Below are positions 1-57,520 of a stretch of 57,520 nucleotides of DNA, piece after piece. This DNA comes from Myxococcota bacterium (lineage in GTDB: Bacteria > Myxococcota_A > UBA9160 > SMWR01). Positions within the stretch are counted from its first letter, which is position 1, and each line of letters opens with the position of its first letter. The notes beneath the pieces were generated by a model. It saw only the letters and a program-made list of their open reading frames with translations, ran no database searches and was not told where the DNA came from. Where the stretch lies: positions 1-57,520 of the forward strand of contig DATFWW010000173.1 in the NCBI GenBank assembly GCA_035258825.1, in the 5' to 3' direction. The translations under genes were made by a program, and so were the position numbers.

Positions 1-423
1 GAGCCGTGAGAGCTCGCGCGGACCGCGCGCGAGCTCGCAGGCATCCACCGCCGTGCGCAGGAGAACGGTGAGCCCCACCGCTTTCGCGCACGCCTGCGCC
101 GCGAGCTCCGCAAACGCCGGCGGGCGGATCGGGAGATAGCGCACGCGCCCCGCCACCTCCGGATCGCCCGCGCCGCCGCTCTTCGCGAGCGCCTCCGCGA
201 AGCGCGTGGGCAGGCCCGGGTGGACGAGCTGTGGATAGTCGGTGTCCTGGAGATAGAGGCCGCAGATCGTGTGCACGAGCGCGTGGGTGGCGTTGCCGCC
301 CAGCGCCGGGTCGCGATCGATCAGCACCGTCGCGGCACCCGCCGTCGCAGCCGCGAGCGCGGCCGCGATCCCGGCGGGTCCGCCTCCCACCACGGCGACG
401 TCGCAGTGCGCCGCGCGCTTCAA
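1..423 (-). CDS. FAD-dependent oxidoreductase, N-terminal part (gene runs off the window start)
   Basis: My own minus-strand translation from TTG 423..421 gives (L)KRAAHCDVAVVGGGPAGIAAALAAATAGAATVLIDRDPALGGN..., a GxGxxG dinucleotide-binding fold. It is absent from the ORF track because it leaves the window. TTGA overlap with the stop of the preceding gene (420..422). Confidence 0.6.
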   Translation of the reverse strand, partial: MKRAAHCDVAVVGGGPAGIAAALAAATAGAATVLIDRDPALGGNATHALVHTICGLYLQDTDYPQLVHPGLPTRFAEALAKSGGAGDPEVAGRVRYLPIRPPAFAELAAQACAKAVGLTVLLRTAVDACELARGPRELSRL

Positions 424-1799
424 CCGAGCAGGTCCGCGGCGAGCCGCTGCCGAAACACCTCGAGCTCGCCCGGTTGCCAAGCGTCGCGCTGCCGCACGTG
501 CGTCCAAGCGACGCGCCCCGCGTGCAGCGCGAGCACGAGCCCGCTGCCCGGCGACGCGGGGACCGACGGCACGCCGAACCCGTCTTCGATCTCGGCACCG
601 AAGAACCGCGCGAGGCCCGGGCAGAACTCGCCCGTGAAGGCGAAGAAGAACGAGCACAGCTCTCCGCCGAGCGCGTACCGCGCGAGGATCCCGTACAGCC
701 GGCTCGGCGCATAGCGCGCGAAGTCCATCGCGGCGGCGCCGTTCTCGATCTGGCCGCTGCGGATCGCGTTGCGCCGCTGATCGCGGAGCGCGGCGAGCAG
801 CGCATCGAGATCGTCGACGCACGCCGACGGAACCTGGAACCAGAGCAGCGATACGCGCGTGCGGAAGATTCCGCCGTCGCTGCCCTTCGGCCGCAGGTTG
901 ACTGGCAGCGGCACGACGTAGCTCGCGGGCACCGCGCCGCGCTTCACCATCACGGCGTGGTGGGCGCGGATCGCGACGCCGAGATAGAAGATCATCGGGG
1001 TCAGGAACCCGGCGAGTTCGGCAGCGCGCTGGACCACGCGCGCGCTGTTCGAGGCGGACAGGTGCGCGCGCGCGATCGCGAGGTCCTGGCGCGCGCCGCG
1101 CTCGGGGCCCGCGGGCGAGCGCACCGGCAGCCGGCCGAGCCCGTTCATCCAGCGCTGCCACTCCATCGCCATGTTGCCGCGCTCGCTCGACGCTGCGGGC
1201 AGCGCCACGTCGGGCGGCGCGCCGGGGCGATCGGCCGCGGGCACTGCGTCGGGCGTGCGCGCGCCGGAGCGGCACTCTTCGAGGAACTCCACGAAGCGCT
1301 CGCTGCCCCAGCCGTCGAACAACATGTGCAGCCAGGTGAGCGCGAGGTCGGTGCGGCCGTCGGCATAACGCACGGCGTCGGCGCGCAACAGCCCCGCGCG
1401 CCCGCCGGGATGCAGCTCGTTCAGGCGCTCCGCGAACAGCTCGGGCAGCTCGACGGGCGCATTCCAATCTCCGGGCGGCGGTGCGTCGGTCTCGTGCAGC
1501 TCGAACACGGGCCCGGCCGCGCGCGCGGCGAGGTCGAGGCGGTATTCGGCGTGGCCGACCACGCCGCGCCGGCGGATCGGCGCGCGCAGGATCGGGTTCG
1601 CATCGACCACCTGGCCCAACACGCGCGCGAACTCGTCGGGTGAGAAGCCCGGACCCAGGCGCAGCACGACCTGCGAGAGGTGGTTGGCGCGGTTGCGGCG
1701 CCGCGTCTCCGCATCGAATGCGAGCAGGAAGGCGTCGGCGCCCGTGAGCGGAATCCGGGCAGGGTGGGCAGACGTCTTCTTCGCAGGCTCCCCGCTCAT
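420..1799 (-). CDS. Stand-alone condensation-domain / WS-DGAT-like acyltransferase
   Basis: Lies inside the 563-aa ORF 420..2111. Believable protein begins at MSGEPAKKTSAHPARIPLTGADAFLL. WLHMLFDGWG matches the HxxxDG acyl-transfer motif. ATG 1799 overlaps the ACP stop (ATGA). Confidence 0.7.
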   Translation of the reverse strand: MSGEPAKKTSAHPARIPLTGADAFLLAFDAETRRRNRANHLSQVVLRLGPGFSPDEFARVLGQVVDANPILRAPIRRRGVVGHAEYRLDLAARAAGPVFELHETDAPPPGDWNAPVELPELFAERLNELHPGGRAGLLRADAVRYADGRTDLALTWLHMLFDGWGSERFVEFLEECRSGARTPDAVPAADRPGAPPDVALPAASSERGNMAMEWQRWMNGLGRLPVRSPAGPERGARQDLAIARAHLSASNSARVVQRAAELAGFLTPMIFYLGVAIRAHHAVMVKRGAVPASYVVPLPVNLRPKGSDGGIFRTRVSLLWFQVPSACVDDLDALLAALRDQRRNAIRSGQIENGAAAMDFARYAPSRLYGILARYALGGELCSFFFAFTGEFCPGLARFFGAEIEDGFGVPSVPASPGSGLVLALHAGRVAWTHVRQRDAWQPGELEVFRQRLAADLLG

Positions 1800-2086
1800 C
1801 CTCGGGATCCCGCAGACGTTGGCCCGCCAGCGACATACTCGTAGATCGACGCGGCCAGCGTCTCGGCCGTCTCGAGGTTCTCGGGGGTGAGCAGACTCTC
1901 GTCGGCCCAGACGCCCGTGGCCTCCTCGATCGCGAGCATCAACTGGGTGACCGCGAGCGAATCGAGCCCCGACTCGATCAGGTTCGACTGCGGCGAGAAA
2001 TCGCCGTCGACCGCGAGCAGATCGTCGCGCAGGATCCGGTGGATCAGATCCGTGAGGCGCTCGCGCGTCCAGCCGTTCGTGCTCAT
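1796..2086 (-). CDS. Acyl carrier protein
   Basis: 96-aa ORF. NLIESGLDSLAVTQLMLAIEE carries the phosphopantetheine-attachment Ser (DSL). Size and acidic composition are typical of an ACP. Confidence 0.85.
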   Translation of the reverse strand: MSTNGWTRERLTDLIHRILRDDLLAVDGDFSPQSNLIESGLDSLAVTQLMLAIEEATGVWADESLLTPENLETAETLAASIYEYVAGGPTSAGSRG

Positions 2087-2153
2087 CTCGCGCGCAATGT
2101 AGCGAGCCCATTCACGCGCGCAGCGCGCGCAGAGGTGGATCGCGCGGCACGGC

Positions 2154-3428
2154 GTGCACTATCCTGCCGGCGTGCCCCGACACGTGGCGATCCTGGGGGC
2201 GGGCCCTGCAGGCGCCTCGCTCGCGGCCTATCTCGCGCGACATCGCGCGCGCCGCGGCGGGGCTCCCGAGTTCGAGGTCACGCTCTTCGACGGCGGGACT
2301 AGGCCGCCGCTCGTCGTCGGCGAGTCGCTCGTGCCCGCGGTGGTACCGTTCCTGCAGCGGCTCGGGATCGAGGCCGAGGTGGCTGCGTACTCCACCTTCA
2401 AGCCCGGCGCGATCTTCCGCTTCGGGCTCGACGACCTGCTCGCATTCCGCTTCGACGAGGTGCGCGGCGCGCATACGACGTACTCCTACAACGTGCCGCG
2501 CGATCGCTTCGACGCTTCGGTGCGCGATGCCGCGCTCGCCGCGGGCGCGCGCCTCGTGTCGCAGCACGCGCGCGTCGAGCGCGAGGGGTCGGGCGAGCGG
2601 GTGCGGCTCGCGCAGGCCAGCCTCGATGCCGCGGAGCTCGCGCGGCAGCCCGACTTCATCGTCGATGCGGGCGGGCGCGGCCGCCAGCTCGCGCGACTGC
2701 TCGATCTCCCGGTCGTGCAGGGCGATCGCCGCGACACCGCGCTGCACGCGCACCTCGAAGGCGTCGCACTGATCAACCCGAACGACATCCACACCGACCG
2801 GCTCGAGCACGGCTGGTCGTGGCGGATCCCGTTGCCGGGCCGCGTGTCGGTGGGCCTCGTGATGGATCCCGCCGCGCTGCGCGAGTTCGGCGGCGACGTC
2901 GAGGAGCAGTTCGACGGCTACCTGCGACACGACCCGCAGCTCTCGGACTGGGGGGTCACCGCGAAGCGCATCTCGCCCGTGATGAAGTACACGAACTACC
3001 AGCTGCGCCATACGCGCGGCCTCGGAGCTAATTGGGCGCTGGTAGGCGATGCGTTCGGGTTCATCGATCCCGTGTTCTCGAGCGGCCTGCTGATCGCGCT
3101 CGACGGCGCCTGGAATCTCGCGCAGGGCCTCTACCGCGACAGCGAGCGCGCGCTGCGCCGCTTCGAGGCGCGCAACCTGAAGCAGCTCGAGAACTGGCAG
3201 CGCATCGTGCGCTATTTCTACGACGGCCGCTTGTTCACGCTGTTCAAGATCGGCGAGCAGATGAGCACGCGCTGGCTCGGCCGGATGACCGACTTCCACT
3301 TCCGCCGCCACATGCCGCGCGTCGTCACGGGCGAGGCCACCACCCACCCCTACAGCATGGGCCTGCTCGACTTCATGGTGCAGTACGCGTTATGGGACCT
3401 CGATCCGCGCGAGCGCGCGGTTCGGTAG
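2154..3428 (+). CDS. Flavin-dependent halogenase-like FAD monooxygenase
   Basis: 424-aa ORF with VAILGAGPAG (GxGxxG), HGWSWRIPLPG (WxWxIP) and GDAFGFIDPVFSSGL, the motif set of flavin halogenases. GTG start; other starts nearby are possible. I could not place the catalytic Lys by eye. Confidence 0.65.
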   Translation: MHYPAGVPRHVAILGAGPAGASLAAYLARHRARRGGAPEFEVTLFDGGTRPPLVVGESLVPAVVPFLQRLGIEAEVAAYSTFKPGAIFRFGLDDLLAFRFDEVRGAHTTYSYNVPRDRFDASVRDAALAAGARLVSQHARVEREGSGERVRLAQASLDAAELARQPDFIVDAGGRGRQLARLLDLPVVQGDRRDTALHAHLEGVALINPNDIHTDRLEHGWSWRIPLPGRVSVGLVMDPAALREFGGDVEEQFDGYLRHDPQLSDWGVTAKRISPVMKYTNYQLRHTRGLGANWALVGDAFGFIDPVFSSGLLIALDGAWNLAQGLYRDSERALRRFEARNLKQLENWQRIVRYFYDGRLFTLFKIGEQMSTRWLGRMTDFHFRRHMPRVVTGEATTHPYSMGLLDFMVQYALWDLDPRERAVR

Positions 3429-3433
3429 CGCAC

Positions 3434-4966
3434 ATGCGGTTCCACGAGGAGGCGGCCCACGACCGCTACGACGCGATCGTGATCGGCAGCGGGCTCGGCG
3501 GACTCACCTGCGCGGCGCTGCTCGCGCGCGCGGGGCAGCGCGTGCTGATCGTCGAGCGCCACGACCGACCGGGTGGCTATGCGCACGCGTTCCGCCGCCG
3601 CGGCTATCGCTTCGATTCGGCGGTGCACCTCGTCTCCGGCTGCGAGCCGGTTCCGTTCGAGGGCGGCGGTGTGCTGCACGATCTGCTCTCCGAGCTCGGC
3701 GTGCGCGATCGCTGCGACTTCGCGCGCGTCGACCCGTGCTACCGCGTCGAGTGGCCGGGCCTCACACTCGACGCTCCGTGCGAGCTCGACCGATTCGCCG
3801 AGGCGCACGCGGAGCGCTTCCCGCGCGAGGCGAAGGGGATCCGCGGCTTCCTCGAGGACTGCCTGACCATCCGCGGCGAAGCGAGCCGCGCCGAGGAGCA
3901 GGCCGGCGCGGGGCCGCTGCGGCGACCCGAGCGCTTCCCGCTGCTGCTGCGCTACCGGCGCGCCACGCTCGCGCAGGTGCTCGGCGCGCGCGTCGAGGAT
4001 CCCGCGGCGTGCGCCGCGCTCGCGGCGCTGTGGCCCTATCTCGGGCTGCCGCCGTCGCGCGTGTCGTTCCTCTACTTCGCAACGATGCTCACGAGCTACG
4101 TCGCCGACGGCGCCTACTACTGCCGCGGGTCGTTCCAGGCGTTCGCAGACGCGCTCGTGGCCGCAGCGGTCGGGTCGGGCGGCGAGCTACTGCTGCGCGC
4201 GCCGGCGCGGCGGATCCTCGTGGAGCGCGGGCGCGCCGTGGGTGTGCTGCTCGAGAACGGGCAGCTCGTGCGCGCTTCGTGCGTGATCTCGAACGCCGAC
4301 GCGCGTCAGACGGTCGAGGAGCTGTGCGGAGCGGAGCACTTCCCGGTGCGCTATGTCGCGCGGCTGCACGCGATGTCGCGCTCGATCTCCGCGTTCGTCG
4401 TCTACGCCGCGACCTCGCTCGATCTCGCCGCCGCCGACCTCGCCCATGAGACCTTCGTCTACCCGGGGCCCGATCACGAAGCCGCCTGGGCGAGCGGGAA
4501 GGGCGGTGTGCCCAACTGGCTCTCGCTGACCGTGCCGACGCTCGTCGACCCCTCGCTCGCGCCGCCGGGCCAACACCTGCTCGTGCTCACGACGCTCGTC
4601 GACGGGCACGCGCGCGCGCCCTGGCGCGAGCTCAAGGGGCCGCGCACCGAGGCGCTGCTGCGCCGCGCCGAGCGCCGGCTGCCCGGCCTGCGCGACTCGC
4701 TGCGCCTCGCCGAGGCCGCCACGCCGCGCACGATGGAGCGCTACACGCGCAACAGCGGCGGTGCGATCTACGGCTTCGACGTCACGCCCGCGCAGGTCGG
4801 CCCGGGCCGCCTCGACAACCGCACTCCGCTCGCGGGCCTCTACCTCGCCGGTCACTGGACCCGCCCGGGCGGCGGCGTCGCGGGCGTCGTGCGGTCGGGG
4901 ATGCGCACCGCGGGGCTCGTGCTCGGCGCGGACCAGGGCACTCAGCCCGATCGCACCGTTCGGTGA
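3434..4966 (+). CDS. NAD(P)/FAD-dependent oxidoreductase, phytoene desaturase (CrtI)-like family
   Basis: In-frame ATG 3434 inside the 644-aa ORF. MRFHEEAAHDRYDAIVIGSGLGGLTCAALLARAGQRVLIVERHDRPGGY is a Rossmann FAD site. 5-nt gap after the previous gene. Confidence 0.75.
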   Translation: MRFHEEAAHDRYDAIVIGSGLGGLTCAALLARAGQRVLIVERHDRPGGYAHAFRRRGYRFDSAVHLVSGCEPVPFEGGGVLHDLLSELGVRDRCDFARVDPCYRVEWPGLTLDAPCELDRFAEAHAERFPREAKGIRGFLEDCLTIRGEASRAEEQAGAGPLRRPERFPLLLRYRRATLAQVLGARVEDPAACAALAALWPYLGLPPSRVSFLYFATMLTSYVADGAYYCRGSFQAFADALVAAAVGSGGELLLRAPARRILVERGRAVGVLLENGQLVRASCVISNADARQTVEELCGAEHFPVRYVARLHAMSRSISAFVVYAATSLDLAAADLAHETFVYPGPDHEAAWASGKGGVPNWLSLTVPTLVDPSLAPPGQHLLVLTTLVDGHARAPWRELKGPRTEALLRRAERRLPGLRDSLRLAEAATPRTMERYTRNSGGAIYGFDVTPAQVGPGRLDNRTPLAGLYLAGHWTRPGGGVAGVVRSGMRTAGLVLGADQGTQPDRTVR

Positions 4967-4973
4967 CCTAACT

Positions 4974-5020
4974 GGATTCGCGAATTCGAATCCCACACAT
5001 ATCGGTGTGGGATAATTTCC
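4974..5020 (+). terminator. Candidate intrinsic terminator (two adjacent hairpins)
   Basis: Hairpins ggattcg-N6-cgaatcc (4974..4993) and cccacac-atatcg-gtgtggg (4992..5011), followed by ataattt, directly after stop 4966. The T-tract is short, so this is a weak call. Confidence 0.4.
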
Positions 5021-5150
5021 GAGGCTCGGGGTGCGCCGCATAGCAGCAGCGTGAATTTTTCTTGAAGGTGTGACATTCGACTTGACGACCTCACGATCCC
5101 CATGCGAGGAGATTCGCATCGCAGCGGGGAGGAGTCTGTGAGCCGTTGCG

Positions 5151-5477
5151 ATGGCCCTGGTGTTGTGCGTCATGGGCTGCGCCTAACAGTATCAATTCAA
5201 CACGGGTGCTCCGCCGTCGGGTCAGCGCGTCGAAGAGTGGCGACACATCGGACTCTGGGGATGGATCGACGCAGCTCCCGTCGACCTGGAGCAGGCATGC
5301 CCCTCCGGGGTCAGCCGGTTCGGCAGCTACATCAGCTTCACGAATTGGCTTCCGGGGTTCTTCACGCTCGGTCTCTATGCGCCGCGAACCGTGTTCATCG
5401 AGTGCGCTCGGGCGGGAGCAACCCAGCCGGCCGCGCCGACCACGAATGCCACCCAAGTTCACGAGGTCCAACCATGA
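5151..5477 (+). pseudogene. Bor-like lipoprotein gene, copy 1, with an in-frame TAA after the lipobox
   Basis: My translation: MALVLCVMGCA*QYQFNTGAPPSGQRVEEWRHIGLWGWIDAAPVDLEQACPSGVSRFGSYISFTNWLPGFFTLGLYAPRTVFIECA... This parallels E. coli/lambda Bor as I recall it (LITGCAQQTFTV..HHFFVSGIGQ..VDAAKIC..TLGIYTP..VYC). TAA 5184..5186 sits where Bor has Gln. Not in the ORF track because no Met follows the stop. Confidence 0.7.
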
Positions 5478-5862
5478 TGCGCGTCATTGCCGCTCTCGTC
5501 TCGGCCGCGCTGGTGCTCGGGTGCGGCCCGTATCGGATCAAGTACGAATATCCCAGCCATGCCGTAGCTCCCGATCGGACGTTCGAGGTGGTGAAGGGCC
5601 ACGCGCACGGAATCGGCCCGCTGCTCATCGGCGGCGGGGGTAATTCTTCCTGCTGCAGTCGATGAGCCCGGCGTTGATCGACTATACGGGTGAAGTGGAC
5701 CTGCGGACGGTCTGCCCGACTGGCTACGACGCCATCTCCGAGATTCAGCACTATCACAACTTCGGGCAGAACGCGCTGGCCGCGTTGATCTCCTGGGTTG
5801 GGATCGTCAACTGGTATCACCGATCGAACGTGGTCCACGAGTGCGTGCGATCGGAGGCCTGA
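5474..5862 (+). pseudogene. Bor-like lipoprotein gene, copy 2, frameshifted
   Basis: MMRVIAALVSAALVLGCGPYRIKYE... (lipobox LGC) stops at 5663..5665. The Bor-type core FFLLQSMSPALIDYTGEVDLRTVCPTGYDAISEIQHYHNFGQNALAALISWVGIVNWYHRSNVVHECV continues in the -1 frame (ORF 5662..5862). ATGA overlap with copy 1. Confidence 0.6.
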
Positions 5863-5903
5863 GTTTTGACAGGGACCTCGGATCGGGCGTAGGATGCGGG
5901 CGC

Positions 5904-6476
5904 GTGATTCAGGGCCGCCGCGCTTGGATAGGTCATCGAACGACCCCGTTCGTCGGGCGATATGCGGCGGTGTCGCTCGCCGCCGCGTGCTTGGTATCCG
6001 CCACTTCGGCGACCGCCGTCGAAACGACACTGAAATGTCCAACGTCGACCGTCCTCCCGAGTCAGACCGTTACCATCCACGTGCGGATCGAGAACTCGGG
6101 CTGCGCACCGGAGGACGTGCGGCTCTCGTCGCTGCTGACGGCCAACGGGAATCAGAGCGTCGGCAGCACCGCGATCGCCGGACCGAAGGTCGCCGCATCG
6201 AACCTTGTGGTCCCGGCCGGAAACTGCTCGTTCCCGCCCGTATCCGGGGTCTACGAGAGCGATCTGCAGGCGGCTCCCGCGGTGCCGGCGTCGTTCGCCG
6301 GAAAGGTCGCGGGTGTCGTTCTCCTCACGGATTCGAGCTCTGGCACTGACACCGACGTCTGCGTGGTGAGCGTGCCCGAACCGACCCGCGGATTGCAGCT
6401 CTGCTCGGGCCTGGTCGGGCTCGTTGTCCTCGCTCACGTGCACCGCGCTCGCTCGCGATCGGAGAGACGAACATGA
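5904..6476 (+). CDS. Secreted PEP-CTERM protein (CARDB/Ig-like body)
   Basis: 211-aa ORF, likely starting at GTG 5904. Signal peptide ends ..AACLVSATSATA. The C-terminus VPEPTRGLQLCSGLVGLVVLAHVHRARSRSERRT (from 6372) is a PEP motif plus TM helix plus Arg-rich tail. Confidence 0.7.
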   Translation: MIQGRRAWIGHRTTPFVGRYAAVSLAAACLVSATSATAVETTLKCPTSTVLPSQTVTIHVRIENSGCAPEDVRLSSLLTANGNQSVGSTAIAGPKVAASNLVVPAGNCSFPPVSGVYESDLQAAPAVPASFAGKVAGVVLLTDSSSGTDTDVCVVSVPEPTRGLQLCSGLVGLVVLAHVHRARSRSERRT

Positions 6477-7006
6477 CCACCTGCCGAACGATTCTCGTCT
6501 CGTGTGCTCATCTCGTCTTCGCGGCAAATCTGGCGGCGGCGGCCGACCTCCGCACGAAGACGAGCCTCGCGTGCGCCACAACGGCCGCCCAGGGTTCGAC
6601 CCTGACGATGAACGTCCATCTCGAGAGCAGAGAGTGTGCCCCGCTCACGGTTCGGCTCGTGACTGCGATCGCGGGCAACGCGAACGGAACGCTCGCGGGA
6701 GTCGGCGTCTATGGTCCGGTCGTGGCGAACCAGGTCATCATCCCGGCGGCCACCGACAACGGGGCGACCTGCAATCTGACCTATCACTTCTGCAATTCGT
6801 ACGGGGGCACGTGCAATTCCAACGCCGACTGCGCCTGCCTCAACGTGACGCCGTCGAGTCTCGACCTTCCGTCCCAGTCGGCGCCTCCCGCCGTACCGGC
6901 TGCGCTCGTGGGTACCGTGGAAGGCCACCTGCTGATCACCGAGTGGCAGGGCACCCCCGGGAAGGCCACGCGCGTGGATCAGTGTCTCGTCGAGGTCACT
7001 CCCTGA
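6473..7006 (+). CDS. Secreted Cys-rich paralog of the PEP-CTERM protein, lacking the anchor
   Basis: 177-aa ORF with ATGA overlap and a signal peptide. TLTMNVHLESRECAPLTVRL parallels TVTIHVRIENSGCAPEDVRL of the neighbour. It ends CLVEVTP* where the neighbour reads CVVSVPEP. Confidence 0.65.
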   Translation: MTTCRTILVSCAHLVFAANLAAAADLRTKTSLACATTAAQGSTLTMNVHLESRECAPLTVRLVTAIAGNANGTLAGVGVYGPVVANQVIIPAATDNGATCNLTYHFCNSYGGTCNSNADCACLNVTPSSLDLPSQSAPPAVPAALVGTVEGHLLITEWQGTPGKATRVDQCLVEVTP

Positions 7007-7066
7007 GTTCCGGCCGGCCACGGCGCCGGGCAGCGCGTGCGCCGGGAACGAGCTCGCCACGGCAGG

Positions 7067-8062
7067 ATGCCCGGGGCTGCATCGCTCGCCGCCGCGCTCG
7101 CGGCACTGTCGATCGCGGCCGGCTGCAGCGACAGCGGGACCGCCGTCTCCCCCACTCCGAAGCTGGACACCGAGGGCGCGGTCGAGGCCGACGAGCTGGT
7201 CCTCGACGGAATCGACCTGACAGACGCCGATTCGGCTCTCTCTGCCACGCGCGCCATCTTCCGAAAGCGGAAGGGAGGCGGTGGGTTCTTCACCTATCAC
7301 GACCTGAGGGAGAGCGTTCTCTCCGAAACGCACCTCGCGATCCGATCCGACTCTGCATCGTTCTCCTTCACACCCCTGATCGACTACGCCAAGGACATCT
7401 CGTCCCTGATCATCCGGATGGGCGCCGCGAGGGGCCGTGCCCAGAGCCTCTCGAGGCTGCTGTTCACCGATCTGGAGATCCGAATCGAATATGGGCGATC
7501 CGGGAATCTGCACCTGACCGCGAAGAAGGGGCGCTTCAACCTCGACTCCCGCTCGCTCGTCCTGGAAGAGGCGGTGACGGTGTCACCGCCGAGAGGCAAG
7601 GACCTGGCGGCGCCAATCGCGGTCCTCGCCGATGGCCACGACGGTGTCTACTTTCCGAGAGGCTATTGGCTGGACGCCCCCCCCGAACAAAAGTGCAGGG
7701 TCTCGGTCGTGTATTCCCCGGAGCTCGGAGCGGTCCAGGAATTGCGCCGGATCTGTGGGAGCACTCCGACCTACCGGAGCACCTTCTTCACGCCGAGCGA
7801 ACGGGGAACGCTCCTGGCTGCAGCGACGATCCCGGGGATCGAGTACGAGGATGTGATCGACGCCCGGGAGAAGCTCGTCCTCACCGAGTTGCTCGATCGT
7901 TTGCCACCCGGATGGAGGCAGCGTCTGCTCGGGATCATCTCCGCGCAGTCCGCCGTGACCCTGAAGCCCGCAGGCCCCGGTCCTCGGCGCGATACCAGGC
8001 TCCTCGATCGGCGCGAGCTCGATCCGAGCGCCGCGAGTTCGAGGCGCGCGACGCCGCGATAG
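7067..8062 (+). CDS. Hypothetical lipoprotein
   Basis: ORF 7037..8062. The internal ATG 7067 gives MPGAASLAAALAALSIAAGCSD (signal peptide plus lipobox Cys). I recognised no family. Confidence 0.6.
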   Translation: MPGAASLAAALAALSIAAGCSDSGTAVSPTPKLDTEGAVEADELVLDGIDLTDADSALSATRAIFRKRKGGGGFFTYHDLRESVLSETHLAIRSDSASFSFTPLIDYAKDISSLIIRMGAARGRAQSLSRLLFTDLEIRIEYGRSGNLHLTAKKGRFNLDSRSLVLEEAVTVSPPRGKDLAAPIAVLADGHDGVYFPRGYWLDAPPEQKCRVSVVYSPELGAVQELRRICGSTPTYRSTFFTPSERGTLLAAATIPGIEYEDVIDAREKLVLTELLDRLPPGWRQRLLGIISAQSAVTLKPAGPGPRRDTRLLDRRELDPSAASSRRATPR

Positions 8063-8199
8063 GCAGTCGACGAAGCGCAGCCCGCTCAACGCTCGCGGGC
8101 CGCCACCCTTCGCGGCGGCGTCGCAATGGGATACGCTGCGCCCCGTCGGCGCGCGGGGGCGCCGGCGAGAACAGGTCAAATCCTTCGGGGAGGAGGACG

Positions 8200-8598
8200 A
8201 TGGTGCGGTTCACGAACTGGTTCACAACGGGTATCGCCGCTGCGATGCTCACGCTCGGGGCAGGAGGGGTGCTCTCGGGCTGCAAGTCGGACGAGGCGGC
8301 GGCTCCTGCGAAGGCCGAGCCCGCGAAGGGCAATACCGCCCCGGCGAGCAGCAAGCTCTCGAAGGTGAAGAACGACATGTCGCCCGAGGAAGTGCAGCAC
8401 ATCATGGGATCGCCGACCGGTCAGGCGAACTATCCCACTGGCAAGACGTTCAACCCGTACAACTTCGGAAACGACAGCGGGAACCGCGTCGAATACAAGT
8501 ACAAGGGCCAGGGCCGCGTCGTGTTCGCCATTCCGAAATGGGGAGGCAATATGAAGGTGGTGCGCGTCGACTACGACCCGGCCGAAAAGGGCAACTGA
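8200..8598 (+). CDS. Small lipoprotein, SmpA/OmlA (BamE-like)
   Basis: Last 133 codons of the 724-aa ORF. A GGAGGAGGA RBS lies just upstream. MVRFTNWFTTGIAAAMLTLGAGGVLSGCKSD has a lipobox. DMSPEEVQHIMGSPTG... resembles the BamE-type fold. Confidence 0.65.
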   Translation: MVRFTNWFTTGIAAAMLTLGAGGVLSGCKSDEAAAPAKAEPAKGNTAPASSKLSKVKNDMSPEEVQHIMGSPTGQANYPTGKTFNPYNFGNDSGNRVEYKYKGQGRVVFAIPKWGGNMKVVRVDYDPAEKGN

Positions 8599-8611
8599 GC
8601 ACCGCTCCCGG

Positions 8612-10162
8612 ATGACGGCGCAGCCCACCCACGGCAACGCGGAAGACGCGTCCCGCGAGGCGATCTCGGTCGGGCTCGCGTCGCTCTCCGTCGCCGACGT
8701 CGTGGCCGTCGCGCGCGGCGGCGCGCGCCTCGAGCTCGAGCGCGATCCGGCCTATCGCGCACGGCTCGAGGCCGGCCGCGGCGCGCTCGAATCGGCGCTG
8801 CGCAACGGCGTTGCGGTGTACGGTGTCACGACGGGCGTCGGCGCGTCGCAGGGGCGCGAGATCCCCGAGTCGGAGCGCAAACTCGTCACGCAGAACCTGC
8901 TGCGCTTCCACGGCTGCGGCACGGGCCGGATCCTCGATGGCGAGGAGTCGGCCGCGGTCGTGGTGGCGCGGCTCGCCTCGCTCGCGCGCGGTTATTCGGG
9001 TGTGCGGCCCGTCGTGCTCGAGCGGCTCTGTGACCTCCTGAATCGCCGCATCCTGCCGCGCATTCCCGAGGAGGGATCGGTCGGCGCGAGCGGCGATCTC
9101 ACGCCGCTCTCGTACCTGGCTGCGCTGCTCGCGGGCGAGCGCGAGGCGCTGGCAGGCGGTGAAGTGGTCGAGGCCGGAGAGGCGCTCGCGCGCGCGGGTC
9201 TTCTCTCGCTCGAGCTCGAGCCGAAGGAGAGCCTCGCGCTGATGAACGGCACGAGCGTGATGACCGCGCTCGCCTGTCTCGCCGTCGAGCGCGCGGCCCG
9301 CCTCGCGCGCTGGGCGTGCGCGCTCACCGCGATGACAGTGCGCGCGATCGCGGGCAACCCGCGCCACTTCGACCGCGCGATCTTCGACCTGAAGCCGCAC
9401 CCCGGCACGCGGCGCGCCGCCGCGTGGATCCGCGAGGACCTCGAGCCCGTCGCGGGGCTGCGCCCCGCGCGCCTGCAGGACGTGTACTCGGTGCGCTGCG
9501 CGCCGCACGTGATCGGCGTGCTGCTCGACGCACTCGCGTTCGCGAGCCAGACGGTGGAGATCGAGCTCAACAGCGTGAACGACAACCCGATCGTCGACCC
9601 CGAGACGGGCGCGGTGCTGCACGGCGGCAACTTCTACGGCGGGCACGTGGCGTTCGCAATGGACGGGCTCAAGAGCGCGGTGGCCAGCGTCGCCGATCTG
9701 CTCGACCGCCAGATGCAGCTGCTCTGCACGCCCGCGTCGAGCGGCGGGCTGCCCGAGAACCTCACGCCGAACGGCGGCGGCAACCACGGCTTCAAGGCGA
9801 TGGGGATCTCGACCTCCGCGCTCACCGCGGAGGCGCTCAAGCTCACGCTGCCCGCAGCGTCGTTCTCGCGCAGCACCGAGTCGGGCAACCAGGACAAGGT
9901 GAGCATGGGCACGATCGCCGCGCGCGACTGCCGGCGGATCCTCGAACTATCGGAGACCGTCGCGGCGATCGTGCTGCTCGCCGACTGTCAGGCGCTCGAG
10001 CTGCGCGGCGACGCGGCCGCGGGTCGCGCGCGGGAGCTGCGCGAGAGCGTGCGCCGCGAGGTGCCTGCGCTCACGGCCGACCGCCGGCAGGACCGCGACA
10101 TCGAGCGCGTGCTCGCGCTCTACCGCACGGGCGAGCTGCGCATCGACGCGTCGCTCGACTAG
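8612..10162 (+). CDS. Aromatic amino acid ammonia-lyase/aminomutase (HAL/PAL/TAL family, MIO enzyme)
   Basis: 516-aa ORF. GSVGASGDLTPLS carries the Ala-Ser-Gly triad (9086..9094) that forms the MIO cofactor. YGVTTGVGAS and NDNPIV motifs are also present. Confidence 0.85.
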   Translation: MTAQPTHGNAEDASREAISVGLASLSVADVVAVARGGARLELERDPAYRARLEAGRGALESALRNGVAVYGVTTGVGASQGREIPESERKLVTQNLLRFHGCGTGRILDGEESAAVVVARLASLARGYSGVRPVVLERLCDLLNRRILPRIPEEGSVGASGDLTPLSYLAALLAGEREALAGGEVVEAGEALARAGLLSLELEPKESLALMNGTSVMTALACLAVERAARLARWACALTAMTVRAIAGNPRHFDRAIFDLKPHPGTRRAAAWIREDLEPVAGLRPARLQDVYSVRCAPHVIGVLLDALAFASQTVEIELNSVNDNPIVDPETGAVLHGGNFYGGHVAFAMDGLKSAVASVADLLDRQMQLLCTPASSGGLPENLTPNGGGNHGFKAMGISTSALTAEALKLTLPAASFSRSTESGNQDKVSMGTIAARDCRRILELSETVAAIVLLADCQALELRGDAAAGRARELRESVRREVPALTADRRQDRDIERVLALYRTGELRIDASLD

Positions 10163-10164
10163 CT

Positions 10165-10614
10165 GTGTCGGTGCGAGCGGCCGCCGCCGCGCATCGCGAT
10201 CCGAGCGGATTGCGTCTGCGCGAGACGCGCGTGGAGCTCGACGTCCCGTTCCACCATGTCGACTCGCTGGGCATCGTCTGGCACGGGCACTACCCGAAGT
10301 ACTTCGAGGCGGCGGGCATGGCGCTCTTGCGCAAGCTCGCGCTCGACGGCGGCGAGCTGATCGGCGAGCGCTACCGCCTGGTCGTGATCGAGACGGCGTG
10401 CCGGCACGGGTATCCGCTGCGCTATGCCGACCGCGTGGCGGTGACGGCGTGGATCTCGGACTACGCGCGGCGGCTCGTGATCCGCTACGACGTGCGCAAC
10501 CTCACGCATGGTCGGCGTGCGGCCCACGGACACACCGCGATCGCCACGCTCGACCGCGAGGGCCGGCTCCGGCTCGAGACGCCGCCCGAGATCGTCGCGC
10601 GGATCCGAGGATGA
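10165..10614 (+). CDS. Hotdog-fold 4HBT/YbgC-like acyl-CoA (or acyl-ACP) thioesterase
   Basis: Tail of ORF 9316..10614: RVELDVPFHHVDSLGIVWHGHYPKYFEAAGMALL.. The start is uncertain (GTG 10165 or 10171, or a later TTG). It begins 3 nt after the lyase stop. Confidence 0.7.
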   Translation: MSVRAAAAAHRDPSGLRLRETRVELDVPFHHVDSLGIVWHGHYPKYFEAAGMALLRKLALDGGELIGERYRLVVIETACRHGYPLRYADRVAVTAWISDYARRLVIRYDVRNLTHGRRAAHGHTAIATLDREGRLRLETPPEIVARIRG

Positions 10615-10646
10615 TCCAGTAGCATGCACGCCCGACGGAGGTTCTG

Positions 10647-11408
10647 ATGCAGACGGCCCCGAGCACCCGGCGAGATCCCCTCGAGGTTCCGCCCCATTCG
10701 CCGCTCACCGAATACTACGAGCGCGATCGCCAGGACTACGTCGTCGATCTGTTCAACCGCACTGCGCAGCACTACGACACGATCGAGAGCCTGTTCCTGA
10801 AAGGCGGGCTCTGGTACCGGCGCTTCGGGATGAAGCGCGCGGGCATGAGGCCGGGCATGAAGGTCCTCGACATGGCCACGGGCACGGGCGCAGTCGCGCG
10901 CGGAGCGGTCCGGATCGTCGGGCCGACCGGCCGTGTGTTTGGCTGCGACCCGTCGCCGGGCATGCTCGCGCAGGCCAGGAAGGTGTTCAAAGGCCCGCTT
11001 ACGCACGGCGTCGGCGATTCGCTGCCGTTCAAGAGCGAGCAGTTTGACTTCGTGACGATGGGCATCGCGCTGCGCCACGTGTCGAGCCTCGCGCGCACGT
11101 TCGAGGAGTATCTGCGCGTGCTCAAGCCGGGCGGGCGCGTATGGATCCTCGAGGGTCACGTGCCGAAGTCGCGGTTCGGCCACAGCCTAACGCGCTTCGT
11201 GTGGGCCAAGCTGATCCCGGGCATGACGCTCGTCTCCACGCGCAGCCGCGAGGCGAAGCTCCTGATGGACTACTACTGGGACACGGTGGAGAAGTGCGTG
11301 CCGCCGGAGACGATCGTCGCCGCGATGCGCGGCGCGGGCTTTGCGAACGTCAAGTTCGAGGTCGTGATCCCGGGCGCGTTCTGCGAGTACACGGGCACGC
11401 GCCCGTAG
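10647..11408 (+). CDS. Class I SAM-dependent methyltransferase (UbiE/MenG-like)
   Basis: 253-aa ORF with VLDMATGTGAVA (motif I) and LKPGGRVWILE (post-II). Confidence 0.85.
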   Translation: MQTAPSTRRDPLEVPPHSPLTEYYERDRQDYVVDLFNRTAQHYDTIESLFLKGGLWYRRFGMKRAGMRPGMKVLDMATGTGAVARGAVRIVGPTGRVFGCDPSPGMLAQARKVFKGPLTHGVGDSLPFKSEQFDFVTMGIALRHVSSLARTFEEYLRVLKPGGRVWILEGHVPKSRFGHSLTRFVWAKLIPGMTLVSTRSREAKLLMDYYWDTVEKCVPPETIVAAMRGAGFANVKFEVVIPGAFCEYTGTRP

Positions 11409-11411
11409 CGG

Positions 11412-11828
11412 TCATTTCGCCGGCTTCTCGATCTTCGCGCCGTCCATCGACCAGAACCCGCGCAGCGCCTTGATCCTGTGCTCGTCGTCGATCGTATAGG
11501 TGAAGATGCCGTGCACGCTCATCTTCGTTCCGTTCGGGAACGTGGTCGTGAGAGTGAGCACGTGCGCGGACTCGTTGCCCGCGGCGAACGACTCGTGCGC
11601 CGTGATCTGTACGCTCTGCGTCGGCGCGAGATTCGTGTCCCAGAACTGCTCGGCCTCGCGCTTGCCGCGGAAGCCCTTGCCGGTGGGGTTGGTCGGTCCG
11701 ATGCCGATCGGGTCCTCGATCGCCACGTCCTCGGCCATCAGGTCGAGCCACTGCTCGCGCGCGCGCGCCTGAACGCATCGCCAGGAGTGGTGCGCAGCCA
11801 GGATTGCCGGGTGGATGTCCTTGCTCAT
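11412..11828 (-). CDS. NTF2/SnoaL-fold protein (ketosteroid isomerase-like)
   Basis: C-terminal 138 aa of ORF 11412..13289: MSKDIHPAILAAHHSWRCVQARAREQWLDLMAEDVAIEDPIG... Size and pattern fit the SnoaL/KSI family. ATG at 11828. Confidence 0.7.
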   Translation of the reverse strand: MSKDIHPAILAAHHSWRCVQARAREQWLDLMAEDVAIEDPIGIGPTNPTGKGFRGKREAEQFWDTNLAPTQSVQITAHESFAAGNESAHVLTLTTTFPNGTKMSVHGIFTYTIDDEHRIKALRGFWSMDGAKIEKPAK

Positions 11829-11851
11829 GGGGTCCTCCACGTCCATCCAGA

Positions 11852-13825
11852 TTACAGCGCCGCGGCGACGCGCGTCGCCTCCTCGATGGCCTTGCGGAAG
11901 AGGCCCAGGCCCGTGCAGTCGCCCACGGTGTAGGCCTCGGGTACCTCGCCCTTCACGGCGTCGTAGAAGGCCGTGTCGGCCACGAGCTCGCCCGCGATCA
12001 CGATCGTGTCGGCCGCGATCTCGCGGCGCGCGCCGCGATCGGGCCGGATCGCGATGCCGTGCGGTGTGATCTCCTCGTACGCCACGCCCGTGTTCACCGC
12101 GACGCCGAGCCGGTCGAGCGCGTCCATGTGCTCGGTGAGGCGCTTCGTCCCGACCTCGGGCGCGAGCCGCTCGCCGCGTTCCACGATCGACACGCGCCGC
12201 CCGCGCAGCGCGAGCAGCTCGGCGAGCTCGAGCGCGGCGAGGTCGGCGCCGACCATCACCACGCGCCGGCCGAACGGCATCCAGAGGCGCGTCGCCGCGC
12301 GCAGCTGCAACGGAGAGAGCCAGCGCGCCGCGGGCCGCATCAGCTGGCGCAGCTGCGGTCCGGTCTTGACGTGGCGCCGATCGCCGCCGGGGATCTCCGG
12401 GACCACCACGCGTCCTCCCGTCGCCACCACCACCGCGTCGGGCGCGAGCGCGCGCAGCTCCTCGGGCGAGACGGCGCGCCCGCGCCGAACCTCGATCGGA
12501 AGGCGCGCCACCTCGCGCCGCAGGAACGCGAGGAGCGGCGCGTTCTCGGGGTGCGCCATCGCGGCCCAGACCAGCGAGCCGCCGAGATAGGCCTCGCGCT
12601 CGACGAGCGTCACGCGGTGGCCGCGCAGCGCGGCGAGCCGCGCGGTCTCGAGCCCGCCCGGGCCGGCGCCTACGACCACGACGCGTTTGGGTGTCGCGCT
12701 GCGCTGCATCGAGAGCTCGCCCTCGCGGCCCGAGAGCCCGTTCACCGCGCAGCTCATGTTCGCGCTCTCCATCGAGTCGATGCAGTTCTCGCAGGAGATG
12801 CACGTGCGGATCTGCGCGCGCCGCTGCGTGCGCAGCTTCTCGGGCAGCTCGGGGTCGGCGAGCAGCGGGCGCCCCATCACGATCAGGTCGGCCTCGCCGC
12901 GCTGGAGGATTGCCTCGGCGAGCTCGGGGTCGTGGATCCGGCCCACCGCCATCACCGGCACGTCGACGGCGTTCTTCACGGCGACGGCGGCGCCGACGTT
13001 GTGGGCGTCGCCCCAGTGCGAGCCCGTGATGATCATCGAGGTGAGCCGGTCGATCACGCCGCCCGAGACGTGGAACGCGTCGACGCCCGCTTCCACGAGC
13101 CGCGGCGCGATTCGCGCCGTGTCGTCGATCGTGCGCCCGCCCTGCGCGCGCTCGTAGCCCGAGATGCGCAGCGTGATCGGGAAGTCCGCGCCCACCTCGC
13201 GGCGGATCGCGCCGAGCACCTCGAGCAGGAAGCGAACGCGGCCGTCGCGCTTGCGCCCTGCGTACGCGTCGGCGCGCTTGTTGCGCCACGGCGACAGGAA
13301 CGAGCCCAGCAGCATGTAGCCGTGCGCCGCGTGCAGCTCGATGCCGTCGTAGCCGGCCTCGCGCACGCGCCGCACCGCCGACGCGTACTGGCCCGTGATC
13401 GCGGGCAGCTCCCCGGCCGCCAGCTCGCGGCTGGGCGAGCCCGTGAGATACGACGCGATCACGGACGGGCCGAGGCTCGCGATCTTCTCCATCTGCGGCG
13501 AGAGCGCGTCGGGGCCCGCGTGGACGATCTGGGGCTGCACCTTCGCGCCGTGGGCATGGATCGCGTCGGTGATCGCGCGGTGCGCGTCGATCACGTCGTC
13601 GGACGAGAAGTGCATCGACTGAGGCACCTCGCGGTGGCGGCGGTCGATCACGCAGGCCTCGAGCGTGATCAACCCCACGCCGCCGCGCGCGCGCGCTGCG
13701 AGGTAGTCGACGAGGCGCGGTGTGGGCAGCTGGTCGAGGCCCGCGTAGCCGGTCGTCATCGGCGACATGACGATGCGATTCTTCAGCTGCATCGACCCGA
13801 TGCGGATCGGTTCGAAGAGTCTCAT
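11852..13825 (-). CDS. NADH:flavin oxidoreductase, 2,4-dienoyl-CoA reductase (FadH)/BaiCD-BaiH-like
   Basis: Begins MRLFEPIRIGSMQLKNRIVMSPMTTGYA. It has an OYE TIM-barrel N-domain (ELHAAHGYLL-type HAAHGYML), a Cys cluster CISCENCID and a C-terminal VVVVGAGPGG Rossmann domain. ATGA overlap with the upstream gene. Confidence 0.85.
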   Translation of the reverse strand: MRLFEPIRIGSMQLKNRIVMSPMTTGYAGLDQLPTPRLVDYLAARARGGVGLITLEACVIDRRHREVPQSMHFSSDDVIDAHRAITDAIHAHGAKVQPQIVHAGPDALSPQMEKIASLGPSVIASYLTGSPSRELAAGELPAITGQYASAVRRVREAGYDGIELHAAHGYMLLGSFLSPWRNKRADAYAGRKRDGRVRFLLEVLGAIRREVGADFPITLRISGYERAQGGRTIDDTARIAPRLVEAGVDAFHVSGGVIDRLTSMIITGSHWGDAHNVGAAVAVKNAVDVPVMAVGRIHDPELAEAILQRGEADLIVMGRPLLADPELPEKLRTQRRAQIRTCISCENCIDSMESANMSCAVNGLSGREGELSMQRSATPKRVVVVGAGPGGLETARLAALRGHRVTLVEREAYLGGSLVWAAMAHPENAPLLAFLRREVARLPIEVRRGRAVSPEELRALAPDAVVVATGGRVVVPEIPGGDRRHVKTGPQLRQLMRPAARWLSPLQLRAATRLWMPFGRRVVMVGADLAALELAELLALRGRRVSIVERGERLAPEVGTKRLTEHMDALDRLGVAVNTGVAYEEITPHGIAIRPDRGARREIAADTIVIAGELVADTAFYDAVKGEVPEAYTVGDCTGLGLFRKAIEEATRVAAAL

Positions 13826-15297
13826 GCCGGGCCCCACGGCGCGTGCGCCGCCGCGTTGCGGCCCGCGACGCGCCCGAAGAAGGTGGCCTCGCCGATCGAG
13901 AGCCCGCTCGCGTAGCCGCGGCCCTCGAGGCACAGCCCCGCGGTGTTGCGCCCGGCGGCGTAGAGGCCCGGGATCACCGCACCCTCGGGCGAGAGCACCT
14001 CCGCGCTCGCGCGGATCGCGAGGCCGCCCAGCGTGAACACGCCGAAGAACGAGTTCGCGGTGGAGCAGTCGAGCGCCGCGAACGGCGGCACCGAGAGCGC
14101 CCGCAGGTGCTGCGGCGCCTTGTGGAACAGCGGATCCGCCCCGCGCGCGGCATCGCGGTTGTAGCGCTCGAGCGTGTGGACCAGCTCGCCCTCGGGCAAG
14201 CCGAGCGCGCGCTCGAGTGCCTCGAACGACTCCTCCACCGCAGCGATCCGGTGCATCGCCTGCGTGCGCGCGTAGATCGCGTCGTCCACGACGAGCCAGG
14301 CCCGCCCGCCGCAGCGGTACACCATCGCGTCGCTCGTGCGCCCGATGTAGGCGTCCTCGTTGATGAAGCGCTGCCCCTGCTCGTTCACGAGCACGCCCTT
14401 CAGATGGCTCGCGGGCGGGTAGTAGGCGTTCAGCACGAGCCCCTCGTGCAGGTTGGCGGCGGCCGCGCCCGCGCCCATGCCGATCCGGATCCCGCTGCCG
14501 TCGTCGCCGGGTGAGGCGGCCCTCCAGTTGCACTGGAGCAGCTCCGGCGCGTGCTCCGCCACCATCGCCTCGTTCAGGATGAAGCCGCCCGCGCACAGCA
14601 CCACGGCGCGGCGCGCCGCGATCGCCAGTGTTTCCTGCCCGTGGCGCGCAATCGCGCCCACCACGCGGCCATCCGCGCGCTGCACGAGGCGCAGCGCGCG
14701 GCAGTCGGAGAGCACCGCCGCGCCTGCGGCGTCGGTCGCGCGCAGCAGACACTCCATCAGGTAGCCGCCCGCCTCGCCCGCGCGCGCGGGCTTGTGGCCG
14801 CGCGGCGCGGGCGCCGCGGCCTGCGCGAACGGGTACACCTCCTCGTTGCCGCTGTAGAACAGGCAGTCGTCGCCGAACGGGTGCGTGGTCTTCTCGGCGA
14901 CGTAGCTCTCGCGAAACTCCACGCCGTGCGACGAGATCCACGCGAAGTGCTCGAGGCTCTGCTCGCAGAACGCGCGCACCTTCTCCTCGTCCGCGCGCGC
15001 GCCCGCAGCCATGCGCACGTGTTTGATCATCTCCTCGACGGAGTCGTCGAAGCCGCACGCCTTCTGGATCCGCGTGCCGCCGCCGAAATACATCACGCCC
15101 GTCGAGAGCGCGCTGGTGCCGCCGCCGCGGCCCATGCGCTCGAGCACGAGCGTGTCGGCGCCCGCGCGCGCGGCCTCGATCGCCGCGCACGCGCCCGCGC
15201 CGCCGTGGCCCACGACCACCACGTCGTGCACGCGGTCCCAGCGCGCGACCGACTCGGCGCGCTGCGCGCGCGTGGAGGTCGCGTCGGCTCCCGCCAT
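13822..15297 (-). CDS. FAD-binding dehydrogenase, 3-ketosteroid delta1-dehydrogenase / fumarate reductase flavoprotein family
   Basis: 491-aa ORF with DVVVVGHGGAGACAAIEAARAGADTLVLER (FAD_binding_2 type) and a C-terminal GLYAAGRN motif. Confidence 0.8.
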   Translation of the reverse strand: MAGADATSTRAQRAESVARWDRVHDVVVVGHGGAGACAAIEAARAGADTLVLERMGRGGGTSALSTGVMYFGGGTRIQKACGFDDSVEEMIKHVRMAAGARADEEKVRAFCEQSLEHFAWISSHGVEFRESYVAEKTTHPFGDDCLFYSGNEEVYPFAQAAAPAPRGHKPARAGEAGGYLMECLLRATDAAGAAVLSDCRALRLVQRADGRVVGAIARHGQETLAIAARRAVVLCAGGFILNEAMVAEHAPELLQCNWRAASPGDDGSGIRIGMGAGAAAANLHEGLVLNAYYPPASHLKGVLVNEQGQRFINEDAYIGRTSDAMVYRCGGRAWLVVDDAIYARTQAMHRIAAVEESFEALERALGLPEGELVHTLERYNRDAARGADPLFHKAPQHLRALSVPPFAALDCSTANSFFGVFTLGGLAIRASAEVLSPEGAVIPGLYAAGRNTAGLCLEGRGYASGLSIGEATFFGRVAGRNAAAHAPWGPA

Positions 15298-15304
15298 GCC
15301 GCGA

Positions 15305-16165
15305 CTACGCGCGCCGCGCGAGCTCGGCCAGCTCGTCGACGAAGCGCAGCATGCCGCCGACGTCTTGCGGGCCAGAAAAACCGGCGGGCGCGAGCGCGAC
15401 GAGCCGGTGCACGCCCAGATCGGCGTAGTGCTTGACTAGGTCGGGCGTGATCGGCGGCGGCGGCGTCACGCTGATCTCGAGCGGCGCGCGATCCCCCGGG
15501 CGCAGGCCCGCGGCGATCGCCTCGCGGATCCAGCCGAGCGAGCGCGCGGTGAGCTCGGGATTGGTGAAGAAGCCGTACCAGCCGTCGCCGCGCTCGACGG
15601 CGCGGCGCGCGGCGGGCCGGCTCATGCCGCCGATCACGATCGGCGGGTGCGGCTTCTGCACCGGGCGCGGGTGGGCATCGATCCCCGCGAAGCGGAAATA
15701 ACGGCCCGAGAAGGTGGGTTTCTCCTGGGTCCACAGCGCGCGCAGCGCGTCGATCGCCTCGTCGGTGACCGCGCCGCGCTCCGGGTAGTTGGCGCCGAGC
15801 GCGCGGAACTCGGGCTCGAGGTAGCCGGCGCCGAGGCCGAAGATCAGCCGACCGTTCGACACGGCGTCGACGCTCGCGAGCTCCTTGGCGAGCTCGACGG
15901 GGTTGCGCTGCGGCAGGATGATGATGCCCGTGCCCAGCTTGATCCGCCGCGTGTGCGCGGCGATGTGGGCGAGCGCCACCGACGGATCGAGGAACGGCGT
16001 GCGCGGCGCGGCCGGCGAGGGCGGCGCCTGCGGATCGGGCAGCACGACGTGCTCGCCGGTCCACAGCGACTCCAGCTCGGCCTCTTCCGCCGCCCGCGCA
16101 GTGCGCACCATCGCGGACACGTCACCGCACAAGCCGAAGTTGATGCCGAACAGCCCGATCTTCAC
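15305..16165 (-). CDS. Luciferase-like (LLM class, probably F420-dependent) oxidoreductase
   Basis: 286-aa ORF: MKIGLFGINFG..ESLWTGEHVVLP..GTGIIILPQRNPVELAKELASVD..RLIFGLGAGY, typical of the LLM family. Confidence 0.8.
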   Translation of the reverse strand: MKIGLFGINFGLCGDVSAMVRTARAAEEAELESLWTGEHVVLPDPQAPPSPAAPRTPFLDPSVALAHIAAHTRRIKLGTGIIILPQRNPVELAKELASVDAVSNGRLIFGLGAGYLEPEFRALGANYPERGAVTDEAIDALRALWTQEKPTFSGRYFRFAGIDAHPRPVQKPHPPIVIGGMSRPAARRAVERGDGWYGFFTNPELTARSLGWIREAIAAGLRPGDRAPLEISVTPPPPITPDLVKHYADLGVHRLVALAPAGFSGPQDVGGMLRFVDELAELARRA

Positions 16166-16174
16166 GCCTACCTG

Positions 16175-17860
16175 CTAGGCCCCGCGCAGCACTTCACCCG
16201 GCAGCGCGCCGGTGTGCTTGCCGCGCTCCATCGCGGGCACGCCGTTCACCACCACCATTTCGTAGCCCTGCGCGTCGACGTAGTAGCGCTCGGTGCCCGC
16301 CGGGAAGTCGCGCACCACGGTGTGCTCGCTCGCGGCGAGGTTCGCGAGGTCGATCAGCACGAGGTCGGCCTTCGCGCCGGTGCGGATCACGCCGCGGTCG
16401 ACGAGGCCGTGCACCGCTGCGGGCATGCCGGCGAGGCGCCAGATCGCATGCTCGAGCGAGATCGGGTCGGGCACCCAGTCGGTGAGCAGCAGCGTCGTGT
16501 AGTCGGCGCCCGTGAAGCTGGCCAGGTGCGCGCCGCCATCGCTAGACCCCGCCATTACGAGCGGATCGAGCACCGACTGCCGCACGACGTTCGCGATGAA
16601 CTGCTGCGCCACGGGATTCGGGCGCGTGCGCCAGCCGGTTGCGAGGTCCTCCGCGATCGAGACGTCGAGGAATGCATCGAGCGCGTCGCCGCCGCGCTCG
16701 ACGGCGAGCTCCGCGGACGAGCGCCCGATCCAGGCGCGGTTCGCGCCGTCGCGCACGTGTTCGACCTCGAGGATCTCGATCGGGAACGGCGCCGCGCGCT
16801 CGACGGTGGCGAGGTCGCGGCGCAGCTTCGCGCGCAGCGCGGGCTCCGCGAGCTTGCGGCAGCGCTCCGCGATGCTGCCCTGCAGCGCGGCGAGCCAGCT
16901 CGGCATCTCGTCGAAGACGAACGTGTCGGCGAGCCGCAGGTGCAGCCCGAGCCGCTGCGAGGTGAACTGCGGGTGGATCCGCACGCCCTGCGCGCGCGCC
17001 TCGCGCGTGAATTCGAGCGTGCGCTGCCAGGCCAGCGGCGCGTCGGGCGTGGGGCCGAGCGGGCCGATCTCGATCGGCTTGCCCGACGCGCGCGCGATCT
17101 CGAGCAGGAGCGCGCGGTCGGCCTCGTCGTGACCCTGCGCGTGGGTGCGCGGGATGATCTCGATCGCGCCGTGGGGAAACTCCGCGAGCACGGAACACAG
17201 GGCGGTGATCTCCTCGGGCGCGGCGAAGTTCGACGGCACGCCGCGGCCGTCGGCGCCCACGTGGATGTCGAGCTGCGAGGTGGAGAAGCCGACCGCGCCC
17301 TCGCGCATCGCCGCGCGCACGAGCTCCTTCATCTGCTCGATCTCGGCCGGCGTCGCGGCGCGCTCCGACGCCGCGTCGCCCATCACATGGCGGCGGATCG
17401 CGGAGTGCCCGACGTAGCCGCCGACGTTGATCGCGAGCTTCCCCTCGAGTCGACGCCAGTAGTCGGCGAAGCCGCCGCCGCCGAAGCGGAAGCCCTCGCG
17501 CATCGCCTCGCGCGACATGCCCTCGACGCGCGTGAGCATGCCCGTCAGCCAGTCGATGTCTTCGGCCTTCGCCGGGTAGAGCGTGAAGCCGCAGTTGCCC
17601 GTGAGCACGGTGGTAACGCCGTGCTGCATCGCGGGCGAGGCCACCGGGTCCCAGTCGAGCTGGACGTCGTAGTGCGTGTGTACGTCGATGAAGCCCGGCG
17701 CCACCACGAGGCCGTCGGCGTCGACGATGCGCCGGGCCTCGCCCTCGACGCGGCCGATCGCGGCGATCCGCCCATCGCGCACGGCCACGTCGGCGGTGTA
17801 GCCGGGCAGGCCGGTCCCGTCGACGACGGTGCCACTGCGGACCACGAGGTCATAGGTCAT
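16175..17860 (-). CDS. Amidohydrolase, N-acyl-D-amino-acid deacylase (D-aminoacylase) family
   Basis: 561-aa ORF: DLVVRSGTVVDGTG..APGFIDVHTHYD (metal-binding HxH region)..GVTTVLTGNCG. The family pattern is recognisable along the whole length. Confidence 0.8.
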   Translation of the reverse strand: MTYDLVVRSGTVVDGTGLPGYTADVAVRDGRIAAIGRVEGEARRIVDADGLVVAPGFIDVHTHYDVQLDWDPVASPAMQHGVTTVLTGNCGFTLYPAKAEDIDWLTGMLTRVEGMSREAMREGFRFGGGGFADYWRRLEGKLAINVGGYVGHSAIRRHVMGDAASERAATPAEIEQMKELVRAAMREGAVGFSTSQLDIHVGADGRGVPSNFAAPEEITALCSVLAEFPHGAIEIIPRTHAQGHDEADRALLLEIARASGKPIEIGPLGPTPDAPLAWQRTLEFTREARAQGVRIHPQFTSQRLGLHLRLADTFVFDEMPSWLAALQGSIAERCRKLAEPALRAKLRRDLATVERAAPFPIEILEVEHVRDGANRAWIGRSSAELAVERGGDALDAFLDVSIAEDLATGWRTRPNPVAQQFIANVVRQSVLDPLVMAGSSDGGAHLASFTGADYTTLLLTDWVPDPISLEHAIWRLAGMPAAVHGLVDRGVIRTGAKADLVLIDLANLAASEHTVVRDFPAGTERYYVDAQGYEMVVVNGVPAMERGKHTGALPGEVLRGA

Positions 17861-17890
17861 GTCGTCGCCCTCCGCGTCCTCGGGATTTAC

Positions 17891-17920
17891 ATATTACGCG
17901 AAATGTTTTTGCGCGGTCAA
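17891..17920 (-). promoter_or_regulatory. Candidate sigma70-type promoter of the 17860..11412 operon
   Basis: The minus strand reads TTGACC (17920..17915), N18, TAATAT (17896..17891) in an AT-rich patch. A GGAGGG RBS lies 9 nt before ATG 17860. Confidence 0.45.
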
Positions 17921-17999
17921 CGATTCGCGTCGACCGCGCTGGAAAGGGAGCGGCGCAGCGAGGCCCGGCCCCCCGCTGCGCCGCCGTGCGACCGAGTGA

Positions 18000-18833
18000 T
18001 CAGCGAATGATCTGGCGGACCGTGCTGTTCAGCTCGGCGACCTCATCGAGCGAGACTTCGGCGAACGCGGGATTCGCCTCGCGCAGATCGGCGAACGTGA
18101 TCCTGGCAGCGCTCTGGCTGGTGCAGAACACCTGTTCGACGCCCGCCACGCGGATCGTGACGGCGAGCGCGCCGGTCGACTTCAGGAAGAAGCGCACGAG
18201 GAACTCGTATCCGAGACCTTGACCGCGCAGGTCCTCGAGCGTGCAGAAGCCGGCCTGGCCGCTCACGTCGGCCGTCGGCAGCCCGGTCTTCTCGTACTTG
18301 CCCGTCGCGGGGACGATCACGGGGACGTTGTGGGCATCGCGGTCGATCGCGCCCATCACGAGCGCATCCACGCCGCGCCCGCCGATGAACACGTCGCTGC
18401 CGTCGCCGGGGCGCCAGAGCGCGACGTCGTCCCCGTCGTCGCCGAACATGATGTCGCTGTTCGGCTGCGTGAACTGCTCGGTGCCGCCGACCAGGACGTC
18501 GTCGCCCTTGCCGCCGTGCATCACGTCGCCGCCGAGCAGGCCGATCATCACGTCGTCGCCGCCCTTGCCGTCCATGACGTCGGTGTCGTTGAGGCTCTGG
18601 TTGGCAGCGACGCCCGCCGGCTGCACGATCGGATTCTGCTGGTTGTCGTCGTCGGCGCCGAACAGCAGATCGCCGTGGTCGGTGCCCTCGATCAGCGCAG
18701 CCCGCGCACTCCCGATCAGCAGGAGCGTGGCGACGGCGAACGCCATCGCGACGCGCAGGAGCATCGCGAGCCCCCACAGTGCGGTTGCGATCCGATGATG
18801 ATTCGAACGCGTGTCGACTTCGATCATGTCCAT
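18000..18833 (-). CDS. Secreted calcium-binding RTX-repeat-like protein
   Basis: 277-aa ORF. The signal-peptide-like MLLRVAMAFAVATLLLIGSARA suggests an alternative start near 18764. GKGGDDVMIGLLGGDVMHGGKGDDVLVGG resembles GGxGxD nonapeptide repeats. Confidence 0.6.
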   Translation of the reverse strand: MDMIEVDTRSNHHRIATALWGLAMLLRVAMAFAVATLLLIGSARAALIEGTDHGDLLFGADDDNQQNPIVQPAGVAANQSLNDTDVMDGKGGDDVMIGLLGGDVMHGGKGDDVLVGGTEQFTQPNSDIMFGDDGDDVALWRPGDGSDVFIGGRGVDALVMGAIDRDAHNVPVIVPATGKYEKTGLPTADVSGQAGFCTLEDLRGQGLGYEFLVRFFLKSTGALAVTIRVAGVEQVFCTSQSAARITFADLREANPAFAEVSLDEVAELNSTVRQIIR

Positions 18834-18930
18834 TTCTCCTTCCCTCCGCGGGCGCTGTTTCGTGTCGTATCTACGCGCGCGCGCGGCCGGCGGATGCAGC
18901 GCCGCGTGCGATCACGTGCTACGTGGCGGC

Positions 18931-20403
18931 ATGCGCAAACGAGCGCGCCGTGCACACCGGGTCGCGTCCGCGCTGGCCGCGGCGATCGTGTGGGTCGGAG
19001 CCCCCTCGGGCGCCGACTGGCGCGACAACCTCACCTTCACGCTGAGCGACCGCGCGCGCGGCGAGGTCGTCGACTGGTTCGGCCCGCCCGACGGCACCGC
19101 GCACTCGGGCGCCGAGCGCTATGCGTTCTTCGCCAATCAGCTGCGTGCCGGCGTGCGCGTCGATTGGCCGCACGTGCAGCTCGCGGTCGAGGCCCAGGAC
19201 ACGCGCCTCGTCGGCATTCCCGACGACGCCACGCTGCCGCCGCCGCAGGGTCCGCTAGGTCCGGGAGCCGTCTATTTCCTGAACACCCGCGACACGTCCC
19301 AGGGAGAGACATTCCTCAAGCAGGGCTTCGCGACGCTGCGCTGGCGCGGATTCACCGCGAAACTCGGGCGGTTCGAGTACCGCGATGGCGCCGAGACGAC
19401 TCCCGGCGACGCGACGGTCGCGTTCCTCAAGCGCGCCCGGATCAACGAGCGGCTGGTCGGGACGTTCGACTTCACGCACGTGACGCGGAGCTTCGACGGC
19501 GGCCTGCTCGCCTACGATCAGCCCGGCTGGAACGCGACGGCCATCGGGCTGCGGCCGACGCGCGGCGGCTTCGAGGTGAGCGCCAATCGCGAGCTCGACG
19601 GCGTGACGCTGGCGGGGCTCTCGCTCACGGCGAAGCGGCTCCCGTTCTCCGCCGCACCGCCGGCCGATCTCCGGCTCTTCTATCTCTACTTCGAGGACCG
19701 GCGCAACGAGCCGCTCAAGGTCGACAACCGCGCGCTCGCCGCGCGACGGGCCGATCGGGACGCGATCTTCATCCACACGATCGGCGGACACGCGGTGACG
19801 GCGATCGACGCGGGTCCTGGAGTGCTCGACGGGCTCGTGTGGGCGGCCGGCCAGGCCGGTGATTGGGGCGAGCTCGACCACCTCGCGTGGGCCTACGCCG
19901 CGGAGCTTGGCTACCAGCTTCCGCGCGTTCCAGCGCAGCCGTGGTTCCGGGTCGGATACGACGCCTCGTCCGGGGACGGCGATCCCGCCGACGGCGACCA
20001 CGAGACCTTCTTCCAAGTGTTGCCGACGGCGCGCGTGTACGCGCAGTTCCCCTTCTTCAATCTGATGAACAACCGGGATCTGTTCGCGCAGTGGATCCTG
20101 CGTCCCCACGCGCGCGTCACGATTCGCACCGACTACCACTGGCTATCGCTCGCCGAGCGGGGCGACCTCTGGTACTCCGGCGGCGGCGCCACCAACGCGA
20201 AGATCTTCGGCTACGCGGGCTCGCCCTCGGGAGGGCACCGCGCGCTCGCCCACCTCGTCGATGTCTCGGCGACCGTGTCGCTCCACGACCGTGTGTCGCT
20301 CGGCCTGTACTACGGACACGCCTTCGGCCGCTCCGTCGTGCGCACCAGCTTCGCCGACGCGGACGCCGACTACGGATTCGCAGAGCTGACACTCCGCTAT
20401 TAG
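18931..20403 (+). CDS. Outer-membrane beta-barrel porin (alginate-export-like)
   Basis: In-frame ATG 18931 in ORF 18811..20403 (MRKRARRAHRVASALAAAIVWVGAPSGA signal). Alternating beta-strand pattern. The C-terminus ..YGFAELTLRY is an aromatic beta-signal. The family assignment is from memory only. Confidence 0.55.
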   Translation: MRKRARRAHRVASALAAAIVWVGAPSGADWRDNLTFTLSDRARGEVVDWFGPPDGTAHSGAERYAFFANQLRAGVRVDWPHVQLAVEAQDTRLVGIPDDATLPPPQGPLGPGAVYFLNTRDTSQGETFLKQGFATLRWRGFTAKLGRFEYRDGAETTPGDATVAFLKRARINERLVGTFDFTHVTRSFDGGLLAYDQPGWNATAIGLRPTRGGFEVSANRELDGVTLAGLSLTAKRLPFSAAPPADLRLFYLYFEDRRNEPLKVDNRALAARRADRDAIFIHTIGGHAVTAIDAGPGVLDGLVWAAGQAGDWGELDHLAWAYAAELGYQLPRVPAQPWFRVGYDASSGDGDPADGDHETFFQVLPTARVYAQFPFFNLMNNRDLFAQWILRPHARVTIRTDYHWLSLAERGDLWYSGGGATNAKIFGYAGSPSGGHRALAHLVDVSATVSLHDRVSLGLYYGHAFGRSVVRTSFADADADYGFAELTLRY

Positions 20404-21137
20404 GTGCTCTCCATGACGGTCGGCCCCGTTGGGCGATCGCCTCCGGCGCGCGGCTCGATGGTGACGAACAGCCTGGCGATCGGCGCCGTGTAGGACTCGA
20501 CCGGCACCGCAAACGGCGCGCGGACCGTGCCGTCGGCGCCTGCTGCGAAGTCTCCGCACCGGACGTCCGCGTCGCCGACGCGCGCCCAGAGCCGATAGAC
20601 CTGCTCCGGCGGCAGGGCCGGGAGCCGCCGCAGCACGACCGCGCCCTTCTTTGCATCGAGGTCGAGCACCACCGCGCCGGAGGCCCGCCCGATTCCTCCC
20701 GCGGCGGCGAGCTCGAACGAGCGCACCACGTTCGGCTCCTGGATCAGCGCAGTCACCTCCTGCTGGAGCGCGAGCTCGGAGCGCAGCCGATAGACCTCGA
20801 AGCCGAGCGCGAGCGCGATCGCCGCGGCCGTCGCGGCGGCGAAACGACTCCAGACGATGCGCCGCGCGGCGCGCGCCGGGGCGCTCGTGAGCGCGGGCGC
20901 GGCGTGTACCCGCGCGGCTCGCAGGACCTTCTCTCGCAACGCCGGCGGCGGATCGGCGACGCTCGCGTAGGGCAAGAGCTCGAACACCCCGCGGAGGCGG
21001 CGCACCTCGGCCTGCAGCGCCGCGTCCGAGGCCATTCGCAGCTCGAAGGCCTCCGCGTCGGAGCGGGTCAGCTCGCCGAGGACGTACTGGACCATCCGCT
21101 CCTCGTCCGCGCCATTGCCGTTCGCAGCGTGTGTCAT
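20400..21137 (-). CDS. Anti-sigma factor (RskA/anti-sigma-K type, one TM helix)
   Basis: Begins MTHAANGNGADEERMVQYVLGELTRSDAEAFE.., has TM helix WSRFAAATAAAIALALGF and a C-terminal ..QVYRLWARVGDADVRCGDF.. domain. ATGA overlap with the sigma gene stop. Confidence 0.7.
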   Translation of the reverse strand: MTHAANGNGADEERMVQYVLGELTRSDAEAFELRMASDAALQAEVRRLRGVFELLPYASVADPPPALREKVLRAARVHAAPALTSAPARAARRIVWSRFAAATAAAIALALGFEVYRLRSELALQQEVTALIQEPNVVRSFELAAAGGIGRASGAVVLDLDAKKGAVVLRRLPALPPEQVYRLWARVGDADVRCGDFAAGADGTVRAPFAVPVESYTAPIARLFVTIEPRAGGDRPTGPTVMEST

Positions 21138-21661
21138 TCGAGCAGATCTCCCAGCGCTTCCTTCAGGGTCAGCAGCCCCCGTCGCGCCCAGCTCTTCACC
21201 GTCCCGAGCGAGGCATCGAGGTCCGCCGCGATCTCCGATTGACTGAGCCCGCGGTAGTAGGCGAGCTCCAGCACGCGCCGCTGGTTCTCGGGGAGCTGGG
21301 CGAGCGCCGCGCGCACGCGATCGCTGCACTGCCCGATCGAGATCCGCTCGAGCGCCGTGGACGGAGTCGAGGTGGGGACCTCCGCGCGTTGGAACTGGTG
21401 CAGCACGCGGAGCTTCCGCCCGCGCGCGCGCAGCCGGTCGATCGCGCGCGAGCGCGTCATCGCGGTGAGGAAGCCTCCGAGCGCGCCGCGCGCCGGGTCG
21501 TAGCTGCCGCTTTGTCGGTAGAGGGACATAAAGACCTCCTGGGTCAGGTCCTGGGCTTCGTCGGCGTCTCGCAGAACCGCGAGGGCGAGGCCGTAGACGA
21601 GTGCTGCGTAGTGGTCGTAGACGACCTCGAGTGCGGTCGGATCGTGTGCCAGGGAATCCAT
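21134..21661 (-). CDS. ECF (group IV sigma-70) RNA polymerase sigma factor
   Basis: Region 2 DEAQDLTQEVFMSLY and region 4 LPENQRRVLELAYYRGLSQSEIAADLDASLGTVKSWARRGL. I chose ATG 21661 (MDSLAHDP..). The longest ORF begins at TTG 21766 and would cover the candidate promoter. Confidence 0.8.
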   Translation of the reverse strand: MDSLAHDPTALEVVYDHYAALVYGLALAVLRDADEAQDLTQEVFMSLYRQSGSYDPARGALGGFLTAMTRSRAIDRLRARGRKLRVLHQFQRAEVPTSTPSTALERISIGQCSDRVRAALAQLPENQRRVLELAYYRGLSQSEIAADLDASLGTVKSWARRGLLTLKEALGDLLE

Positions 21662-21701
21662 CAGCTCCCGGTCGTCCCGGGCAGATCCCGCAGCTGTCGC
21701 G

Positions 21702-21728
21702 TCAGAGCTCTGGGGCACTCGTGATTCC
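21702..21728 (-). promoter_or_regulatory. Candidate ECF-type (sigmaE-like) autoregulatory promoter
   Basis: The minus strand reads GGAATCA (21728..21722), N15, TCTGA (21706..21702). This resembles the classical GGAACTT-N15/16-TCTGA sigmaE motif and lies about 40 nt upstream of ATG 21661. Confidence 0.35.
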
Positions 21729-21809
21729 CTAGCAGCGCGACCGGTGGAGTGAAACAACGAGGTCAACGCGTCTACTACGTCTGGCCGGGGCCTCCGGATG
21801 CACCCGGCG

Positions 21810-22598
21810 TCAGCGGTCCCCCGCGGCGGTGAGCGAGACCACCGAAGCGTCTCCCGCCCCGATCGTTCCGAGCGCGGTGGCGGCCCCGCTGCTCAGGTCG
21901 ACGGCGTACAGCGTGGCTCCAGACGCGGCATAAGCCCGCTCCTCGCCGGAGGAATCGGTCACGATCTCGAACCCGGCCAGCGGGCCGAGGTGGACCCCGA
22001 GCGGCCCCACCGTCACCTGCACGCCGTCGTTGGGCGGGTCCTGGACGGTGAGCACGCCCTGGGCGGTATCGAGGTTGTACAGCTTCGTGGTGGCCGCGCC
22101 GGGCACCGAGTGGGTGTAGGCCGAGGCGGTGATGCCCGGCCGCTTTCCGGCGTTCGGATCGCCGCGCGCGTAGGCCACCGACCGATCCACGGCCGTGGCA
22201 CCGAGCTCCACGTTGACGCGCAGGTTCTGTCCCTGCGCGCTCACGAGCCGCAGGCGATCGGCCTGCGGATTGAAATCGATTCCCGATTGCGCGCCGCCGT
22301 CGAATGGGACGGTCAGGCTGCTGATCAATTTCGCGTCACCGCTCTTCGGGTCGATCGTGTAGATCTCGTTGGTCGTGGAGAGCCCGTAGATCCGCTGGTC
22401 GGCGGGCCGCAGATCGATTCCGATCAGCGTGCCGGCGACCCCGCGCACGGAGACCTGGGTCGCGGCCTCCGGGTGATCGGTCGCGAACACGAGCAGCGCG
22501 CCGGACTCGGTCAGCGCAACGAGCGTCGGGGCGGCAGCGGTGACGCGCGCGATGGCCAGCGCGGCGAATGCCGCTCCGACTGCCCCCGCGACCTTCAC
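21810..22598 (-). CDS. Secreted DUF4394-like protein
   Basis: GTG 22598 gives MKVAGAVGAAFAALAIARVTAAAP (signal), then LVALTESGALLVF..IGIDLRPADQRIYGLSTTNEIYTIDP..GIDFNPQADRLRLVS. GTGA overlap with the upstream TPM gene stop. Confidence 0.6.
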   Translation of the reverse strand: MKVAGAVGAAFAALAIARVTAAAPTLVALTESGALLVFATDHPEAATQVSVRGVAGTLIGIDLRPADQRIYGLSTTNEIYTIDPKSGDAKLISSLTVPFDGGAQSGIDFNPQADRLRLVSAQGQNLRVNVELGATAVDRSVAYARGDPNAGKRPGITASAYTHSVPGAATTKLYNLDTAQGVLTVQDPPNDGVQVTVGPLGVHLGPLAGFEIVTDSSGEERAYAASGATLYAVDLSSGAATALGTIGAGDASVVSLTAAGDR

Positions 22599-23098
22599 AA
22601 CACGACCGGCCGATCCGGCTGTTCGTGCCGGTGTGGACCGCCGGCTGGAAAGTGTCGCGCGAGCAGGTCGCTCGCCGCGCGGATGCCCGCGAGCGCGCCC
22701 TCTTCGTAGCGGTCCTCGCGCAGATGCGCCTCCATGTCGCGGCAGATCGCCTTCCACTCCGAGGGCGAGACCACCGCCGCGACGCCGCGGTCGGCGACGA
22801 TCTCGACGTCGCGATCCGCGAGCAGCAGGTAGATCAAAACGCCGGTGTTGTGCTCGGTGTCCCACACACGCAGCTCGCCGAACACCGCGATCGCGCGATC
22901 GCGCGGCGCGACACCGCGCAGGATCGCGCGCGGGTGGAGTGCGCCCTCCACCGCGAAGCGGATCTCCGGCTCGTGCCGCGCTTCCGCGGCCGCGATCGCG
23001 GCCTCGATCGCGGAGAGCGCTGCATCGGGAAAACGCCGCCGCACCGCGCGCGCGGATGTGGCGAGATGGCGCACGAGGCGCATCCAATCCATCACCAT
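22595..23098 (-). CDS. TPM-domain protein (third gene of LemA/TPM/TPM modules)
   Basis: C-terminal 167 aa of the 789-aa ORF: MVMDWMRLVRHLATSARAVRRRFPDAALSAIEAAIAAAEARHEPEIRFAVEGAL..GVLIYLLLADRDVEIVADRG. Its start overlaps the upstream stop by 7 nt. Confidence 0.6.
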   Translation of the reverse strand: MVMDWMRLVRHLATSARAVRRRFPDAALSAIEAAIAAAEARHEPEIRFAVEGALHPRAILRGVAPRDRAIAVFGELRVWDTEHNTGVLIYLLLADRDVEIVADRGVAAVVSPSEWKAICRDMEAHLREDRYEEGALAGIRAASDLLARHFPAGGPHRHEQPDRPVVL

Positions 23099-23964
23099 CT
23101 CCCCGAGGCGCCGCCGCCGCCGAACCCGCCGCCACCGCCCGAGAATCCGCCGCCGCCTCCGAAGCCGCCGCCCCCGAGTCCGCCCCCCCCGAATCCGCCG
23201 CCGGACCACCCTCCCGAAGACCAACCACCGGATCCCCATCCCCCGAGCGGGGCGCGGAATGCCATCAGCACGAAGAAGAAGGAGACGAGCGTTGCGACGA
23301 GCCCGACCTGCAAACCGATGCCCGACCACACACTCGCCGCCGCGGCCAGGCCGCCCGCGGTAGTCGCGCCGCTGAATCGGTTGTGGAAGGCGCGAACCAG
23401 GAATCCGACCAGCATCGGCACCACCAGGACCAGCCAAACTTCGACGGGCATCCCGCCGCCCAGGTCGCCAGCACGCGGCGGCGGCAGCGGCTCGCCCTCG
23501 ATCACGGCGATGATCCGCTCGACGCCCTCCGAGATCCCGCCGTAGAAGTCCCCCTGCCGGAAGTGCGGCACGATCATCTCTTCGGTGATCCGCTTCGCGA
23601 TCGCATCGGGCAGGGCACCCTCGAGGCCGTAGCCCACCTCGATGCGCAGGGCGCGGTCTTCCTTCGCGACCAGCAGGATCACGCCGTCGTCGACGCTTCC
23701 GCCGCGCCCGATCTTCCACGCTTCCGCGACGCGAATGCCGTACTGCTCGATCGTCTCGGGCCGCGAGGTCGGCACGATCAGCACCACCAACTGGCTGCCC
23801 TTCGCGCGCTCGAACCGTTCGAGCCGCGCCTCGAGTGCGGCGCGTTGCCCCGCGTCGAGCGTGTTGGTGACGTCGGTGACGCGCGCGCGCAGCGCGGGCA
23901 CGGGGACCTCGGCGGCCGCGAGTCCGGCCCACAGCAGTGTCAGAGCCAGCGCGCGCGGGAGCAC
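23092..23964 (-). CDS. TPM-domain membrane protein (YgcG-like) with Gly-rich tail
   Basis: 290-aa ORF with a signal peptide, VTDVTNTLDAGQRAALEARLERFERAKGSQLVVLIVPT.. (TPM domain), TM helices, and a tail GGWGSGGWSSGGWSGGGFGGGG... Confidence 0.75.
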   Translation of the reverse strand: MLPRALALTLLWAGLAAAEVPVPALRARVTDVTNTLDAGQRAALEARLERFERAKGSQLVVLIVPTSRPETIEQYGIRVAEAWKIGRGGSVDDGVILLVAKEDRALRIEVGYGLEGALPDAIAKRITEEMIVPHFRQGDFYGGISEGVERIIAVIEGEPLPPPRAGDLGGGMPVEVWLVLVVPMLVGFLVRAFHNRFSGATTAGGLAAAASVWSGIGLQVGLVATLVSFFFVLMAFRAPLGGWGSGGWSSGGWSGGGFGGGGLGGGGFGGGGGFSGGGGGFGGGGASGRW

Positions 23965-23970
23965 GCGTAA

Positions 23971-24618
23971 CTACTGCGGCGCGGGCGATGCGGGCGCGCC
24001 CGCGCCGAAATCGACCGTCGGAGGCTTCGCGATCGCCTTCTCGTCCTCGACCGTGAAGCTCGGTTTGGTCTGGAAGCCGAACGCCATCGCCCAGAGGTTG
24101 CTCGGGAACGAGCGCGCCGTGGTGTTGTAGGTGCGCACGGCCTCGATGTAGCGGTTGCGCGCCACCGCGATGCGGTTCTCGGTGCCCTCGAGCTGTGCCT
24201 GGAGGTCGCGGAAGCTGGCGTCGGCCTTGAGCTGCGGGTAGTTCTCGGCCACCACGAGCAGGCGCGAGAGCGCCGAGGTCATCGCGCGCTGGGCCGCCGA
24301 GAAGCGCGCGAATGCCTCGGGGTCGTTCAGCAGCTCGGGCGTCGCGGCGATGCTGCCCACCTTCGCGCGCGCTTCGGTCACCTGGGTGAGCACATCGCGC
24401 TCGTGCGCCGCATAACCCTTCACCGTGTTGACGAGGTTCGGCACGAGGTCGGCGCGGCGCTGGTACTGGTTCAGCACCTCGGCCCAGGCCGCCTTCACCT
24501 GCTCGTCCTCGGAAGTGAGTCGGTTGTAGCCGCAGCCGCTCTGCAGTGCGGTGAACGAGAGCAGTGCGCAAACTAGCGGGCGAAGACTCGCACGGCGGGA
24601 TGTCGCGGGTCGCGGCAT
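23971..24618 (-). CDS. LemA family lipoprotein
   Basis: 215-aa ORF with lipobox LQSGC. AWAEVLNQYQRRADLVPNLVNTVKGYAAHERDVLTQVTEARA is the LemA hallmark region. Confidence 0.85.
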   Translation of the reverse strand: MPRPATSRRASLRPLVCALLSFTALQSGCGYNRLTSEDEQVKAAWAEVLNQYQRRADLVPNLVNTVKGYAAHERDVLTQVTEARAKVGSIAATPELLNDPEAFARFSAAQRAMTSALSRLLVVAENYPQLKADASFRDLQAQLEGTENRIAVARNRYIEAVRTYNTTARSFPSNLWAMAFGFQTKPSFTVEDEKAIAKPPTVDFGAGAPASPAPQ

Positions 24619-24749
24619 GGGAAGGCTCCTCCGCTTCTCGCCTGACTCCTAGCACACGCACAGCGCCCGGCGGGGTCGGGCGTCGAAAGGGCTTGACAGC
24701 CCCGCGCATGCGGTAGTAAGCGCTGGAGCGGACAGGGATCGGGGGCCGC

Positions 24750-25379
24750 GTGCGCTTCGAGCTCGTCTCCCTGGCACTCGCTCTGGCGATCGACGCCTCC
24801 GGCGGATGCGCCTGGTCCCACCAGCGCGTCCATCTCCGGCCCACGATCCCGTTCGCGCGGTCCGACATCGCCGGCGGGCGCAGCGTGGTGCTGCGCGTCG
24901 AGGACGAGCGGCAGCGGACCGAGATCGGCCGCCGGATCGGCCCCGGTGAGGGCGGCGCGATCACCTCGGATCAGGACCTCGCCTCGCTCGTGCGCGGGGC
25001 GTTCGCCGATGCGCTGGAGCGGTACGGCTTCCGCGTCGCCTCGTCCGGCGGGACGGGCGAGGCGGCGCTGAACATCGCGCTGCGGAGCCTCGAATACGAG
25101 GCCGCACGCGAAGGCATCTCGCGCAGCGTCCACGCCCGGGCGGCGGTGGAGGCGCGCTGCCGGAGCGGCGCGCGCGGGTACGAGAACTTCTACCGCGAAC
25201 ACCACACGCGACCGCGGCGCTCGTTCCCGCTCGCGCCCGAGGCCAACGAAGCGCTCCCGAACGAGATGTTCTCGGGCGTGCTGCGGCAGCCGCTCGCAGA
25301 TCGGGCGCCGCTCGACTGCCTCGCGGGTGCGGCAGGCCCGGCGCCGGCCGCCTCGGACCGCTCCGATCAGACGCCGTAG
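24750..25379 (+). CDS. YajG-like lipoprotein
   Basis: 209-aa ORF with a GTG start and lipobox ASGGC. Its length and pattern (..VVLRVEDER.., DLASLVRGAFADALERYGFRV, LNIALRSLEYEA) parallel E. coli YajG as I recall it. Confidence 0.5.
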   Translation: MRFELVSLALALAIDASGGCAWSHQRVHLRPTIPFARSDIAGGRSVVLRVEDERQRTEIGRRIGPGEGGAITSDQDLASLVRGAFADALERYGFRVASSGGTGEAALNIALRSLEYEAAREGISRSVHARAAVEARCRSGARGYENFYREHHTRPRRSFPLAPEANEALPNEMFSGVLRQPLADRAPLDCLAGAAGPAPAASDRSDQTP

Positions 25380-26152
25380 ATCATCCGGCCACCGTCCACC
25401 GTGATCGTGTCGCCGGTGTGGTAGCGGGCGGCGTCGCTGAGCAGATACACGACGACGCCCGCGATCTCGTCCGGCTCCGCCATGTGCCCGAGCGGGATCT
25501 TCGCGATCGCGGCCTGGCCGAGCGGGTGCGCGTCGTCGAACGGCACCATCTCGGTCTTGGTGAGCCCCGCGCAGACCATGTTGGCGCGGATCTGGTGCGG
25601 GCCGAGCTCGAGCGCGAAGGTCCGGATCAACCCCGCGACCGCGCTCTTCGCCGCTGCATAGTGGCCGATCCCGGCCGTGGCAGTGAAGTTGGTGAGGCTG
25701 CCGGTCGCGATCAGCGATCCGCCGCGGTCGCCCGCCTTCGCGCGCGCGACCATGTGGCGGGCGCCCTCGCGCAGCGTGATGAATGCGCCGTGCTGCGCCA
25801 CGCGCTGGAGCTCTTCGTACTGCTTGAGTGTCATGTCGACGAGCGACGAGATCGTGGCGAAGCCCGCGTTCGCGATCACGCCGTCGAGCCGGCCCATCGC
25901 GTCGAGCGCGCGCGCGAAGCCGCGCAGCTGAGCCGCTTCGTCCGAGACATCCACCGCATCGGTGTGCACGCGCACGGCGTGCGCGCGCAGCCGCTCCGCC
26001 GCCTCGGCATTGCGGTCCTCGCGGCGGCCCCAGATCACCATGTCGCCCCCCGCGCGCGCGATCGCGTCGGCGAAGCCGAAGCCGAGACCCGAGTTCGCTC
26101 CGGTGATCAGCGTGACCTTGCCGGTGAGGTCGAAGGGATGAGCAGGGGGCAT
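25367..26152 (-). CDS. Short-chain dehydrogenase/reductase (SDR)
   Basis: 261-aa ORF with TLITGANSGLG (TGxxxGxG) and YAAAKSA (YxxxK). Confidence 0.85.
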   Translation of the reverse strand: MPPAHPFDLTGKVTLITGANSGLGFGFADAIARAGGDMVIWGRREDRNAEAAERLRAHAVRVHTDAVDVSDEAAQLRGFARALDAMGRLDGVIANAGFATISSLVDMTLKQYEELQRVAQHGAFITLREGARHMVARAKAGDRGGSLIATGSLTNFTATAGIGHYAAAKSAVAGLIRTFALELGPHQIRANMVCAGLTKTEMVPFDDAHPLGQAAIAKIPLGHMAEPDEIAGVVVYLLSDAARYHTGDTITVDGGRMIYGV

Positions 26153-26223
26153 TCGCGCACCGTACGCATGCGCCTCGCCGGGTGCAAGTGCGCGCCCCGA
26201 AGACCGAGGGGATAATCGGGCGT

Positions 26224-27456
26224 ATGCCCAAACCCTCCTACCGCGTCCGCCCCGAGACCGCGATCCTCACGCGGGGATTCGATCCGTCGCTCTCCGTCGG
26301 CGCGGCGCGCCCGCCCGTCTATCGCACGTCGACATTCGTGTTCTCGAGCCCCGAGGCGGCCGAGCGCGCGTTCGCGATCGCGCTCGGCCGGATCTCGCCG
26401 ACCGAGGACGAAAACGTCGACCTGATCTACGCGCGGCTCTCGCACCCGAACGCCGAGATCCTCGAAGACCAGCTCGTGCCGCTCGAGCGCGCCGCGAAGT
26501 ACGCGGCGGTGTTCAACTCGGGCATGGCGGCGATCGCGTCGTGCTGCTTCGCATTCCTGCCGCGCGGCTCCGCGCTGCTGCACACCCAGCCGCTCTACGG
26601 CGGCACGCAGCACCTCATGCACCAGGTGCTCGAGCCGCTCGGATTCACGGCGGTCGGCGTGCCGGCCGGCGATGGCGACGCGCTCACGCGCGCCGCGGCC
26701 GCGCTCCCGGACCTGAAGCTCCTGCTGATCGAGACGCCCGCCAACCCGACGCTGCGCATGACCGACATCGCTCACGCGGTCGACGTCGCGTCGTCGCATC
26801 CGGCGCAGCCGCTCGTCGCCGTCGACAACACCTTCCTCGGGCCGACCTTCCAGCACCCGCTCGAGATCGGCGCCGATCTCGCGATCTATTCGGCGACCAA
26901 GTTCCTCGGCGGGCAGAGCGACATCCTCGGCGGCGTCGTGCTCGCGAACGAGGAGGAGCTCGTGCAGCAGCTGCGCGGCCTGCGCGCGCTGTTCGGCAAC
27001 ATCCTGCAGGCCGACGAATCGTGGATGCTCGACTCGCGCCTCGCGACGGTGGCGCTGCGCATGAATCGCCAGAGCAAGAACGCGCAGCGGATCGCCGAGC
27101 GGCTCGCCGGGCACCCGCGCGTGCGGCGCGTGCACTACCCGTCGCTGTTCGAGGATCCCGAGCAGCTGCGGATCCGCGACGCGCAGTGCGACTTTCCGGG
27201 CTCGGTGTTCTCGATCGAGGTGGAGGGCGGCAAGCGCGGCGCGTTCGAATTCCTGCGGCGCCTGAAGATCGCGCGCAACGCCGTGAGCCTCGGCGGCATC
27301 GAGACGCTCGCGTGCCACCCGAAGACGACGACGCACAGCGAGCTCTCCGACGACGAGCTCGCGCAGGCCGGGATCACCGACGCGCTCGTGCGCGTCTCGA
27401 TCGGCACCGAGCACTGGAAGGACCTGATGGACGACTTCGAGACCGCGCTCGCGTAG
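26224..27456 (+). CDS. Cys/Met-metabolism PLP-dependent enzyme (cystathionine gamma-synthase/gamma-lyase family)
   Basis: ATG 26224 (MPKPSYRVRPETAILTRGFDP..). YSATKFLGGQSD carries the PLP lysine. The family pattern runs throughout. Confidence 0.8.
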   Translation: MPKPSYRVRPETAILTRGFDPSLSVGAARPPVYRTSTFVFSSPEAAERAFAIALGRISPTEDENVDLIYARLSHPNAEILEDQLVPLERAAKYAAVFNSGMAAIASCCFAFLPRGSALLHTQPLYGGTQHLMHQVLEPLGFTAVGVPAGDGDALTRAAAALPDLKLLLIETPANPTLRMTDIAHAVDVASSHPAQPLVAVDNTFLGPTFQHPLEIGADLAIYSATKFLGGQSDILGGVVLANEEELVQQLRGLRALFGNILQADESWMLDSRLATVALRMNRQSKNAQRIAERLAGHPRVRRVHYPSLFEDPEQLRIRDAQCDFPGSVFSIEVEGGKRGAFEFLRRLKIARNAVSLGGIETLACHPKTTTHSELSDDELAQAGITDALVRVSIGTEHWKDLMDDFETALA

Positions 27457-27476
27457 GGCGAGCGCCGCGAAGCGGC

Positions 27477-27506
27477 GCGCGCGGCGAGCCGGAGGCGAGC
27501 GAAGTC
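27477..27506 (+). repeat. GCGAAG-rich short repeat, intergenic copy
   Basis: cgcgcggcgagccggaggcgagcgaagtcg matches the copy at 45168..45198 (cgcgcagcgagccgaaggcgagcgaaggcc) at about 27/30 positions. It lies between stop 27456 and GTG 27576. Confidence 0.6.
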
Positions 27507-27575
27507 GAAATGGTGGCCTCCGATGGTGCAAATCCTCGAGCGCAGCGTCTTGGGTCTTGTCGCTAGCTGGATCCC

Positions 27576-28250
27576 GTGGCCGCGCTGATCGCCGCCGCGG
27601 TTCTGCCCGGGAGCGTCCTGCTGTTCGCGGGGCTGATCTTCGCGCCCGCAGGGCGCCTCGACTGGATCGCGGGCTGGCTGTGCCTCGCGATCATGGTGAT
27701 CGGCTTCTCCGCCGTCACGGCGCACGTCGCGCTGCGCACGCCGTCGCTGATCCGGCGGCGCGCGAAGCCGGGTGCCGGGACGCCGCGCTGGGATCTCGCG
27801 TTCGTGAGCTTCTTCCAGCTCTCGTTCGCGGCGATCCTGGTCGTTGGCGGGCTCGACGCCGGGCGCCATCCGGCCCACGCGCTGTCGGCGACGTGGCAGG
27901 GACTCGGAGCGGCGTCGATGGCGTTCGCGATGCTCGGCCTGGGGTGGGCGATGGGCGCCAATCCGCACTTCGAGGCCACCGTGCGGATCCAGTCCGATCA
28001 GCATCACCGCGTGGTGGACCGCGGTCCGTACCGAATCGTGCGGCATCCGGGTTATGCCGCCGGAATTCCGCTGCTTTTCGCCATGGCGCTCGTGCTCGGC
28101 TCGCGCTGGGCGCTCGTTCCGGCGCTCCTGGGCGCGATCGCGCTGATCGCCCGCGCTGCGCTCGAGGACGAGTTCCTGACGGACCGTCTCGATGGCTACC
28201 GGGCGTACGCCGAGCGCACGCCGTTCCGCCTGCTGCCGGGCGTGTGGTGA
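27576..28250 (+). CDS. Isoprenylcysteine carboxyl methyltransferase (ICMT)/PEMT-family membrane methyltransferase
   Basis: 224-aa ORF with a GTG start and several TM helices. VVDRGPYRIVRHPGYAAG is the ICMT/PEMT signature region. Confidence 0.7.
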   Translation: MAALIAAAVLPGSVLLFAGLIFAPAGRLDWIAGWLCLAIMVIGFSAVTAHVALRTPSLIRRRAKPGAGTPRWDLAFVSFFQLSFAAILVVGGLDAGRHPAHALSATWQGLGAASMAFAMLGLGWAMGANPHFEATVRIQSDQHHRVVDRGPYRIVRHPGYAAGIPLLFAMALVLGSRWALVPALLGAIALIARAALEDEFLTDRLDGYRAYAERTPFRLLPGVW

Positions 28251-28255
28251 TCGGC

Positions 28256-28633
28256 TCAGCGGCGCTCGAACACCATCATCTCGAACCGCCCGCTCGGGCC
28301 GATCGTCCACGAGACCCACGAGCTCACGAAGCTCACGACGAGCGAACCGAGCAGCGCCGAGCCGAAGCCCGAGAGCGTGAATCCGTCGAGCATCGCCGCT
28401 ACGAGCCCGAGCATCGCCGCATTGACGACGAGGATGAACAGCCCGAGCGTGACGATCGTGAACGGAAGCGTCAGCAGCAGCGCGAGCGGCCGCACCAGCG
28501 CGTTCACGAGGCCGAGCAGCAGCGCGGCGGCGATCAGCGTCGAAGTGCCCGAGATCACCATGCCCGGAACGATCAGGCTCGCGACCCAGAGCGCGAACGC
28601 GGTGATCGCCATGCGTAACAGGAGACCGGTCAT
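28256..28633 (-). CDS. DUF360/YvlD-type membrane protein (often labelled phage holin family)
   Basis: 125-aa ORF with four hydrophobic helices. FALWVASLIVPGMVISG..ALLLGLVNALVRPLALLLTLPFTIVTLGLF is typical of this family. Confidence 0.7.
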   Translation of the reverse strand: MTGLLLRMAITAFALWVASLIVPGMVISGTSTLIAAALLLGLVNALVRPLALLLTLPFTIVTLGLFILVVNAAMLGLVAAMLDGFTLSGFGSALLGSLVVSFVSSWVSWTIGPSGRFEMMVFERR

Positions 28634-28648
28634 GGGTAGAGCTTAGGC

Positions 28649-28753
28649 TCAGCCGGCGCGGGAAACGATGGGCCAGATCAGCATCGCAATGGACGTCGCG
28701 ACCATCAGGACGCCTGTGAGGACGGCGAGATCTCGCTTGCGTCGTGTCGTCAT
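28649..28753 (-). CDS. Micro-ORF encoding a 34-aa single-TM peptide
   Basis: My translation: MTTRRKRDLAVLTGVLMVATSIAMLIWPIVSRAG*. It has a GGGAGAGG RBS 8 nt upstream, follows a sigma54-type promoter, and ends 15 nt before the DUF360 gene. Confidence 0.4.
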   Translation of the reverse strand: MTTRRKRDLAVLTGVLMVATSIAMLIWPIVSRAG

Positions 28754-28780
28754 GGCTCGTACCTCTCCCGAGAGTGGAAA

Positions 28781-28796
28781 AGCACGAGACGTGCCA
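28781..28796 (-). promoter_or_regulatory. Sigma54 (-24/-12) type promoter
   Basis: The minus strand reads TGGCACGTCTCGTGCT, against the consensus TGGCACG-N4-TTGCW. GG and GC have the correct 10-nt spacing. The predicted start site falls just before the micro-ORF RBS. Confidence 0.55.
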
Positions 28797-28922
28797 AGCC
28801 GCGGCGCTGCGAGAGCGGAGATCGGACCGGACGAGCCGATCCCTTCTACAATCGGGCACGATCCAAGGCCCGCGCCGAAGTAGAATCGACACGCGCGTTA
28901 GCGCGCGGGACGGAGGAGGATC

Positions 28923-29927
28923 ATGCTACAGCTCCGCATCCACGGACCGAACAAGGTGAGCCTCGACGAGGTGCCGATGCCCGAGCTCGGGCCGCGCGAC
29001 GCGCTGCTGCGCGTCCGGGCCTGCGGCATCTGCGGCAGCGACCTCGGGTACATCGCCTACGGCGGAGTCGCGGGGCCGCGCCCCGAGCCGACGCCGCTCG
29101 GCCACGAGTTCTCCGCGGTGATCGAGCGCGTGGGCGCCGAGGTGAAGCGCTATGCGGCCGGCGCGCGAGTCGTGGTGAACCCGCTCCCGCTCGGCAACAT
29201 GATCGGCAACGGCGGCGCGCTCGGTGCATTCGGGCCCGCGGTGATCGTGCGCGACGTGGAGGAGGGCGGCCTCTTGTTTCCGATCCCCGACGACCTGCCG
29301 TTCGACCGCGCCGCGCTCGCCGAGCCGCTCGGTGTCGGCATGCACGCGGTGGAGCGCCTGCAGCTCGCCGCAGGCGACAAGGTGGCGATCTTCGGCGCGG
29401 GCCCGATCGGCCTGATGGCGCTCGCGGCGCTGCGCTGGCGCGGCTTCGACGACATCGCGATCGTCGATCTCTCCGAGAAGCGGCTCGCGATCGCGCGCGA
29501 GCTCGGCGCCACGCTCGCGCTGAACGCGGGTACGGGCGACGCCTGGGGGCCGATCCGCGAGCTGCACGGCACCGAGCACTGGCTCGGCATGGTGCCGTGC
29601 GCGGGCACGCACGCCTACATCGAGGCCTCGGGCGCGCCGTCGGTGCTCGGCGAGATCATCGCGAAGGCTCGTCCGCGCGCGCGGATCGCGGTGGTGGCAC
29701 TGCACCGCAGGCCGGAGCCCGTCGACTTCATGTCCGTGATGAGCCGGGAGATCACGCTCACGGGCTCGATGGCCTATCCCGACGACTACAACGAGATGGT
29801 ACGCATGCTCTCCGAGGTGGATCTCTCGCCCGCGATCACGCACCGCTTCCCGCTCGCGCGCTTCGAGGAGGCACTTGAAACCGCGCGCGACGCGAGCGCC
29901 TCGGGGAAGGTGATCATCGAGCCCTGA
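28923..29927 (+). CDS. Zn-dependent medium-chain dehydrogenase/reductase (MDR)
   Basis: 334-aa ORF with a GGAGGAGGA RBS, CGICGSDL, GHEFSAVIERVG and GAGPIGLM. Confidence 0.85.
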   Translation: MLQLRIHGPNKVSLDEVPMPELGPRDALLRVRACGICGSDLGYIAYGGVAGPRPEPTPLGHEFSAVIERVGAEVKRYAAGARVVVNPLPLGNMIGNGGALGAFGPAVIVRDVEEGGLLFPIPDDLPFDRAALAEPLGVGMHAVERLQLAAGDKVAIFGAGPIGLMALAALRWRGFDDIAIVDLSEKRLAIARELGATLALNAGTGDAWGPIRELHGTEHWLGMVPCAGTHAYIEASGAPSVLGEIIAKARPRARIAVVALHRRPEPVDFMSVMSREITLTGSMAYPDDYNEMVRMLSEVDLSPAITHRFPLARFEEALETARDASASGKVIIEP

Positions 29928-29928
29928 A

Positions 29929-31092
29929 TCACTTGCGCGCCGTAAGCGACGCGTAGGCCGCCGACAAGAGCCGCTCCGCGCGCGGGTCGCCGGCGATGCC
30001 GAGCTGCATCTGGTTCATCACGTAGCCGAACGCCAGGCCGGACGCGGGGTCGGCGAAGCCCAGCGATCCGCCGGCGCCCGGGTGACCGAATGCGGTGTCG
30101 GGGGCGTCCAGGGAGAGCATCGGCGGCAGCGCGAACCCGCTCGCGAAGCGCGTGGGCACGAGGATCACCTTGTCGGGGCCTTCGACCTGTGGCGCTGCGG
30201 CCGCCGCGACGATCGGCTCCGACAGCAGGCGATGGACGCCGTCGACGTCGCCGATCAGCGAGGCGTAGAAGCGCGCGAGCCCGCGCGCGGTGGCGATGCC
30301 GTTCGACGACGGCAGCTCCGCGGCGTGCAGCGCGCGCGTATTCCAGATCGGGCCGTAGGGCAGCACGCCGGACGGACCCTCGAGCGCGCGGCCGAGCAGC
30401 GTGTCGGGCCCCATGAACTTGGCGCGCAGCGCGCGCTGTTCGGGCTCGGCCGGCTCGGGTGCGGTGTAGTTGGTGGCGACGCGCGGCTCGATATCCTCGG
30501 GCAGGCCGATCCAGAGCTCGAGCCCGAGCGGCTCGGCGGCCTCTTTCGCGAGCAGCTGGCCCACCGTCGCGCCCGTGACGCGGCGCACCAGCTCGCCCAG
30601 GATCCAGCCGAACGTGCGCGCGTGATAGCCGTGCGCGGTGCCGGGCTCCCACTCGGGCTTCTGCGCCGCGATCGCCGCGCACACGGGGTGCCACGCGTAC
30701 ACGTCGTCGAGCGTGAGCGCTCCTTCCACGGCGGGCAGCCCCGCGCGGTGCGCGAGCACGTGGCGCACCGTGATCCACTGCTTGCCGTTCGCGGCGAACT
30801 CGGGCCAGTAGCGCGCGACGGGTGCGTCGAGCTCGAGCTGGTCGCGCTGCGCGAGCAAGTGGATCAGCGCGGCGGTCACGCCCTTCGTGGACGAGAACAC
30901 GAGCGCCGCGGTGTCGCGCTGCCAGGGCCGGCCCGCGTCGCGATCCGCGAGCCCTCCCCACACGTCGACCACGCACTCGCCGTTCCAGTACACGCAGCAG
31001 GCCGCCCCGACCTCGCCCTCGGCGAGATTCTTCGCGAATGCCTCGCCCACCCACTCGAATCCGCGCGCCCAGGCGCCGTGGACGTTCTTCAT
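29929..31092 (-). CDS. Serine hydrolase, beta-lactamase/esterase (class C-like) family
   Basis: 387-aa ORF with VFSSTKGVTA (SxxK nucleophile motif) and a family-typical N-terminus. Confidence 0.8.
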   Translation of the reverse strand: MKNVHGAWARGFEWVGEAFAKNLAEGEVGAACCVYWNGECVVDVWGGLADRDAGRPWQRDTAALVFSSTKGVTAALIHLLAQRDQLELDAPVARYWPEFAANGKQWITVRHVLAHRAGLPAVEGALTLDDVYAWHPVCAAIAAQKPEWEPGTAHGYHARTFGWILGELVRRVTGATVGQLLAKEAAEPLGLELWIGLPEDIEPRVATNYTAPEPAEPEQRALRAKFMGPDTLLGRALEGPSGVLPYGPIWNTRALHAAELPSSNGIATARGLARFYASLIGDVDGVHRLLSEPIVAAAAAPQVEGPDKVILVPTRFASGFALPPMLSLDAPDTAFGHPGAGGSLGFADPASGLAFGYVMNQMQLGIAGDPRAERLLSAAYASLTARK

Positions 31093-31217
31093 CGGAGCCC
31101 CTCTAGTGGTCTTCGAACGGGCAGAATGTCAGGAAATTTCTTGACAGCACCCATTTTTCTGGCAATGTAGGGCCACCGACTGGGAAGGGGCCGCTCCCTA
31201 GCTAGGAGTGAATCCCC

Positions 31218-31529
31218 GTGCGTATTCGCCCCCTTGTCGCTCTGGCCGCCCTGCTCGTCTGCGCCTCGAAATCCGCCCATGCCACGAGCCCCGTGCAGAC
31301 CGCGCGCGCGGAGGAGCCCGCCGCCGCGGTCGCCTTCGACGATTCGAGCACCAGCGCGCCCGTGAGCCCGCTCGCGGTCGCCGCGACGCTCGGAGCCACC
31401 GGGGACCTCGCCGCGGGCTCGCCCACCGAGGGATCGACACTCCAGATCCAGCTCGGTGCTGCGGACCGGGTGCAGCGCGGCTCGGCGATCCTCGACCGCT
31501 CGTACGACGTGAATCCGCTGGACATGTGA
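31218..31529 (+). CDS. Small secreted hypothetical protein
   Basis: 103-aa ORF with a GTG start and signal peptide MRIRPLVALAALLVCASKSAHA. A TTGACA hexamer at 31141..31146 lies upstream. I recognised no family. Confidence 0.35.
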   Translation: MRIRPLVALAALLVCASKSAHATSPVQTARAEEPAAAVAFDDSSTSAPVSPLAVAATLGATGDLAAGSPTEGSTLQIQLGAADRVQRGSAILDRSYDVNPLDM

Positions 31530-31557
31530 GCGCTGGCGGGTGCCAGGCCGCACCCGC

Positions 31558-32527
31558 TCATGGCGCGAGCAGCATCGGCAGCTTCACCGCGCAGACGGCG
31601 AGGAGCGCGGCCAGGCCGGAGCGGATCGCAAACGGCACCCGCCCTCGCCCGAGACCGAACGCCGCTGCGGCGCCCGCCGCTCGCGGGCGCCGCCCAGCGC
31701 CGCGAAGATCAGGATCGGAACCGCGAGCGGCAGCCGAAAGCGGCACACGCCGTGGCCCCAGGGCGTCACCACCAGCGCCAGGAACGCGAGATAGCGGCGA
31801 CGAGCACCTGCACGGTGCGATGCGGTGCCGCGGCCGCGCCGGCGACCGGCTCGGTGATCCCGACGAAGAACAAGAGCATCGCGGCGAGGTACAGCGCTGT
31901 CACCCAGAGAGCTGGAGCACATAGCGCAGCAAAGCGTGCAGCTCGACGCGGTAGTCTGGTGCCAGGCGCGCGAGCCCGGCGGCGCGCGGTTGAAGGTGTA
32001 GTCGTTCGGAGACCAGAAGTTCGCGTCCTTGGCGAGCGCGCGCTGGGCGAAGCGCAGCGGCGATGCAGTGAAGTACGCGATCGCGGCGCGCTGCTCGCAG
32101 GCGTAGAGCTCCGGGAGCGGCGCGCCGCAGGGCGGCCGGACCGCCCCAGCCGAGCCCACGCGCGGTAGATCGGGAGCCAGCGGTGGATCTCCGTCATCGC
32201 CTCCGGCTCGCACCAGTCGTGGTTCACGATCGGGAAGGCGTTGTTGTCCTTCCAGAGATTCCAGGCGCCCTTGGTGGAGAGCAGCCACGCCCCGCTGATG
32301 TCGAGGTTGCGCACGTAGCTGGGCTCGAGCAGGATCGCCGCGCCGATCGCCCTGGGCGCCGCCCGCGCAGCCGCGCCGCGCGCGCGCCGATCCGCGGCGC
32401 CGATCCGCGGCGCCGATCGCGCGAGCAGAAGGCTGCACAGCGCGAGCGCAGCGTGCACGAGCGCGAGGCAATCCGGGCTCGCTGCGAGCAGGCGGGTCGC
32501 CGCGAAGGCGAGCGGGATCGCGATCAC
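31558..32527 (-). pseudogene. Multiply frameshifted membrane protein gene downstream of GtrA (probably glycan-modification related)
   Basis: Protein-like text jumps between frames. Frame a gives ..SYVRNLDISGAWLLSTKGAWNLWKDNNAFPIVNHDWCEPEAMTEIHRWLPIYRAW. Frame b gives ..PELYACEQRAAIAYFTASPLRFAQRALAKDANFWSPNDYTFNRAPPG. TM-like segments then alternate between frames a, b and c. Confidence 0.45.
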
Positions 32528-32570
32528 CGCTTCCCAGGTATACTCGGGCGCGCCGCGGGGCGGCTCGGCA

Positions 32571-32972
32571 TCAACGGAAGATGATCCAGCGCGAGGCGGT
32601 GAAGTTGACGAGCGTGCCGCCGAGGATCCCCACGAACTGGGGAATGACCATCAGCTCGAAGTCGTGGATCCGGACTAACAGCCACAAGATCGTGAGGTTG
32701 ACGCCCAATCCGAGCAGCGAGTAGGCGACGAACTTCGCGTAGCGCAGTGCCGTGAGCCGGCTGACCCCGCGGTCGCCGAAGGTCCAGAGCTGATTCAGCA
32801 CGTAGTTCTGGGTCACCGCGACGGCGAACGCCGCGATCGCCCCCGCGAATGGAGACAGACCTCCCACGTCCACCATGACGAAGAAACACGCGAGATTGGT
32901 GAGCACGCCGAGGCCACCCACGATCGAGAACTGGGCGAATTGCCGCACGAGCGGCCGGCTCTCGGGGCGCAT
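32571..32972 (-). CDS. GtrA-family membrane protein
   Basis: Internal ATG 32972: MRPESRPLVRQFAQFSIVGGLGVLTNLACFFVM.. ..NYVLNQLWTFGDRG.., typical of the GtrA-like fold. Confidence 0.75.
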   Translation of the reverse strand: MRPESRPLVRQFAQFSIVGGLGVLTNLACFFVMVDVGGLSPFAGAIAAFAVAVTQNYVLNQLWTFGDRGVSRLTALRYAKFVAYSLLGLGVNLTILWLLVRIHDFELMVIPQFVGILGGTLVNFTASRWIIFR

Positions 32973-33189
32973 CGCGCAAGCATGGCGCAGCTGAAATGCC
33001 GACACGACCCCGGCGCGCGCGCGCGCAGCGCGCACGCTCTGATGTTGATCGCCCGCGCGCTAACGCTCGCGTCGGCTGCTCGGAGAAGCCAGCCGACGTG
33101 GTGCTGATCACCGCACTCGCGCGCGAGCTGCCGAGCGTCTCATGTGCGAGCCTCGAGATCGTGGCGCGTGCGCACGGCGGCGACATTCC

Positions 33190-33445
33190 CGCGCCCGTGC
33201 TCGCCCACGCGCGGTCGCTCCACCGCGGCGAGGTCTCCTACACGGACGAGAGGGTCGGGCGGCTCGTCTCGGGCATCGAGGCGAAGCGCTGGCTCGACGA
33301 GACGCTCGTCGTGTTCACGGCCGATCACGGAGGGTGCCTCGAGCACCGCGTCTACTTCGAGTACGTGCTCGATCCGGGCCAGATCAGCGAGGAGCTGCGC
33401 GCGTCGCGGCGCGCGCTCGGCTATCTCGAGGTGGGCGAGCGATGA
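33190..33445 (+). pseudogene. Sulfatase gene fragment (central/C-terminal remnant only)
   Basis: Within ORF 32996..33445, ..SLHRGEVSYTDERVGRLVSGIEAKRWLDETLVVFTADHGG matches the conserved sulfatase Y..v.y.D..vG / DHG block. The N-terminal catalytic part is absent. ATGA overlap with the intact sulfatase. Confidence 0.45.
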
Positions 33446-34884
33446 TCTCGCGGCGCCGCTTCCTGCAGGGCCTCGGCGCCGGTGCGGCCGCCGCGGCGCT
33501 GTCGTCGTGCTTTTCGAAGAAGCGCGCGCCCGCCGGCGATCGGCCCAACATCCTGTTCCTGACCGCGGACGACATGGGCTGGGATTCACCCGGATGCTTC
33601 GGCGGCCTCGCGCCCGAGATCACGCCGCACCTCGACGCACTCGCCGCATCCGGCATGCGCTTCGCGCGCGCGCACATCAACATCTCCGTCTGCCAGCCGA
33701 GCCGCGCCGTGATGATGACCGGTCGCTACCCGCACCGGAACGGCGTGACGGGATTCAGGATGGGGGTGGCGGCGGGCGTGCCGACGCTCTCCGAGCTGCT
33801 CGTCGACGCGGGGTACGAGACGGCGCTGCTGGGCAAGGAGTACCACTACCTCCCGCGCGAGAAATACCGCTGGCGCATGGTCGTGGAGTCGCGCCGGCTC
33901 GGCGGCGCGCGCGATCCGGCGATGTTCGCGGCGGCGCTGCGCACGGTGATCCGCCGCGCGAAGGAGGCCGGGCGCCCGTTCTTCATCCACGCCAACTCCA
34001 ACGACCCGCACCGCCCGTTCTACGGCGGCATCTCGGCGCGGCCCGTGGCACCCGGGCCGGCACCCTCGCGCATCTACAAGGCCGGGGAAGTGAAGGTCCC
34101 GGGGTTCCTGCCCGACCTGCCCGAGGTGCGCACCGAGGTGGCCCAGTACTGCTCGTCGGTGCGGCGCCTCGACGACGCGGTGGGCGCCGTGGTCGATGCG
34201 CTCGCCGCAGAACAGGTGGCCGAGCACACGCTCGTGCTGTTCCTGTCCGACAACGGGATGTCGTTCCCGTTCGCGAAGGCGAGCTGTTACTTCGCGAGCA
34301 CGCGCACGCCGCTCGTCGCGGTGTGGCCGGGGCGGATCGCCGCGGGCGCCGTGGACGAAGCGCACCTAGTGTCCGCGGTGGATCTCGCGCCGACGCTGCT
34401 CGAGATCGCGGTCCCCGAGGTGCTCGACAGCGGCTCGCTGGCGCTCGACGGGCGCTCGCTCCTGCCCCTGTTCGGAGGCGGCACCCAGCCGGACCGCGAC
34501 GAGGCGATCGCGACCTTCCACACCACGAGCGCGGGCCGCAGCTACGAGATGCGGGCGGTTTACCACGGCCGCTGGGCGTACATCTGGAATCCCTGGGCCG
34601 ACGGGATGACGGCGTTCCACAGCGAGAGCCAGACGGGCCTCTCGATGCGCGCGATGCGCGAGGCCGCGCGCAGCGACCCCGCGATCGCCGAGCGCGTGCA
34701 GCAGTTCCTGTTCCGCGCGCCCGAGGAGCTCTACGACTTCGTCACGGACCCCAACTCGCTCGTGAACCTCGCGGCCGACTCCGAGCACGCGAGCGACCTC
34801 ACCATGCTGCGCAAACGGCTGGCGAATTGGTTGCACCGGTACGAGGATCCGCTCGAGAAGAGCTTTGCGTCAGTGGCTGGGTAG
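33442..34884 (+). CDS. Tat-exported formylglycine-dependent sulfatase
   Basis: ATG 33442: MISRRRFLQGLGAGAAAAAL (twin-Arg signal), NILFLTADDMGW, SVCQPSRAVMMTGR (CxPxR) and LFLSDNGM. Confidence 0.85.
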   Translation: MISRRRFLQGLGAGAAAAALSSCFSKKRAPAGDRPNILFLTADDMGWDSPGCFGGLAPEITPHLDALAASGMRFARAHINISVCQPSRAVMMTGRYPHRNGVTGFRMGVAAGVPTLSELLVDAGYETALLGKEYHYLPREKYRWRMVVESRRLGGARDPAMFAAALRTVIRRAKEAGRPFFIHANSNDPHRPFYGGISARPVAPGPAPSRIYKAGEVKVPGFLPDLPEVRTEVAQYCSSVRRLDDAVGAVVDALAAEQVAEHTLVLFLSDNGMSFPFAKASCYFASTRTPLVAVWPGRIAAGAVDEAHLVSAVDLAPTLLEIAVPEVLDSGSLALDGRSLLPLFGGGTQPDRDEAIATFHTTSAGRSYEMRAVYHGRWAYIWNPWADGMTAFHSESQTGLSMRAMREAARSDPAIAERVQQFLFRAPEELYDFVTDPNSLVNLAADSEHASDLTMLRKRLANWLHRYEDPLEKSFASVAG

Positions 34885-34886
34885 CC

Positions 34887-35765
34887 TCACCGCGCGCGGC
34901 GCACCTCGAGCGCGACACCGCCCAGGATCGCGGCCGCGCCGAGCAGCGCGAGCGCGCCCGTGCGCTCGCCGAGGCCGATCGTGCTCGCGGCCAGGCCCAC
35001 GATTGGCTGAACGAAGATCAGCACGCCCATCGTGCCCGCGCGCGTGCGGTGCAGCGCCCAGTTCCACAGCCACGTGACGAGTGCGGTCGAGCTCGCCGCG
35101 AGCACGAACACCCAGATCAGCGCGGGCATCGCCCGCGCGGGATCGATCGACTCGGCGCCCGCGAGCAGCGCGAGCGGCGGCAGTGTTAGCACGACCGCTA
35201 ACAGCGAGACGCTGCCCTCGTCGTGCCGCTCGAGCAGCGATTTGGCGCCGAGCGTGTAGATCGCCCACGCGAGGTGGCCGGCCGCCATCAGCGCATCGCC
35301 GAACGCGTCGCCGAGGTCGGGGCGCAGCCCGTCCTGCAGCACCACGAGCGAGGCGCCGAGCGTGCCGAGCGCCACGCCGATCGCGCGTGCGCGTGGCAGG
35401 CCCTCGGAGAGCAGCAGCGCGCTGCCGAGCACGATCCCGATCGGCTCGAGTGGGGTGAGCAGCGCGTAGGCCACGGCGGTCGAGCGCTGGGCGCCCGTCG
35501 CGAGCAGCAGCTGCGGCAGCGCGAAGCCACCCCACGAGATCAGCAGCAGGAGACCGACGTCGCGCATCGTCCAGGGCGCGGTGCGGACCGGCGCGGCTCG
35601 GCGCCCGATCCGCGCGAGCCCGAACAGGAACACCGCCCCGATCGTCTGGCGCGTGAACACGAGCGTCCATGGCGGCAGCCCCGCGAGCGCGAGCTTGGTC
35701 CAGATGGCGGTGAGGCCGCCGAGCACCTGGGCGAGCAGGGCGGCGGCAAGCACGCGCGGCGGCAT
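34887..35765 (-). CDS. DMT-superfamily (EamA-like) transporter
   Basis: 292-aa ORF with about 10 TM helices and two EamA-like halves. Confidence 0.75.
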   Translation of the reverse strand: MPPRVLAAALLAQVLGGLTAIWTKLALAGLPPWTLVFTRQTIGAVFLFGLARIGRRAAPVRTAPWTMRDVGLLLLISWGGFALPQLLLATGAQRSTAVAYALLTPLEPIGIVLGSALLLSEGLPRARAIGVALGTLGASLVVLQDGLRPDLGDAFGDALMAAGHLAWAIYTLGAKSLLERHDEGSVSLLAVVLTLPPLALLAGAESIDPARAMPALIWVFVLAASSTALVTWLWNWALHRTRAGTMGVLIFVQPIVGLAASTIGLGERTGALALLGAAAILGGVALEVRRAR

Positions 35766-35788
35766 GGCGCGCGCACGTTAGCTCTGGG

Positions 35789-36133
35789 TCAGCGCACGTC
35801 GAGCAGCGCCTTCAGATCCGGCGGGATCTCCATTCGCGCGAAGAACCCCACGTTCGCGCCGCCCGTGTTGCCGCCGGGCGGAATGCCGAGCGCCGAGCCG
35901 ATCGCGGCGGCGGGCACGCGCACGAGCTGTCCGACGATCTCGCGTGGGTCGCGCCGCACGACGCCGATCCGCAGCATCGCGAGGTGCGTGCGCACGTGCG
36001 TCGCGACGTATTGCTGGCCCAGGATGTGCGCGCGCTCCAGGTGGTGGAACGCGCCGTCGAGGTCGCCCGAGCGCCGCAGCGCGTAGGCCGCCGCGAACTC
36101 GGACTCGAATGTGGCGCGCAGCTTGGGGCGCAT
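35789..36133 (-). CDS. DUF3703-like small protein
   Basis: ATG 36133: MRPKLRATFESEFAAAYALRRSGDLDGAFHHLERAHILGQQYVATHVRTHLAMLRIG.., recalled as the DUF3703 pattern. It begins 5 nt after the P450 stop. Confidence 0.55.
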   Translation of the reverse strand: MRPKLRATFESEFAAAYALRRSGDLDGAFHHLERAHILGQQYVATHVRTHLAMLRIGVVRRDPREIVGQLVRVPAAAIGSALGIPPGGNTGGANVGFFARMEIPPDLKALLDVR

Positions 36134-36138
36134 CGCGC

Positions 36139-37380
36139 TCAGGATAGACGAACTCGCAGATGCTCGGGACTGCGGAACGCCATGCCCGTGATGCGCGGGG
36201 GTCGAGAGCGCGGGTCGAGGCGCAGATCGGCGAACCGGTCGAGCAGCGCGTCGATCGCCACCGTCGCCTCGAGGATCGCGAGGCGCGAGCCCGCGCAGTA
36301 GTGGCGGCCGAGGCCGAACGCGAGGTGGGATTCGCCGCGCCGGTCGGCGTCGAAGCGGTCGGGGTCGGGGAACCGGGTCTCGTCGCGGTTGGCGGAGCCG
36401 ATGCCGAGCACGATCTCGCACCCGCGCGGAATCCGCGTGCCCGCGATCTCGACGTCGTCCACCGACATGCGCGAGACGATCTGGATCGGCGATTCCCAGC
36501 GCAGCGTCTCTTCGAGCAGCGCGGCGATCCGCCCGCGGTCGGCCCGCACCGAGCCGAGCAGTTCCGCATCGCGCAGGAGTGCGAACAGCGCGCTGCCGAG
36601 CAGATGATAGGTGGTCTCCGCGCCCGCGAGCACGAGCAGGAACAGGAAGCTGATCACCTCCGGGTCGGACAGATGCTCTCCCTCGACGCTCGCGCTGGCG
36701 AGCTCGCTGATCAGGTCGTTGTGCGGATGCGCGCGCTTCTCCGACACGAGCGGCGCCAGCGCGTCGGTCATCTGCTTCACCGCAGCGAATCCGCGCCCGG
36801 GATCGCAGGCAACCCGCGAGAGGTCGACCGCCCAGTCGTGGAACGTCTTCACGTTCTGCGGTGGGAGCCCGAGGATCTCCGTGAACACGCGCAGGGGATA
36901 CAGGTAGGTGAAGTCCGCGACGAGTTCGGCGGCACCGCGCGCGGCGAACGAGTCGATCACCGCATGCGCGATCGTATCGACGATCTTCGGGAACGCGCCG
37001 CGCAGCGCGCGTGGCGCGAGCGACGGCGTGATCAGGCCGCGGTGCTTGAGGTGCTCCCGGCCGTCCATCCCGATCAGCGTGCGGCCGATCACGATGCCGA
37101 TCCCGCGCTCGATGTTCGAGCGGCTCGAGTAGCGCTCGTGATCCCGCAGCACCGCGACCACGTCGTCGTAGCGCGACACGAAGAACGAGGTGTCGGGGAG
37201 GAACTCGATCACGGGCGTCTCGCGGCGCGCGCGCGCGTAGATCGGGTAGGGATTCTGGATCGGAGCCATCGGCCCGGCGTGGAACAGCTCGGGCACCGTG
37301 AACGGCTGGATCTCCGCGGCGGGTTCGATCGGCGGCGGCGGGAGAGCCGGGTCGAGAGCGACGGCGGCGGTGTCGTCCAT
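36139..37380 (-). CDS. Cytochrome P450
   Basis: ATG 37380 (MDDTAAVALDP..). I-helix LVLAGAETT, ETLRW, and heme loop FGLGRHYCAG. Confidence 0.9.
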   Translation of the reverse strand: MDDTAAVALDPALPPPPIEPAAEIQPFTVPELFHAGPMAPIQNPYPIYARARRETPVIEFLPDTSFFVSRYDDVVAVLRDHERYSSRSNIERGIGIVIGRTLIGMDGREHLKHRGLITPSLAPRALRGAFPKIVDTIAHAVIDSFAARGAAELVADFTYLYPLRVFTEILGLPPQNVKTFHDWAVDLSRVACDPGRGFAAVKQMTDALAPLVSEKRAHPHNDLISELASASVEGEHLSDPEVISFLFLLVLAGAETTYHLLGSALFALLRDAELLGSVRADRGRIAALLEETLRWESPIQIVSRMSVDDVEIAGTRIPRGCEIVLGIGSANRDETRFPDPDRFDADRRGESHLAFGLGRHYCAGSRLAILEATVAIDALLDRFADLRLDPRSRPPRITGMAFRSPEHLRVRLS

Positions 37381-37504
37381 AGGATCAGTGAATGAGAGCC
37401 GTGGAAGTGCTGTCAACGAAAATCGCAGCGGTGTTAGTGCGAAGCGGTAAGAAGGCAGTGCATCGCGCGCGCAGCGGATGTGCAACTCGTTCGCGAACCC
37501 CGCG

Positions 37505-39244
37505 TCATACGAGCCCGAGCTCCGCGAGCCGGGCGAACAGGGCGAGATCTCCCTCGATCGCGAGGCGCCGCGTGCTGAACGCCTCGGCACCCGACAGCTC
37601 GCCGTTCGCGATCCGCAGGTAGCTGGCCGCGTCGGCGCGGAGCGTGGCCCCGGCGTCGGCCCGTTCCGCTTCCGCGCGCTCGACGGTGAGCTGCCCACCG
37701 CGCACCGCGACGATCCACGTTCCGCCGCCCTCGCCCGAGAGTGCGTACTGCACGACGAGGTCGACGCCGTCCGCTTTCGCCGCGTCGAAGTGGCCGGCCA
37801 TCTTTGCGAATAGGTCGTCGATCGAGTCTGCGCGGCGCGCGGCGAGCCGCGCTGCGCGCTCCCGCTCGCTCGCGAGCACGTCGGCCTCCATCGCGGCGAT
37901 CGACTCGGCGAGGATCGCGACGATCGCGTCGGCGCACGCGCGGTCGATCGTGAGCGGCGGCGCCAGGCCCACCACCTCGGTGCCCATCGCGCGCACGTAG
38001 AGCCCGCGCTCCCAGGCCTCCGCCTCCACGCGCGCGCACGCCGAGTGCGGCCGCGAGAAGCCGCGTTTGGTCGCCTTGTCCGCGACCAGCTCGATGCCGA
38101 TCATCAGGCCCACGCCGCGAATCTCGCCGACCGAGTCGAAGCCGCTCAGCACATCGCGCAGGCGCGCGAGCAGATAGGCGCCGACGTCGGCGGCGTTCGC
38201 GGGCAGCCGCTCGCGCTCGATGATGACGAGGTTGGCGAGCGCGGCCGCGCAGCAGGTGGGGTGCCCCATGTAGGTGAAGCCGTGGCTGATCGGCATCTGG
38301 TCCGGCAGCTTCGCGCTGATCGTGCGGTAGATCTCTTCGGAGACGACCGACGCGCCGAGCGGCAGATATCCGCTCGTGATCCCCTTCGCGAGCGTGACCA
38401 CGTCGGGACGCACGCCGTAGCGCTCGAAGCCGAACATCGTCCCCGTGCGCCCGAACCCCGTGACGACCTCGTCGAGGATCAAGAGGATCCCGTGGCGGTC
38501 GCAGATGTCGCGGATGCGCGTGAAGTAGTCGTCGGGAGGCGGGATGATGCCGCCCGCGCCGAACACGGGCTCGGCGATGAACGCGGCGATCGTGTCGGCA
38601 CCTTCTCGCTCGACGAGGCGCTCGAGATCGTCGGCACATGCGAGCCGGCAGCTAGGGTACGTCTTGCCGAGCTCGCACTTGTAGCAGTAGGGCGCCGCGA
38701 CGTGAGCGAAGCCGGGCGCCTCGGGGCCGAAGTTCCAGCGCATCGGCATGATGCCGGTAGCCGTCATCGTGGCGATCGTGAGCCCGTGATAGGCGTGGTG
38801 GCGCGCGACGATCTTGGTGCGGCGCTCCTCGCCGCGCATCGCGCGGTACAGCCGCACGAGCTTGATGCTGGTCTCGTTCGCCTCCGAGCCCCCCGACGAG
38901 AACATCACATAGGAGAGGCCGTACTCGGGCGGGAACATCGCGCACAGCTTCTCGGCCAGCTCGATCGCACGCGGATGCGACTGGCCGTGGAAGGTCGTGG
39001 AGTACTCGAGCGTCTCCATCTGCTCGCGCACGGCCGCGGCGATCTCGCGGCGGCCGTGCCCGACCGCCGTGCACCAAAGCCCGGCGAATCCGTCGATCAG
39101 GCGCCGGCCGCGGTCGTCGGTGATCCACCAGCCGTCGCCCGCGACCACCACGCGCGCGCCGTCGCGCTCCATCTCGCGCGGCGGCGTGAGCGGATGGATC
39201 AGGTGGGCAGCGTCACGCGCGGCGAGGTCGGTCTTCTCGTGCAT
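37505..39244 (-). CDS. Class III (omega) aminotransferase fused to a C-terminal SCP2 sterol/lipid-carrier domain
   Basis: ATG 39244 (MHEKTDLAARDAAHLIHP..). SSGGSEANE, LILDEVVTGFGRTG and TLAKGITSG (PLP Lys). The last ~105 aa, DDLFAKMAGHFDAAKADGVDLVVQYALSGEGGGTWIVAVRGGQL..GELSGAEAFSTRRLAIEGDLALFARL, form an SCP2 pattern. Confidence 0.8.
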   Translation of the reverse strand: MHEKTDLAARDAAHLIHPLTPPREMERDGARVVVAGDGWWITDDRGRRLIDGFAGLWCTAVGHGRREIAAAVREQMETLEYSTTFHGQSHPRAIELAEKLCAMFPPEYGLSYVMFSSGGSEANETSIKLVRLYRAMRGEERRTKIVARHHAYHGLTIATMTATGIMPMRWNFGPEAPGFAHVAAPYCYKCELGKTYPSCRLACADDLERLVEREGADTIAAFIAEPVFGAGGIIPPPDDYFTRIRDICDRHGILLILDEVVTGFGRTGTMFGFERYGVRPDVVTLAKGITSGYLPLGASVVSEEIYRTISAKLPDQMPISHGFTYMGHPTCCAAALANLVIIERERLPANAADVGAYLLARLRDVLSGFDSVGEIRGVGLMIGIELVADKATKRGFSRPHSACARVEAEAWERGLYVRAMGTEVVGLAPPLTIDRACADAIVAILAESIAAMEADVLASERERAARLAARRADSIDDLFAKMAGHFDAAKADGVDLVVQYALSGEGGGTWIVAVRGGQLTVERAEAERADAGATLRADAASYLRIANGELSGAEAFSTRRLAIEGDLALFARLAELGLV

Positions 39245-39245
39245 C

Positions 39246-40061
39246 TCAGCGGCGTCCCCTCTTCGCCCGCGCGTCGATCGTGCTGCGCCGCACGGCGCGC
39301 CGCATGAACCCGGGTGCAAACGCCTGGATGACGTAGGCCGGTGAAATTCCGCCCGGGTAGGTGATCTCGTGCTTGCCCTTGGCGAGCGCGTCGATCATCG
39401 CGTCGACGAGCCCTTCGACCTCCACCATGCCCTTCTTCGCGGCCGGCGGCATGCGCGACAGGGCCTCCTCGTCGAAGAACGGCGTGCGGATCACGCCCGG
39501 GCACACGGTGAGCACGTGTACGCCGGCGTCTTCGACCTCGATCGACAGCGACCCCGCGAGCCCGACCATGGCGAACTTGGTGGCTGCGTACGCTGACTCC
39601 TCGGGCGGCGCGATCTTGCCCGCCACCGACGCGACGAACACGACCCAGCCGCGGCGCTGCTCGACCATCGACGGCAGCAGCGCCTTCGTGAAGTACACGG
39701 AGCCGAGATAGTTCACGCGCATCATCCGCTCGATGTCTTCGAGCGACCACTCGAGGAAGGTGCGGTGATGCCCGTAGCCCGCGTTGTTCACGAGCAGGTC
39801 GATGCCGCCCCACACCTCGCGCGTGCGCATGGCGGTGTCCGCCACCTGCTTGGCCTCGGCCACGTCGCAGGGCAGCACCATGGTCTCGCCGCCGCCGACG
39901 CGGATCTCTGCCGCGAGTCGCTCGAGCTCGTCCGCGCGCCGCGCGACCAGCGCCACGCGCGCGCCCTCGCGCGCGAGGCGCAGCGCGAGCGCGCGGCCGA
40001 TCCCGCTCGATGCGCCGGTCACGAGCGCCCGCAGCCCCTTGTACGAGCGCAGCTGGGTCAT
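39246..40061 (-). CDS. Short-chain dehydrogenase/reductase (SDR)
   Basis: 271-aa ORF with LVTGASSGIGRA, NNAG and YAATKFA. There is a 1-nt gap to the downstream aminotransferase. Confidence 0.85.
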   Translation of the reverse strand: MTQLRSYKGLRALVTGASSGIGRALALRLAREGARVALVARRADELERLAAEIRVGGGETMVLPCDVAEAKQVADTAMRTREVWGGIDLLVNNAGYGHHRTFLEWSLEDIERMMRVNYLGSVYFTKALLPSMVEQRRGWVVFVASVAGKIAPPEESAYAATKFAMVGLAGSLSIEVEDAGVHVLTVCPGVIRTPFFDEEALSRMPPAAKKGMVEVEGLVDAMIDALAKGKHEITYPGGISPAYVIQAFAPGFMRRAVRRSTIDARAKRGRR

Positions 40062-40711
40062 CGGCCGGCCTCCACCAACGCGAGGATCACCGACTGGAGA
40101 TGCTGCTTGGTGCGCTCGCGGATGCGCGGATCGGACAGGTCCTTGCCGAACAGCTTCCTGTAATGCGCGGTCGAAAGGATGTGGTGGTGCAGGATGCCCT
40201 CCACGGTGATCAACAGGAGCCCGAGGTCGTGCTTCATGGCGCCGAGCTTCTGGTCGGCCATCGACCGGTCGATGAACTGCACCCAGCTCTGCTCCTGGAG
40301 CGAGACGCCCTTCGCGAGCCCCTCGCCGAGTGCGGCGCGCACCGTCAGTGTCACCCAGCTGCGCTTCTCGAGGAAGAAGTCGAACAGCTCGTCGACCACC
40401 TTCTCCACGATCGTCGCAAGGTCGCTCTGGCCCGCCACCACCGCGCCCACGCGCGCGAGGATCTCGTCGTCCCAGCGCGACAACACCGCCTGGTAGAGGC
40501 CCGGCTTCGAGCCGAAATGGTGCTGGATCGTGAACGGGCGCACGCCGCAGGCGCGCGACAGCTCGCGCACCGAGACGCCGCGGTAGCCGCGGCGGGCGAA
40601 CAGGATCTCCGCGCGGTCGAGGATCCGCGTGCGCGTGCGCTCGGCCTCCGCCTGCGAGCGCCGGCCCGCGGCGCGTGCGGCCGAATTCCGATTGCGTTTC
40701 TTATTGGCCAC
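40058..40711 (-). CDS. TetR/AcrR-family transcriptional regulator
   Basis: GTG 40711 (VANKKRNRNSAARAAGRR..). HTH region ILDRAEILFARRGYRGVSVRELSRACGVRPFTIQHHFGSKPGLY. ATGA overlap with the SDR start. Confidence 0.8.
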   Translation of the reverse strand: MANKKRNRNSAARAAGRRSQAEAERTRTRILDRAEILFARRGYRGVSVRELSRACGVRPFTIQHHFGSKPGLYQAVLSRWDDEILARVGAVVAGQSDLATIVEKVVDELFDFFLEKRSWVTLTVRAALGEGLAKGVSLQEQSWVQFIDRSMADQKLGAMKHDLGLLLITVEGILHHHILSTAHYRKLFGKDLSDPRIRERTKQHLQSVILALVEAGR

Positions 40712-40792
40712 GTGTACAGTAAAACACCGCGCGCCTTCCGAGTCAACGCGCATCGCTTCGAACCCCGATCGAACCCCCAGTCCGGAGACCGA

Positions 40793-42043
40793 ATGCGCGC
40801 GCTCGTGATCGGCAACGACATGCCGCGGCTCGCCGCCACGAGACTGCTTGGCGCGATCACACCGCGCGCGTTCGTCGGCCCGTTCGCGCCGGTCCAGCTG
40901 CGCGAGATCCCGGCACCGGTACTGCCCGCGCCCGACTGGGCGGTCGCGCGCACGCTTCTCTGCGGGCTGTGCGGCAGCGATTACAAGCAGGTTTTCATGA
41001 ATGGCGCGTTCGACAACCCGATGACCGCGATGATCTCGTGGCCGCAGGTGCTCGGGCACGAGGTGGTCGGCGTGATCGACGAGGTCGGCGCGGGCGTGGA
41101 GCGGCGCAGCATCGGCGAGCGCGTGGTGCTTAACCCGTGGCTGTCGTGCGCCACGCGCGGCCTGCCGCTGTGCAACTGGTGCGAGGAGGGCGACTACGCG
41201 CAGTGCCTGAATTTCGGGCGCGGCCACGCGGCGCGCGGCATCCACACCGGGAACAGCGCGACCGCCACGGGCGGCTTCGCGCCCCGTGTGCCCGCCCACG
41301 AATCGCAGTGGCTCGCGATCCCCGACGCGGTCGGCGACGACGCCGCGGTGCTCGCCGATCCGTTCTCCGTGTCGCTGCACGCCATCCTGCGCACGCCGCC
41401 GCCGCCCGGCGGCACCGCGCTCGTGTACGGCGCGGGCACGCTCGGCCTGCTCGCGATGGCGATCCTGCGCGCGATCCACCCGCACGTGCGCGTGGTCGCG
41501 GTGGCGCGCTTCGATCACCAGGCACGGCTCGCGGAGAAGTTCGGCGCGGAGCGCGTGCTGCCGCACCGGCCCGCGCGCTCGGTGATCGAGTCGATCGCGG
41601 AGCTGTGCGGCGCAGAGATCGCGCGGCCGTGGCGCGGCCTGCCGATGCTGCTCGGCGGCGCGGACGTAATCTACGACACCGTGTCGTCGCCCGAGACGCT
41701 CGAGGTCGGGCTGCGGATCGCAAACATACGCGGGAGCATCGTGGCGCTCGGCGTCGAGCCGCCGCGCCGCTTCGAGTGGACGCCGCTCTACTTCAAGGAG
41801 CTCTCGATCGTCGGCTCGAACGGCTTCGGGATCGAGGAATACGACAATCGCCGCCAGCACGCGATGGAGTGGTACTTCGAGTTCCTGCGCGCGAAGCAGA
41901 TCGACGTCAAGCCGATCATCACCCACCGCTTCCCGCTCGGGCGCTACCGCGACGCGTTCATGACCTGCTATGCGCAGGGGGAACACGGGGCGGTCAAGGT
42001 ATTGTTCGACCGATTCAGCGACGACGAGGAGAGTACGAGATGA
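40793..42043 (+). CDS. Zn-dependent medium-chain dehydrogenase/reductase (MDR)
   Basis: ATG 40793 (MRALVIGNDMPRL..) with CGLCGSDYK, GHEVVGVIDEVG and YGAGTLGLLA. Confidence 0.8.
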   Translation: MRALVIGNDMPRLAATRLLGAITPRAFVGPFAPVQLREIPAPVLPAPDWAVARTLLCGLCGSDYKQVFMNGAFDNPMTAMISWPQVLGHEVVGVIDEVGAGVERRSIGERVVLNPWLSCATRGLPLCNWCEEGDYAQCLNFGRGHAARGIHTGNSATATGGFAPRVPAHESQWLAIPDAVGDDAAVLADPFSVSLHAILRTPPPPGGTALVYGAGTLGLLAMAILRAIHPHVRVVAVARFDHQARLAEKFGAERVLPHRPARSVIESIAELCGAEIARPWRGLPMLLGGADVIYDTVSSPETLEVGLRIANIRGSIVALGVEPPRRFEWTPLYFKELSIVGSNGFGIEEYDNRRQHAMEWYFEFLRAKQIDVKPIITHRFPLGRYRDAFMTCYAQGEHGAVKVLFDRFSDDEESTR

Positions 42044-45000
42044 GCCGGCTGCTCTTGGGAATCGATCTCGGAGGCGGCAGCGTCCGCTGCGTGCTGCTGG
42101 ACGCCGAGACGGCCGTGGTCTGGGAGTCTGCGCTCGCGATCGGCTCGCACCCCGCTGAGGCCGGCGGCGGGCTCGGCTACGACCTCGCCACCGACGCGCT
42201 CTGGGAGAGCGTCGGGCTCGCCGCGCGCGGCGCGCTCGCGCGCGCGGGTGCCGTGCCGGAAGACGTGGCCGGCGTGGCGGTCACCGCGATGCGCTTCGCG
42301 TCGGTGCTGCTCGACGCCGCGGGCGAGGTGCTGTTCGCGGTGCCGAACCGCGACGCGCGCTCGATCGGCGAGGCGATGCGGATCGCCGCGGAGCGCGGGG
42401 ACGCGGTGCTCGCCGCGACCGGGATGTGGCCGCTGCCGATCCACGCGTCGGCGCGCCTCGCGTGGCTGCGCAGCGCGCGGCCCGAGCTGTTCGATCGCGC
42501 CGCCACCCTGCTCTCGCTCTCCGACTGGCTGAACTATCGCCTGTGCGGGGACCGGATCACCGACTACTCGCAGGCGGGCTGCACGGGCTTGTTCGACCTG
42601 GGGCGGCGCGAGTGGAGCGCAGACCTGATCGACGCGATCGGCCTCCCGCGCGCGATCTTTCCGGAGGCGCGCCCGTCGGGCGAGCGGATCGGCGAGCTCG
42701 ACGCGCGCGCGGCGCAGCATCTCGGGCTCGCGGCCGGAACGCCCGTCTCGCTCGGCGGAGGCGACACGCGCTGCGGGCTGCTCGGTGCGGGCGCGGTCGC
42801 GGACGGCGACGTCGGCCTCGTCGCGGGCACCACCGCGCCGCTCGAGCGCGTGCTCTCCGAGCCCGTGATCGACGCCGAGGGCCGCCTGCGCAGCGGACAC
42901 CACGCAATGCCGGGGTGTTTCGTGCTCGAGGCGAACGTCGGCCCGGTGGGCGAGGGCCTCGCGTGGCTCGCGCGGCTGCTGCACCCGGACGACGCGCGTC
43001 CCGAGGAGCGCTTCAGCGCGGAGGCGTCGACCGCCGCGGTGGGCTCCGCCGCGATGCTCGCGAACATCGGCGCGCTGATCGCCAACGATCGTCAGCCCGC
43101 CTTCCCCGTCGCCTCGTTCGCGCTCTCGCACATGACGGGCACGCAGGGCCGCGCCGCGCGCGCGAGCCTCGCCCGCTCGGCGCTCGAGGGCACGGCGTGC
43201 GCCGTGCGCGCGAACCTCGAGCAGCTCGCCCGCGTGCTCGGCAGCGGCGCCGAGCGCGTGCACCTCGCGGGCGGGCTCTCGCGCAGCGCGCTGTTCGCGC
43301 GGATCCTCGCGGGCGTCACGGGCTGCGAGGTGGTGCGCGCAGCGGCGCCCGAAGCCACCGGGCTCGGCGCGGCGCTGTGCGCGGGCGTCGGCGCAGGTGT
43401 GTACGGCGACGTGCTCGAGGCGGCGCGCAAGGGCGTGCGCGCGGGCGAGGTGGTGGAGCCCGTCGCCGGCGAGGCCGCTGCGTACGAGCAGCTCTATCGC
43501 GACTGGAGCGAGCTGCGCGCTGCGGGTGAGCAGTCCACCGCGCCGATCGCGATGCGCCACACGGTCCCGGTTGCACTCGCGGCCGCGCAGCGCACGGGCC
43601 GCCGCGCGTCGCCAGCGCACCGGCCCAAGGCACTCGTCACGGCGGCGTTCGACGATGCGTCGATCGCGAAGCTGCGCGGCTTCGCCGACGTGGAGTACGC
43701 GAGCTTCCGCGACCGCATGCAGCTGCTCACGGGGCCGAGCCTCGTGAAAGCGCTCGAGGGCTGCGAGGTGCTCGTCACCGAGGTGGACGTCGTCGATGCG
43801 AAGGCGCTCGAGAAGCTCCCGAATCTGCGCGTGGTAGCGGCGTGCCGCGGCGACGCCGTGAACGTGGACGTCGCGGCGTGTACCGCGTTCGGCATCCCCG
43901 TGCTGTTCGCGCCCGGCCGCAACGCCGACGCGGTCGCCGATCTCACCGTCGCGTTCCTGCTCAACCTCGCCCGGCGCCTGCCCGCCGCGACCCGGTTCCT
44001 GGCCGACCCCGCCATCACCGCGGGCAACCTCGCTGCGATGGGCAAGGCGTTCCGCGGCCTGCAGGGCTACGAGCTCTGGTCGAAGACGGTCGGCCTCGTC
44101 GGCCTCGGCTCGGTCGGGCGCGCGGTGGCGCGCCGGCTCTCGGGCTTCGGCGTGCGCCTGCTGGTGGCGGATCCGTTCGTGTCCGTCGAGCAGGCCGTGC
44201 TCGCGGGCGCCGAGAAGGTCGAGCTCGCAGAGCTCTTGCGCGAGAGCGACTTCGTGAGTCTGCACGCAGCGGTCACCGACGCGACGCGCGGCCTGCTCGG
44301 CGCGGACGAGTTCGCCGCGATGAAGCCGGGCGCATACCTGATCAACACCGCACGCGCGGCGCTCCTCGACGAAGCCGCGCTCGTCGCCGCGCTCGACTCG
44401 GGCCATCTCGCGGGCGCGGCGCTCGACACGTTCGCCGTGGAGCCGCCCGGCGCCGACCATCCGCTCGTGCGCCACGGCAGCGTGATCCACACGCCGCACG
44501 TCGGCGGCAACACGAACGAGGTCGCGGCGCATCAGGGCCGGATCATCGCCGACGGACTCGAGCAGCTGCTGTGCGGGGAGGCGCCGCGCTGCATCCTCAA
44601 TCCCGAGACGCTCGCGGGCTTCTCGTGGACGGGTCCGCGCCGCGTGCCGACCGCCGACGAGCTCGCCGCGCTCGCCCGGCGCGCAGGCCCCGCGGTGTCC
44701 GACCTCCAGCGCGACGCGCAGGCCGAGGCGCAGCAGGAGAAGCTCGACGAGAGCGCGGCACCCGCCGAGATCGTGGCGGCGATGAAGCGGATCCTCGAGG
44801 CGTTCACGGCCGCCATGGCGAAGGACGACCGCGTGCGCGAGTTCAGCGCCGACAAGGACGTCGCGCTCTACTTCGTGCTGCCCGACGTGGGACTCGACCT
44901 CCACATCGCGCTGCGCGAAGGGAACGTCGCGGGCGGGCTCGGCAAGCCGGACGGCGGGTCGGTGGTCCAGTTGCGCATGCGCGCGGCGATCCTCGACGGG

Positions 45001-45879
45001 ATGTTCACGGGCAAGGTGAACGCGATGGAAGCCGCGATGCAGGGTGAGGTCGCGTTCACGGGCGACGCCGGCAAGGCGATGGCGATCCAGCAGATGCAGG
45101 GCGACATGCGGCGCCTCTACACCGCGGCGCGCGCGCAGCTGGGCGACCCGGGTGATCTCGCAAGTCTCGCGCAGCGAGCCGAAGGCGAGCGAAGGCCATC
45201 GGGGTCGATCCCGCAGCCGGGCGCGCCCGTGAAGCCCGTCGGCGGCAACGACATCCGCGCCGAGATCGTCGCGGTCACCCGGGAGCTCTACGAGATCCAG
45301 GTAATCACCGCGACGGGCGGCAACGTGTGCGCGCGGATCCCCGGCGCGCCGGATCAGGTGTGGATCACGCCGAGCCAGCTGTTCAAGGGCGATCTGCGCC
45401 CCGAGGTGCTGGTGCGGATCGACCTCGACGGCAAGTCGCTCGACGAGGGTGCGCGCTCGCCCTCCTCCGAGTGGAGCATGCACACCCAGATTCTCAAGAA
45501 GAAGCCCGAGGCCAAGGCGGTGATCCACGCCCATGCGCCGTACGCCACCACGCTCGCCAACGCGGGCCTGCCATTCCTGCCGATCAGCACCGAGGCCGCG
45601 TTCTTCGGCGACATCCCGCGGGTGCCGTTCATCATGCCGGGCACCGACGCGCTCGCTGAGGCAGTCTCGGAGGCGATGAAGGAGAGCTGGGCCGTGTTCA
45701 TGGTGAACCACGGGCTCGTGGTGGCGGGGCGAAGCTTGCGCCGCGCGGCCGACATGGTGGAGATCGTGGAGCGCTCGGCTCAGCTGATCCTCGGCTGCTA
45801 CGCGGTGGGCAAGGAGCCGCCCGTGCTGCCCGAGAAGACGGTCAAGATGCTGCGCAAGATGGGAGATCTCGTGGCGTGA
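42040..45879 (+). CDS. 1279-aa four-domain fusion: FGGY carbohydrate kinase / D-2-hydroxyacid dehydrogenase / SCP2 / class II aldolase-adducin domain
   Basis: ATG 42040 (ATGA overlap with the MDR stop), one uninterrupted frame. FGGY: LLLGIDLGGGSVR..GGGDTRCG..LAGGLSRS (about aa 1-495). 2-HADH: VGLVGLGSVGRAVARRL..INTARAALLD..HTPHVGG (about aa 530-860). SCP2: about aa 905-1035. Aldolase_II: ..VIHAHAPYATTLA..MVNHGLVVAG (about aa 1070-1279). Confidence 0.85.
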   Translation: MSRLLLGIDLGGGSVRCVLLDAETAVVWESALAIGSHPAEAGGGLGYDLATDALWESVGLAARGALARAGAVPEDVAGVAVTAMRFASVLLDAAGEVLFAVPNRDARSIGEAMRIAAERGDAVLAATGMWPLPIHASARLAWLRSARPELFDRAATLLSLSDWLNYRLCGDRITDYSQAGCTGLFDLGRREWSADLIDAIGLPRAIFPEARPSGERIGELDARAAQHLGLAAGTPVSLGGGDTRCGLLGAGAVADGDVGLVAGTTAPLERVLSEPVIDAEGRLRSGHHAMPGCFVLEANVGPVGEGLAWLARLLHPDDARPEERFSAEASTAAVGSAAMLANIGALIANDRQPAFPVASFALSHMTGTQGRAARASLARSALEGTACAVRANLEQLARVLGSGAERVHLAGGLSRSALFARILAGVTGCEVVRAAAPEATGLGAALCAGVGAGVYGDVLEAARKGVRAGEVVEPVAGEAAAYEQLYRDWSELRAAGEQSTAPIAMRHTVPVALAAAQRTGRRASPAHRPKALVTAAFDDASIAKLRGFADVEYASFRDRMQLLTGPSLVKALEGCEVLVTEVDVVDAKALEKLPNLRVVAACRGDAVNVDVAACTAFGIPVLFAPGRNADAVADLTVAFLLNLARRLPAATRFLADPAITAGNLAAMGKAFRGLQGYELWSKTVGLVGLGSVGRAVARRLSGFGVRLLVADPFVSVEQAVLAGAEKVELAELLRESDFVSLHAAVTDATRGLLGADEFAAMKPGAYLINTARAALLDEAALVAALDSGHLAGAALDTFAVEPPGADHPLVRHGSVIHTPHVGGNTNEVAAHQGRIIADGLEQLLCGEAPRCILNPETLAGFSWTGPRRVPTADELAALARRAGPAVSDLQRDAQAEAQQEKLDESAAPAEIVAAMKRILEAFTAAMAKDDRVREFSADKDVALYFVLPDVGLDLHIALREGNVAGGLGKPDGGSVVQLRMRAAILDGMFTGKVNAMEAAMQGEVAFTGDAGKAMAIQQMQGDMRRLYTAARAQLGDPGDLASLAQRAEGERRPSGSIPQPGAPVKPVGGNDIRAEIVAVTRELYEIQVITATGGNVCARIPGAPDQVWITPSQLFKGDLRPEVLVRIDLDGKSLDEGARSPSSEWSMHTQILKKKPEAKAVIHAHAPYATTLANAGLPFLPISTEAAFFGDIPRVPFIMPGTDALAEAVSEAMKESWAVFMVNHGLVVAGRSLRRAADMVEIVERSAQLILGCYAVGKEPPVLPEKTVKMLRKMGDLVA
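45168..45198 (+). repeat. GCGAAG-rich short repeat, in-frame copy in the SCP2-aldolase linker
   Basis: cgcgcagcgagccgaaggcgagcgaaggcca encodes ..AQRAEGERRPS.. Compare FAQRGEAERRPDG in the SWIM gene and the intergenic copy at 27477. Confidence 0.6.
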
Positions 45880-45886
45880 GGCGTGC

Positions 45887-46771
45887 ATGACCGCGCAAGG
45901 AGACGGCGTCGCTGCCGCGGTGATCGCGGCGTGCCTCTACAACCTCGCGGTCGTCGTCCAGAAGTCGCAGGCCGAAGTCGTCGCCGAGACCGGCGTGGCG
46001 ATTCTCGGCCCGCTGATGGCGCGCCCGGTCTGGCTCGTCGGCGTGGCGATCCAGGTAGTCGGGCTCGTCTTCCACGGCTTCGCGCTCACCGCGGCACCCG
46101 TCACGGTCGTGCAGCCAATCATCGCGAGCGGCATCGCGTTCCTCGTGCTGTTCGCGGCGCTGATCCTGCGCGAGCGCCCGTCGCCGCGCGAGATCTTCGG
46201 GATGCTCCTCGCGGTGTCGGGTGTGAGTCTGCTCGCGCTGCAGATCGAGGGGCCGGTTTCGCTCGCGCCGCTCGACGCAGAGGACTTCGCCTATGCGATC
46301 GCGAGCGCTGCGGCGCTCGCGGGTGCCCTCTGGTGGTTCGGTCGCTCGTGGCGCGTCGCGTCGACCAGCGTGGGCGCGGCGCTGGTCGGTGCCGCTGCCG
46401 GCGTGGGACAGGGCATGAGCGACGCGATGAACCGCCTCGCGGGCGCCTGGTTCGCGCCGCACGGCTGGGCTCCGCCGACGGGGATCATGTGCGCGGCGCT
46501 CGCGTTCCTGCTCTTGTTCGGGCTCCAGGGGTTCGTCGCGGCGCAGAACGCCTTCCAGCGCTACCGCGCCAACACCGTGGTTCCGTGCATGCTCACCGCG
46601 CAGCTGTTCGTGCCGGTCGCGATGGCGATCATCCTGTTCGGCCAACCCGGTCCGCGCGACGGCGAAGACGCCGGCGTGTGGATCCTCGCGCTGGCGCTCA
46701 CGTTCGCGGGGATCGTCTCGCTCGCGCGCGCGCCGGCCGTCGAACGCACGCTCGGGAACTCGGCGAACTGA
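45887..46771 (+). CDS. Membrane permease, NIPA/EamA-like (DMT superfamily)
   Basis: 294-aa ORF with about 9 TM helices, beginning 7 nt after the fusion gene. The family call is tentative. Confidence 0.55.
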   Translation: MTAQGDGVAAAVIAACLYNLAVVVQKSQAEVVAETGVAILGPLMARPVWLVGVAIQVVGLVFHGFALTAAPVTVVQPIIASGIAFLVLFAALILRERPSPREIFGMLLAVSGVSLLALQIEGPVSLAPLDAEDFAYAIASAAALAGALWWFGRSWRVASTSVGAALVGAAAGVGQGMSDAMNRLAGAWFAPHGWAPPTGIMCAALAFLLLFGLQGFVAAQNAFQRYRANTVVPCMLTAQLFVPVAMAIILFGQPGPRDGEDAGVWILALALTFAGIVSLARAPAVERTLGNSAN

Positions 46772-46835
46772 ATCCTCGGCTGGGCCGGCCGCCCGCGCCA
46801 CCGCGCCTCTCGGCGATCGCGCCGACACCACAGAG

Positions 46836-48074
46836 TCATCCACGCGCGCCCGGTGCCACCTCCCACCGCAGCGGGGCGCGCTTGATGCCGCCTACGAACG
46901 ACGAGCGCACGCGTGCCACCGGGCCCGCGAGCTCCGCGCGCACGAGGCGCGTGCGCAGCTCCTCGAACACGGCGCGGATCTCGAGGCGCGCGAGGTGCGC
47001 GCCGAGACAGACGTGCTCGCCGCGCCCGAAGCCGACGTGGTCGTTGGGCTGGCGGTCGATCCGGAACGCGCCGCCGTCGGGGAAGATCTCCTCGTCGCGA
47101 TTGGCCGACGGATAGAACAGGCACAGCGACTGCCCGGCTCGGATCGCCCGTCCGCGCAGCGTCAGGTCTGCGGCCGCGGTGCGGCAGAACTGGATCACGG
47201 GCGTCGTCCAGCGCACGATCTCCTCGATCGCGGGCGTCACGAGTGCCCGGTTCTCCTGGAGCCGCTTCCATTCGCCCGGGTTGTCGAGGAACGCCAGCAT
47301 GCCGCCCGTCATTGCGTTGCGGGTGGTCTCGTTGCCGGCCACCACGAGCAGGAACAGGTAGGAGAGCAGCTCGACCGGAGGCAGCGCGCGGCCGTCGACG
47401 GCGCCGTTCGCCACCTCGCTCACGATGTCGTCGCCGGGCTGGCGGCGGCGCCGCTCGGCGAGGTCGTTGAAGTACGCGAACACCTCCATGCGCGCGCCCT
47501 CGAGGGTCTTCTGCTTGTCGCCCTCGCGCTGGAACTCGGGGTCCTCGGGCGCGATGATCTCGTTGGTCCAGCGGAAGATCAGCGGCCAGTCGCGCTCGGG
47601 CATGCCCAGCATCAGCGCGATCACCGCAATCGTGATCGGCGCGGAGACGTCCTTCACGAAGTCGATCTCTTCGCGCTGTGCCGCTGCGTCGATCACGTCG
47701 CGCGTGATCTGCCGCACCTTGGGCTCCCAGCCCTGCACCGCGCGCGGAGTGAAGCGCTTGCTCGCCACCTGGCGGTATTTCGCGTGATCGGGTGGATCCA
47801 TGTTGAGCAGGTGGCGAGACACGCCCTCCTCCGGCGGCGGCACCGAGTTGTCGAACACGGCGAGGCGCGGGGCGTTCTGCAGCAGCTTGGGGTGCTTGCT
47901 CAGCCAGACGATGTCGGAGTGCTTGGTCACGGCCCAGAACGGATCGAAGCGCGGCCGCTCGTACCAGACGAGCGGCGCGTGCTGGCGCAGCCAGCTCCAT
48001 TCGGGGTGCGGATAGCCGTGCTCTTCGTAGTGCTCCGGCGAGGCGATGTCGATCGTCGAGAGGTCGAAGGTCAT
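46836..48074 (-). CDS. Cytochrome P450 (CYP125/142-like pattern)
   Basis: 412-aa ORF with LLNMDPPDHAKYRQVASKRFTPRAV, VVAGNETT, EIVRW, and heme loop FGRGEHVCLG. Confidence 0.9.
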   Translation of the reverse strand: MTFDLSTIDIASPEHYEEHGYPHPEWSWLRQHAPLVWYERPRFDPFWAVTKHSDIVWLSKHPKLLQNAPRLAVFDNSVPPPEEGVSRHLLNMDPPDHAKYRQVASKRFTPRAVQGWEPKVRQITRDVIDAAAQREEIDFVKDVSAPITIAVIALMLGMPERDWPLIFRWTNEIIAPEDPEFQREGDKQKTLEGARMEVFAYFNDLAERRRRQPGDDIVSEVANGAVDGRALPPVELLSYLFLLVVAGNETTRNAMTGGMLAFLDNPGEWKRLQENRALVTPAIEEIVRWTTPVIQFCRTAAADLTLRGRAIRAGQSLCLFYPSANRDEEIFPDGGAFRIDRQPNDHVGFGRGEHVCLGAHLARLEIRAVFEELRTRLVRAELAGPVARVRSSFVGGIKRAPLRWEVAPGARG

Positions 48075-48102
48075 CGGGATCCTCCGGGCTCGCAGGGCAA
48101 AG

Positions 48103-48413
48103 CTAGCCCAGCCCCGCCTTCGCTCGGACGGCGGCGAGTTCGGGCGCCGTGAGCACGCGCGGCGACGAAGCCGGCGTGCCCGTCGCGTCGAAGAACGGCG
48201 AGCGGCGGTGATCGCCGCGCAGCCGCGCCGCGGCGCCGATCCAGAGCACCCGCGCGATTACCGACACGGGGAAGCTCGCGCGCGCGCCGGGCGGTGATCC
48301 CCTCGCGAAGCGCGCGTGTCCGCGCGCGCGGATCGGCGCCCGCGGAGACGCCGCGCACCCTCCCTCCCGCGCAGCGCACCGCACGAACAGCGAACGGCGA
48401 GATCGGCCGGCAT
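48103..48413 (-). pseudogene. Possible remnant of a small CxCG-motif gene (internally deleted or frameshifted)
   Basis: ATG 48413 lies 1 nt after the upstream stop: MPADLAVRCSCGALRG.., then Arg-rich junk. A different frame ends ..SPFFDATGTPASSPRVLTAPELAAVRAKAGLG* at 48103. The two protein-like ends are in different frames. Confidence 0.3.
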
Positions 48414-48414
48414 G

Positions 48415-49710
48415 CTAGTCGCGCGCGCCGTGCTCCAGCTTCGGGAACGCGCGGCCGATCGCGACCAGCCACTGCACGAGGCGCACCGCGTGCAGCGAGA
48501 GCACGGGCTTGCCGTTCGAGCACAGCGCCACCGACAGCGCGCGGTCCGGGTCGGCCCACGAGAAGATGTTCGAGAAGCCGACGTGACCGAACGCGCGCTC
48601 GTTGTCGGAGCCGAACAGCGAGACACTGTGGCTGCCGAGCATGAAGCCGAGCCCATAGCGGATCGGCAGGCCGAGCGTGAAGTCGATCTCCCACCACGCC
48701 GACTCCCCGGTGGCGTGGCGGATCGTCGCGGGCTCGAGCACGCGCGCGCCGTCCTGCTCGCCGCCGTCGAGCAGGCACTGGTAGAACGCGCACAGCTCAC
48801 CCGCGGTGGTGACGATGTTGGCGGACGGCACGATCCCGGTCAGGTAGCGCGGGTCGTTGGTGAGCTCGATCACGTGCCCGATCTCGGCGCCGAGCGCGTT
48901 GCGCAGGATCGTCGAGATCGGCCACGGCACGGGCGGGCCCGTGACCGCGTCGCGCGCCACGAGCGGCAGATCCTCCTGCCGCACGCCGTAGCGCATCCAG
49001 CGGTAGCCGAGCGGCGCGATCAGCTCGCGCTCGAGCACCGTGCAGATGTCGTCGCCTGTTGCGCGCCGCACGACTTCCGCCAGCACGAACCCTCCGGAGA
49101 CGGCGTGATAGGCGAGCACGCGGCCGGGCCGCGATCGCAGCTCCGCGTCGCACATGATCTCCACCACCTTCTCGGGCTGGCCGAGCAGGTCGAGGTCCAT
49201 TGCGTCGGGCGGCAGGTTCGGGATCCCGGCCTTGTGCGCGAGCAGGTGGCGCAGCGTGATGCGGTCCTTGCCGTGCTTCGCGAACTCCGGGATGAAGTCG
49301 CAGACGCGGTCCTCGAGGTGGAGCACGTGCTTCTCGTCGAGCTTGTGGATCACCATCGCGGTGATCGCCTTGCTCGCGGAGAAGATGTCGAACGGGGTCT
49401 CGGTGCTGACCGAGAGCTTGGGCGCGTCGGGCGGGTCTTGCGGCGCGTTGCCGCGCGCGTGGCCGATCGCGCGGTTCAGCACGACGACGCCGCGGCGCCG
49501 CACGCACAGCGAGATCGCGGGGTGCGCGCCGCTGGCGTAGATCGCGCGCGCGGCGTCCCACACGCGCTCGACGGCTTCGGCCGGGACGTCGGAGCCGCCC
49601 GGGTCCTCGGGGCCCACGTCGAGCACCTCGTCGAGGTCGCGCGGGAGGCGACACCGCTGCGTGCCGGGCAGATTCAGCTGTCCGATCCAATGCAGGGGGT
49701 CGATCGGCAT
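48415..49710 (-). CDS. Serine hydrolase, beta-lactamase/esterase family
   Basis: 431-aa ORF with FDIFSASKAITAM (SxxK). It begins 3 nt after the SWIM gene stop. Confidence 0.8.
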   Translation of the reverse strand: MPIDPLHWIGQLNLPGTQRCRLPRDLDEVLDVGPEDPGGSDVPAEAVERVWDAARAIYASGAHPAISLCVRRRGVVVLNRAIGHARGNAPQDPPDAPKLSVSTETPFDIFSASKAITAMVIHKLDEKHVLHLEDRVCDFIPEFAKHGKDRITLRHLLAHKAGIPNLPPDAMDLDLLGQPEKVVEIMCDAELRSRPGRVLAYHAVSGGFVLAEVVRRATGDDICTVLERELIAPLGYRWMRYGVRQEDLPLVARDAVTGPPVPWPISTILRNALGAEIGHVIELTNDPRYLTGIVPSANIVTTAGELCAFYQCLLDGGEQDGARVLEPATIRHATGESAWWEIDFTLGLPIRYGLGFMLGSHSVSLFGSDNERAFGHVGFSNIFSWADPDRALSVALCSNGKPVLSLHAVRLVQWLVAIGRAFPKLEHGARD

Positions 49711-49713
49711 CCG

Positions 49714-51132
49714 TCAGTCCTCGTCGTCCTCGTTGACGGCGCCCGCGCCGAGATAGACATCGAGGCCCGTGATCGAGGCGTTGCGGTAGGTGCGCGCCAT
49801 CGCGGCCTCGCAGTTCGACTGCCCGCGCCAGAACGGGAAGCCGCCGAGCCGCGCCACGATCGCTCCGGGCTTGCGCGGGATGCGCACCTCGATCGCCTCG
49901 TCGCGGCTGCGCACCGCGCCGCCCCAGAACACCTCCGGATCCTCCGGCAGCGGCTCGTCCGGGATCACGCGCTCGGGCGGCGGCTCGATCACGGCCACGG
50001 GCAGCGGCACGAACGCCTCGCCCTCCTCGCCGGGGGCACGCTCCCCGTCGGCCCCGTGCGCCGGCTCGGCCGGCGGCGGCGGAGGCCGCGGGATCGCGGC
50101 GGGGCCCAGCGCCGCGAGCAGCTCGCCGCGCTCCATGCCGCGCAGCTGGAAGATCAGGAACGGATCGCGGTCGAACTCCTCGCCGAGCAGGTAGTAGACC
50201 GCGGCGACGTGCTTGCAGGGGTTCGCGTTGTCGGGGCACGAGCAGGCGGCCTTGAGGTCGCCGCTCGCGTTCGGGAACAGCGACAGGCGCTGCTCTTCGA
50301 ACACCTGCTCGATGCTCTCGGGGATCTGACCCATGCCGAGCTCGACCGCGATGTCGGGCCGCTGCGCGAGCGCGCGCGTGAGCTTCTTCCAGTCGGTGCT
50401 CGACAGCATCGAGAAGTGCATGCGCACGAGATACGGTGCATCGCGCGATCCCTGGACGTGGGCGGTGACGAAGCCCTTGCCGATCTCGATGTCGACGATG
50501 TGGCCCTGGCGCGCGTAGTTGCGGCCGCGCCCGAGCCGGCGCCCGACCGCGAACCGCTCGAGCACTTCCACCCACCGGCGCGCCCACCAGTTCTCGCCCG
50601 CGCGCCCGCGCCGCGCGCGCTGATTGTTGCCGCGCTGCGGGCGGCCGTGACCGCGGCCGCGCCCGCGCTGCGGGCGGCCGCTGCGGCCGCGATTCTGCCA
50701 GCCGTCTGGTCTTCGCTCGGCTTCGCCTCGCTGCGCGAAACCTCCGTCTGGCCTTCGCTCGGCTTCGCCTCGCTGCGCGAAACTTGCGCCGTCCCAGTGA
50801 TCGGGCCTGGGGTCGAAGTCGGAGCGCGGCTCGCCGCCGTTCGGGCCGTCGGTCGGTGCGACCTCGCCGCCGGCGGGCCGTGCTTCGACCACCGCGTTCG
50901 CGCCGAACTCCGAGCCCGCTTCGCGCGGCACCACCTCTTGCGCGGGCGGCGGCGCGTTCCAGTGCGAATTCCGATTCGGGCCGTCGCCGCCCCCGTCGAA
51001 CGGGCCGCCCGGACCCGGTCCGCCGGGGCCGCGCGGCCCCCGCGGCCGGCGCCGCGGCCGGCGGCGTCTCCGCCGGCCCTCGCCTCCCGGGCCGGGACCG
51101 CCGAATCCGCCGCCTGCGCCTTCTTCGCTCAT
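49714..51132 (-). CDS. SWIM zinc-finger protein with a long Arg/Gly-rich N-terminal region
   Basis: ATG 51132 (MSEEGAGGGFGGPGPGG..). About 190 aa of RG/RGG-rich low complexity precede ..CSCPDNANPCKHVAAVYYLL (CxC..CxH SWIM). 1-nt gap after the SNF2 stop. Confidence 0.8.
   Translation of the reverse strand: MSEEGAGGGFGGPGPGGEGRRRRRRPRRRPRGPRGPGGPGPGGPFDGGGDGPNRNSHWNAPPPAQEVVPREAGSEFGANAVVEARPAGGEVAPTDGPNGGEPRSDFDPRPDHWDGASFAQRGEAERRPDGGFAQRGEAERRPDGWQNRGRSGRPQRGRGRGHGRPQRGNNQRARRGRAGENWWARRWVEVLERFAVGRRLGRGRNYARQGHIVDIEIGKGFVTAHVQGSRDAPYLVRMHFSMLSSTDWKKLTRALAQRPDIAVELGMGQIPESIEQVFEEQRLSLFPNASGDLKAACSCPDNANPCKHVAAVYYLLGEEFDRDPFLIFQLRGMERGELLAALGPAAIPRPPPPPAEPAHGADGERAPGEEGEAFVPLPVAVIEPPPERVIPDEPLPEDPEVFWGGAVRSRDEAIEVRIPRKPGAIVARLGGFPFWRGQSNCEAAMARTYRNASITGLDVYLGAGAVNEDDED
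50702..50785 (-). repeat. Tandem 42-bp duplication (2 copies, 40/42 identical) of the GCGAAG-rich repeat inside the SWIM gene
   Basis: Copy 1 at 50702..50743 and copy 2 at 50744..50785, together encoding FAQRGEAERRPDG twice. The 27-nt core cttcgctcggcttcgcctcgctgcgcg is identical to 55333..55359. Confidence 0.85.
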
Positions 51133-51133
51133 G

Positions 51134-54100
51134 CTAGTCCCGCACCGCGTCCGTGCGGAGCGAGAACACCTCGTGCAGCTCGGCATTGCTGAGCTCGGTG
51201 ATCCACTGCTCGCCGGTGCCCACGATGTCTTCGGCGATCGATTTCTTGCGCTCGATCATCTCGTCGATGCGCTCCTCGAGCGTGCCCACGCACACGAACT
51301 TGTGCACCTGCACGTTGCGCGTCTGGCCGATCCGGAACGCGCGGTCGGTCGCCTGGTTCTCGACCGCCGGATTCCACCAGCGGTCGAAGTGGAACACGTG
51401 GTTGGCGCCGGTGAGGTTCAAGCCGAGGCCGCCTGCCTTGAGCGACAGCACGAACACGGGCGGCGCGTCGAGGCCGCCGGACTGGAAGCGCTCGACCATC
51501 TGGTCGCGCCGCTTCTTCGGCGTGCCGCCGTGGAGGAAGTACACCTCGCGGCCGAGCTCGTCCTGGAGGTGCTCCTGGAGCAGCTTGCCCATCTCGGCGA
51601 ACTGCGTGAACACGAGCGTGCGGTCGCCCGCGAGCGTCACCTCCTCGAGCATCTCGGTGAGGCGCGTTAGCTTGCCCGAGCGCTTGGGCAGCGGCGAGCC
51701 GTCGCCGAGGAAGTGCGCGGGGTGGTTGCACACCTGCTTCAGCTTCACGAGCGTGGCGAGGATCACGCCGCGCCGCTCGATGCCCTCGGCGTCCTCGAGT
51801 TTGCGCTCCGCCTCCTCCACCACCTGCTGGTAGAGTGCGCCCTGCTCGCCCGTGAGCGTGCAGAACACCTTCATCTCGAGCTTGTCGGGCAGGTCGGAGA
51901 TGATCGCGCGGTCGGTCTTCAGGCGACGCAGGATGAACGGCTTGGTGATGTGCGCGAGCTTCTCGACCGCATCGGGATCGCGGTGCGCCTGGATCGGGAC
52001 CAGGAAGTCGCGCCGGAACTGCTCCTGGGTGCCGAGGAAGTCGGGGTTCAGGAAGTCCATGATCGACCAGAGATCGCCGACGTGGTTCTCGACGGGTGTG
52101 CCCGTGAGCGCCGCGCGGTAGTCGGCCATCACGGCGCGCACCGCCATCGACTGCTTGGTGTCCGGGTTCTTGATGTTCTGCGCCTCGTCGAGGATCACGC
52201 CGGCCCAGCGCATCGAGCGCAGGTCCTCGAGGTCGCGGTGGACGAGTGCATAGCTCGTCAGCACGAGCGCGTGGTCCTGCGCGTCGGCGACGAACTCGTA
52301 GCCCTTCTTGCGCTGCGGCCCGTGGTGGATCACCGTGCGCAGGTCTGGCGTGAAGCGCGCCGCCTCGCGCTCCCAGTTCGCGAGCACCGAGGTGGGGCAC
52401 ACGAGCAGCACGGGGCGGTCCTCGCCGTGGTTCCGCTCCCGCTCGATCAGTGCGAGCGTCTGGATCGTCTTGCCGAGGCCCATGTCGTCGGCGAGGCAGG
52501 CGCCGAGCTCCCAGCGGCGCAGGAACTCGAGCCAGGCGAAGCCCTTCTCCTGATAGGGCCGCAGCGCTCCCTCGAAACCGGGCGGTGTCGCGAGCGGCTC
52601 GATCGCGTTCTTGTCCGTGAGCCGCTCGAGTATCGCGCCGAGCCAGCCCGTGGCGCGCACGCCCTCGAAGTGGATGCCGGCCGAGGTGTCGGCGGCGCCG
52701 AGCGCCATGCGCACGATCTCGCGCGCCGTCACCTCGCCGCCGCGGCGGTTCTTGTAGAACTCGAGCGCCGCGTGGATCTCCTCGACGCTCGTCTGCACCC
52801 AGTGTCCGCGCACGCGCTGGAGCGGCTCCTTGAGCCGCGCGAGGTCCTCCAGGTCGCGGCCCGAGAGCGGCTGGCCCGCCAGGCAGACCTCCCAGTCGAA
52901 CGAGACCGTCTCGTCGAGCCGCGGCTCGTAGTCGAGCTCGGTCTGCTCGGGCGTGCGCACGCGCGCGCGCACCGACAGGCGGTGGCGCGTGCTGCCGCCC
53001 GTCCACCATTCGGGCAGGATCGTGCCGAAGCCCGCCTGCTCGAGCGCGGGCGCGGTCTGGGTCAGGAACTCGTGTGCGCCGCGCGCGTCGAGCGAATAAC
53101 CCGACGGCTTGCGCGAGCGCAGGCTCATCTCGATCTTCGGACAAACACCGGCCGCCTGCGCCAGCGAGAGCAAGAGCGTCTGGTGCACGTCACTGCCCGA
53201 GCGCTGCAGCGCCGCCGCCTTGCGCCCGCGCAGGATCCACGCGTCGGCGGTCGGCACGAGCAGCGACGGATCGTCGGTGCCCTGCAGCAGATATCGCACG
53301 TACCAGCGGCGCTGGCCCGGCCGCAGCGCCTCGCGCGCGCGCGCCTTACCGTTGCGGCGGCCGAAATTATTGCGCTGCTTCTGGCGCGGCTCCTCGCGCG
53401 GCGGCGCGGGCTCCTCGAGCCGGAAGCAGAGCCGGAACGGCGCGCGGATCGCGACGTCGAGCGGCTTGCGCCAGTCCCGGATCTGCTCTTCGAGATCCTC
53501 GAGCTCGTTCTCCTTGCCGCGCAGCACCGGCTGCTCCGCGCGCAGCGCGGCGAGCCAGCGGTCGTGCACGTTGGAGTCGGGCGAATCCTCGCCCGCGAAC
53601 AGGCTCGCGGAGACGGAGATGATCCCGTCCTCGGCCTCGGGCTCGCGGTGCGTGCGCACGATGTAGTCGACCAGCTGCTCGACGAAGCGCATCACCACCT
53701 TCACGGACGGCTGCTGCGGAGCGGCCGCGCCGTTGATCACGAGCGAGCGAGCGGCGGCGGGCATCGCGCGCGCGAGGTCGTCGAGGTAGCGGAGGTCCTC
53801 GGTGATCCACACCGGCTGCCAGCGCGCGGCGAGCCTGCCTTCGGCGTCGAGCTCCGTGCCGGGCAGGTAGCGTTGGCGTGCGACCATCGAGCCCGCGAGC
53901 CGCACCGCGCGTATCCAGAACCGCAGATCGGGCCCGCCCACGATGCCGTGCAGCATGCCCGCGCGCTGGCCGTAGCCCGAGAGCAGGTCGAGCGCCTCGC
54001 CCGTGCTGAGCGAGATCCCCTCCACGATCCACGGCGCCGCCTCGACCGGATCGCTCGATTCGGGTCCCTCACCGATCAGCGCGCTCGAGGGCAGCGGGCG

Positions 54101-54331
54101 GTCGCCGCGGGTGGGCAGCCATGCGGTGGCTTCGGCTTTGCGGCGCGCGGTGGGCCGGAACGCGATCGGCAGCTCGCGGGCCGCGCGCGTCACCGCTTCG
54201 GCCCCCGCGTCGTAGGGATAGGGCGACGGCCGGTCCGACCGGCGACGCGCCTTCCCCGTTACGCCTTCGGCCGGCGACTCTCCCCAGAGGAAGAGCGCGT
54301 CGTCCAGCAGCGCACCGTGCAGGATGATCAT
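51134..54331 (-). CDS. SNF2-family DEAD/H helicase-like ATPase
   Basis: 1065-aa ORF with CLADDMGLGKT (Walker A), VILDEAQNIKN (DExx) and helicase-C LSLKAGGLGLNLTGANHVFHFDRWWNPAVENQATDRAFRIGQ. A long N-terminal SNF2-associated region precedes them. Confidence 0.9.
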   Translation of the reverse strand: MIILHGALLDDALFLWGESPAEGVTGKARRRSDRPSPYPYDAGAEAVTRAARELPIAFRPTARRKAEATAWLPTRGDRPLPSSALIGEGPESSDPVEAAPWIVEGISLSTGEALDLLSGYGQRAGMLHGIVGGPDLRFWIRAVRLAGSMVARQRYLPGTELDAEGRLAARWQPVWITEDLRYLDDLARAMPAAARSLVINGAAAPQQPSVKVVMRFVEQLVDYIVRTHREPEAEDGIISVSASLFAGEDSPDSNVHDRWLAALRAEQPVLRGKENELEDLEEQIRDWRKPLDVAIRAPFRLCFRLEEPAPPREEPRQKQRNNFGRRNGKARAREALRPGQRRWYVRYLLQGTDDPSLLVPTADAWILRGRKAAALQRSGSDVHQTLLLSLAQAAGVCPKIEMSLRSRKPSGYSLDARGAHEFLTQTAPALEQAGFGTILPEWWTGGSTRHRLSVRARVRTPEQTELDYEPRLDETVSFDWEVCLAGQPLSGRDLEDLARLKEPLQRVRGHWVQTSVEEIHAALEFYKNRRGGEVTAREIVRMALGAADTSAGIHFEGVRATGWLGAILERLTDKNAIEPLATPPGFEGALRPYQEKGFAWLEFLRRWELGACLADDMGLGKTIQTLALIERERNHGEDRPVLLVCPTSVLANWEREAARFTPDLRTVIHHGPQRKKGYEFVADAQDHALVLTSYALVHRDLEDLRSMRWAGVILDEAQNIKNPDTKQSMAVRAVMADYRAALTGTPVENHVGDLWSIMDFLNPDFLGTQEQFRRDFLVPIQAHRDPDAVEKLAHITKPFILRRLKTDRAIISDLPDKLEMKVFCTLTGEQGALYQQVVEEAERKLEDAEGIERRGVILATLVKLKQVCNHPAHFLGDGSPLPKRSGKLTRLTEMLEEVTLAGDRTLVFTQFAEMGKLLQEHLQDELGREVYFLHGGTPKKRRDQMVERFQSGGLDAPPVFVLSLKAGGLGLNLTGANHVFHFDRWWNPAVENQATDRAFRIGQTRNVQVHKFVCVGTLEERIDEMIERKKSIAEDIVGTGEQWITELSNAELHEVFSLRTDAVRD

Positions 54332-54738
54332 TGCGCTTTGTGTTCTCGCGTCTTACACGGGGCGCGATGGGGGCGCCCGGTTAGCGGCGTGCCGCTCGCT
54401 CCCGCCGCGGCGGGAGGCTCCGCCCGGCGGGCTCACCCGGTGGCGGCGCGCCCATCAGCTCGTTCACGTTCCGCATACCAGCGGCCAGCGTCATCAGCTC
54501 TGGCATCACTTCGCGAGGCGCTGCCCGCGCGGTGGATGCACGTTCACCTAATCGTGACCTACAACACCAGACCAACGGATCCCGGGGCCCGAGCGCCGGC
54601 TGTCCAGGAACAGCAGGAAGTGCAGAGCGCGCTCGTCGAATCCCTCGTCCTGTCCACAAGTGAACACGATCGGGGTGCGATTGCGCAAGCCCCTTTTTCG
54701 GGTTCTTCGGCACCGGCTCCCGGCCGCTGTAGAGTCTT

Positions 54739-55278
54739 CTAGACGTCTTCCAGCAGCCGCAACAGCCGCGCGCGCGCGCGATCGAAGGGATCCAGCGCGG
54801 CTCCCGCACCCGGGGTCCGCGCGCCGATCAGGAAGTAGGCGCTCTGCACGAGGAAATAGCCCCAGACCGCGAGGCAGAGCGCGAGCAGCCCGCCGCGCGC
54901 GAAGTGCGCGGCAGCCGCCAGTCCGGCTGCGCCGAGCACCGCTTCGATTGCCACCGCGCGGAGCTGGCGGACCTCGGGAAGCACGAATCCGCGCGCAAAT
55001 GCGACGACCCCAGCCGCGCCGATCGCCGTCGTGCGCAGGTCGAGCGGCAGGAGCGCCAGGATCAGGCCCCCGAGCGCTGCGCACGCGAGCGCGGCGACCC
55101 GGCGGCCGCGATCCCGGCACAGGCCCACCGCATAGACGCCGGCCGCCGCGATCAGATACAGCCGCGCGGCGTGCTCACTGCCGAGCAGTGCTCCGGCGAA
55201 CGTCACCGCGACGGGCAGCCCCGCTGCGGCGAGCGCGGCGAACGCGAGCGAGCTCCCGAAGCTGTCCCAGCGCGGCAT
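54739..55278 (-). CDS. Hypothetical integral membrane protein (about 5 TM helices) coupled to the PspA-like gene
   Basis: ATG 55278 (MPRWDSFGSSLAFAALAAAGLPVAVTFAGALL..) shares 1 nt with the PspA-like stop (TGATG). Hydrophobic throughout. Confidence 0.55.
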   Translation of the reverse strand: MPRWDSFGSSLAFAALAAAGLPVAVTFAGALLGSEHAARLYLIAAAGVYAVGLCRDRGRRVAALACAALGGLILALLPLDLRTTAIGAAGVVAFARGFVLPEVRQLRAVAIEAVLGAAGLAAAAHFARGGLLALCLAVWGYFLVQSAYFLIGARTPGAGAALDPFDRARARLLRLLEDV

Positions 55279-55916
55279 CACCCGCCCTCCTGATGGTCTT
55301 CGCTCGCCTGCAAGTCTTCGTGGGGGCCCACGCTTCGCTCGGCTTCGCCTCGCTGCGCGGCCGCTTCGCGGCCTTGCGAGCTGCGCGCAACTTGTCCGCG
55401 CAGTGCGCGCCGCCGCAGGAGCTCCAGCTCCACCTCCTCGTCCGCGGCCGGCGCGGGCCGCGCGAACGCGTTGCCCTCCGCGAAGCGCGCTGCGGCGATC
55501 CGCGTGCGCACCTGCGCGGAGAGCTCCTCGAGCTGGCGCTCCTGTACCGCGAGCGCCTCGGCGAGCCTCGTGCGCTCCTCTTCGAGCTCGGCCGTGCGCC
55601 GCCGCGCGCACTCGGCCGCGCGGCGCATCGGGAGGAGCTTGCGCACGGAGAAGCGCGCGAGGTCGTCCTTGCCGCCCGCGATCGCGAGCTCCACGTCGGC
55701 GTCGAGCGATGCGATCTCGCGGTCGAGGTGGAGCGCCTCCTCGCCGAGCCGGCGCGCCTCCTCCACGCACGCGTGCATCTGCGCGCGCTTGCGGTCGAGC
55801 TCGAGCTCGGCCTCGCGCAGGTGCTGCTTCGCGAGCAGCGTGCGCTCTTCGAGCTGCTCGAGCACACCGTGTGCGTCGGCCCTGACCAGGAGCGCCAGCC
55901 GGTCGAGGAACTTCAT
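55278..55916 (-). CDS. PspA/IM30-family protein
   Basis: ATG 55916: MKFLDRLALLVRADAHGVLEQLEERTLLAKQHLREAELELDRKRAQ.., long coiled coil. The C-terminal tail ..AAQRGEAERSVGPHEDLQASEDHQEGG is encoded by the repeat element. Confidence 0.7.
   Translation of the reverse strand: MKFLDRLALLVRADAHGVLEQLEERTLLAKQHLREAELELDRKRAQMHACVEEARRLGEEALHLDREIASLDADVELAIAGGKDDLARFSVRKLLPMRRAAECARRRTAELEEERTRLAEALAVQERQLEELSAQVRTRIAAARFAEGNAFARPAPAADEEVELELLRRRALRGQVARSSQGREAAAQRGEAERSVGPHEDLQASEDHQEGG
55296..55359 (-). repeat. GCGAAG-rich repeat copy (full core plus half copy) forming the 3' end of the PspA-like gene
   Basis: 55333..55359 is identical over 27 nt to 50711..50737 and 50753..50779. 55296..55312 (ggtcttcgctcgcctgc) is a half copy. 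The palindrome cgtggg-ggc-ccacg lies between them. Confidence 0.75.
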
Positions 55917-56055
55917 CGCATCTCTCCTTCGCGTGACTCCGGCAGTCTGTCCCGCGCGCGGCCGCGCCGCCGTCAAAGTGCGGTAAAAGCCGCGCGTCCG
56001 CGGTTTACAATCGCTTTACGGCGCGCGCCGATCGGCCGACCTAGAGTTTTGCGCT

Positions 56056-56754
56056 ATGTCGGTGAACGCGAAGACCGCGGTGCTCGTGGTGGAAGACGAG
56101 GAGTCGATCCGCCGCGGGTTGTGCGACGTGCTCGCGTTTCGCGGCTATGCGCCCGAGGGCGTCGAGCGCGGCGACGACGGGCTGCGCCGCGGCCTCGCGC
56201 GCGAGCACGCGCTCGTGCTGCTCGACGTGATGCTCCCGGGCATCAACGGCTTCGAGGTCTGCCGCGCGCTGCGCGGCGCGCTGCCCCAGCTGCCGATCCT
56301 CATGCTCACCGCGCGCGGCGCGGAGCAGGACGTGCTCGACGGCTTCCGCGCGGGCGCGGACGACTACGTCACCAAGCCGTTCTCCGTGGCAGAGCTGCTC
56401 GCGCGCGTGGAGGCGCTGCTGCGCCGCGCGGGTGCCGGCGCAGCCGAGGAGGACGCGCCGCCGTTCGCGTTCGGCGAATGGCAGGTCGACCGGCGCGCGC
56501 GCACCGCGCGGCGCGGACCCGAGTGCGTGGAGCTCACTGCGCTCGAGGCGGCGCTCGCGGCGCTGTTCGCGCGCGAGCGCGGGCGGATCCTGTCGCGCCG
56601 GCGCCTCCTGCGCGAGGTGTGGGAGGTGGCCAACCCCGAGCGCATCGAGACGCGCACCGTCGACATGCACGTGGCGAAGCTGCGCAGGAAGCTCGACGCG
56701 GCGGGCGACGCGCTGATCCAGACGATCCGCGGCGAGGGTTACCGGTTCTCATGA
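56056..56754 (+). CDS. OmpR/PhoB-family response regulator
   Basis: 232-aa ORF with receiver VLVVEDEESIRRGL..LLDVMLPGINGFEV..DDYVTKPF and winged helix TVDMHVAKLRRKL..IQTIRGEGYRF. Confidence 0.9.
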   Translation: MSVNAKTAVLVVEDEESIRRGLCDVLAFRGYAPEGVERGDDGLRRGLAREHALVLLDVMLPGINGFEVCRALRGALPQLPILMLTARGAEQDVLDGFRAGADDYVTKPFSVAELLARVEALLRRAGAGAAEEDAPPFAFGEWQVDRRARTARRGPECVELTALEAALAALFARERGRILSRRRLLREVWEVANPERIETRTVDMHVAKLRRKLDAAGDALIQTIRGEGYRFS

Positions 56755-57520
56755 CGCGGATCCGCATCGCGCTGGCGCTCGTGTCGATCGCGGTGCTCGG
56801 GCTCGTCGCGCTGCTCGCGTGGCGCGCGCAGCAGGGGCTGGCCGCCGAGCGCGCGGTGCGCCACGAGGCGGTCGCCGAGCGCGCGTTCGAGGAGATGGAG
56901 CGAGCGCTCTCGGAATTCCTCGCGCGCGAGGAGGCGCGGCCGTTCGACCACTACGCCTACACCTCGCCCGTCTCCGGCGAGCGCTCGCCGCTCGCGTCGG
57001 GGCTCGAGCCGTTCGTGATCGGCGCGTTCCAGGTCGATCCGGAAGGAGACGTGACGACGCCGCTCGACGCCGCCGCTGCTGCGGCGACGCGCGTGCGTGC
57101 GGCAGTGGCAGGGCTCTGGCCCGCGCGCGGTGCCGACAAGAAGGACGAGCGCGCGCCGGCGAAGCTCGGAGCGCTCGCCTCCGGGCGCGTCGACGAGCTC
57201 GCGGCTGCACCGCCGGAAGAGCGCCAGGCGCCCGGCACCACGCGCGCGCTGGCCGGGCCCGGCGTGAAAGAGCAGGAGGAGCGCGAGCGCGCCGCACCCG
57301 AAGCGCCCGCGCCCGCGATCGCGCGCGAACGCGATCAGATCGGCGCGTTCGAGGCGCTCCAGAGCCTGAACCGCGCCGCCGACGACCGCGCCGAGCGCAA
57401 GCAGAAGGTGGCCCGCGTCGCGCGGCAGGAGGTATACGGCGCGCCGGAGGCGGCGAAGGAGATCGCACGCGCTCCCGCCGCGCAGCCCGCGTTTCGCGAG
57501 GGTGAGCTCGCCGACGCGGC
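56751..57520 (+). CDS. Probable sensor histidine kinase, N-terminal part (runs off the window end)
   Basis: ATGA overlap with the regulator stop: MTRIRIALALVSIAVLGLVALLAWRAQQGL.. (TM helix plus extracytoplasmic/linker region). No kinase core is in the window. The call rests on gene order. Confidence 0.5.
   Translation, partial: MTRIRIALALVSIAVLGLVALLAWRAQQGLAAERAVRHEAVAERAFEEMERALSEFLAREEARPFDHYAYTSPVSGERSPLASGLEPFVIGAFQVDPEGDVTTPLDAAAAAATRVRAAVAGLWPARGADKKDERAPAKLGALASGRVDELAAAPPEERQAPGTTRALAGPGVKEQEERERAAPEAPAPAIARERDQIGAFEALQSLNRAADDRAERKQKVARVARQEVYGAPEAAKEIARAPAAQPAFREGELADA

Follow-up and report, generated by a model that had tools for sequence, protein, structure and literature searches.

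A TetR-centred divergent gene cluster with two SCP2-fused enzymes in a Myxococcota bacterium: a possible catabolic route for a hydrophobic polyol or amino-polyol compound

The window analysed here is a stretch of 57,520 nt from a Myxococcota bacterium. Within it, ten genes between positions 34887 and 48074 form a cluster whose two arms diverge from a TetR gene. All ten are open reading frames (ORFs) with high GC3, at the coordinates given in a preliminary description of this DNA. The tight packing that it reported was borne out at each junction by the ORF coordinates. On the minus strand, the TetR and short-chain dehydrogenase/reductase (SDR) genes share an ATGA overlap (40058-40061), and 1 nt lies between the SDR gene and that of an aminotransferase fused to SCP2 (AT::SCP2). 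Farther along this arm, the P450a, DUF3703 and DMT genes are spaced by 5 nt and then 23 nt. One start is to be corrected: the most likely start codon of P450a is the ATG at 37380, so that 124 nt separate it from the AT::SCP2 stop (37505), compared with 115 nt in an orthologous locus, L001. On the plus strand, the gene of a medium-chain dehydrogenase (MDR) overlaps that of a four-domain enzyme by ATGA (42040-42043), and a permease gene follows after 7 nt. The divergent control region (40712-40792, 81 nt) contains a block at about 40715-40748 that is kept in alignments with L001 and another related locus, L005. This region showed a weak palindrome, GTGT-N8-ACAC, and nothing stronger, and no match to the sigma-70 consensus was found in its 81 nt.

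A profile-HMM scan against Pfam confirmed the domain assignments, including both SCP2 domains. The TetR-family regulator (40058-40711, minus strand, 217 aa, GTG start) matched TetR_N (2e-12) and, weakly, TetR_C_29. The SDR (39246-40061, minus, 271 aa) is of the classical type (adh_short, 3e-55). Cytochrome P450a (36139-37380, minus, 413 aa; p450, 3e-29) is a generic CYP107/109-like protein, with 6gmf as its top PDB match (227 bits). It is followed by a DUF3703 protein (35789-36133, minus, 114 aa; DUF3703, 6e-37) and a DMT/EamA-family transporter (34887-35765, minus, 292 aa; EamA, 2e-28). The MDR (40793-42043, plus, 416 aa; ADH_N and ADH_zinc_N) is a Zn-dependent enzyme of the polyol/threonine-dehydrogenase type. 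Its nearest NCBIfam models, those of YdjJ-type, Tdh, IolM and idonate/galactitol-1-P dehydrogenases, all scored under the cut-off. The permease (45887-46771, plus, 294 aa, high GC3) is a membrane protein distantly resembling DMT and NIPA proteins, with matches to EamA, NIPA and TMEM234 that were all below threshold. Convergent with the plus arm lies a second P450, P450b (46836-48074, minus, 412 aa; p450, 4e-19), which belongs to the CYP125/CYP124 clan. The preliminary description had called it CYP125-like, in agreement with the PDB matches to an ancestral CYP125 (370 bits), CYP124 (252-257 bits) and CYP125A1 (252 bits).

The largest protein (42040-45879, plus, 1279 aa) consists of an FGGY kinase (residues 1-500), a D-2-hydroxyacid dehydrogenase (~530-860), an SCP2 domain (~905-1030) and a class II aldolase (~1070-1279). 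In Pfam, it matched FGGY_N/C, 2-Hacid_dh(_C), SCP2 (9e-7; residues 944-1019, 29.6 bits, above threshold) and Aldolase_II (2e-46). The top PDB matches were LsrK (5ya0), PGDH (1ygy/3ddn), and DrdA (6btd) and FucA (1fua). Among 24 diverse homologues with identities down to 48%, the catalytic residues of the kinase (D9, G11, D242), the dehydrogenase (R772, E801, H820) and the aldolase (N1095, S1142, S1143, E1144, H1163, H1165, H1224) were invariant, and the SCP2 domain also had invariant residues. FucA residues N29, S71, S72, E73, H92, H94 and H155 all align with invariant positions, and the structure predicted for the aldolase domain can be superposed on those of FucA and DrdA, with TM values of 0.87-0.90. 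One FucA residue that takes part in aldehyde binding, Tyr113, has no conserved counterpart. Homologues are annotated as "AI-2 kinase" or "sugar kinase" in their sources, the former labels being automatic.

AT::SCP2 (37505-39244, minus, 579 aa) combines a class III aminotransferase of the omega-amine:pyruvate type (Aminotran_3, 8e-101) with a C-terminal SCP2 domain (1.2e-11; residues 490-575, 45.3 bits against a gathering threshold of 21.3). Its top PDB match was 6io1 (442 bits), followed by omega-transaminases, and the catalytic Lys287 was invariant in an alignment of homologues. The presence of SCP2 in both proteins, already claimed in the preliminary description, was further supported by AF2 models, which gave a confident alpha/beta SCP2-type domain in the four-domain enzyme and at residues 475-575 of AT::SCP2. 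Both SCP2 regions also matched Alkyl_sulf_C weakly. The two domains had no mutual similarity detectable by BLASTP and were therefore acquired independently. Because bacterial genomes hold few SCP2 genes each, two SCP2 proteins within 7 kb are, roughly judged, unlikely to have arisen by chance. The fusions had been regarded as unusual; they were indeed absent from the described SCP2 fusions that we searched, but they are not unique to this locus, as both belong to large families. Among the best 120 homologues of AT::SCP2, 117 carried SCP2; for the four-domain enzyme, the domain was annotated in 113 of the best 120. No curated NCBIfam family was found for either protein, and a literature search returned no paper that places them, or the cluster, in a known pathway, as the preliminary description had supposed.

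Relatives of the four-domain enzyme occurred in at least 558 stretches of species-representative genomes, among them Myxococcota, Halieaceae, Chloroflexota, Mycobacterium persicum and Sphingomonadaceae. We surveyed the gene neighbourhood in 80 loci, 62 of which had enough flanking sequence. The neighbours of distant homologues were mostly lipid or steroid-type catabolic genes. An acyl-CoA synthetase gene was found in 26 of the 80 loci, in most cases immediately downstream and in the same orientation; P450s and KshA-type Rieske oxygenases (193 bits to KshA) in 19 loci each; acyl-CoA dehydrogenases, often as adjacent pairs, in 15; and PtmU3/DitZ-like Amidohydro_2 proteins also in 15. SCPx-type thiolase with DUF35, CoA-transferase III and, in some loci, TonB receptors were found as well. 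At least one such lipid-type neighbour was present in 29 of the 62 loci, and about half of the loci had none. Copies of the P450a type lay directly upstream of the four-domain gene in Myxococcota (35-41% identity), together with an adjoining TetR gene, and within about 12 kb of it in Halieaceae (47-54%). The TetR encoded upstream of the P450 and four-domain genes in L003 is 30% identical to that of the cluster and also matched TetR_C_29 weakly. An MDR 65% identical to ours was found in L061. One Chloroflexota operon comprises GntR, aldehyde:ferredoxin oxidoreductase, class III aminotransferase, M28 peptidase, NAD reductase and four-domain genes; an aminotransferase and an aldehyde-oxidising enzyme thus recur with the four-domain enzyme in a distant phylum.

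From these domains, active sites, family sizes and neighbourhoods, we infer a reaction order, the formation of dihydroxyacetone phosphate (DHAP), a catabolic direction and the nature of the group R. The cluster may be a TetR-controlled catabolic system for a hydrophobic compound with a polyol or amino-polyol tail, made of two modules with a single 81-nt control region in common (probability about 0.45). As proposed from its nearest relatives, the four-domain enzyme would be a three-step cassette working in domain order. In a tail of the form R-CHOH-CHOH-CH2OH, the LsrK-like kinase would phosphorylate the primary hydroxyl at the end, the PGDH-like NAD dehydrogenase would oxidise the adjacent secondary hydroxyl to a ketose-1-phosphate-like R-CHOH-CO-CH2OP, and the FucA/DrdA-like zinc aldolase would split this product into DHAP and an aldehyde, R-CHO. 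The internal SCP2 domain would grip the hydrophobic portion of the compound. The agreement between domain order and reaction order counts for this scheme; PGDH oxidises a CHOH beside CH2-O-phosphate, and FucA and DrdA turn a ketose-1-phosphate into DHAP and an aldehyde, which fits the second and third steps, and the ATP spent by the kinase on activating the substrate argues for catabolism. The MDR, which is of the sorbitol-dehydrogenase type and whose gene is translationally coupled to the four-domain gene, may oxidise a hydroxyl on the ring or tail, or provide the keto form. AT::SCP2 and the SDR could convert an amino variant from amine to carbonyl to alcohol, which would then enter the cassette, P450a might introduce a hydroxyl, and the DMT proteins might serve as membrane transporters of substrate or product. 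Where other genomes encode an acyl-CoA synthetase directly downstream, the aldehyde may first be oxidised and then activated by this synthetase, leading to steroid-type side-chain beta-oxidation. The substrate is probably hydrophobic with polyol or amine groups, in line with the preliminary description; bacteriohopanepolyols and phytosphingosine-type bases are candidates. Several observations weigh against this model. D-2-hydroxyacid dehydrogenases normally need a carboxylate beside the hydroxyl, and the conserved Arg772 means that the real substrate could be a 2-hydroxy acid, altering the reaction order. The cluster encodes neither an aldehyde dehydrogenase nor an acyl-CoA synthetase, nor a redox partner for the P450s. 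The unconserved Tyr113 and the loci without lipid-type neighbours also count against it.

The preliminary description had proposed the genes as one candidate pathway, but the whole cluster was kept only in close relatives (L001/L004) with 77-88% protein identity. Synteny of the P450b, permease, DMT and DUF3703 genes was confined to such relatives: that of P450b to L001 (86% identity) and that of the DMT gene to L001 and L005, and L001 carries a DUF6151 gene in place of the permease gene. The cluster therefore joins, in a lineage-specific way, modules that are conserved independently of each other, and is not one co-conserved pathway. Functional links still recur across phyla, with P450 and TetR beside the four-domain gene in Myxococcota, P450 near it in Halieaceae and a class III aminotransferase in its operon in Chloroflexota. 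AT::SCP2 is a second widespread family, with its own conserved TetR-SDR-AT::SCP2 module. It mostly stands apart from the four-domain enzyme, as in Acidimicrobiia/Actinobacteria, and is sometimes accompanied by the same MDR; the four-domain enzyme, in turn, has other partners and no AT::SCP2 in hundreds of genomes. The SDRs adjoining AT::SCP2 in L084-L086 are 36-40% identical to ours. Conversely, P450a and AT::SCP2 were lost from L005 (77% identity), which keeps everything else. The arms may thus act on different compounds. Taken further, and given two SCP2 domains unrelated in sequence, they could be functionally unrelated modules that merely abut, TetR-SDR-AT::SCP2 (with P450a, DUF3703 and DMT) serving a hydrophobic amine or ketone and the MDR and four-domain enzyme a different polyol, with the shared SCP2 theme a coincidence. 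We consider this rather unlikely. A single TetR and one control region are common to both arms, and an orthologous MDR (48% identity) accompanies AT::SCP2 in L085, which ties the arms together. The Chloroflexota operon also unites the two enzyme types, and AT::SCP2 in L087 lies amid RPE65, Rieske, P450 and Amidohydro_2 genes, the families found around the four-domain gene in Halieaceae.

Another reading, which we consider unlikely, involves no lipid: the four-domain enzyme would belong to the usual catabolism of soluble sugars or sugar acids, with a pentulose, deoxy-sugar, tetronate or AI-2-like dione as its substrate, and SCP2 would be just a structural spacer. The nearest relatives of its domains (LsrK, XylB, PGDH, FucA, DrdA, OtnC/YgbL) take small sugars, as the source annotations would also have it, and a SorC-type sugar-phosphate regulator adjoining the gene in three Chloroflexota loci (L046, L053, L056) fits such a substrate, with GntR/UTRA regulators in other Chloroflexota loci and housekeeping surroundings in L088 and L090. 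However, the NCBIfam scores were far under the equivalog cut-offs for LsrK (243/528), PGDH (213/454), FucA (110/264) and XylB, and SCP2 is retained with invariant residues across phyla. The recurrent partners are of the lipid type, and neither the survey of the 80 loci nor the neighbourhoods annotated with Pfam, in which many adjoining ORFs had no annotation, showed a sugar isomerase, a PTS or an ABC transporter for sugars. A biosynthetic role is highly unlikely. In that reading, the aldolase would join DHAP to an aldehyde of fatty or terpenoid type, tailoring by the dehydrogenases, the aminotransferase and the P450s would give an amino-polyol lipid or signalling molecule, and this product would be exported by the DMT proteins and sensed by TetR. 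In its favour, TetR, P450, SDR and exporter genes commonly occur together in clusters for small signalling lipids, as is established for gamma-butyrolactone and avenolide loci; the reactions of class II aldolases can run both ways, and the aminotransferase could add an amine. Against it, the aldolase is fused to a kinase and not a phosphatase, the homologues lie within catabolic sets, and the window encodes no synthase for the hydrophobic part.

The proposed catabolic cassette resembles the FucK-FucA, RhaB-RhaD and DrdK-DrdA routes for L-fucose, L-rhamnose and 5-deoxyribose, in which an FGGY-type ketose kinase is followed by a zinc class II aldolase that yields DHAP and an aldehyde. Shared features are the proposed phosphorylation of a terminal hydroxyl next to a carbonyl, the full FucA catalytic set and the superposed fold. 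Here, however, the keto group would come from the fused dehydrogenase instead of an isomerase, three enzymes and SCP2 are on one polypeptide, the neighbours are lipid/steroid-type catabolic and not sugar genes, and Tyr113 is unconserved. In Brucella erythritol catabolism, the kinase EryA and the dehydrogenase EryB, a flavoprotein, likewise phosphorylate a polyol and then oxidise it beside the phosphate. In tetronate routes, OtnK, a DUF1537 kinase, acts with OtnC, a decarboxylase of the class II aldolase family, and the C3-C4 bond is broken to give DHAP; YgbL/OtnC was among the structural matches of the aldolase domain. Unlike our enzyme, these routes have no SCP2 domain or lipid context. The autoinducer-2 kinase LsrK, which phosphorylates a terminal CH2OH beside CHOH, was the best solved (5ya0, 197 bits) and best curated (NCBIfam, 243 bits) match of the kinase domain, but the latter score is less than half of the cut-off and no lsr genes lie nearby. 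The bile-salt side-chain cluster of Sphingobium sp. Chol11 encodes the CoA ligase SclA, a heteromeric acyl-CoA dehydrogenase, a KshA-like Rieske oxygenase, "amidases" and thiolase-superfamily proteins (bioRxiv 10.1101/2021.05.19.444901). These families largely overlap those around the four-domain gene in Halieaceae and some Myxococcota, with Amidohydro_2 replacing the "amidases". The main text of that paper never uses "kinase" or "sterol carrier"; where aldolases come up, it is in connection with other organisms or to note that cluster 2 has none (bioRxiv 10.1101/2021.05.19.444901). Our window differs in lacking CoA ligase, acyl-CoA dehydrogenase, Rieske and thiolase genes. Finally, SCPx thiolase, MFE-2 and the C-terminal domain of SdsA1-type alkyl sulfatases also have an SCP2 fold appended to an enzyme for hydrophobic substrates; in the present cluster, by contrast with the described fusions that we found, the partners are an omega-transaminase and a kinase/dehydrogenase/aldolase.

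Third-position GC statistics and ORF calls placed ten genes between 34887 and 48074 of the window (G+C content of about 71%), exactly as laid out in the preliminary description except for the start of one P450 gene. In the minus arm, the TetR gene (40058-40711) shares an ATGA overlap with the SDR gene (39246-40061), and the latter is separated by 1 nt from the gene for a class III aminotransferase with a C-terminal SCP2 domain (aminotransferase::SCP2, 37505-39244). The arm continues with a generic, CYP107/109-like P450 (P450a, 36139-37380), a DUF3703 protein (35789-36133, after a 5-nt gap) and a DMT/EamA protein (34887-35765, after a 23-nt gap). The likeliest ATG of P450a is at 37380, 124 nt past the stop of the aminotransferase gene; the gap in the ortholog at L001, a homologous locus from another genome, is similar (115 nt). 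The plus arm starts with an MDR dehydrogenase of the sorbitol-dehydrogenase type (40793-42043, +), whose gene is translationally coupled by an ATGA overlap to that of a four-domain protein (42040-45879, +). After a 7-nt gap comes a membrane protein (45887-46771, +), labelled a permease, for which all DMT-like Pfam matches were below threshold. A second P450 (P450b, 46836-48074) is convergent with the plus arm. P450b had been described as CYP125-like, and with 370 bits against ancestral CYP125 and 252 to 257 bits against CYP125A1 and CYP124, its sequence puts it in the CYP125/CYP124/P450terp group. CYP125 and CYP124 enzymes are terminal hydroxylases acting on steroid chains and methyl-branched lipid chains. 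A profile-HMM scan against Pfam likewise confirmed every domain proposed. When all ten proteins were scanned against NCBIfam, no curated function was obtained, the sole cut-off reached being that of a generic SDR model naming no function (PRK06181, 215 bits versus a cut-off of 215).

The TetR/MDR intergenic region contains a noncoding block at 40715-40748 (GTACAGTAAAACACCGCGC...GTCAA) that is kept in L001 and in a second homologous locus, L005, and the remaining spacer diverges. This block is a candidate operator or promoter. A search of the TetR control region for a strong palindromic operator gave only a weak palindrome and the conserved block, and a search of the same region for sigma-70 promoters and terminators gave no consensus promoter. 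Rfam and tRNA scans across the window revealed no RNA features.

Both SCP2 sterol-transfer domains (Pfam PF02036) exceeded the gathering score of 21.3 bits, with 45.3 bits for residues 490 to 575 of aminotransferase::SCP2 and 29.6 bits for residues 944 to 1019 of the four-domain fusion. SCP2 was also annotated in 117 of the 120 best homologues of the former, all with at least 63% identity, and in 113 of the 120 best homologues of the latter. The attachment of SCP2 to enzyme types regarded earlier as unfamiliar is therefore real, but both fusions represent widespread families and are not unique. AlphaFold models (AF2, from homologue alignments) predicted with confidence a helix/five-strand alpha/beta domain of the SCP2 type in each protein and, in the fusion, a disordered linker between SCP2 and the aldolase domain. 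When the modelled SCP2 and aldolase portion was used in a fold search, aldolase matches filled the list, and no independent structural match to SCP2 was obtained. That the two SCP2 domains share an origin was considered and rejected, as a pairwise BLASTP comparison found no significant similarity; they were therefore separately recruited.

According to Pfam, the domain order of the 1,279-aa fusion from the N to the C terminus is FGGY_N/FGGY_C, 2-Hacid_dh/2-Hacid_dh_C, SCP2, and Aldolase_II. A search of 5.8 billion proteins at an E value of ≤1e-10 returned 210 proteins, and all of the best 120 had the same architecture. These homologues bear automatic names only ([quoted passage not shown] "AI-2 kinase," and "class II aldolase/adducin family"). 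When a single genome was scanned for each GTDB species, at least 558 stretches from at least five phyla encoded a relative of the fusion. The carriers include Myxococcota and "delta proteobacterium" MAGs, Halieaceae (Halioglobus and Haliea), Sphingomonadaceae, Binatia, Actinomycetota, Chloroflexota (Anaerolineae and Bellilinea caldifistulae), and Mycobacterium persicum.

Residue conservation was examined in an alignment of 24 members with identities down to 48%. In the kinase domain, composed of FGGY carbohydrate kinase domains (FGGY_N, 7e-40; FGGY_C, 4e-19), D9, G11, and G12 of the DxGxxxxR phosphate loop and the catalytic Asp D242 were invariant. So were G685, G688, G690, and D711 of the GxGxxG NAD motif and the Arg-Glu-His triad R772, E801, and H820 in the dehydrogenase domain (2-Hacid_dh_C, 6e-53). 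In the aldolase domain, N1095, S1142, S1143, E1144, H1163, H1165, and H1224 correspond to N29, S71, S72, E73, H92, H94, and H155 of Escherichia coli FucA; these seven residues, which comprise the three zinc-binding His, the catalytic Glu, and the phosphate site, were all invariant. The modelled domain is predicted to superimpose on FucA and on DrdA, a 5-deoxyribulose-1-phosphate aldolase, with TM scores of 0.87 to 0.90. In the residue alignment to E. coli FucA, Tyr113 of the aldehyde site was unmatched, with Ile in the fusion. The nearest solved relatives are LsrK for the kinase and 3-phosphoglycerate dehydrogenase for the dehydrogenase. No NCBIfam equivalog cut-off was approached by the fusion, whether for LsrK (243.5 versus 528 bits), 3-phosphoglycerate dehydrogenase (TIGR01327, 212.6 versus 454 bits), or FucA (109.8 versus 264 bits). 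A possible unfused counterpart is the adjacent fucA/serA2/xylB trio Rv0727c-Rv0729 of Mtb. Literature searches on this trio and on an FGGY/class II aldolase/SCP2 fusion found nothing relevant.

Aminotransferase::SCP2 matched Pfam Aminotran_3 at 8e-101, with an invariant PLP-binding lysine (K287), and reached no NCBIfam equivalog cut-off. The best PDB matches to its transaminase part were amine:pyruvate omega-transaminases. Members of this family could also find use in the transamination of bulky hydrophobic amines. Among the best 120 homologues, those with a source name came from MAGs of Acidimicrobiia or Actinobacteria. At one locus (L087), the gene lies amid RPE65, Rieske, P450, SDR, and Amidohydro_2 genes.

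The ten window proteins were then compared by tblastn with 80 homologous loci. The whole set was found only in L001/L004, which represent the same contig, with 9 of the 10 window genes, a fusion that is 84% identical, and a DUF6151 gene in place of the permease gene. The losses in L005 (77%) are exactly P450a and aminotransferase::SCP2, with DMT, DUF3703, SDR, TetR, MDR, and the fusion kept. At about 998 to 1827 of this locus, a natural deletion variant, DUF3703 runs directly into SDR. Elsewhere, only submodules were found. The TetR-SDR-aminotransferase::SCP2 module, for example, occurs in three distant genomes (L084, L085, and L086) without the four-domain protein. The preliminary description had proposed one candidate undescribed pathway of 11 genes for a hydrophobic substrate. 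The system is real and undescribed, but the genes do not form a single co-conserved pathway, and the cluster is a lineage-specific mosaic of conserved modules. The two arms could even be unrelated neighbours, as the separate occurrence of the aminotransferase module would allow; with a divergently transcribed 410-aa MDR in L085 that is 48% identical to that of the window, we consider this unlikely, though it deserves to be taken seriously.

Several other genes of the window were recorded. An operon-like trio at 13822-17893 (-) encodes an FAD_binding_2 oxidoreductase, a luciferase-like monooxygenase, and an Amidohydro_3 protein. In L085 (856-6090), a luciferase-like monooxygenase and an Amidohydro_3 protein are encoded beside the MDR-SDR-TetR-aminotransferase::SCP2 module, so these two families may be tied to the module. 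A gene run at 2103-11408 (+), possibly a small locus for aromatic secondary metabolites, includes a tryptophan-halogenase-like flavoenzyme (2103-3428), a flavin amine oxidase (3032-4966), an aromatic amino acid ammonia-lyase (8555-10162), and a UbiE-type methyltransferase (10623-11408). The gene for a sulfatase with a TAT signal (33142-34884, +) adjoins a GtrA-like gene (32571-33059); both lie between a beta-lactamase-family gene and DMT, in a stretch absent from this place in L001, and the sulfatase would be relevant if the substrate were a sulfated lipid or bile alcohol. Beta-lactamase-family serine hydrolases flank the cluster at 29929-31128 (-) and 48415-49713 (-), also in L001, and could be esterases or amidases freeing the substrate from an acylated form. 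A SWIM zinc finger protein and a DUF3670/SNF2 helicase, encoded directly after the cluster (49714-54352, -) as in L001, are probably unrelated to it.

To define the surroundings of the fusion in other genomes, neighbouring ORFs of the 80 loci were clustered de novo. Several top "families" turned out to be antisense ORFs of the fusion gene in high-GC loci, and these artefacts were removed. The most frequent partner was an acyl-CoA synthetase (26 loci), usually just downstream on the same strand. A P450 was found at 19 loci, directly upstream in Myxococcota in the order TetR, P450, fusion, acyl-CoA synthetase; the P450 of Halieaceae is 47 to 54% identical to P450a. Other partners were a KshA-type Rieske oxygenase (19 loci; 193 bits versus KshA), acyl-CoA dehydrogenases (15 loci, often as adjacent pairs), Amidohydro_2 proteins (15 loci), a small VOC protein (12 loci), an SCPx-type thiolase with DUF35 (9 loci), and, at fewer loci, CoA-transferase III, RPE65 oxygenase, and PQQ dehydrogenase. 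Pfam-annotated neighbourhoods from the assembly index agreed with this list. In Chloroflexota, the operon comprises, in order, genes for GntR/UTRA, an aldehyde:ferredoxin oxidoreductase, a class III aminotransferase, an M28 peptidase, an NAD-dependent reductase, and the fusion.

At least one lipid-type neighbour family was present in 29 of the 62 loci whose flanks extended for 6 kb or more, and some homologues sit amid housekeeping genes. This heterogeneity would suit a soluble sugar enzyme in which SCP2 is merely a spacer. Because of the SCP2 domain and the lipid-type neighbours, we instead take the rest of the substrate to be hydrophobic and judge a spacer role to be quite improbable. At two housekeeping loci (L088, 14663-15370, and L090, 13880-14653), a Peptidase_C93 gene lies immediately downstream of the four-domain gene on the opposite strand. 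In Mycobacterium persicum (L019, 1268-11284), the fusion is near an NAD-epimerase/3-beta-HSD-like reductase, a wax-ester synthase/DGAT, and a methyltransferase, a lipid context of another kind. In three Chloroflexota loci (L046, L053, and L056), the gene just upstream of the fusion gene encodes a regulator of the SorC/DeoR type that carries a "Sugar-bind" domain, a hint at the sensing of a sugar-phosphate-like intermediate. The window itself has no CoA ligase, paired acyl-CoA dehydrogenases, KshA-like oxygenase, or Ltp/DUF35 thiolase; with these same steroid side-chain catabolic genes around distant homologues of the fusion, a biosynthetic role of the cluster seems very unlikely.

The system probably handles a hydrophobic (amino)polyol. 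Its likeliest mechanism is inferred from the identities of the domains, the conserved residues, and the gene neighbourhoods. With its conserved active sites, the domain order along the fusion would make a chemically coherent reaction sequence. The LsrK-like kinase would phosphorylate a terminal primary alcohol beside a secondary alcohol, the dehydrogenase, related to 3-phosphoglycerate dehydrogenase, would oxidise the hydroxyl adjoining the CH2-O-phosphate, and the FucA/DrdA-like aldolase would split the ketose-1-phosphate-like end so formed, releasing DHAP and an aldehyde. The aldehyde would be oxidised and then activated, which fits the acyl-CoA synthetases downstream in aerobes and, in anaerobic Chloroflexota, the aldehyde:ferredoxin oxidoreductase. 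The omega-transaminase::SCP2 and the SDR of the window would turn an amino variant into the alcohol. Four points weigh against this model: the 2-hydroxyacid dehydrogenase family usually requires a carboxylate, the fusion is missing FucA Tyr113, gene contexts are heterogeneous, and the two modules stand independently elsewhere.

Bacteriohopanetetrol (32,33,34,35-tetrol) would offer a terminal tetrol exactly as the cassette requires. In this case, C35 would be phosphorylated, C34 oxidised, and the C32-C33 bond cleaved to DHAP and a C32 hopanoid aldehyde, after aminotransferase::SCP2 and SDR had converted 35-aminobacteriohopanetriol to the tetrol. The acyl-CoA synthetase, paired acyl-CoA dehydrogenases, and thiolase/DUF35 beside homologues would shorten the C32 acid in the fashion of a steroid side chain. 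The odds are well against the fusion being the missing enzyme for removal of the polyol side chain from bacteriohopanepolyols. If it were, it would define the first catabolic pathway for hopanoids and would explain in enzymatic terms how the C32 hopanoic acids and hopanols of sediments arise. The literature searched yielded no hopanoid catabolic genes. The proposed C32 aldehyde has the same carbon number as bishomohopan-32-ol, which is obtained when tetrafunctionalised hopanoids are cleaved chemically with periodate ("Rohmer" cleavage; PMC12583986). The evidence equally allows phytosphingosine-type bases (2-amino-1,3,4-triols), which would fit after C2 transamination, bile alcohols, and other polyol-tailed terpenoids. 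Lignin-derived arylglycerols (Ar-CHOH-CHOH-CH2OH, yielding vanillin and DHAP) were considered as possible substrates because RPE65 and Amidohydro_2 genes are nearby. They were ranked lower because the Rieske neighbour is of the true KshA type and the Amidohydro_2 protein resembles PtmU3/DitZ, its nearest relatives and diterpenoid-CoA enzymes, rather than LigW.

Should the DHAP-cleavage model hold, a protein of very wide distribution would carry out a lipid catabolic step of a new type, in which sugar-style kinase/dehydrogenase/aldolase chemistry clips a three-carbon unit (DHAP) off the polar tail of a hydrophobic molecule. It would offer an experimentally tractable route to the breakdown of polyol-tailed lipids such as hopanoids, to the role of SCP2 domains on nonthiolase enzymes, and to the targets of uncharacterised steroid-type clusters in Halieaceae and Myxococcota. 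In kind, it would be kinase/aldolase catabolism turned on a lipid-like substrate. Halieaceae include isolated cholesterol degraders (PMC5790920), and the surroundings of their fusion comprise a CoA ligase, two adjacent acyl-CoA dehydrogenases, a KshA-like oxygenase, amidohydrolases, and thiolase-superfamily proteins. For the as yet unexplained cleavage of bile-salt side chains by Sphingobium sp. Chol11, a gene set has been put forward that largely overlaps this one (bioRxiv 10.1101/2021.05.19.444901).

Follow-up and report, generated by a model that had tools for sequence, protein, structure and literature searches.

A four-domain kinase-dehydrogenase-SCP2-aldolase protein of Myxococcota and other bacteria, with a possible role in removing the polyol end of a lipid

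Introduction

Why a polyol kinase, a hydroxyacid dehydrogenase and an aldolase should share one chain with a lipid-binding domain, and whether they really do, are the questions raised by a gene in a 57,520-nucleotide stretch of Myxococcota DNA (contig DATFWW010000173.1), referred to here as the window. The gene occupies positions 42040 to 45879 of the plus strand, and the list of open reading frames and the translation agree on a single open frame of 1279 codons and a stop. The opposite strand also carries an open frame of 1306 aa (41968-45888), which is a shadow ORF of high-GC DNA, so that ORF length by itself is no proof here. Instead, the coding strand was identified by composition and homology. 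GC3 stays at 0.85 to 1.00 in one phase, all three domain junctions included (composition scan), and full-length homologues with 48 to 88% identity mark the gene as complete at 1279 aa. These observations bear out the initial annotation, which had described one uninterrupted frame.

An artefact, in which separate genes were joined by a frameshift, by read-through or by chimeric assembly, would be a natural suspicion, since chance long ORFs are common in high-GC DNA, as the frame on the other strand illustrates, and a repeat is present in one of the linkers. The likelihood of such an artefact is negligible. The coding phase is single over the entire ORF, an identical protein is encoded on an independently assembled JGI contig (P0001), and the architecture is common to at least 120 clusters, some of them on contigs or chromosomes of megabase size. 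Phase, independent assembly and shared architecture together refute this reading.

Domains and Catalytic Residues

The Pfam matches of the protein all exceed their gathering cut-offs and fall in the order that had been read from the letters, with none of the four domains rejected. For nucleotide limits, the wider NCBIfam and AlphaFold boundaries were used, and Pfam, NCBIfam and AlphaFold limits match the earlier spans within a few codons. All domains and linkers described below lie on the plus strand. The FGGY carbohydrate/polyol kinase domain comprises residues 5-493 (42052-43518), with FGGY_N at 5-249 (E 6.6e-40) and FGGY_C at 260-451 (E 4.1e-19). Among the NCBIfam models, autoinducer-2 kinase fits it best, with 243 bits (cut-off 528), and its top PDB match is LsrK (5ya0), followed by xylulokinase. 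The D-isomer 2-hydroxyacid dehydrogenase domain, PGDH-like and NAD-dependent, comprises residues 528-858 (43621-44613), and the 2-Hacid_dh and 2-Hacid_dh_C models cover residues 548-850 (E 5.7e-53). PGDH is its top match in both NCBIfam and PDB, and the PdxB model matches as well. The class II (metal-dependent) aldolase domain at the C-terminal end, residues 1071-1273 (45250-45858), contains Aldolase_II at 1075-1250 (E 2.4e-46). Its top PDB sequence match at 100 bits is 6btd, which is DrdA (PMC6079011), ahead of FucA (79-85 bits) and YgbL/OtnC (72 bits), and its model superimposes on FucA and DrdA with TM scores of 0.88 and 0.90, respectively (Foldseek). The initial calls of an FGGY kinase and a class II aldolase are thus upheld by Pfam, with the aldolase placed in the FucA/DrdA branch.

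Catalytic and cofactor residues were scored over 21 homologues of 48-86% identity (alignment A1), and those of all three enzyme domains are invariant. In the kinase domain these are D9, G11, G12 and D242; in the dehydrogenase domain, the GxGxxG motif at 685-690, D711, R772, E801 and H820; and in the aldolase domain, E1144, H1163, H1165, H1224, T-G-G-N at 1092-1095 and S1142-S1143. Given this invariance, all three enzyme domains look active, as far as sequence can tell. None of the domains of the protein reaches an NCBIfam equivalog cut-off. The fuculokinase model scores 122 bits (cut-off 471) and the FucA model 110 bits (cut-off 264), while the OtnC model scores 98 bits on the aldolase domain.

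The SCP2 Domain and Its Linkers

The third domain is of the SCP2 (sterol carrier protein 2) type and spans residues 909-1034 (44764-45141). Pfam places SCP2 at residues 944-1019 (E 9.3e-07, 29.6 bits, cut-off 21.3). Residues 900-1040 are modelled by AlphaFold with a pLDDT of 92.5, and the best 47 Foldseek matches of the model in PDB are all SCP2-fold proteins, among them alkylsulfatase C-terminal domains, SCP2, the SCP-2L domain of MFE-2 (1ikt) and UbiJ; the predicted model thus confirms the assignment at the fold level. The domain is doubled in P0013, P0014, P0119 and L056, and in the first three of these the extra copy lies within linker 2. L085, which also has a double-SCP2 form, stands isolated among housekeeping genes. 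To judge by the homologous sequences, the domain is under clear constraint. Its placement between the enzymes had at first seemed unexpected; it is instead a conserved, sometimes duplicated module of the family.

Three linkers separate the domains. Linker 1, between kinase and dehydrogenase (residues 494-527, 43519-43620), is poorly conserved in the alignment and contains no stop and no change of frame. Linker 2, between dehydrogenase and SCP2 (residues 859-908, 44614-44763), is charged and varies widely in length, with a pLDDT of 57-59 in the model. Linker 3, between SCP2 and aldolase (residues 1035-1070, 45142-45249), is predicted to be disordered, with pLDDT below 50 at model residues 188-202 (protein residues 1047-1061), and its sequence and length differ in all homologues. 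Within linker 3, a short dispersed repeat is present in frame at 45168-45200 on the plus strand, with the core CGCGCAGCGAG[C/G]CGAAG[G/C]CGAGCGAAG. Further copies of the core lie at 50702-50743, 50744-50785 and 55324-55365, and a degenerate one at 27486; a 22-nt probe finds four matches where 0.01 are expected. The repeat reported in this linker by the initial annotation is therefore real, but its suggested role in creating the junction does not hold, as the same junction exists in homologues at 45-57% identity, which come from several phyla and have variable linkers of their own. Three close relatives, L001, L002 and L024, also lack the core at their loci. On both grounds, the repeat is a late passenger in an old, already variable and disordered linker.

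Distribution and Split Forms

The full-length architecture is found in at least 120 protein clusters. Among 80 sampled species genomes, 55 contain the fusion, from Myxococcota, Halieaceae and Anaerolineae to Mycobacterium persicum, and SCP2 is kept in at least 55 of the 80 loci. Where the protein is divided, the pieces are adjacent. Ten to eleven loci encode the kinase-dehydrogenase and the aldolase separately and have no SCP2, L059 pairs kinase-dehydrogenase with SCP2-aldolase, and L063 pairs kinase-dehydrogenase-SCP2 with the aldolase, so that natural splits occur at two of the three junctions, dehydrogenase/SCP2 and SCP2/aldolase. As the three activities are fused in most of these genomes and adjacent where split, they belong to one pathway, and the fusion is neither an assembly artefact nor a local accident. 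In Syntrophaceae, forms that lack SCP2 adjoin a generic fatty-acyl-CoA ligase, which means that a single substrate for the whole family is not required. Our literature search found no paper on the four-domain family.

Operons and Gene Neighborhoods

In the window, the first gene of the operon (40793-42043, plus strand) encodes a Zn-dependent medium-chain dehydrogenase of polyol-dehydrogenase type (Pfam ADH_N and ADH_zinc_N), whose stop codon overlaps the ATG of the four-domain gene as ATGA. Its nearest NCBIfam models, all below cut-off, are YdjJ and the threonine, inosose, idonate and galactitol-1-P dehydrogenases. Its orthologues adjoin the four-domain gene in L001, L002 and L078, and a similar Zn-ADH is nearby in L086. 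A DMT/EamA-like membrane protein with coding-type GC3 and weak Pfam matches to EamA, NIPA and TMEM234 (45887-46771, plus strand) begins 7 bp downstream of the four-domain gene and is the probable third gene of the operon. Divergent from this operon, across 81 bp, a TetR-family regulator (40058-40711, minus strand; Pfam TetR_N) heads a minus-strand operon; TetR is also the regulator adjoining the orthologous gene in L082 and L086. It is followed by a short-chain dehydrogenase/reductase (SDR; 39246-40061; adh_short, E 3e-55), a class III (omega) aminotransferase with a C-terminal SCP2 domain (37505-39244; Aminotran_3, E 9.5e-101; SCP2, E 1.3e-11) and, as last gene, a cytochrome P450 (36139-37380; Pfam p450). 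The aminotransferase fusion likely starts at the ATG at 39244, giving 579 aa, and is common to more than 120 homologous clusters of about that length. The trio of TetR, SDR and aminotransferase-SCP2 is conserved elsewhere, also without the four-domain gene. A second P450 (46836-48074, minus strand; Pfam p450) is convergent with the four-domain operon and has an orthologue at the same position in L001. The P450s could not be placed in any steroid or lipid family, and the window contains no gene for a CasG-like ligase, acyl-CoA dehydrogenase, thiolase or HpnA.

Neighborhoods were also compared at the 80 loci of the survey. P450 homologues occur in 22 of them, often directly upstream of the four-domain gene, and the TetR-P450-target operons of L082 and L086 have stop and start codons that overlap. 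In 23 loci (Halieaceae and Myxococcota), the next gene downstream encodes an AMP-dependent CoA ligase. The five ligases that were scored gave 618-664 bits against steroid-24-oyl-CoA synthetase CasG, short of its cut-off of 750 and well above the next family at about 355. CasG and StdA1 are selective for the C5 side chain and not for the ring system (PMC8399759). The neighborhoods also contain acyl-CoA dehydrogenases in pairs of a large and a small one, and an SCPx-type thiolase with a DUF35 partner. The top PDB match of the thiolase is 6ok1 (187 bits), the steroid side-chain aldolase Ltp2-ChsH2(DUF35) (PMC12329534). Anaerolineae share a set comprising a GntR regulator, aldehyde:ferredoxin oxidoreductase, class III aminotransferase, M28 peptidase and HpnA-family gene. 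Against TIGR03466 ('hopanoid-associated sugar epimerase', cut-off 367.65), the HpnA-family genes reach 431-441 bits, and above-cut-off neighbors of this family are confined to three related Anaerolineae loci. Class III aminotransferases (cluster c32) recur beside the four-domain gene in Anaerolineae and Thermoleophilia. In Mycobacterium persicum, the gene is followed by an Aldedh-like gene, a weakly HpnA-like gene (126 bits) and a wax-ester synthase. GDPD, GH1 and sulfotransferase genes occur at some loci of Myxococcota. Bellilinea has a SorC/sugar-binding regulator upstream, together with ABC-transporter parts in the form of two oligopeptide-type ATPase genes and a family-5 solute-binding protein about 5 kb downstream.

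Proposed Reaction and Substrate

Building on the observed domains, intact catalytic residues, conserved fusion and neighborhoods, we infer every functional step from homology and gene context. Our tentative reading, which we rate at somewhat under even, is that the protein is a multifunctional catabolic enzyme and takes the polyol end off a hydrophobic, lipid-like molecule in three reactions on a single chain, with the lipid bound by SCP2. The FGGY domain would phosphorylate a terminal CH2OH at the expense of ATP, much as LsrK and xylulokinase both do with a CH2OH beside CHOH. The PGDH-like domain would then use NAD+ to oxidize the adjacent CHOH to a ketone, giving a ketose-1-phosphate-like R-CHOH-CHOH-CO-CH2OP, just as PGDH oxidizes a CHOH beside CH2-O-phosphate. 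Metal-dependent retro-aldol cleavage by the aldolase domain would finally release dihydroxyacetone phosphate (DHAP) and R-CHO, a reaction resembling the cleavage of 5-deoxy-D-ribulose-1-phosphate to DHAP and an aldehyde by DrdA. The reaction order would thus be kinase, dehydrogenase, aldolase, and the initial summary of phosphorylation, oxidation, lipid binding and cleavage is reasonable given domains in that order. SCP2, flexibly tethered between dehydrogenase and aldolase, would grip the substrate by its hydrophobic part and probably pass it between active sites. The aldehyde could proceed through an acid and a CoA ester into side-chain beta-oxidation of the steroid type, with an oxidizer that may differ by lineage: aerobes could use a P450 or PQQ dehydrogenase, anaerobes aldehyde:ferredoxin oxidoreductase, and Mycobacterium an Aldedh-like enzyme. 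The divergent operon of the window might supply amino analogues through amine, aldehyde and alcohol. No described enzyme for cutting the polyol tail off a bulky lipid was found.

That the substrate is a lipid seems probable, as the SCP2 fold is confirmed, conserved and duplicated, and a second SCP2 fusion lies in the divergent operon. The CasG-like ligases, Ltp2-like thiolase with DUF35, acyl-CoA dehydrogenases, P450s and HpnA-family neighbors also favor a lipid polyol. A hopanoid is a possible but rather doubtful candidate, for which the ribose-derived 32,33,34,35-tetrol side chain of bacteriohopanetetrol would fit best. Its cleavage would yield DHAP and a C32 aldehyde, and then C32 hopanoic acid, whose side chain, ring-CH(CH3)-CH2-CH2-COOH, has the shape of the C24 bile-acid side chain. 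If true, the proposed route followed by two side-chain cycles of the steroid type would yield C32 hopanoic acid and C27 trisnorhopan-21-one, which organic geochemistry knows as the classic products of bacteriohopanepolyol breakdown in nature. Neither the function of hpnA nor the enzyme that converts ribosylhopane and bacteriohopanetetrol into each other is known (PMC12583986).

Several observations weaken the case for a lipid polyol. D-2-hydroxyacid dehydrogenases normally need a carboxylate or phosphite-like anion beside the oxidized carbon, and a neutral polyol phosphate would be an unusual substrate for them. The missed equivalog cut-offs, the P450s without a family, the few HpnA-family neighbors and the lack of the above-named lipid genes in the window all count against it. 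So do the heterogeneous contexts, from GDPD/GH1/sulfotransferase and Bellilinea with SorC and ABC genes to the lone L085, and the DMT/EamA type of the transporter in the window, whose usual cargo is small solutes.

Alternative Readings

It is unlikely that the same kinase, dehydrogenase and aldolase logic serves a water-soluble or aromatic-tailed polyol, with SCP2 as a spacer or non-lipid binder. Such a substrate could be a pentitol, tetritol, 5-deoxypentitol, AI-2-like diketone or the ribityl chain of a flavin, with riboflavin leaving formylmethylflavin after release of DHAP. The nearest relatives, LsrK/xylulokinase and DrdA/FucA, are indeed all small-sugar enzymes, and the coupled Zn-ADH is of a polyol/sugar type. 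Regulators of sugar or sugar-phosphate type (SorC with its sugar-binding domain in Bellilinea, GntR/UTRA in Anaerolineae), the DMT permease, the Bellilinea ABC transporter and the forms that lack SCP2 would also suit it. However, a well-conserved and sometimes doubled SCP2 in most loci and a second SCP2 fusion in the neighboring operon speak for a lipid, and the genes that recur around the four-domain gene are for CoA ligases, acyl-CoA dehydrogenases, an Ltp2-like aldolase and P450s rather than for sugar transporters or isomerases; a CasG-like ligase would be needless for a two-carbon or otherwise small aldehyde. We regard as very unlikely an acid-sugar route akin to tetronate (threonate/erythronate) catabolism, in which a hydroxy acid is phosphorylated and then oxidized in the manner of PdxB/PGDH, and the aldolase-fold domain is an OtnC/YgbL-like decarboxylase, an epimerase or a dehydratase. 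The usual 2-hydroxy acid substrates of the dehydrogenase family, its PGDH and PdxB matches, the OtnC model score and the YgbL structures 6vop and 6voq among the aldolase-domain matches would all agree with it, but DrdA and FucA outscore YgbL/OtnC, the kinase of the known tetronate route is of the DUF1537 and not the FGGY family, and SCP2 and the lipid-type neighbors would be left without a role.

A route that breaks down sphingoid bases or other aminopolyols of lipid type would retain a lipid, and we consider it quite unlikely. For phytosphingosine (2-amino-1,3,4-triol), an aminotransferase would produce the 2-ketone, the FGGY domain would phosphorylate C1 and the aldolase would release DHAP and a fatty aldehyde, with the dehydrogenase domain reserved for 2-hydroxy analogues. 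The aminotransferase-SCP2 fusion of the window and the c32 aminotransferases of Anaerolineae and Thermoleophilia would fit such a route, as would the M28/M20-like hydrolase of the Anaerolineae set, which could deacylate a ceramide-like amide, the aldehyde oxidoreductase and acyl-CoA ligases nearby, and the wax-ester synthase of Mycobacterium persicum. Against this, an aminotransferase is missing from most loci and the TetR-SDR-aminotransferase/SCP2 module occurs without the four-domain gene. The ever-present dehydrogenase domain would be redundant, the adjacent ligase of 23 loci is CasG-like and not of the straight-chain fatty-acid type, and the HpnA-family and Ltp2-like neighbors indicate polycyclic substrates.

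Comparison with Known Systems

The L-fuculose and L-rhamnulose pathways (FucK/FucA, RhaB/RhaD) likewise combine an FGGY kinase and a class II aldolase to give DHAP and an aldehyde, and this type of catabolism was the initial analogy for the gene. Ordinary sugar catabolism of this kind is unlikely here, as the equivalog cut-offs (including those of FucA and fuculokinase) are unmet, a dehydrogenase takes the place of the isomerase, and the neighborhoods are of lipid/steroid type. The Lsr pathway (LsrK, LsrG and LsrF) provides the nearest characterized kinase relative and has DHAP as an end product too, and in Bellilinea the four-domain gene adjoins a gene for a SorC/LsrR-type regulator. In contrast, the kinase domain scores far below the LsrK cut-off, LsrG and LsrF homologues are lacking, and cleavage is by a class II aldolase rather than the thiolase-like class I fold of Lsr. 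With the bile-acid C5 side-chain module (StdA1/CasG, the Scd pair, Shy hydratase with DUF35, Sal/Ltp2), the likeness is in the flanking genes of Halieaceae and Myxococcota and not in the four-domain protein, and no ligase reaches the CasG cut-off. We know of no kinase-dehydrogenase-SCP2-aldolase protein in bile-acid clusters.

Peroxisomal multifunctional enzyme 2 (MFE-2) and SCPx also join catalytic domains for successive lipid steps to SCP2 in one chain, and bacterial alkylsulfatases have an SCP2-like C-terminus that is matched by the SCP2 model. The catalytic domains of the four-domain protein are entirely different, its SCP2 is internal and not C-terminal, and its chemistry would act on a polyol end rather than on an acyl-CoA or sulfate ester. 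In erythritol catabolism, the FGGY kinase EryA is followed by the polyol-phosphate dehydrogenase EryB. This route and those through galactitol-1-phosphate dehydrogenase share the order polyol, polyol phosphate, ketose phosphate, with the FGGY kinase first, and the Zn-ADH of the window matches galactitol-1-P, idonate and inosose dehydrogenase models. The four-domain protein differs in using a D-2-hydroxyacid dehydrogenase, not one of GlpD or Zn-ADH type, and in adding a direct aldolase, fusion and a lipid-binding tether. The DHAP shunt, or 5-deoxyribose disposal (DrdK-DrdI-DrdA; MtnK-MtnA-Ald2), also ends in a FucA-type class II aldolase, which converts a 5-substituted D-ribulose-1-phosphate to DHAP and an aldehyde, and the proposed hopanoid intermediate would itself be a 5-substituted 5-deoxyribulose-1-phosphate. 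The shunt makes its ketose phosphate from an aldose through a kinase and an isomerase, whereas the four-domain protein would make it from a polyol through a kinase of another family, FGGY, and an NAD-dependent dehydrogenase, with the enzymes fused and SCP2 in the same chain.

Architecture and distribution of the four-domain protein

The gene at 42040-45879 (plus strand) encodes a 1279-residue polypeptide in which an FGGY kinase is followed by a 2-hydroxyacid dehydrogenase (DH), an SCP2 domain, and a class II aldolase (ALDO). An ORF listing gives a single open frame that ends at 45879, and ATG 42040 is its biologically sensible start; a GAGGAG motif precedes this codon, which shares ATGA with the TGA of the upstream gene. 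Because the length of an ORF is little proof in DNA as GC-rich as that of the window (approximately 71%), codon-position composition was checked. GC at the third position is 0.85-1.00 in one phase throughout 42040-45879, and the phase is constant over all junctions. The 1306-residue ORF that lies antisense to the gene (41968-45888, minus strand) is a shadow ORF of high-GC DNA: its codon-position composition is wrong, and its translation is of low complexity, rich in Arg and Ala. With all Pfam matches above their gathering scores and a single GC3 phase, the initial annotation was right to place four domains in this order in one frame, and its domain spans agree with the Pfam boundaries to within a few codons.

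The same order is found in protein databases. Among 5.8 billion proteins searched, one on an independent JGI contig is identical, and full-length homologues that share the Pfam set (48-88% identity) make up at least 120 clusters, several of which sit on megabase-size contigs. When one genome per GTDB species was scanned with patterns taken from the DH domain, 599 stretches matched and 591 of these encode a relative of the query, some of which may be dehydrogenase-only relatives. The best 80 loci of the scan, which were used for architecture and neighbourhood analysis, come from Myxococcota, Halieaceae and other Gammaproteobacteria, Anaerolineae and other Chloroflexota, Syntrophaceae/Smithella, Thermoleophilia, Binatia, and Novosphingobium, with Mycobacterium persicum, Halioglobus japonicus, and Bellilinea caldifistulae among the named species. 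The four-domain family is widespread in soil, marine, and anaerobic bacteria. Its members carry database labels that are generic or misleading, such as "autoinducer-2 kinase", "class II aldolase/adducin family protein", or "NAD(P)-dependent oxidoreductase".

Architectures were called by running domain HMMs, built from the homologue alignment, on the 80 loci. The fused form FGGY-DH-SCP2-ALDO is present in 55 of them, and 10-11 loci from Syntrophaceae, Smithella, and Novosphingobium have FGGY-DH followed by a separate aldolase gene, without SCP2. Single loci are split as FGGY-DH and SCP2-ALDO (L059) or as FGGY-DH-SCP2 and ALDO (L063), and two SCP2 domains are found at locus L056 and, in the alignment, in the homologous proteins P0013, P0014, and P0119. 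It follows that the three catalytic parts are always together, fused or adjacent, in the loci analysed, that SCP2 is an optional module which is usually kept, and that the junctions are ancient. An assembly or frameshift artefact is excluded as the source of the ORF, given the fused form in 55 loci and the constant fusion or adjacency of the catalytic parts.

The catalytic domains

No domain reached the cut-off of any NCBIfam equivalog. The kinase (residues 5-451) is made up of two actin-like ATPase-fold halves, matched by FGGY_N (137.7 bits, cut-off 28.8) and FGGY_C (69.6 bits, cut-off 27). D9, G11, G12, and D242, the last of these in a GGGDT motif, are invariant in 21 homologues; by analogy with glycerol kinase and xylulokinase, we take the first three to form the DxGxxS/T phosphate loop and D242 to be the catalytic Asp. 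By its Pfam matches and motifs, the domain belongs to the FGGY carbohydrate kinase family. Its nearest solved relative is LsrK (5ya0), which is the nearest relative only, as the score on the LsrK equivalog (NF008187) is 243.5 bits against a cut-off of 528; the fuculokinase equivalog gave 122 of the 471 bits needed.

The DH (residues 548-850) matches 2-Hacid_dh and 2-Hacid_dh_C above threshold (179.4 and 50.7 bits). Its G685-x-G-x-x-G690 motif, D711, R772, E801, and H820 are invariant in the 21 homologues. The two Pfam domains, the GxGxxG motif, and the Arg-Glu-His catalytic triad place it among the D-isomer-specific 2-hydroxyacid dehydrogenases, and D711 implies NAD rather than NADP as the probable cofactor. 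Phosphoglycerate dehydrogenases are its nearest solved relatives, and the PGDH equivalog TIGR01327 scored 212.6 bits against a cut-off of 454.

The aldolase (Aldolase_II, residues 1075-1250) scored 158.4 bits against a cut-off of 22.2. The metal site H1163/H1165/H1224, the catalytic Glu E1144, and the phosphate-binding motifs T1092-G-G-N1095 and S1142-S1143 are invariant in 21 homologues, and an AlphaFold model of residues 860-1279 (mean pLDDT 88.6) aligned with FucA and DrdA in Foldseek at TM 0.88-0.90. Motifs and model both place the domain in the FucA/DrdA branch of the class II aldolase/adducin N-terminal family. The FucA equivalog (NF005302) gave 109.8 bits against a cut-off of 264. The closest solved aldolase is 6btd, at 100 bits compared with 79-85 for FucA; 6btd is DrdA, the 5-deoxy-D-ribulose-1-phosphate aldolase of a 5-deoxyribose disposal pathway (PMC6079011). 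DrdA, which clusters with DrdK and DrdI and cleaves 5-deoxyribulose-1-phosphate in an Mn-dependent reaction, is the closest solved relative only, with 34% identity to the aldolase domain. Neither an MtnK-type kinase nor an MtnA-type isomerase was seen beside the four-domain gene in any locus examined.

The SCP2 domain and the linker repeat

The SCP2 match (residues 944-1019) is weaker, at 29.6 bits against a Pfam gathering score of 21.3, and the same annotation is precomputed for most homologues. Foldseek returned only aldolase-fold matches for the 860-1279 model, in which the placement of SCP2 relative to the aldolase is unreliable (pTM 0.61), so the SCP2 region was modelled separately. Residues 900-1040 alone gave a model with pLDDT 92.5 and pTM 0.86, and its 47 best PDB matches are all of the SCP2 fold (E down to 1.9e-06), including alkylsulfatase C-terminal domains, SCP2, the SCP-2L domain of MFE-2, and UbiJ. 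The predicted structure, with SCP2 folds throughout these matches, upholds the earlier call. Sequence and the modelled alpha/beta fold both support the assignment, and binding of a lipid ligand in a hydrophobic tunnel is predicted.

The linker between SCP2 and the aldolase (45142-45249) bears a 33-nt stretch (45168-45200), in frame within the coding sequence, which has a 27-nt core in common with minus-strand copies at 50702-50743, 50744-50785, and 55324-55365; a degenerate copy lies at 27486-27507. The dispersed repeat noted at this junction is real; a 22-nt probe has 4 matches in the window against 0.01 expected from shuffling. The core reads CGCGCAGCGAG[G/C]CGAAG[C/G]CGAGCGAAG, and the copies swap GGC-GAA-GCC for GCC-GAA-GGC, an exchange that a tiny hairpin would survive. 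The repeat is short and dispersed, and a REP-like element is one candidate for its nature. Two 42-nt units stand in tandem at 50702-50785, within a stretch without a family match (50572-51255) between the genes for a SNF2-family helicase and a SWIM protein.

The further suggestion that the repeat had created the fusion is rejected. Three close relatives, L001, L002, and L024, lack the core at their loci. The protein of L001 (P0007, 84% identity) has an unrelated sequence here, and a second orthologue (P0003, 86% identity) has a similar linker peptide, AQRAAGERSPSG. The linker varies in length and sequence in every homologue of the alignment and is the sole stretch of the 860-1279 model with pLDDT below 50, which argues that the repeat has been tolerated in an older, disordered linker.

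Gene context in the window

On the evidence of codon composition and Pfam matches, the gene falls in one of two divergent operons that lie 81 bp apart. The plus-strand operon begins with a Zn-dependent polyol-type dehydrogenase (40793-42043), continues with the four-domain gene in the middle, and includes a DMT/EamA-like membrane protein (45887-46771), a permease of small-solute type. The minus-strand operon encodes a TetR regulator (40058-40711), an SDR (39246-40061), a class III (omega) aminotransferase with a C-terminal SCP2 domain (37505-39244), and a P450 (36139-37380). Another P450 gene, at 46836-48074, is convergent with the plus-strand operon. PDB sequence searches gave no clue to substrate from the adjacent P450s, since macrolide and steroid P450s score alike (6gmf, PikC, CYP142, CYP125). 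The aminotransferase-SCP2 fusion belongs to a large uncharacterised family of approximately 579 residues, and its longest ORF (TTG 39319) probably overcalls the start by 25 codons. The module of TetR (TetR_C_41), SDR, and aminotransferase-SCP2 is also conserved where the four-domain gene is missing, in Acidimicrobiia and elsewhere.

Several features elsewhere in the window were recorded. Two adjoining genes on the minus strand (11852-15297) encode a 657-residue Old-Yellow-Enzyme/Pyr_redox_2 flavoprotein of the 2,4-dienoyl-CoA reductase or BaiCD/BaiH type and a 491-residue FAD_binding_2 protein of the fumarate-reductase/KstD-like type, a pairing typical of enoate or steroid ring reduction/dehydrogenation; a 91-nt direct repeat with 420-nt spacing lies inside the pair (12175-12685). 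On the plus strand, a 149-residue sulfatase fragment (32996-33445) overlaps the start of a 480-residue sulfatase with a TAT signal (33442-34884), and these could be two genes or one disrupted/duplicated sulfatase. Two beta-lactamase-fold (serine hydrolase/esterase) genes on the minus strand (29929-31092 and 48415-49710, the latter just past the second P450) could encode lipid esterases. A predicted minus-strand gene (23092-23964) holds a run of CCGCCGCCG-rich tandem units of 15-18 nt (23111-23203), which would give a Gly-rich low-complexity stretch on the coding strand. The 1065-residue SNF2-family helicase, which carries DUF3670, lies beside the SWIM zinc-finger protein at 49714-54331 (minus strand).

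Gene context in other genomes

All ORFs of the 80 loci were clustered and the cluster representatives annotated. In Halieaceae, Amidohydro_2 and a Rieske/KshA_C oxygenase are upstream and divergent; the four-domain gene is followed by a VOC/glyoxalase protein, an AMP-dependent ligase, two acyl-CoA dehydrogenases of the heteromeric large/small-subunit type, a P450, and a PQQ dehydrogenase, with a TonB receptor, RPE65, an SCPx-type thiolase with DUF35, and a CoA-transferase nearby. The order in Myxococcota is DUF35, SCPx-type thiolase, TetR, P450, four-domain gene, and ligase, with overlapping stops and starts. The directly downstream ligase is one orthologous group in 23 of the 80 loci, from Halieaceae and Myxococcota; the five members tested score 618-664 bits on the model of the steroid-24-oyl-CoA synthetase CasG, below the cut-off of 750 and above the next family at approximately 355. 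CasG and StdA1 recognise a C5 side chain, and the ring system matters little (PMC8399759). The thiolase-like neighbour best matches 6ok1 (187 bits), the steroid side-chain aldolase Ltp2 complexed with ChsH2-DUF35 (PMC12329534).

Four Anaerolineae loci (L022, L030, L036, and L072) share a conserved set in shuffled order, made up of GntR/UTRA, an aldehyde:ferredoxin oxidoreductase, a class III aminotransferase, and an M28 peptidase, which may represent the pathway in an anaerobic form. The first three also carry an NAD-dependent epimerase-like gene that scores 431-441 bits on TIGR03466 (HpnA, "hopanoid-associated sugar epimerase"; cut-off 367.65); none was detected in L072, so that HpnA neighbours above cut-off occur in only 3 of the 80 loci, all related. 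No squalene-hopene cyclase, HpnH, or HpnG was identified among the neighbours. In Mycobacterium persicum, the genes after the four-domain gene encode an Aldedh-like protein, a weak match to HpnA (126 bits), and a wax-ester synthase. The remaining contexts tell less. One Myxococcota group has GDPD, GH1, and sulfotransferase genes near the four-domain gene, with the sulfotransferases adjoining it in some loci. Bellilinea has a SorC-type regulator upstream, two oligopeptide-type ATPase genes nearby, and a family-5 solute-binding protein about 5 kb downstream. One double-SCP2 form stands alone amid housekeeping genes. When the window was searched by tblastn for partners seen elsewhere (CasG-like ligase, acyl-CoA dehydrogenases, thiolase, DUF35, Rieske, Amidohydro_2, HpnA, AOR, M28, and VOC), only the aminotransferase was found, and an HpnA-family gene is absent.

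Proposed reaction and candidate substrates

The nearest relatives of the three enzymes, with all three put to use, suggest an order of steps. The kinase would phosphorylate a terminal CH2OH, the DH would oxidise the adjacent CHOH to give R-CHOH-CHOH-CO-CH2OP, and the aldolase would split this product in the retro-aldol direction into DHAP and R-CHO. The aldehyde would then be oxidised by the P450/PQQ dehydrogenase in aerobes, by aldehyde:ferredoxin oxidoreductase in anaerobes, and by the Aldedh-like protein in Mycobacterium. Each context holds a candidate aldehyde oxidiser, and many also hold a ligase for the resulting acid. The SCP2 domain, the neighbouring aminotransferase-SCP2 fusion, and the genes of beta-oxidation point to a lipid as R, and a lipid-tailed polyol is probably the substrate.

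Such a route would require a bulky lipid with a terminal 1,2,3,4-tetrol. Bacteriohopanetetrol bears exactly this tetrol, which is ribose-derived. It would be converted to the 35-phosphate, then to the 34-keto-35-phosphate, and finally to DHAP and a C32 aldehyde; the keto-phosphate would be a 5-substituted 5-deoxy-D-ribulose-1-phosphate and would thus call for DrdA-type chemistry. The C32 acid would share the 4-substituted pentanoate side chain of a C24 bile acid, which would suit a CasG-like ligase followed by cleavage of the Sal/Ltp2 type. Among the products of natural bacteriohopanepolyol degradation, C32 hopanoic acid and C27 trisnorhopanone are the classic ones. With the aminotransferase and a reductase (SDR, Zn-ADH, or HpnA-like), 35-aminobacteriohopanetriol could enter the route via ribosylhopane; according to PMC12583986, neither the enzyme that links ribosylhopane to bacteriohopanetetrol nor the part played by HpnA is known. 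We regard a hopanoid as only a tentative choice of substrate. Equally speculative is the notion that the four-domain family might be the missing first enzyme of bacteriohopanepolyol side-chain catabolism, feeding the CasG-like ligase and steroid-type enzymes. Alkylglycerol ethers were rejected as substrates, as alkyl-DHAP is without the free 3-OH or 4-OH needed for the retro-aldol split, and so were bile alcohols and sterol polyols, whose side-chain hydroxyl patterns yield no ketose-1-phosphate.

The lipid route is weakened by the heterogeneous contexts, some of them sugar-like, by a window without ligase and beta-oxidation genes but with a small-solute type of permease, by the restriction of HpnA neighbours above cut-off to three related loci, and by P450s that give no information. 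A soluble or flavin-type polyol could be degraded instead by the same three enzymes; this is unlikely, and it is the SCP2 domain, its second fusion next door, and the beta-oxidation genes elsewhere that favour a lipid. We rate catabolism of a sphingoid or aminopolyol lipid slightly lower again. A further weak point of the polyol route is that the substrates of D-2-hydroxyacid dehydrogenases usually have to carry an acid group. A route through an acid sugar or a decarboxylase is the least probable of these readings.

Significance and comparison with known systems

Each domain comes from a known family; the combination, the probable reaction sequence, and the context are undescribed in the literature searched. 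Searches on the domain combination, hopanoid degradation, and bacteriohopanetetrol with aldolase found no description of the four-domain family, and no enzyme or gene for hopanoid degradation was found there. If the proposed mechanism is true, the protein would be self-contained, carrying out three steps with a lipid holder built in, a design of which no description was found; it would take triose phosphate off a membrane lipid at the polar end and leave the rest to beta-oxidation. Hopanoids rank among Earth's most abundant natural products and serve as key molecular fossils, and there is a realistic chance that the family opens up their catabolism. On the hopanoid reading, the dominant hopanoids of sediments, C32 hopanoic acids and C27 ketones, would gain a biochemical origin. 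The route would need no oxygen and could also run in Anaerolineae, and the aminotransferase-SCP2 and HpnA-like/SDR enzymes would feed in aminobacteriohopanetriol and ribosylhopane. Alteration by organisms, rather than abiotic alteration, could then lie behind C32 acids and side-chain-shortened hopanes, which would bear on the reading of hopanoid biomarker records. Even with another lipid polyol or aminopolyol as substrate, the fusion is a clean "Rosetta stone" tying three enzyme families into one unknown pathway.

Two known systems offer a comparison. The proposed route would be a polyol version of the DHAP shunt, with a dehydrogenase replacing the isomerase, and multi-enzyme chains that include an SCP2 domain are already known from peroxisomal MFE-2 and SCPx.
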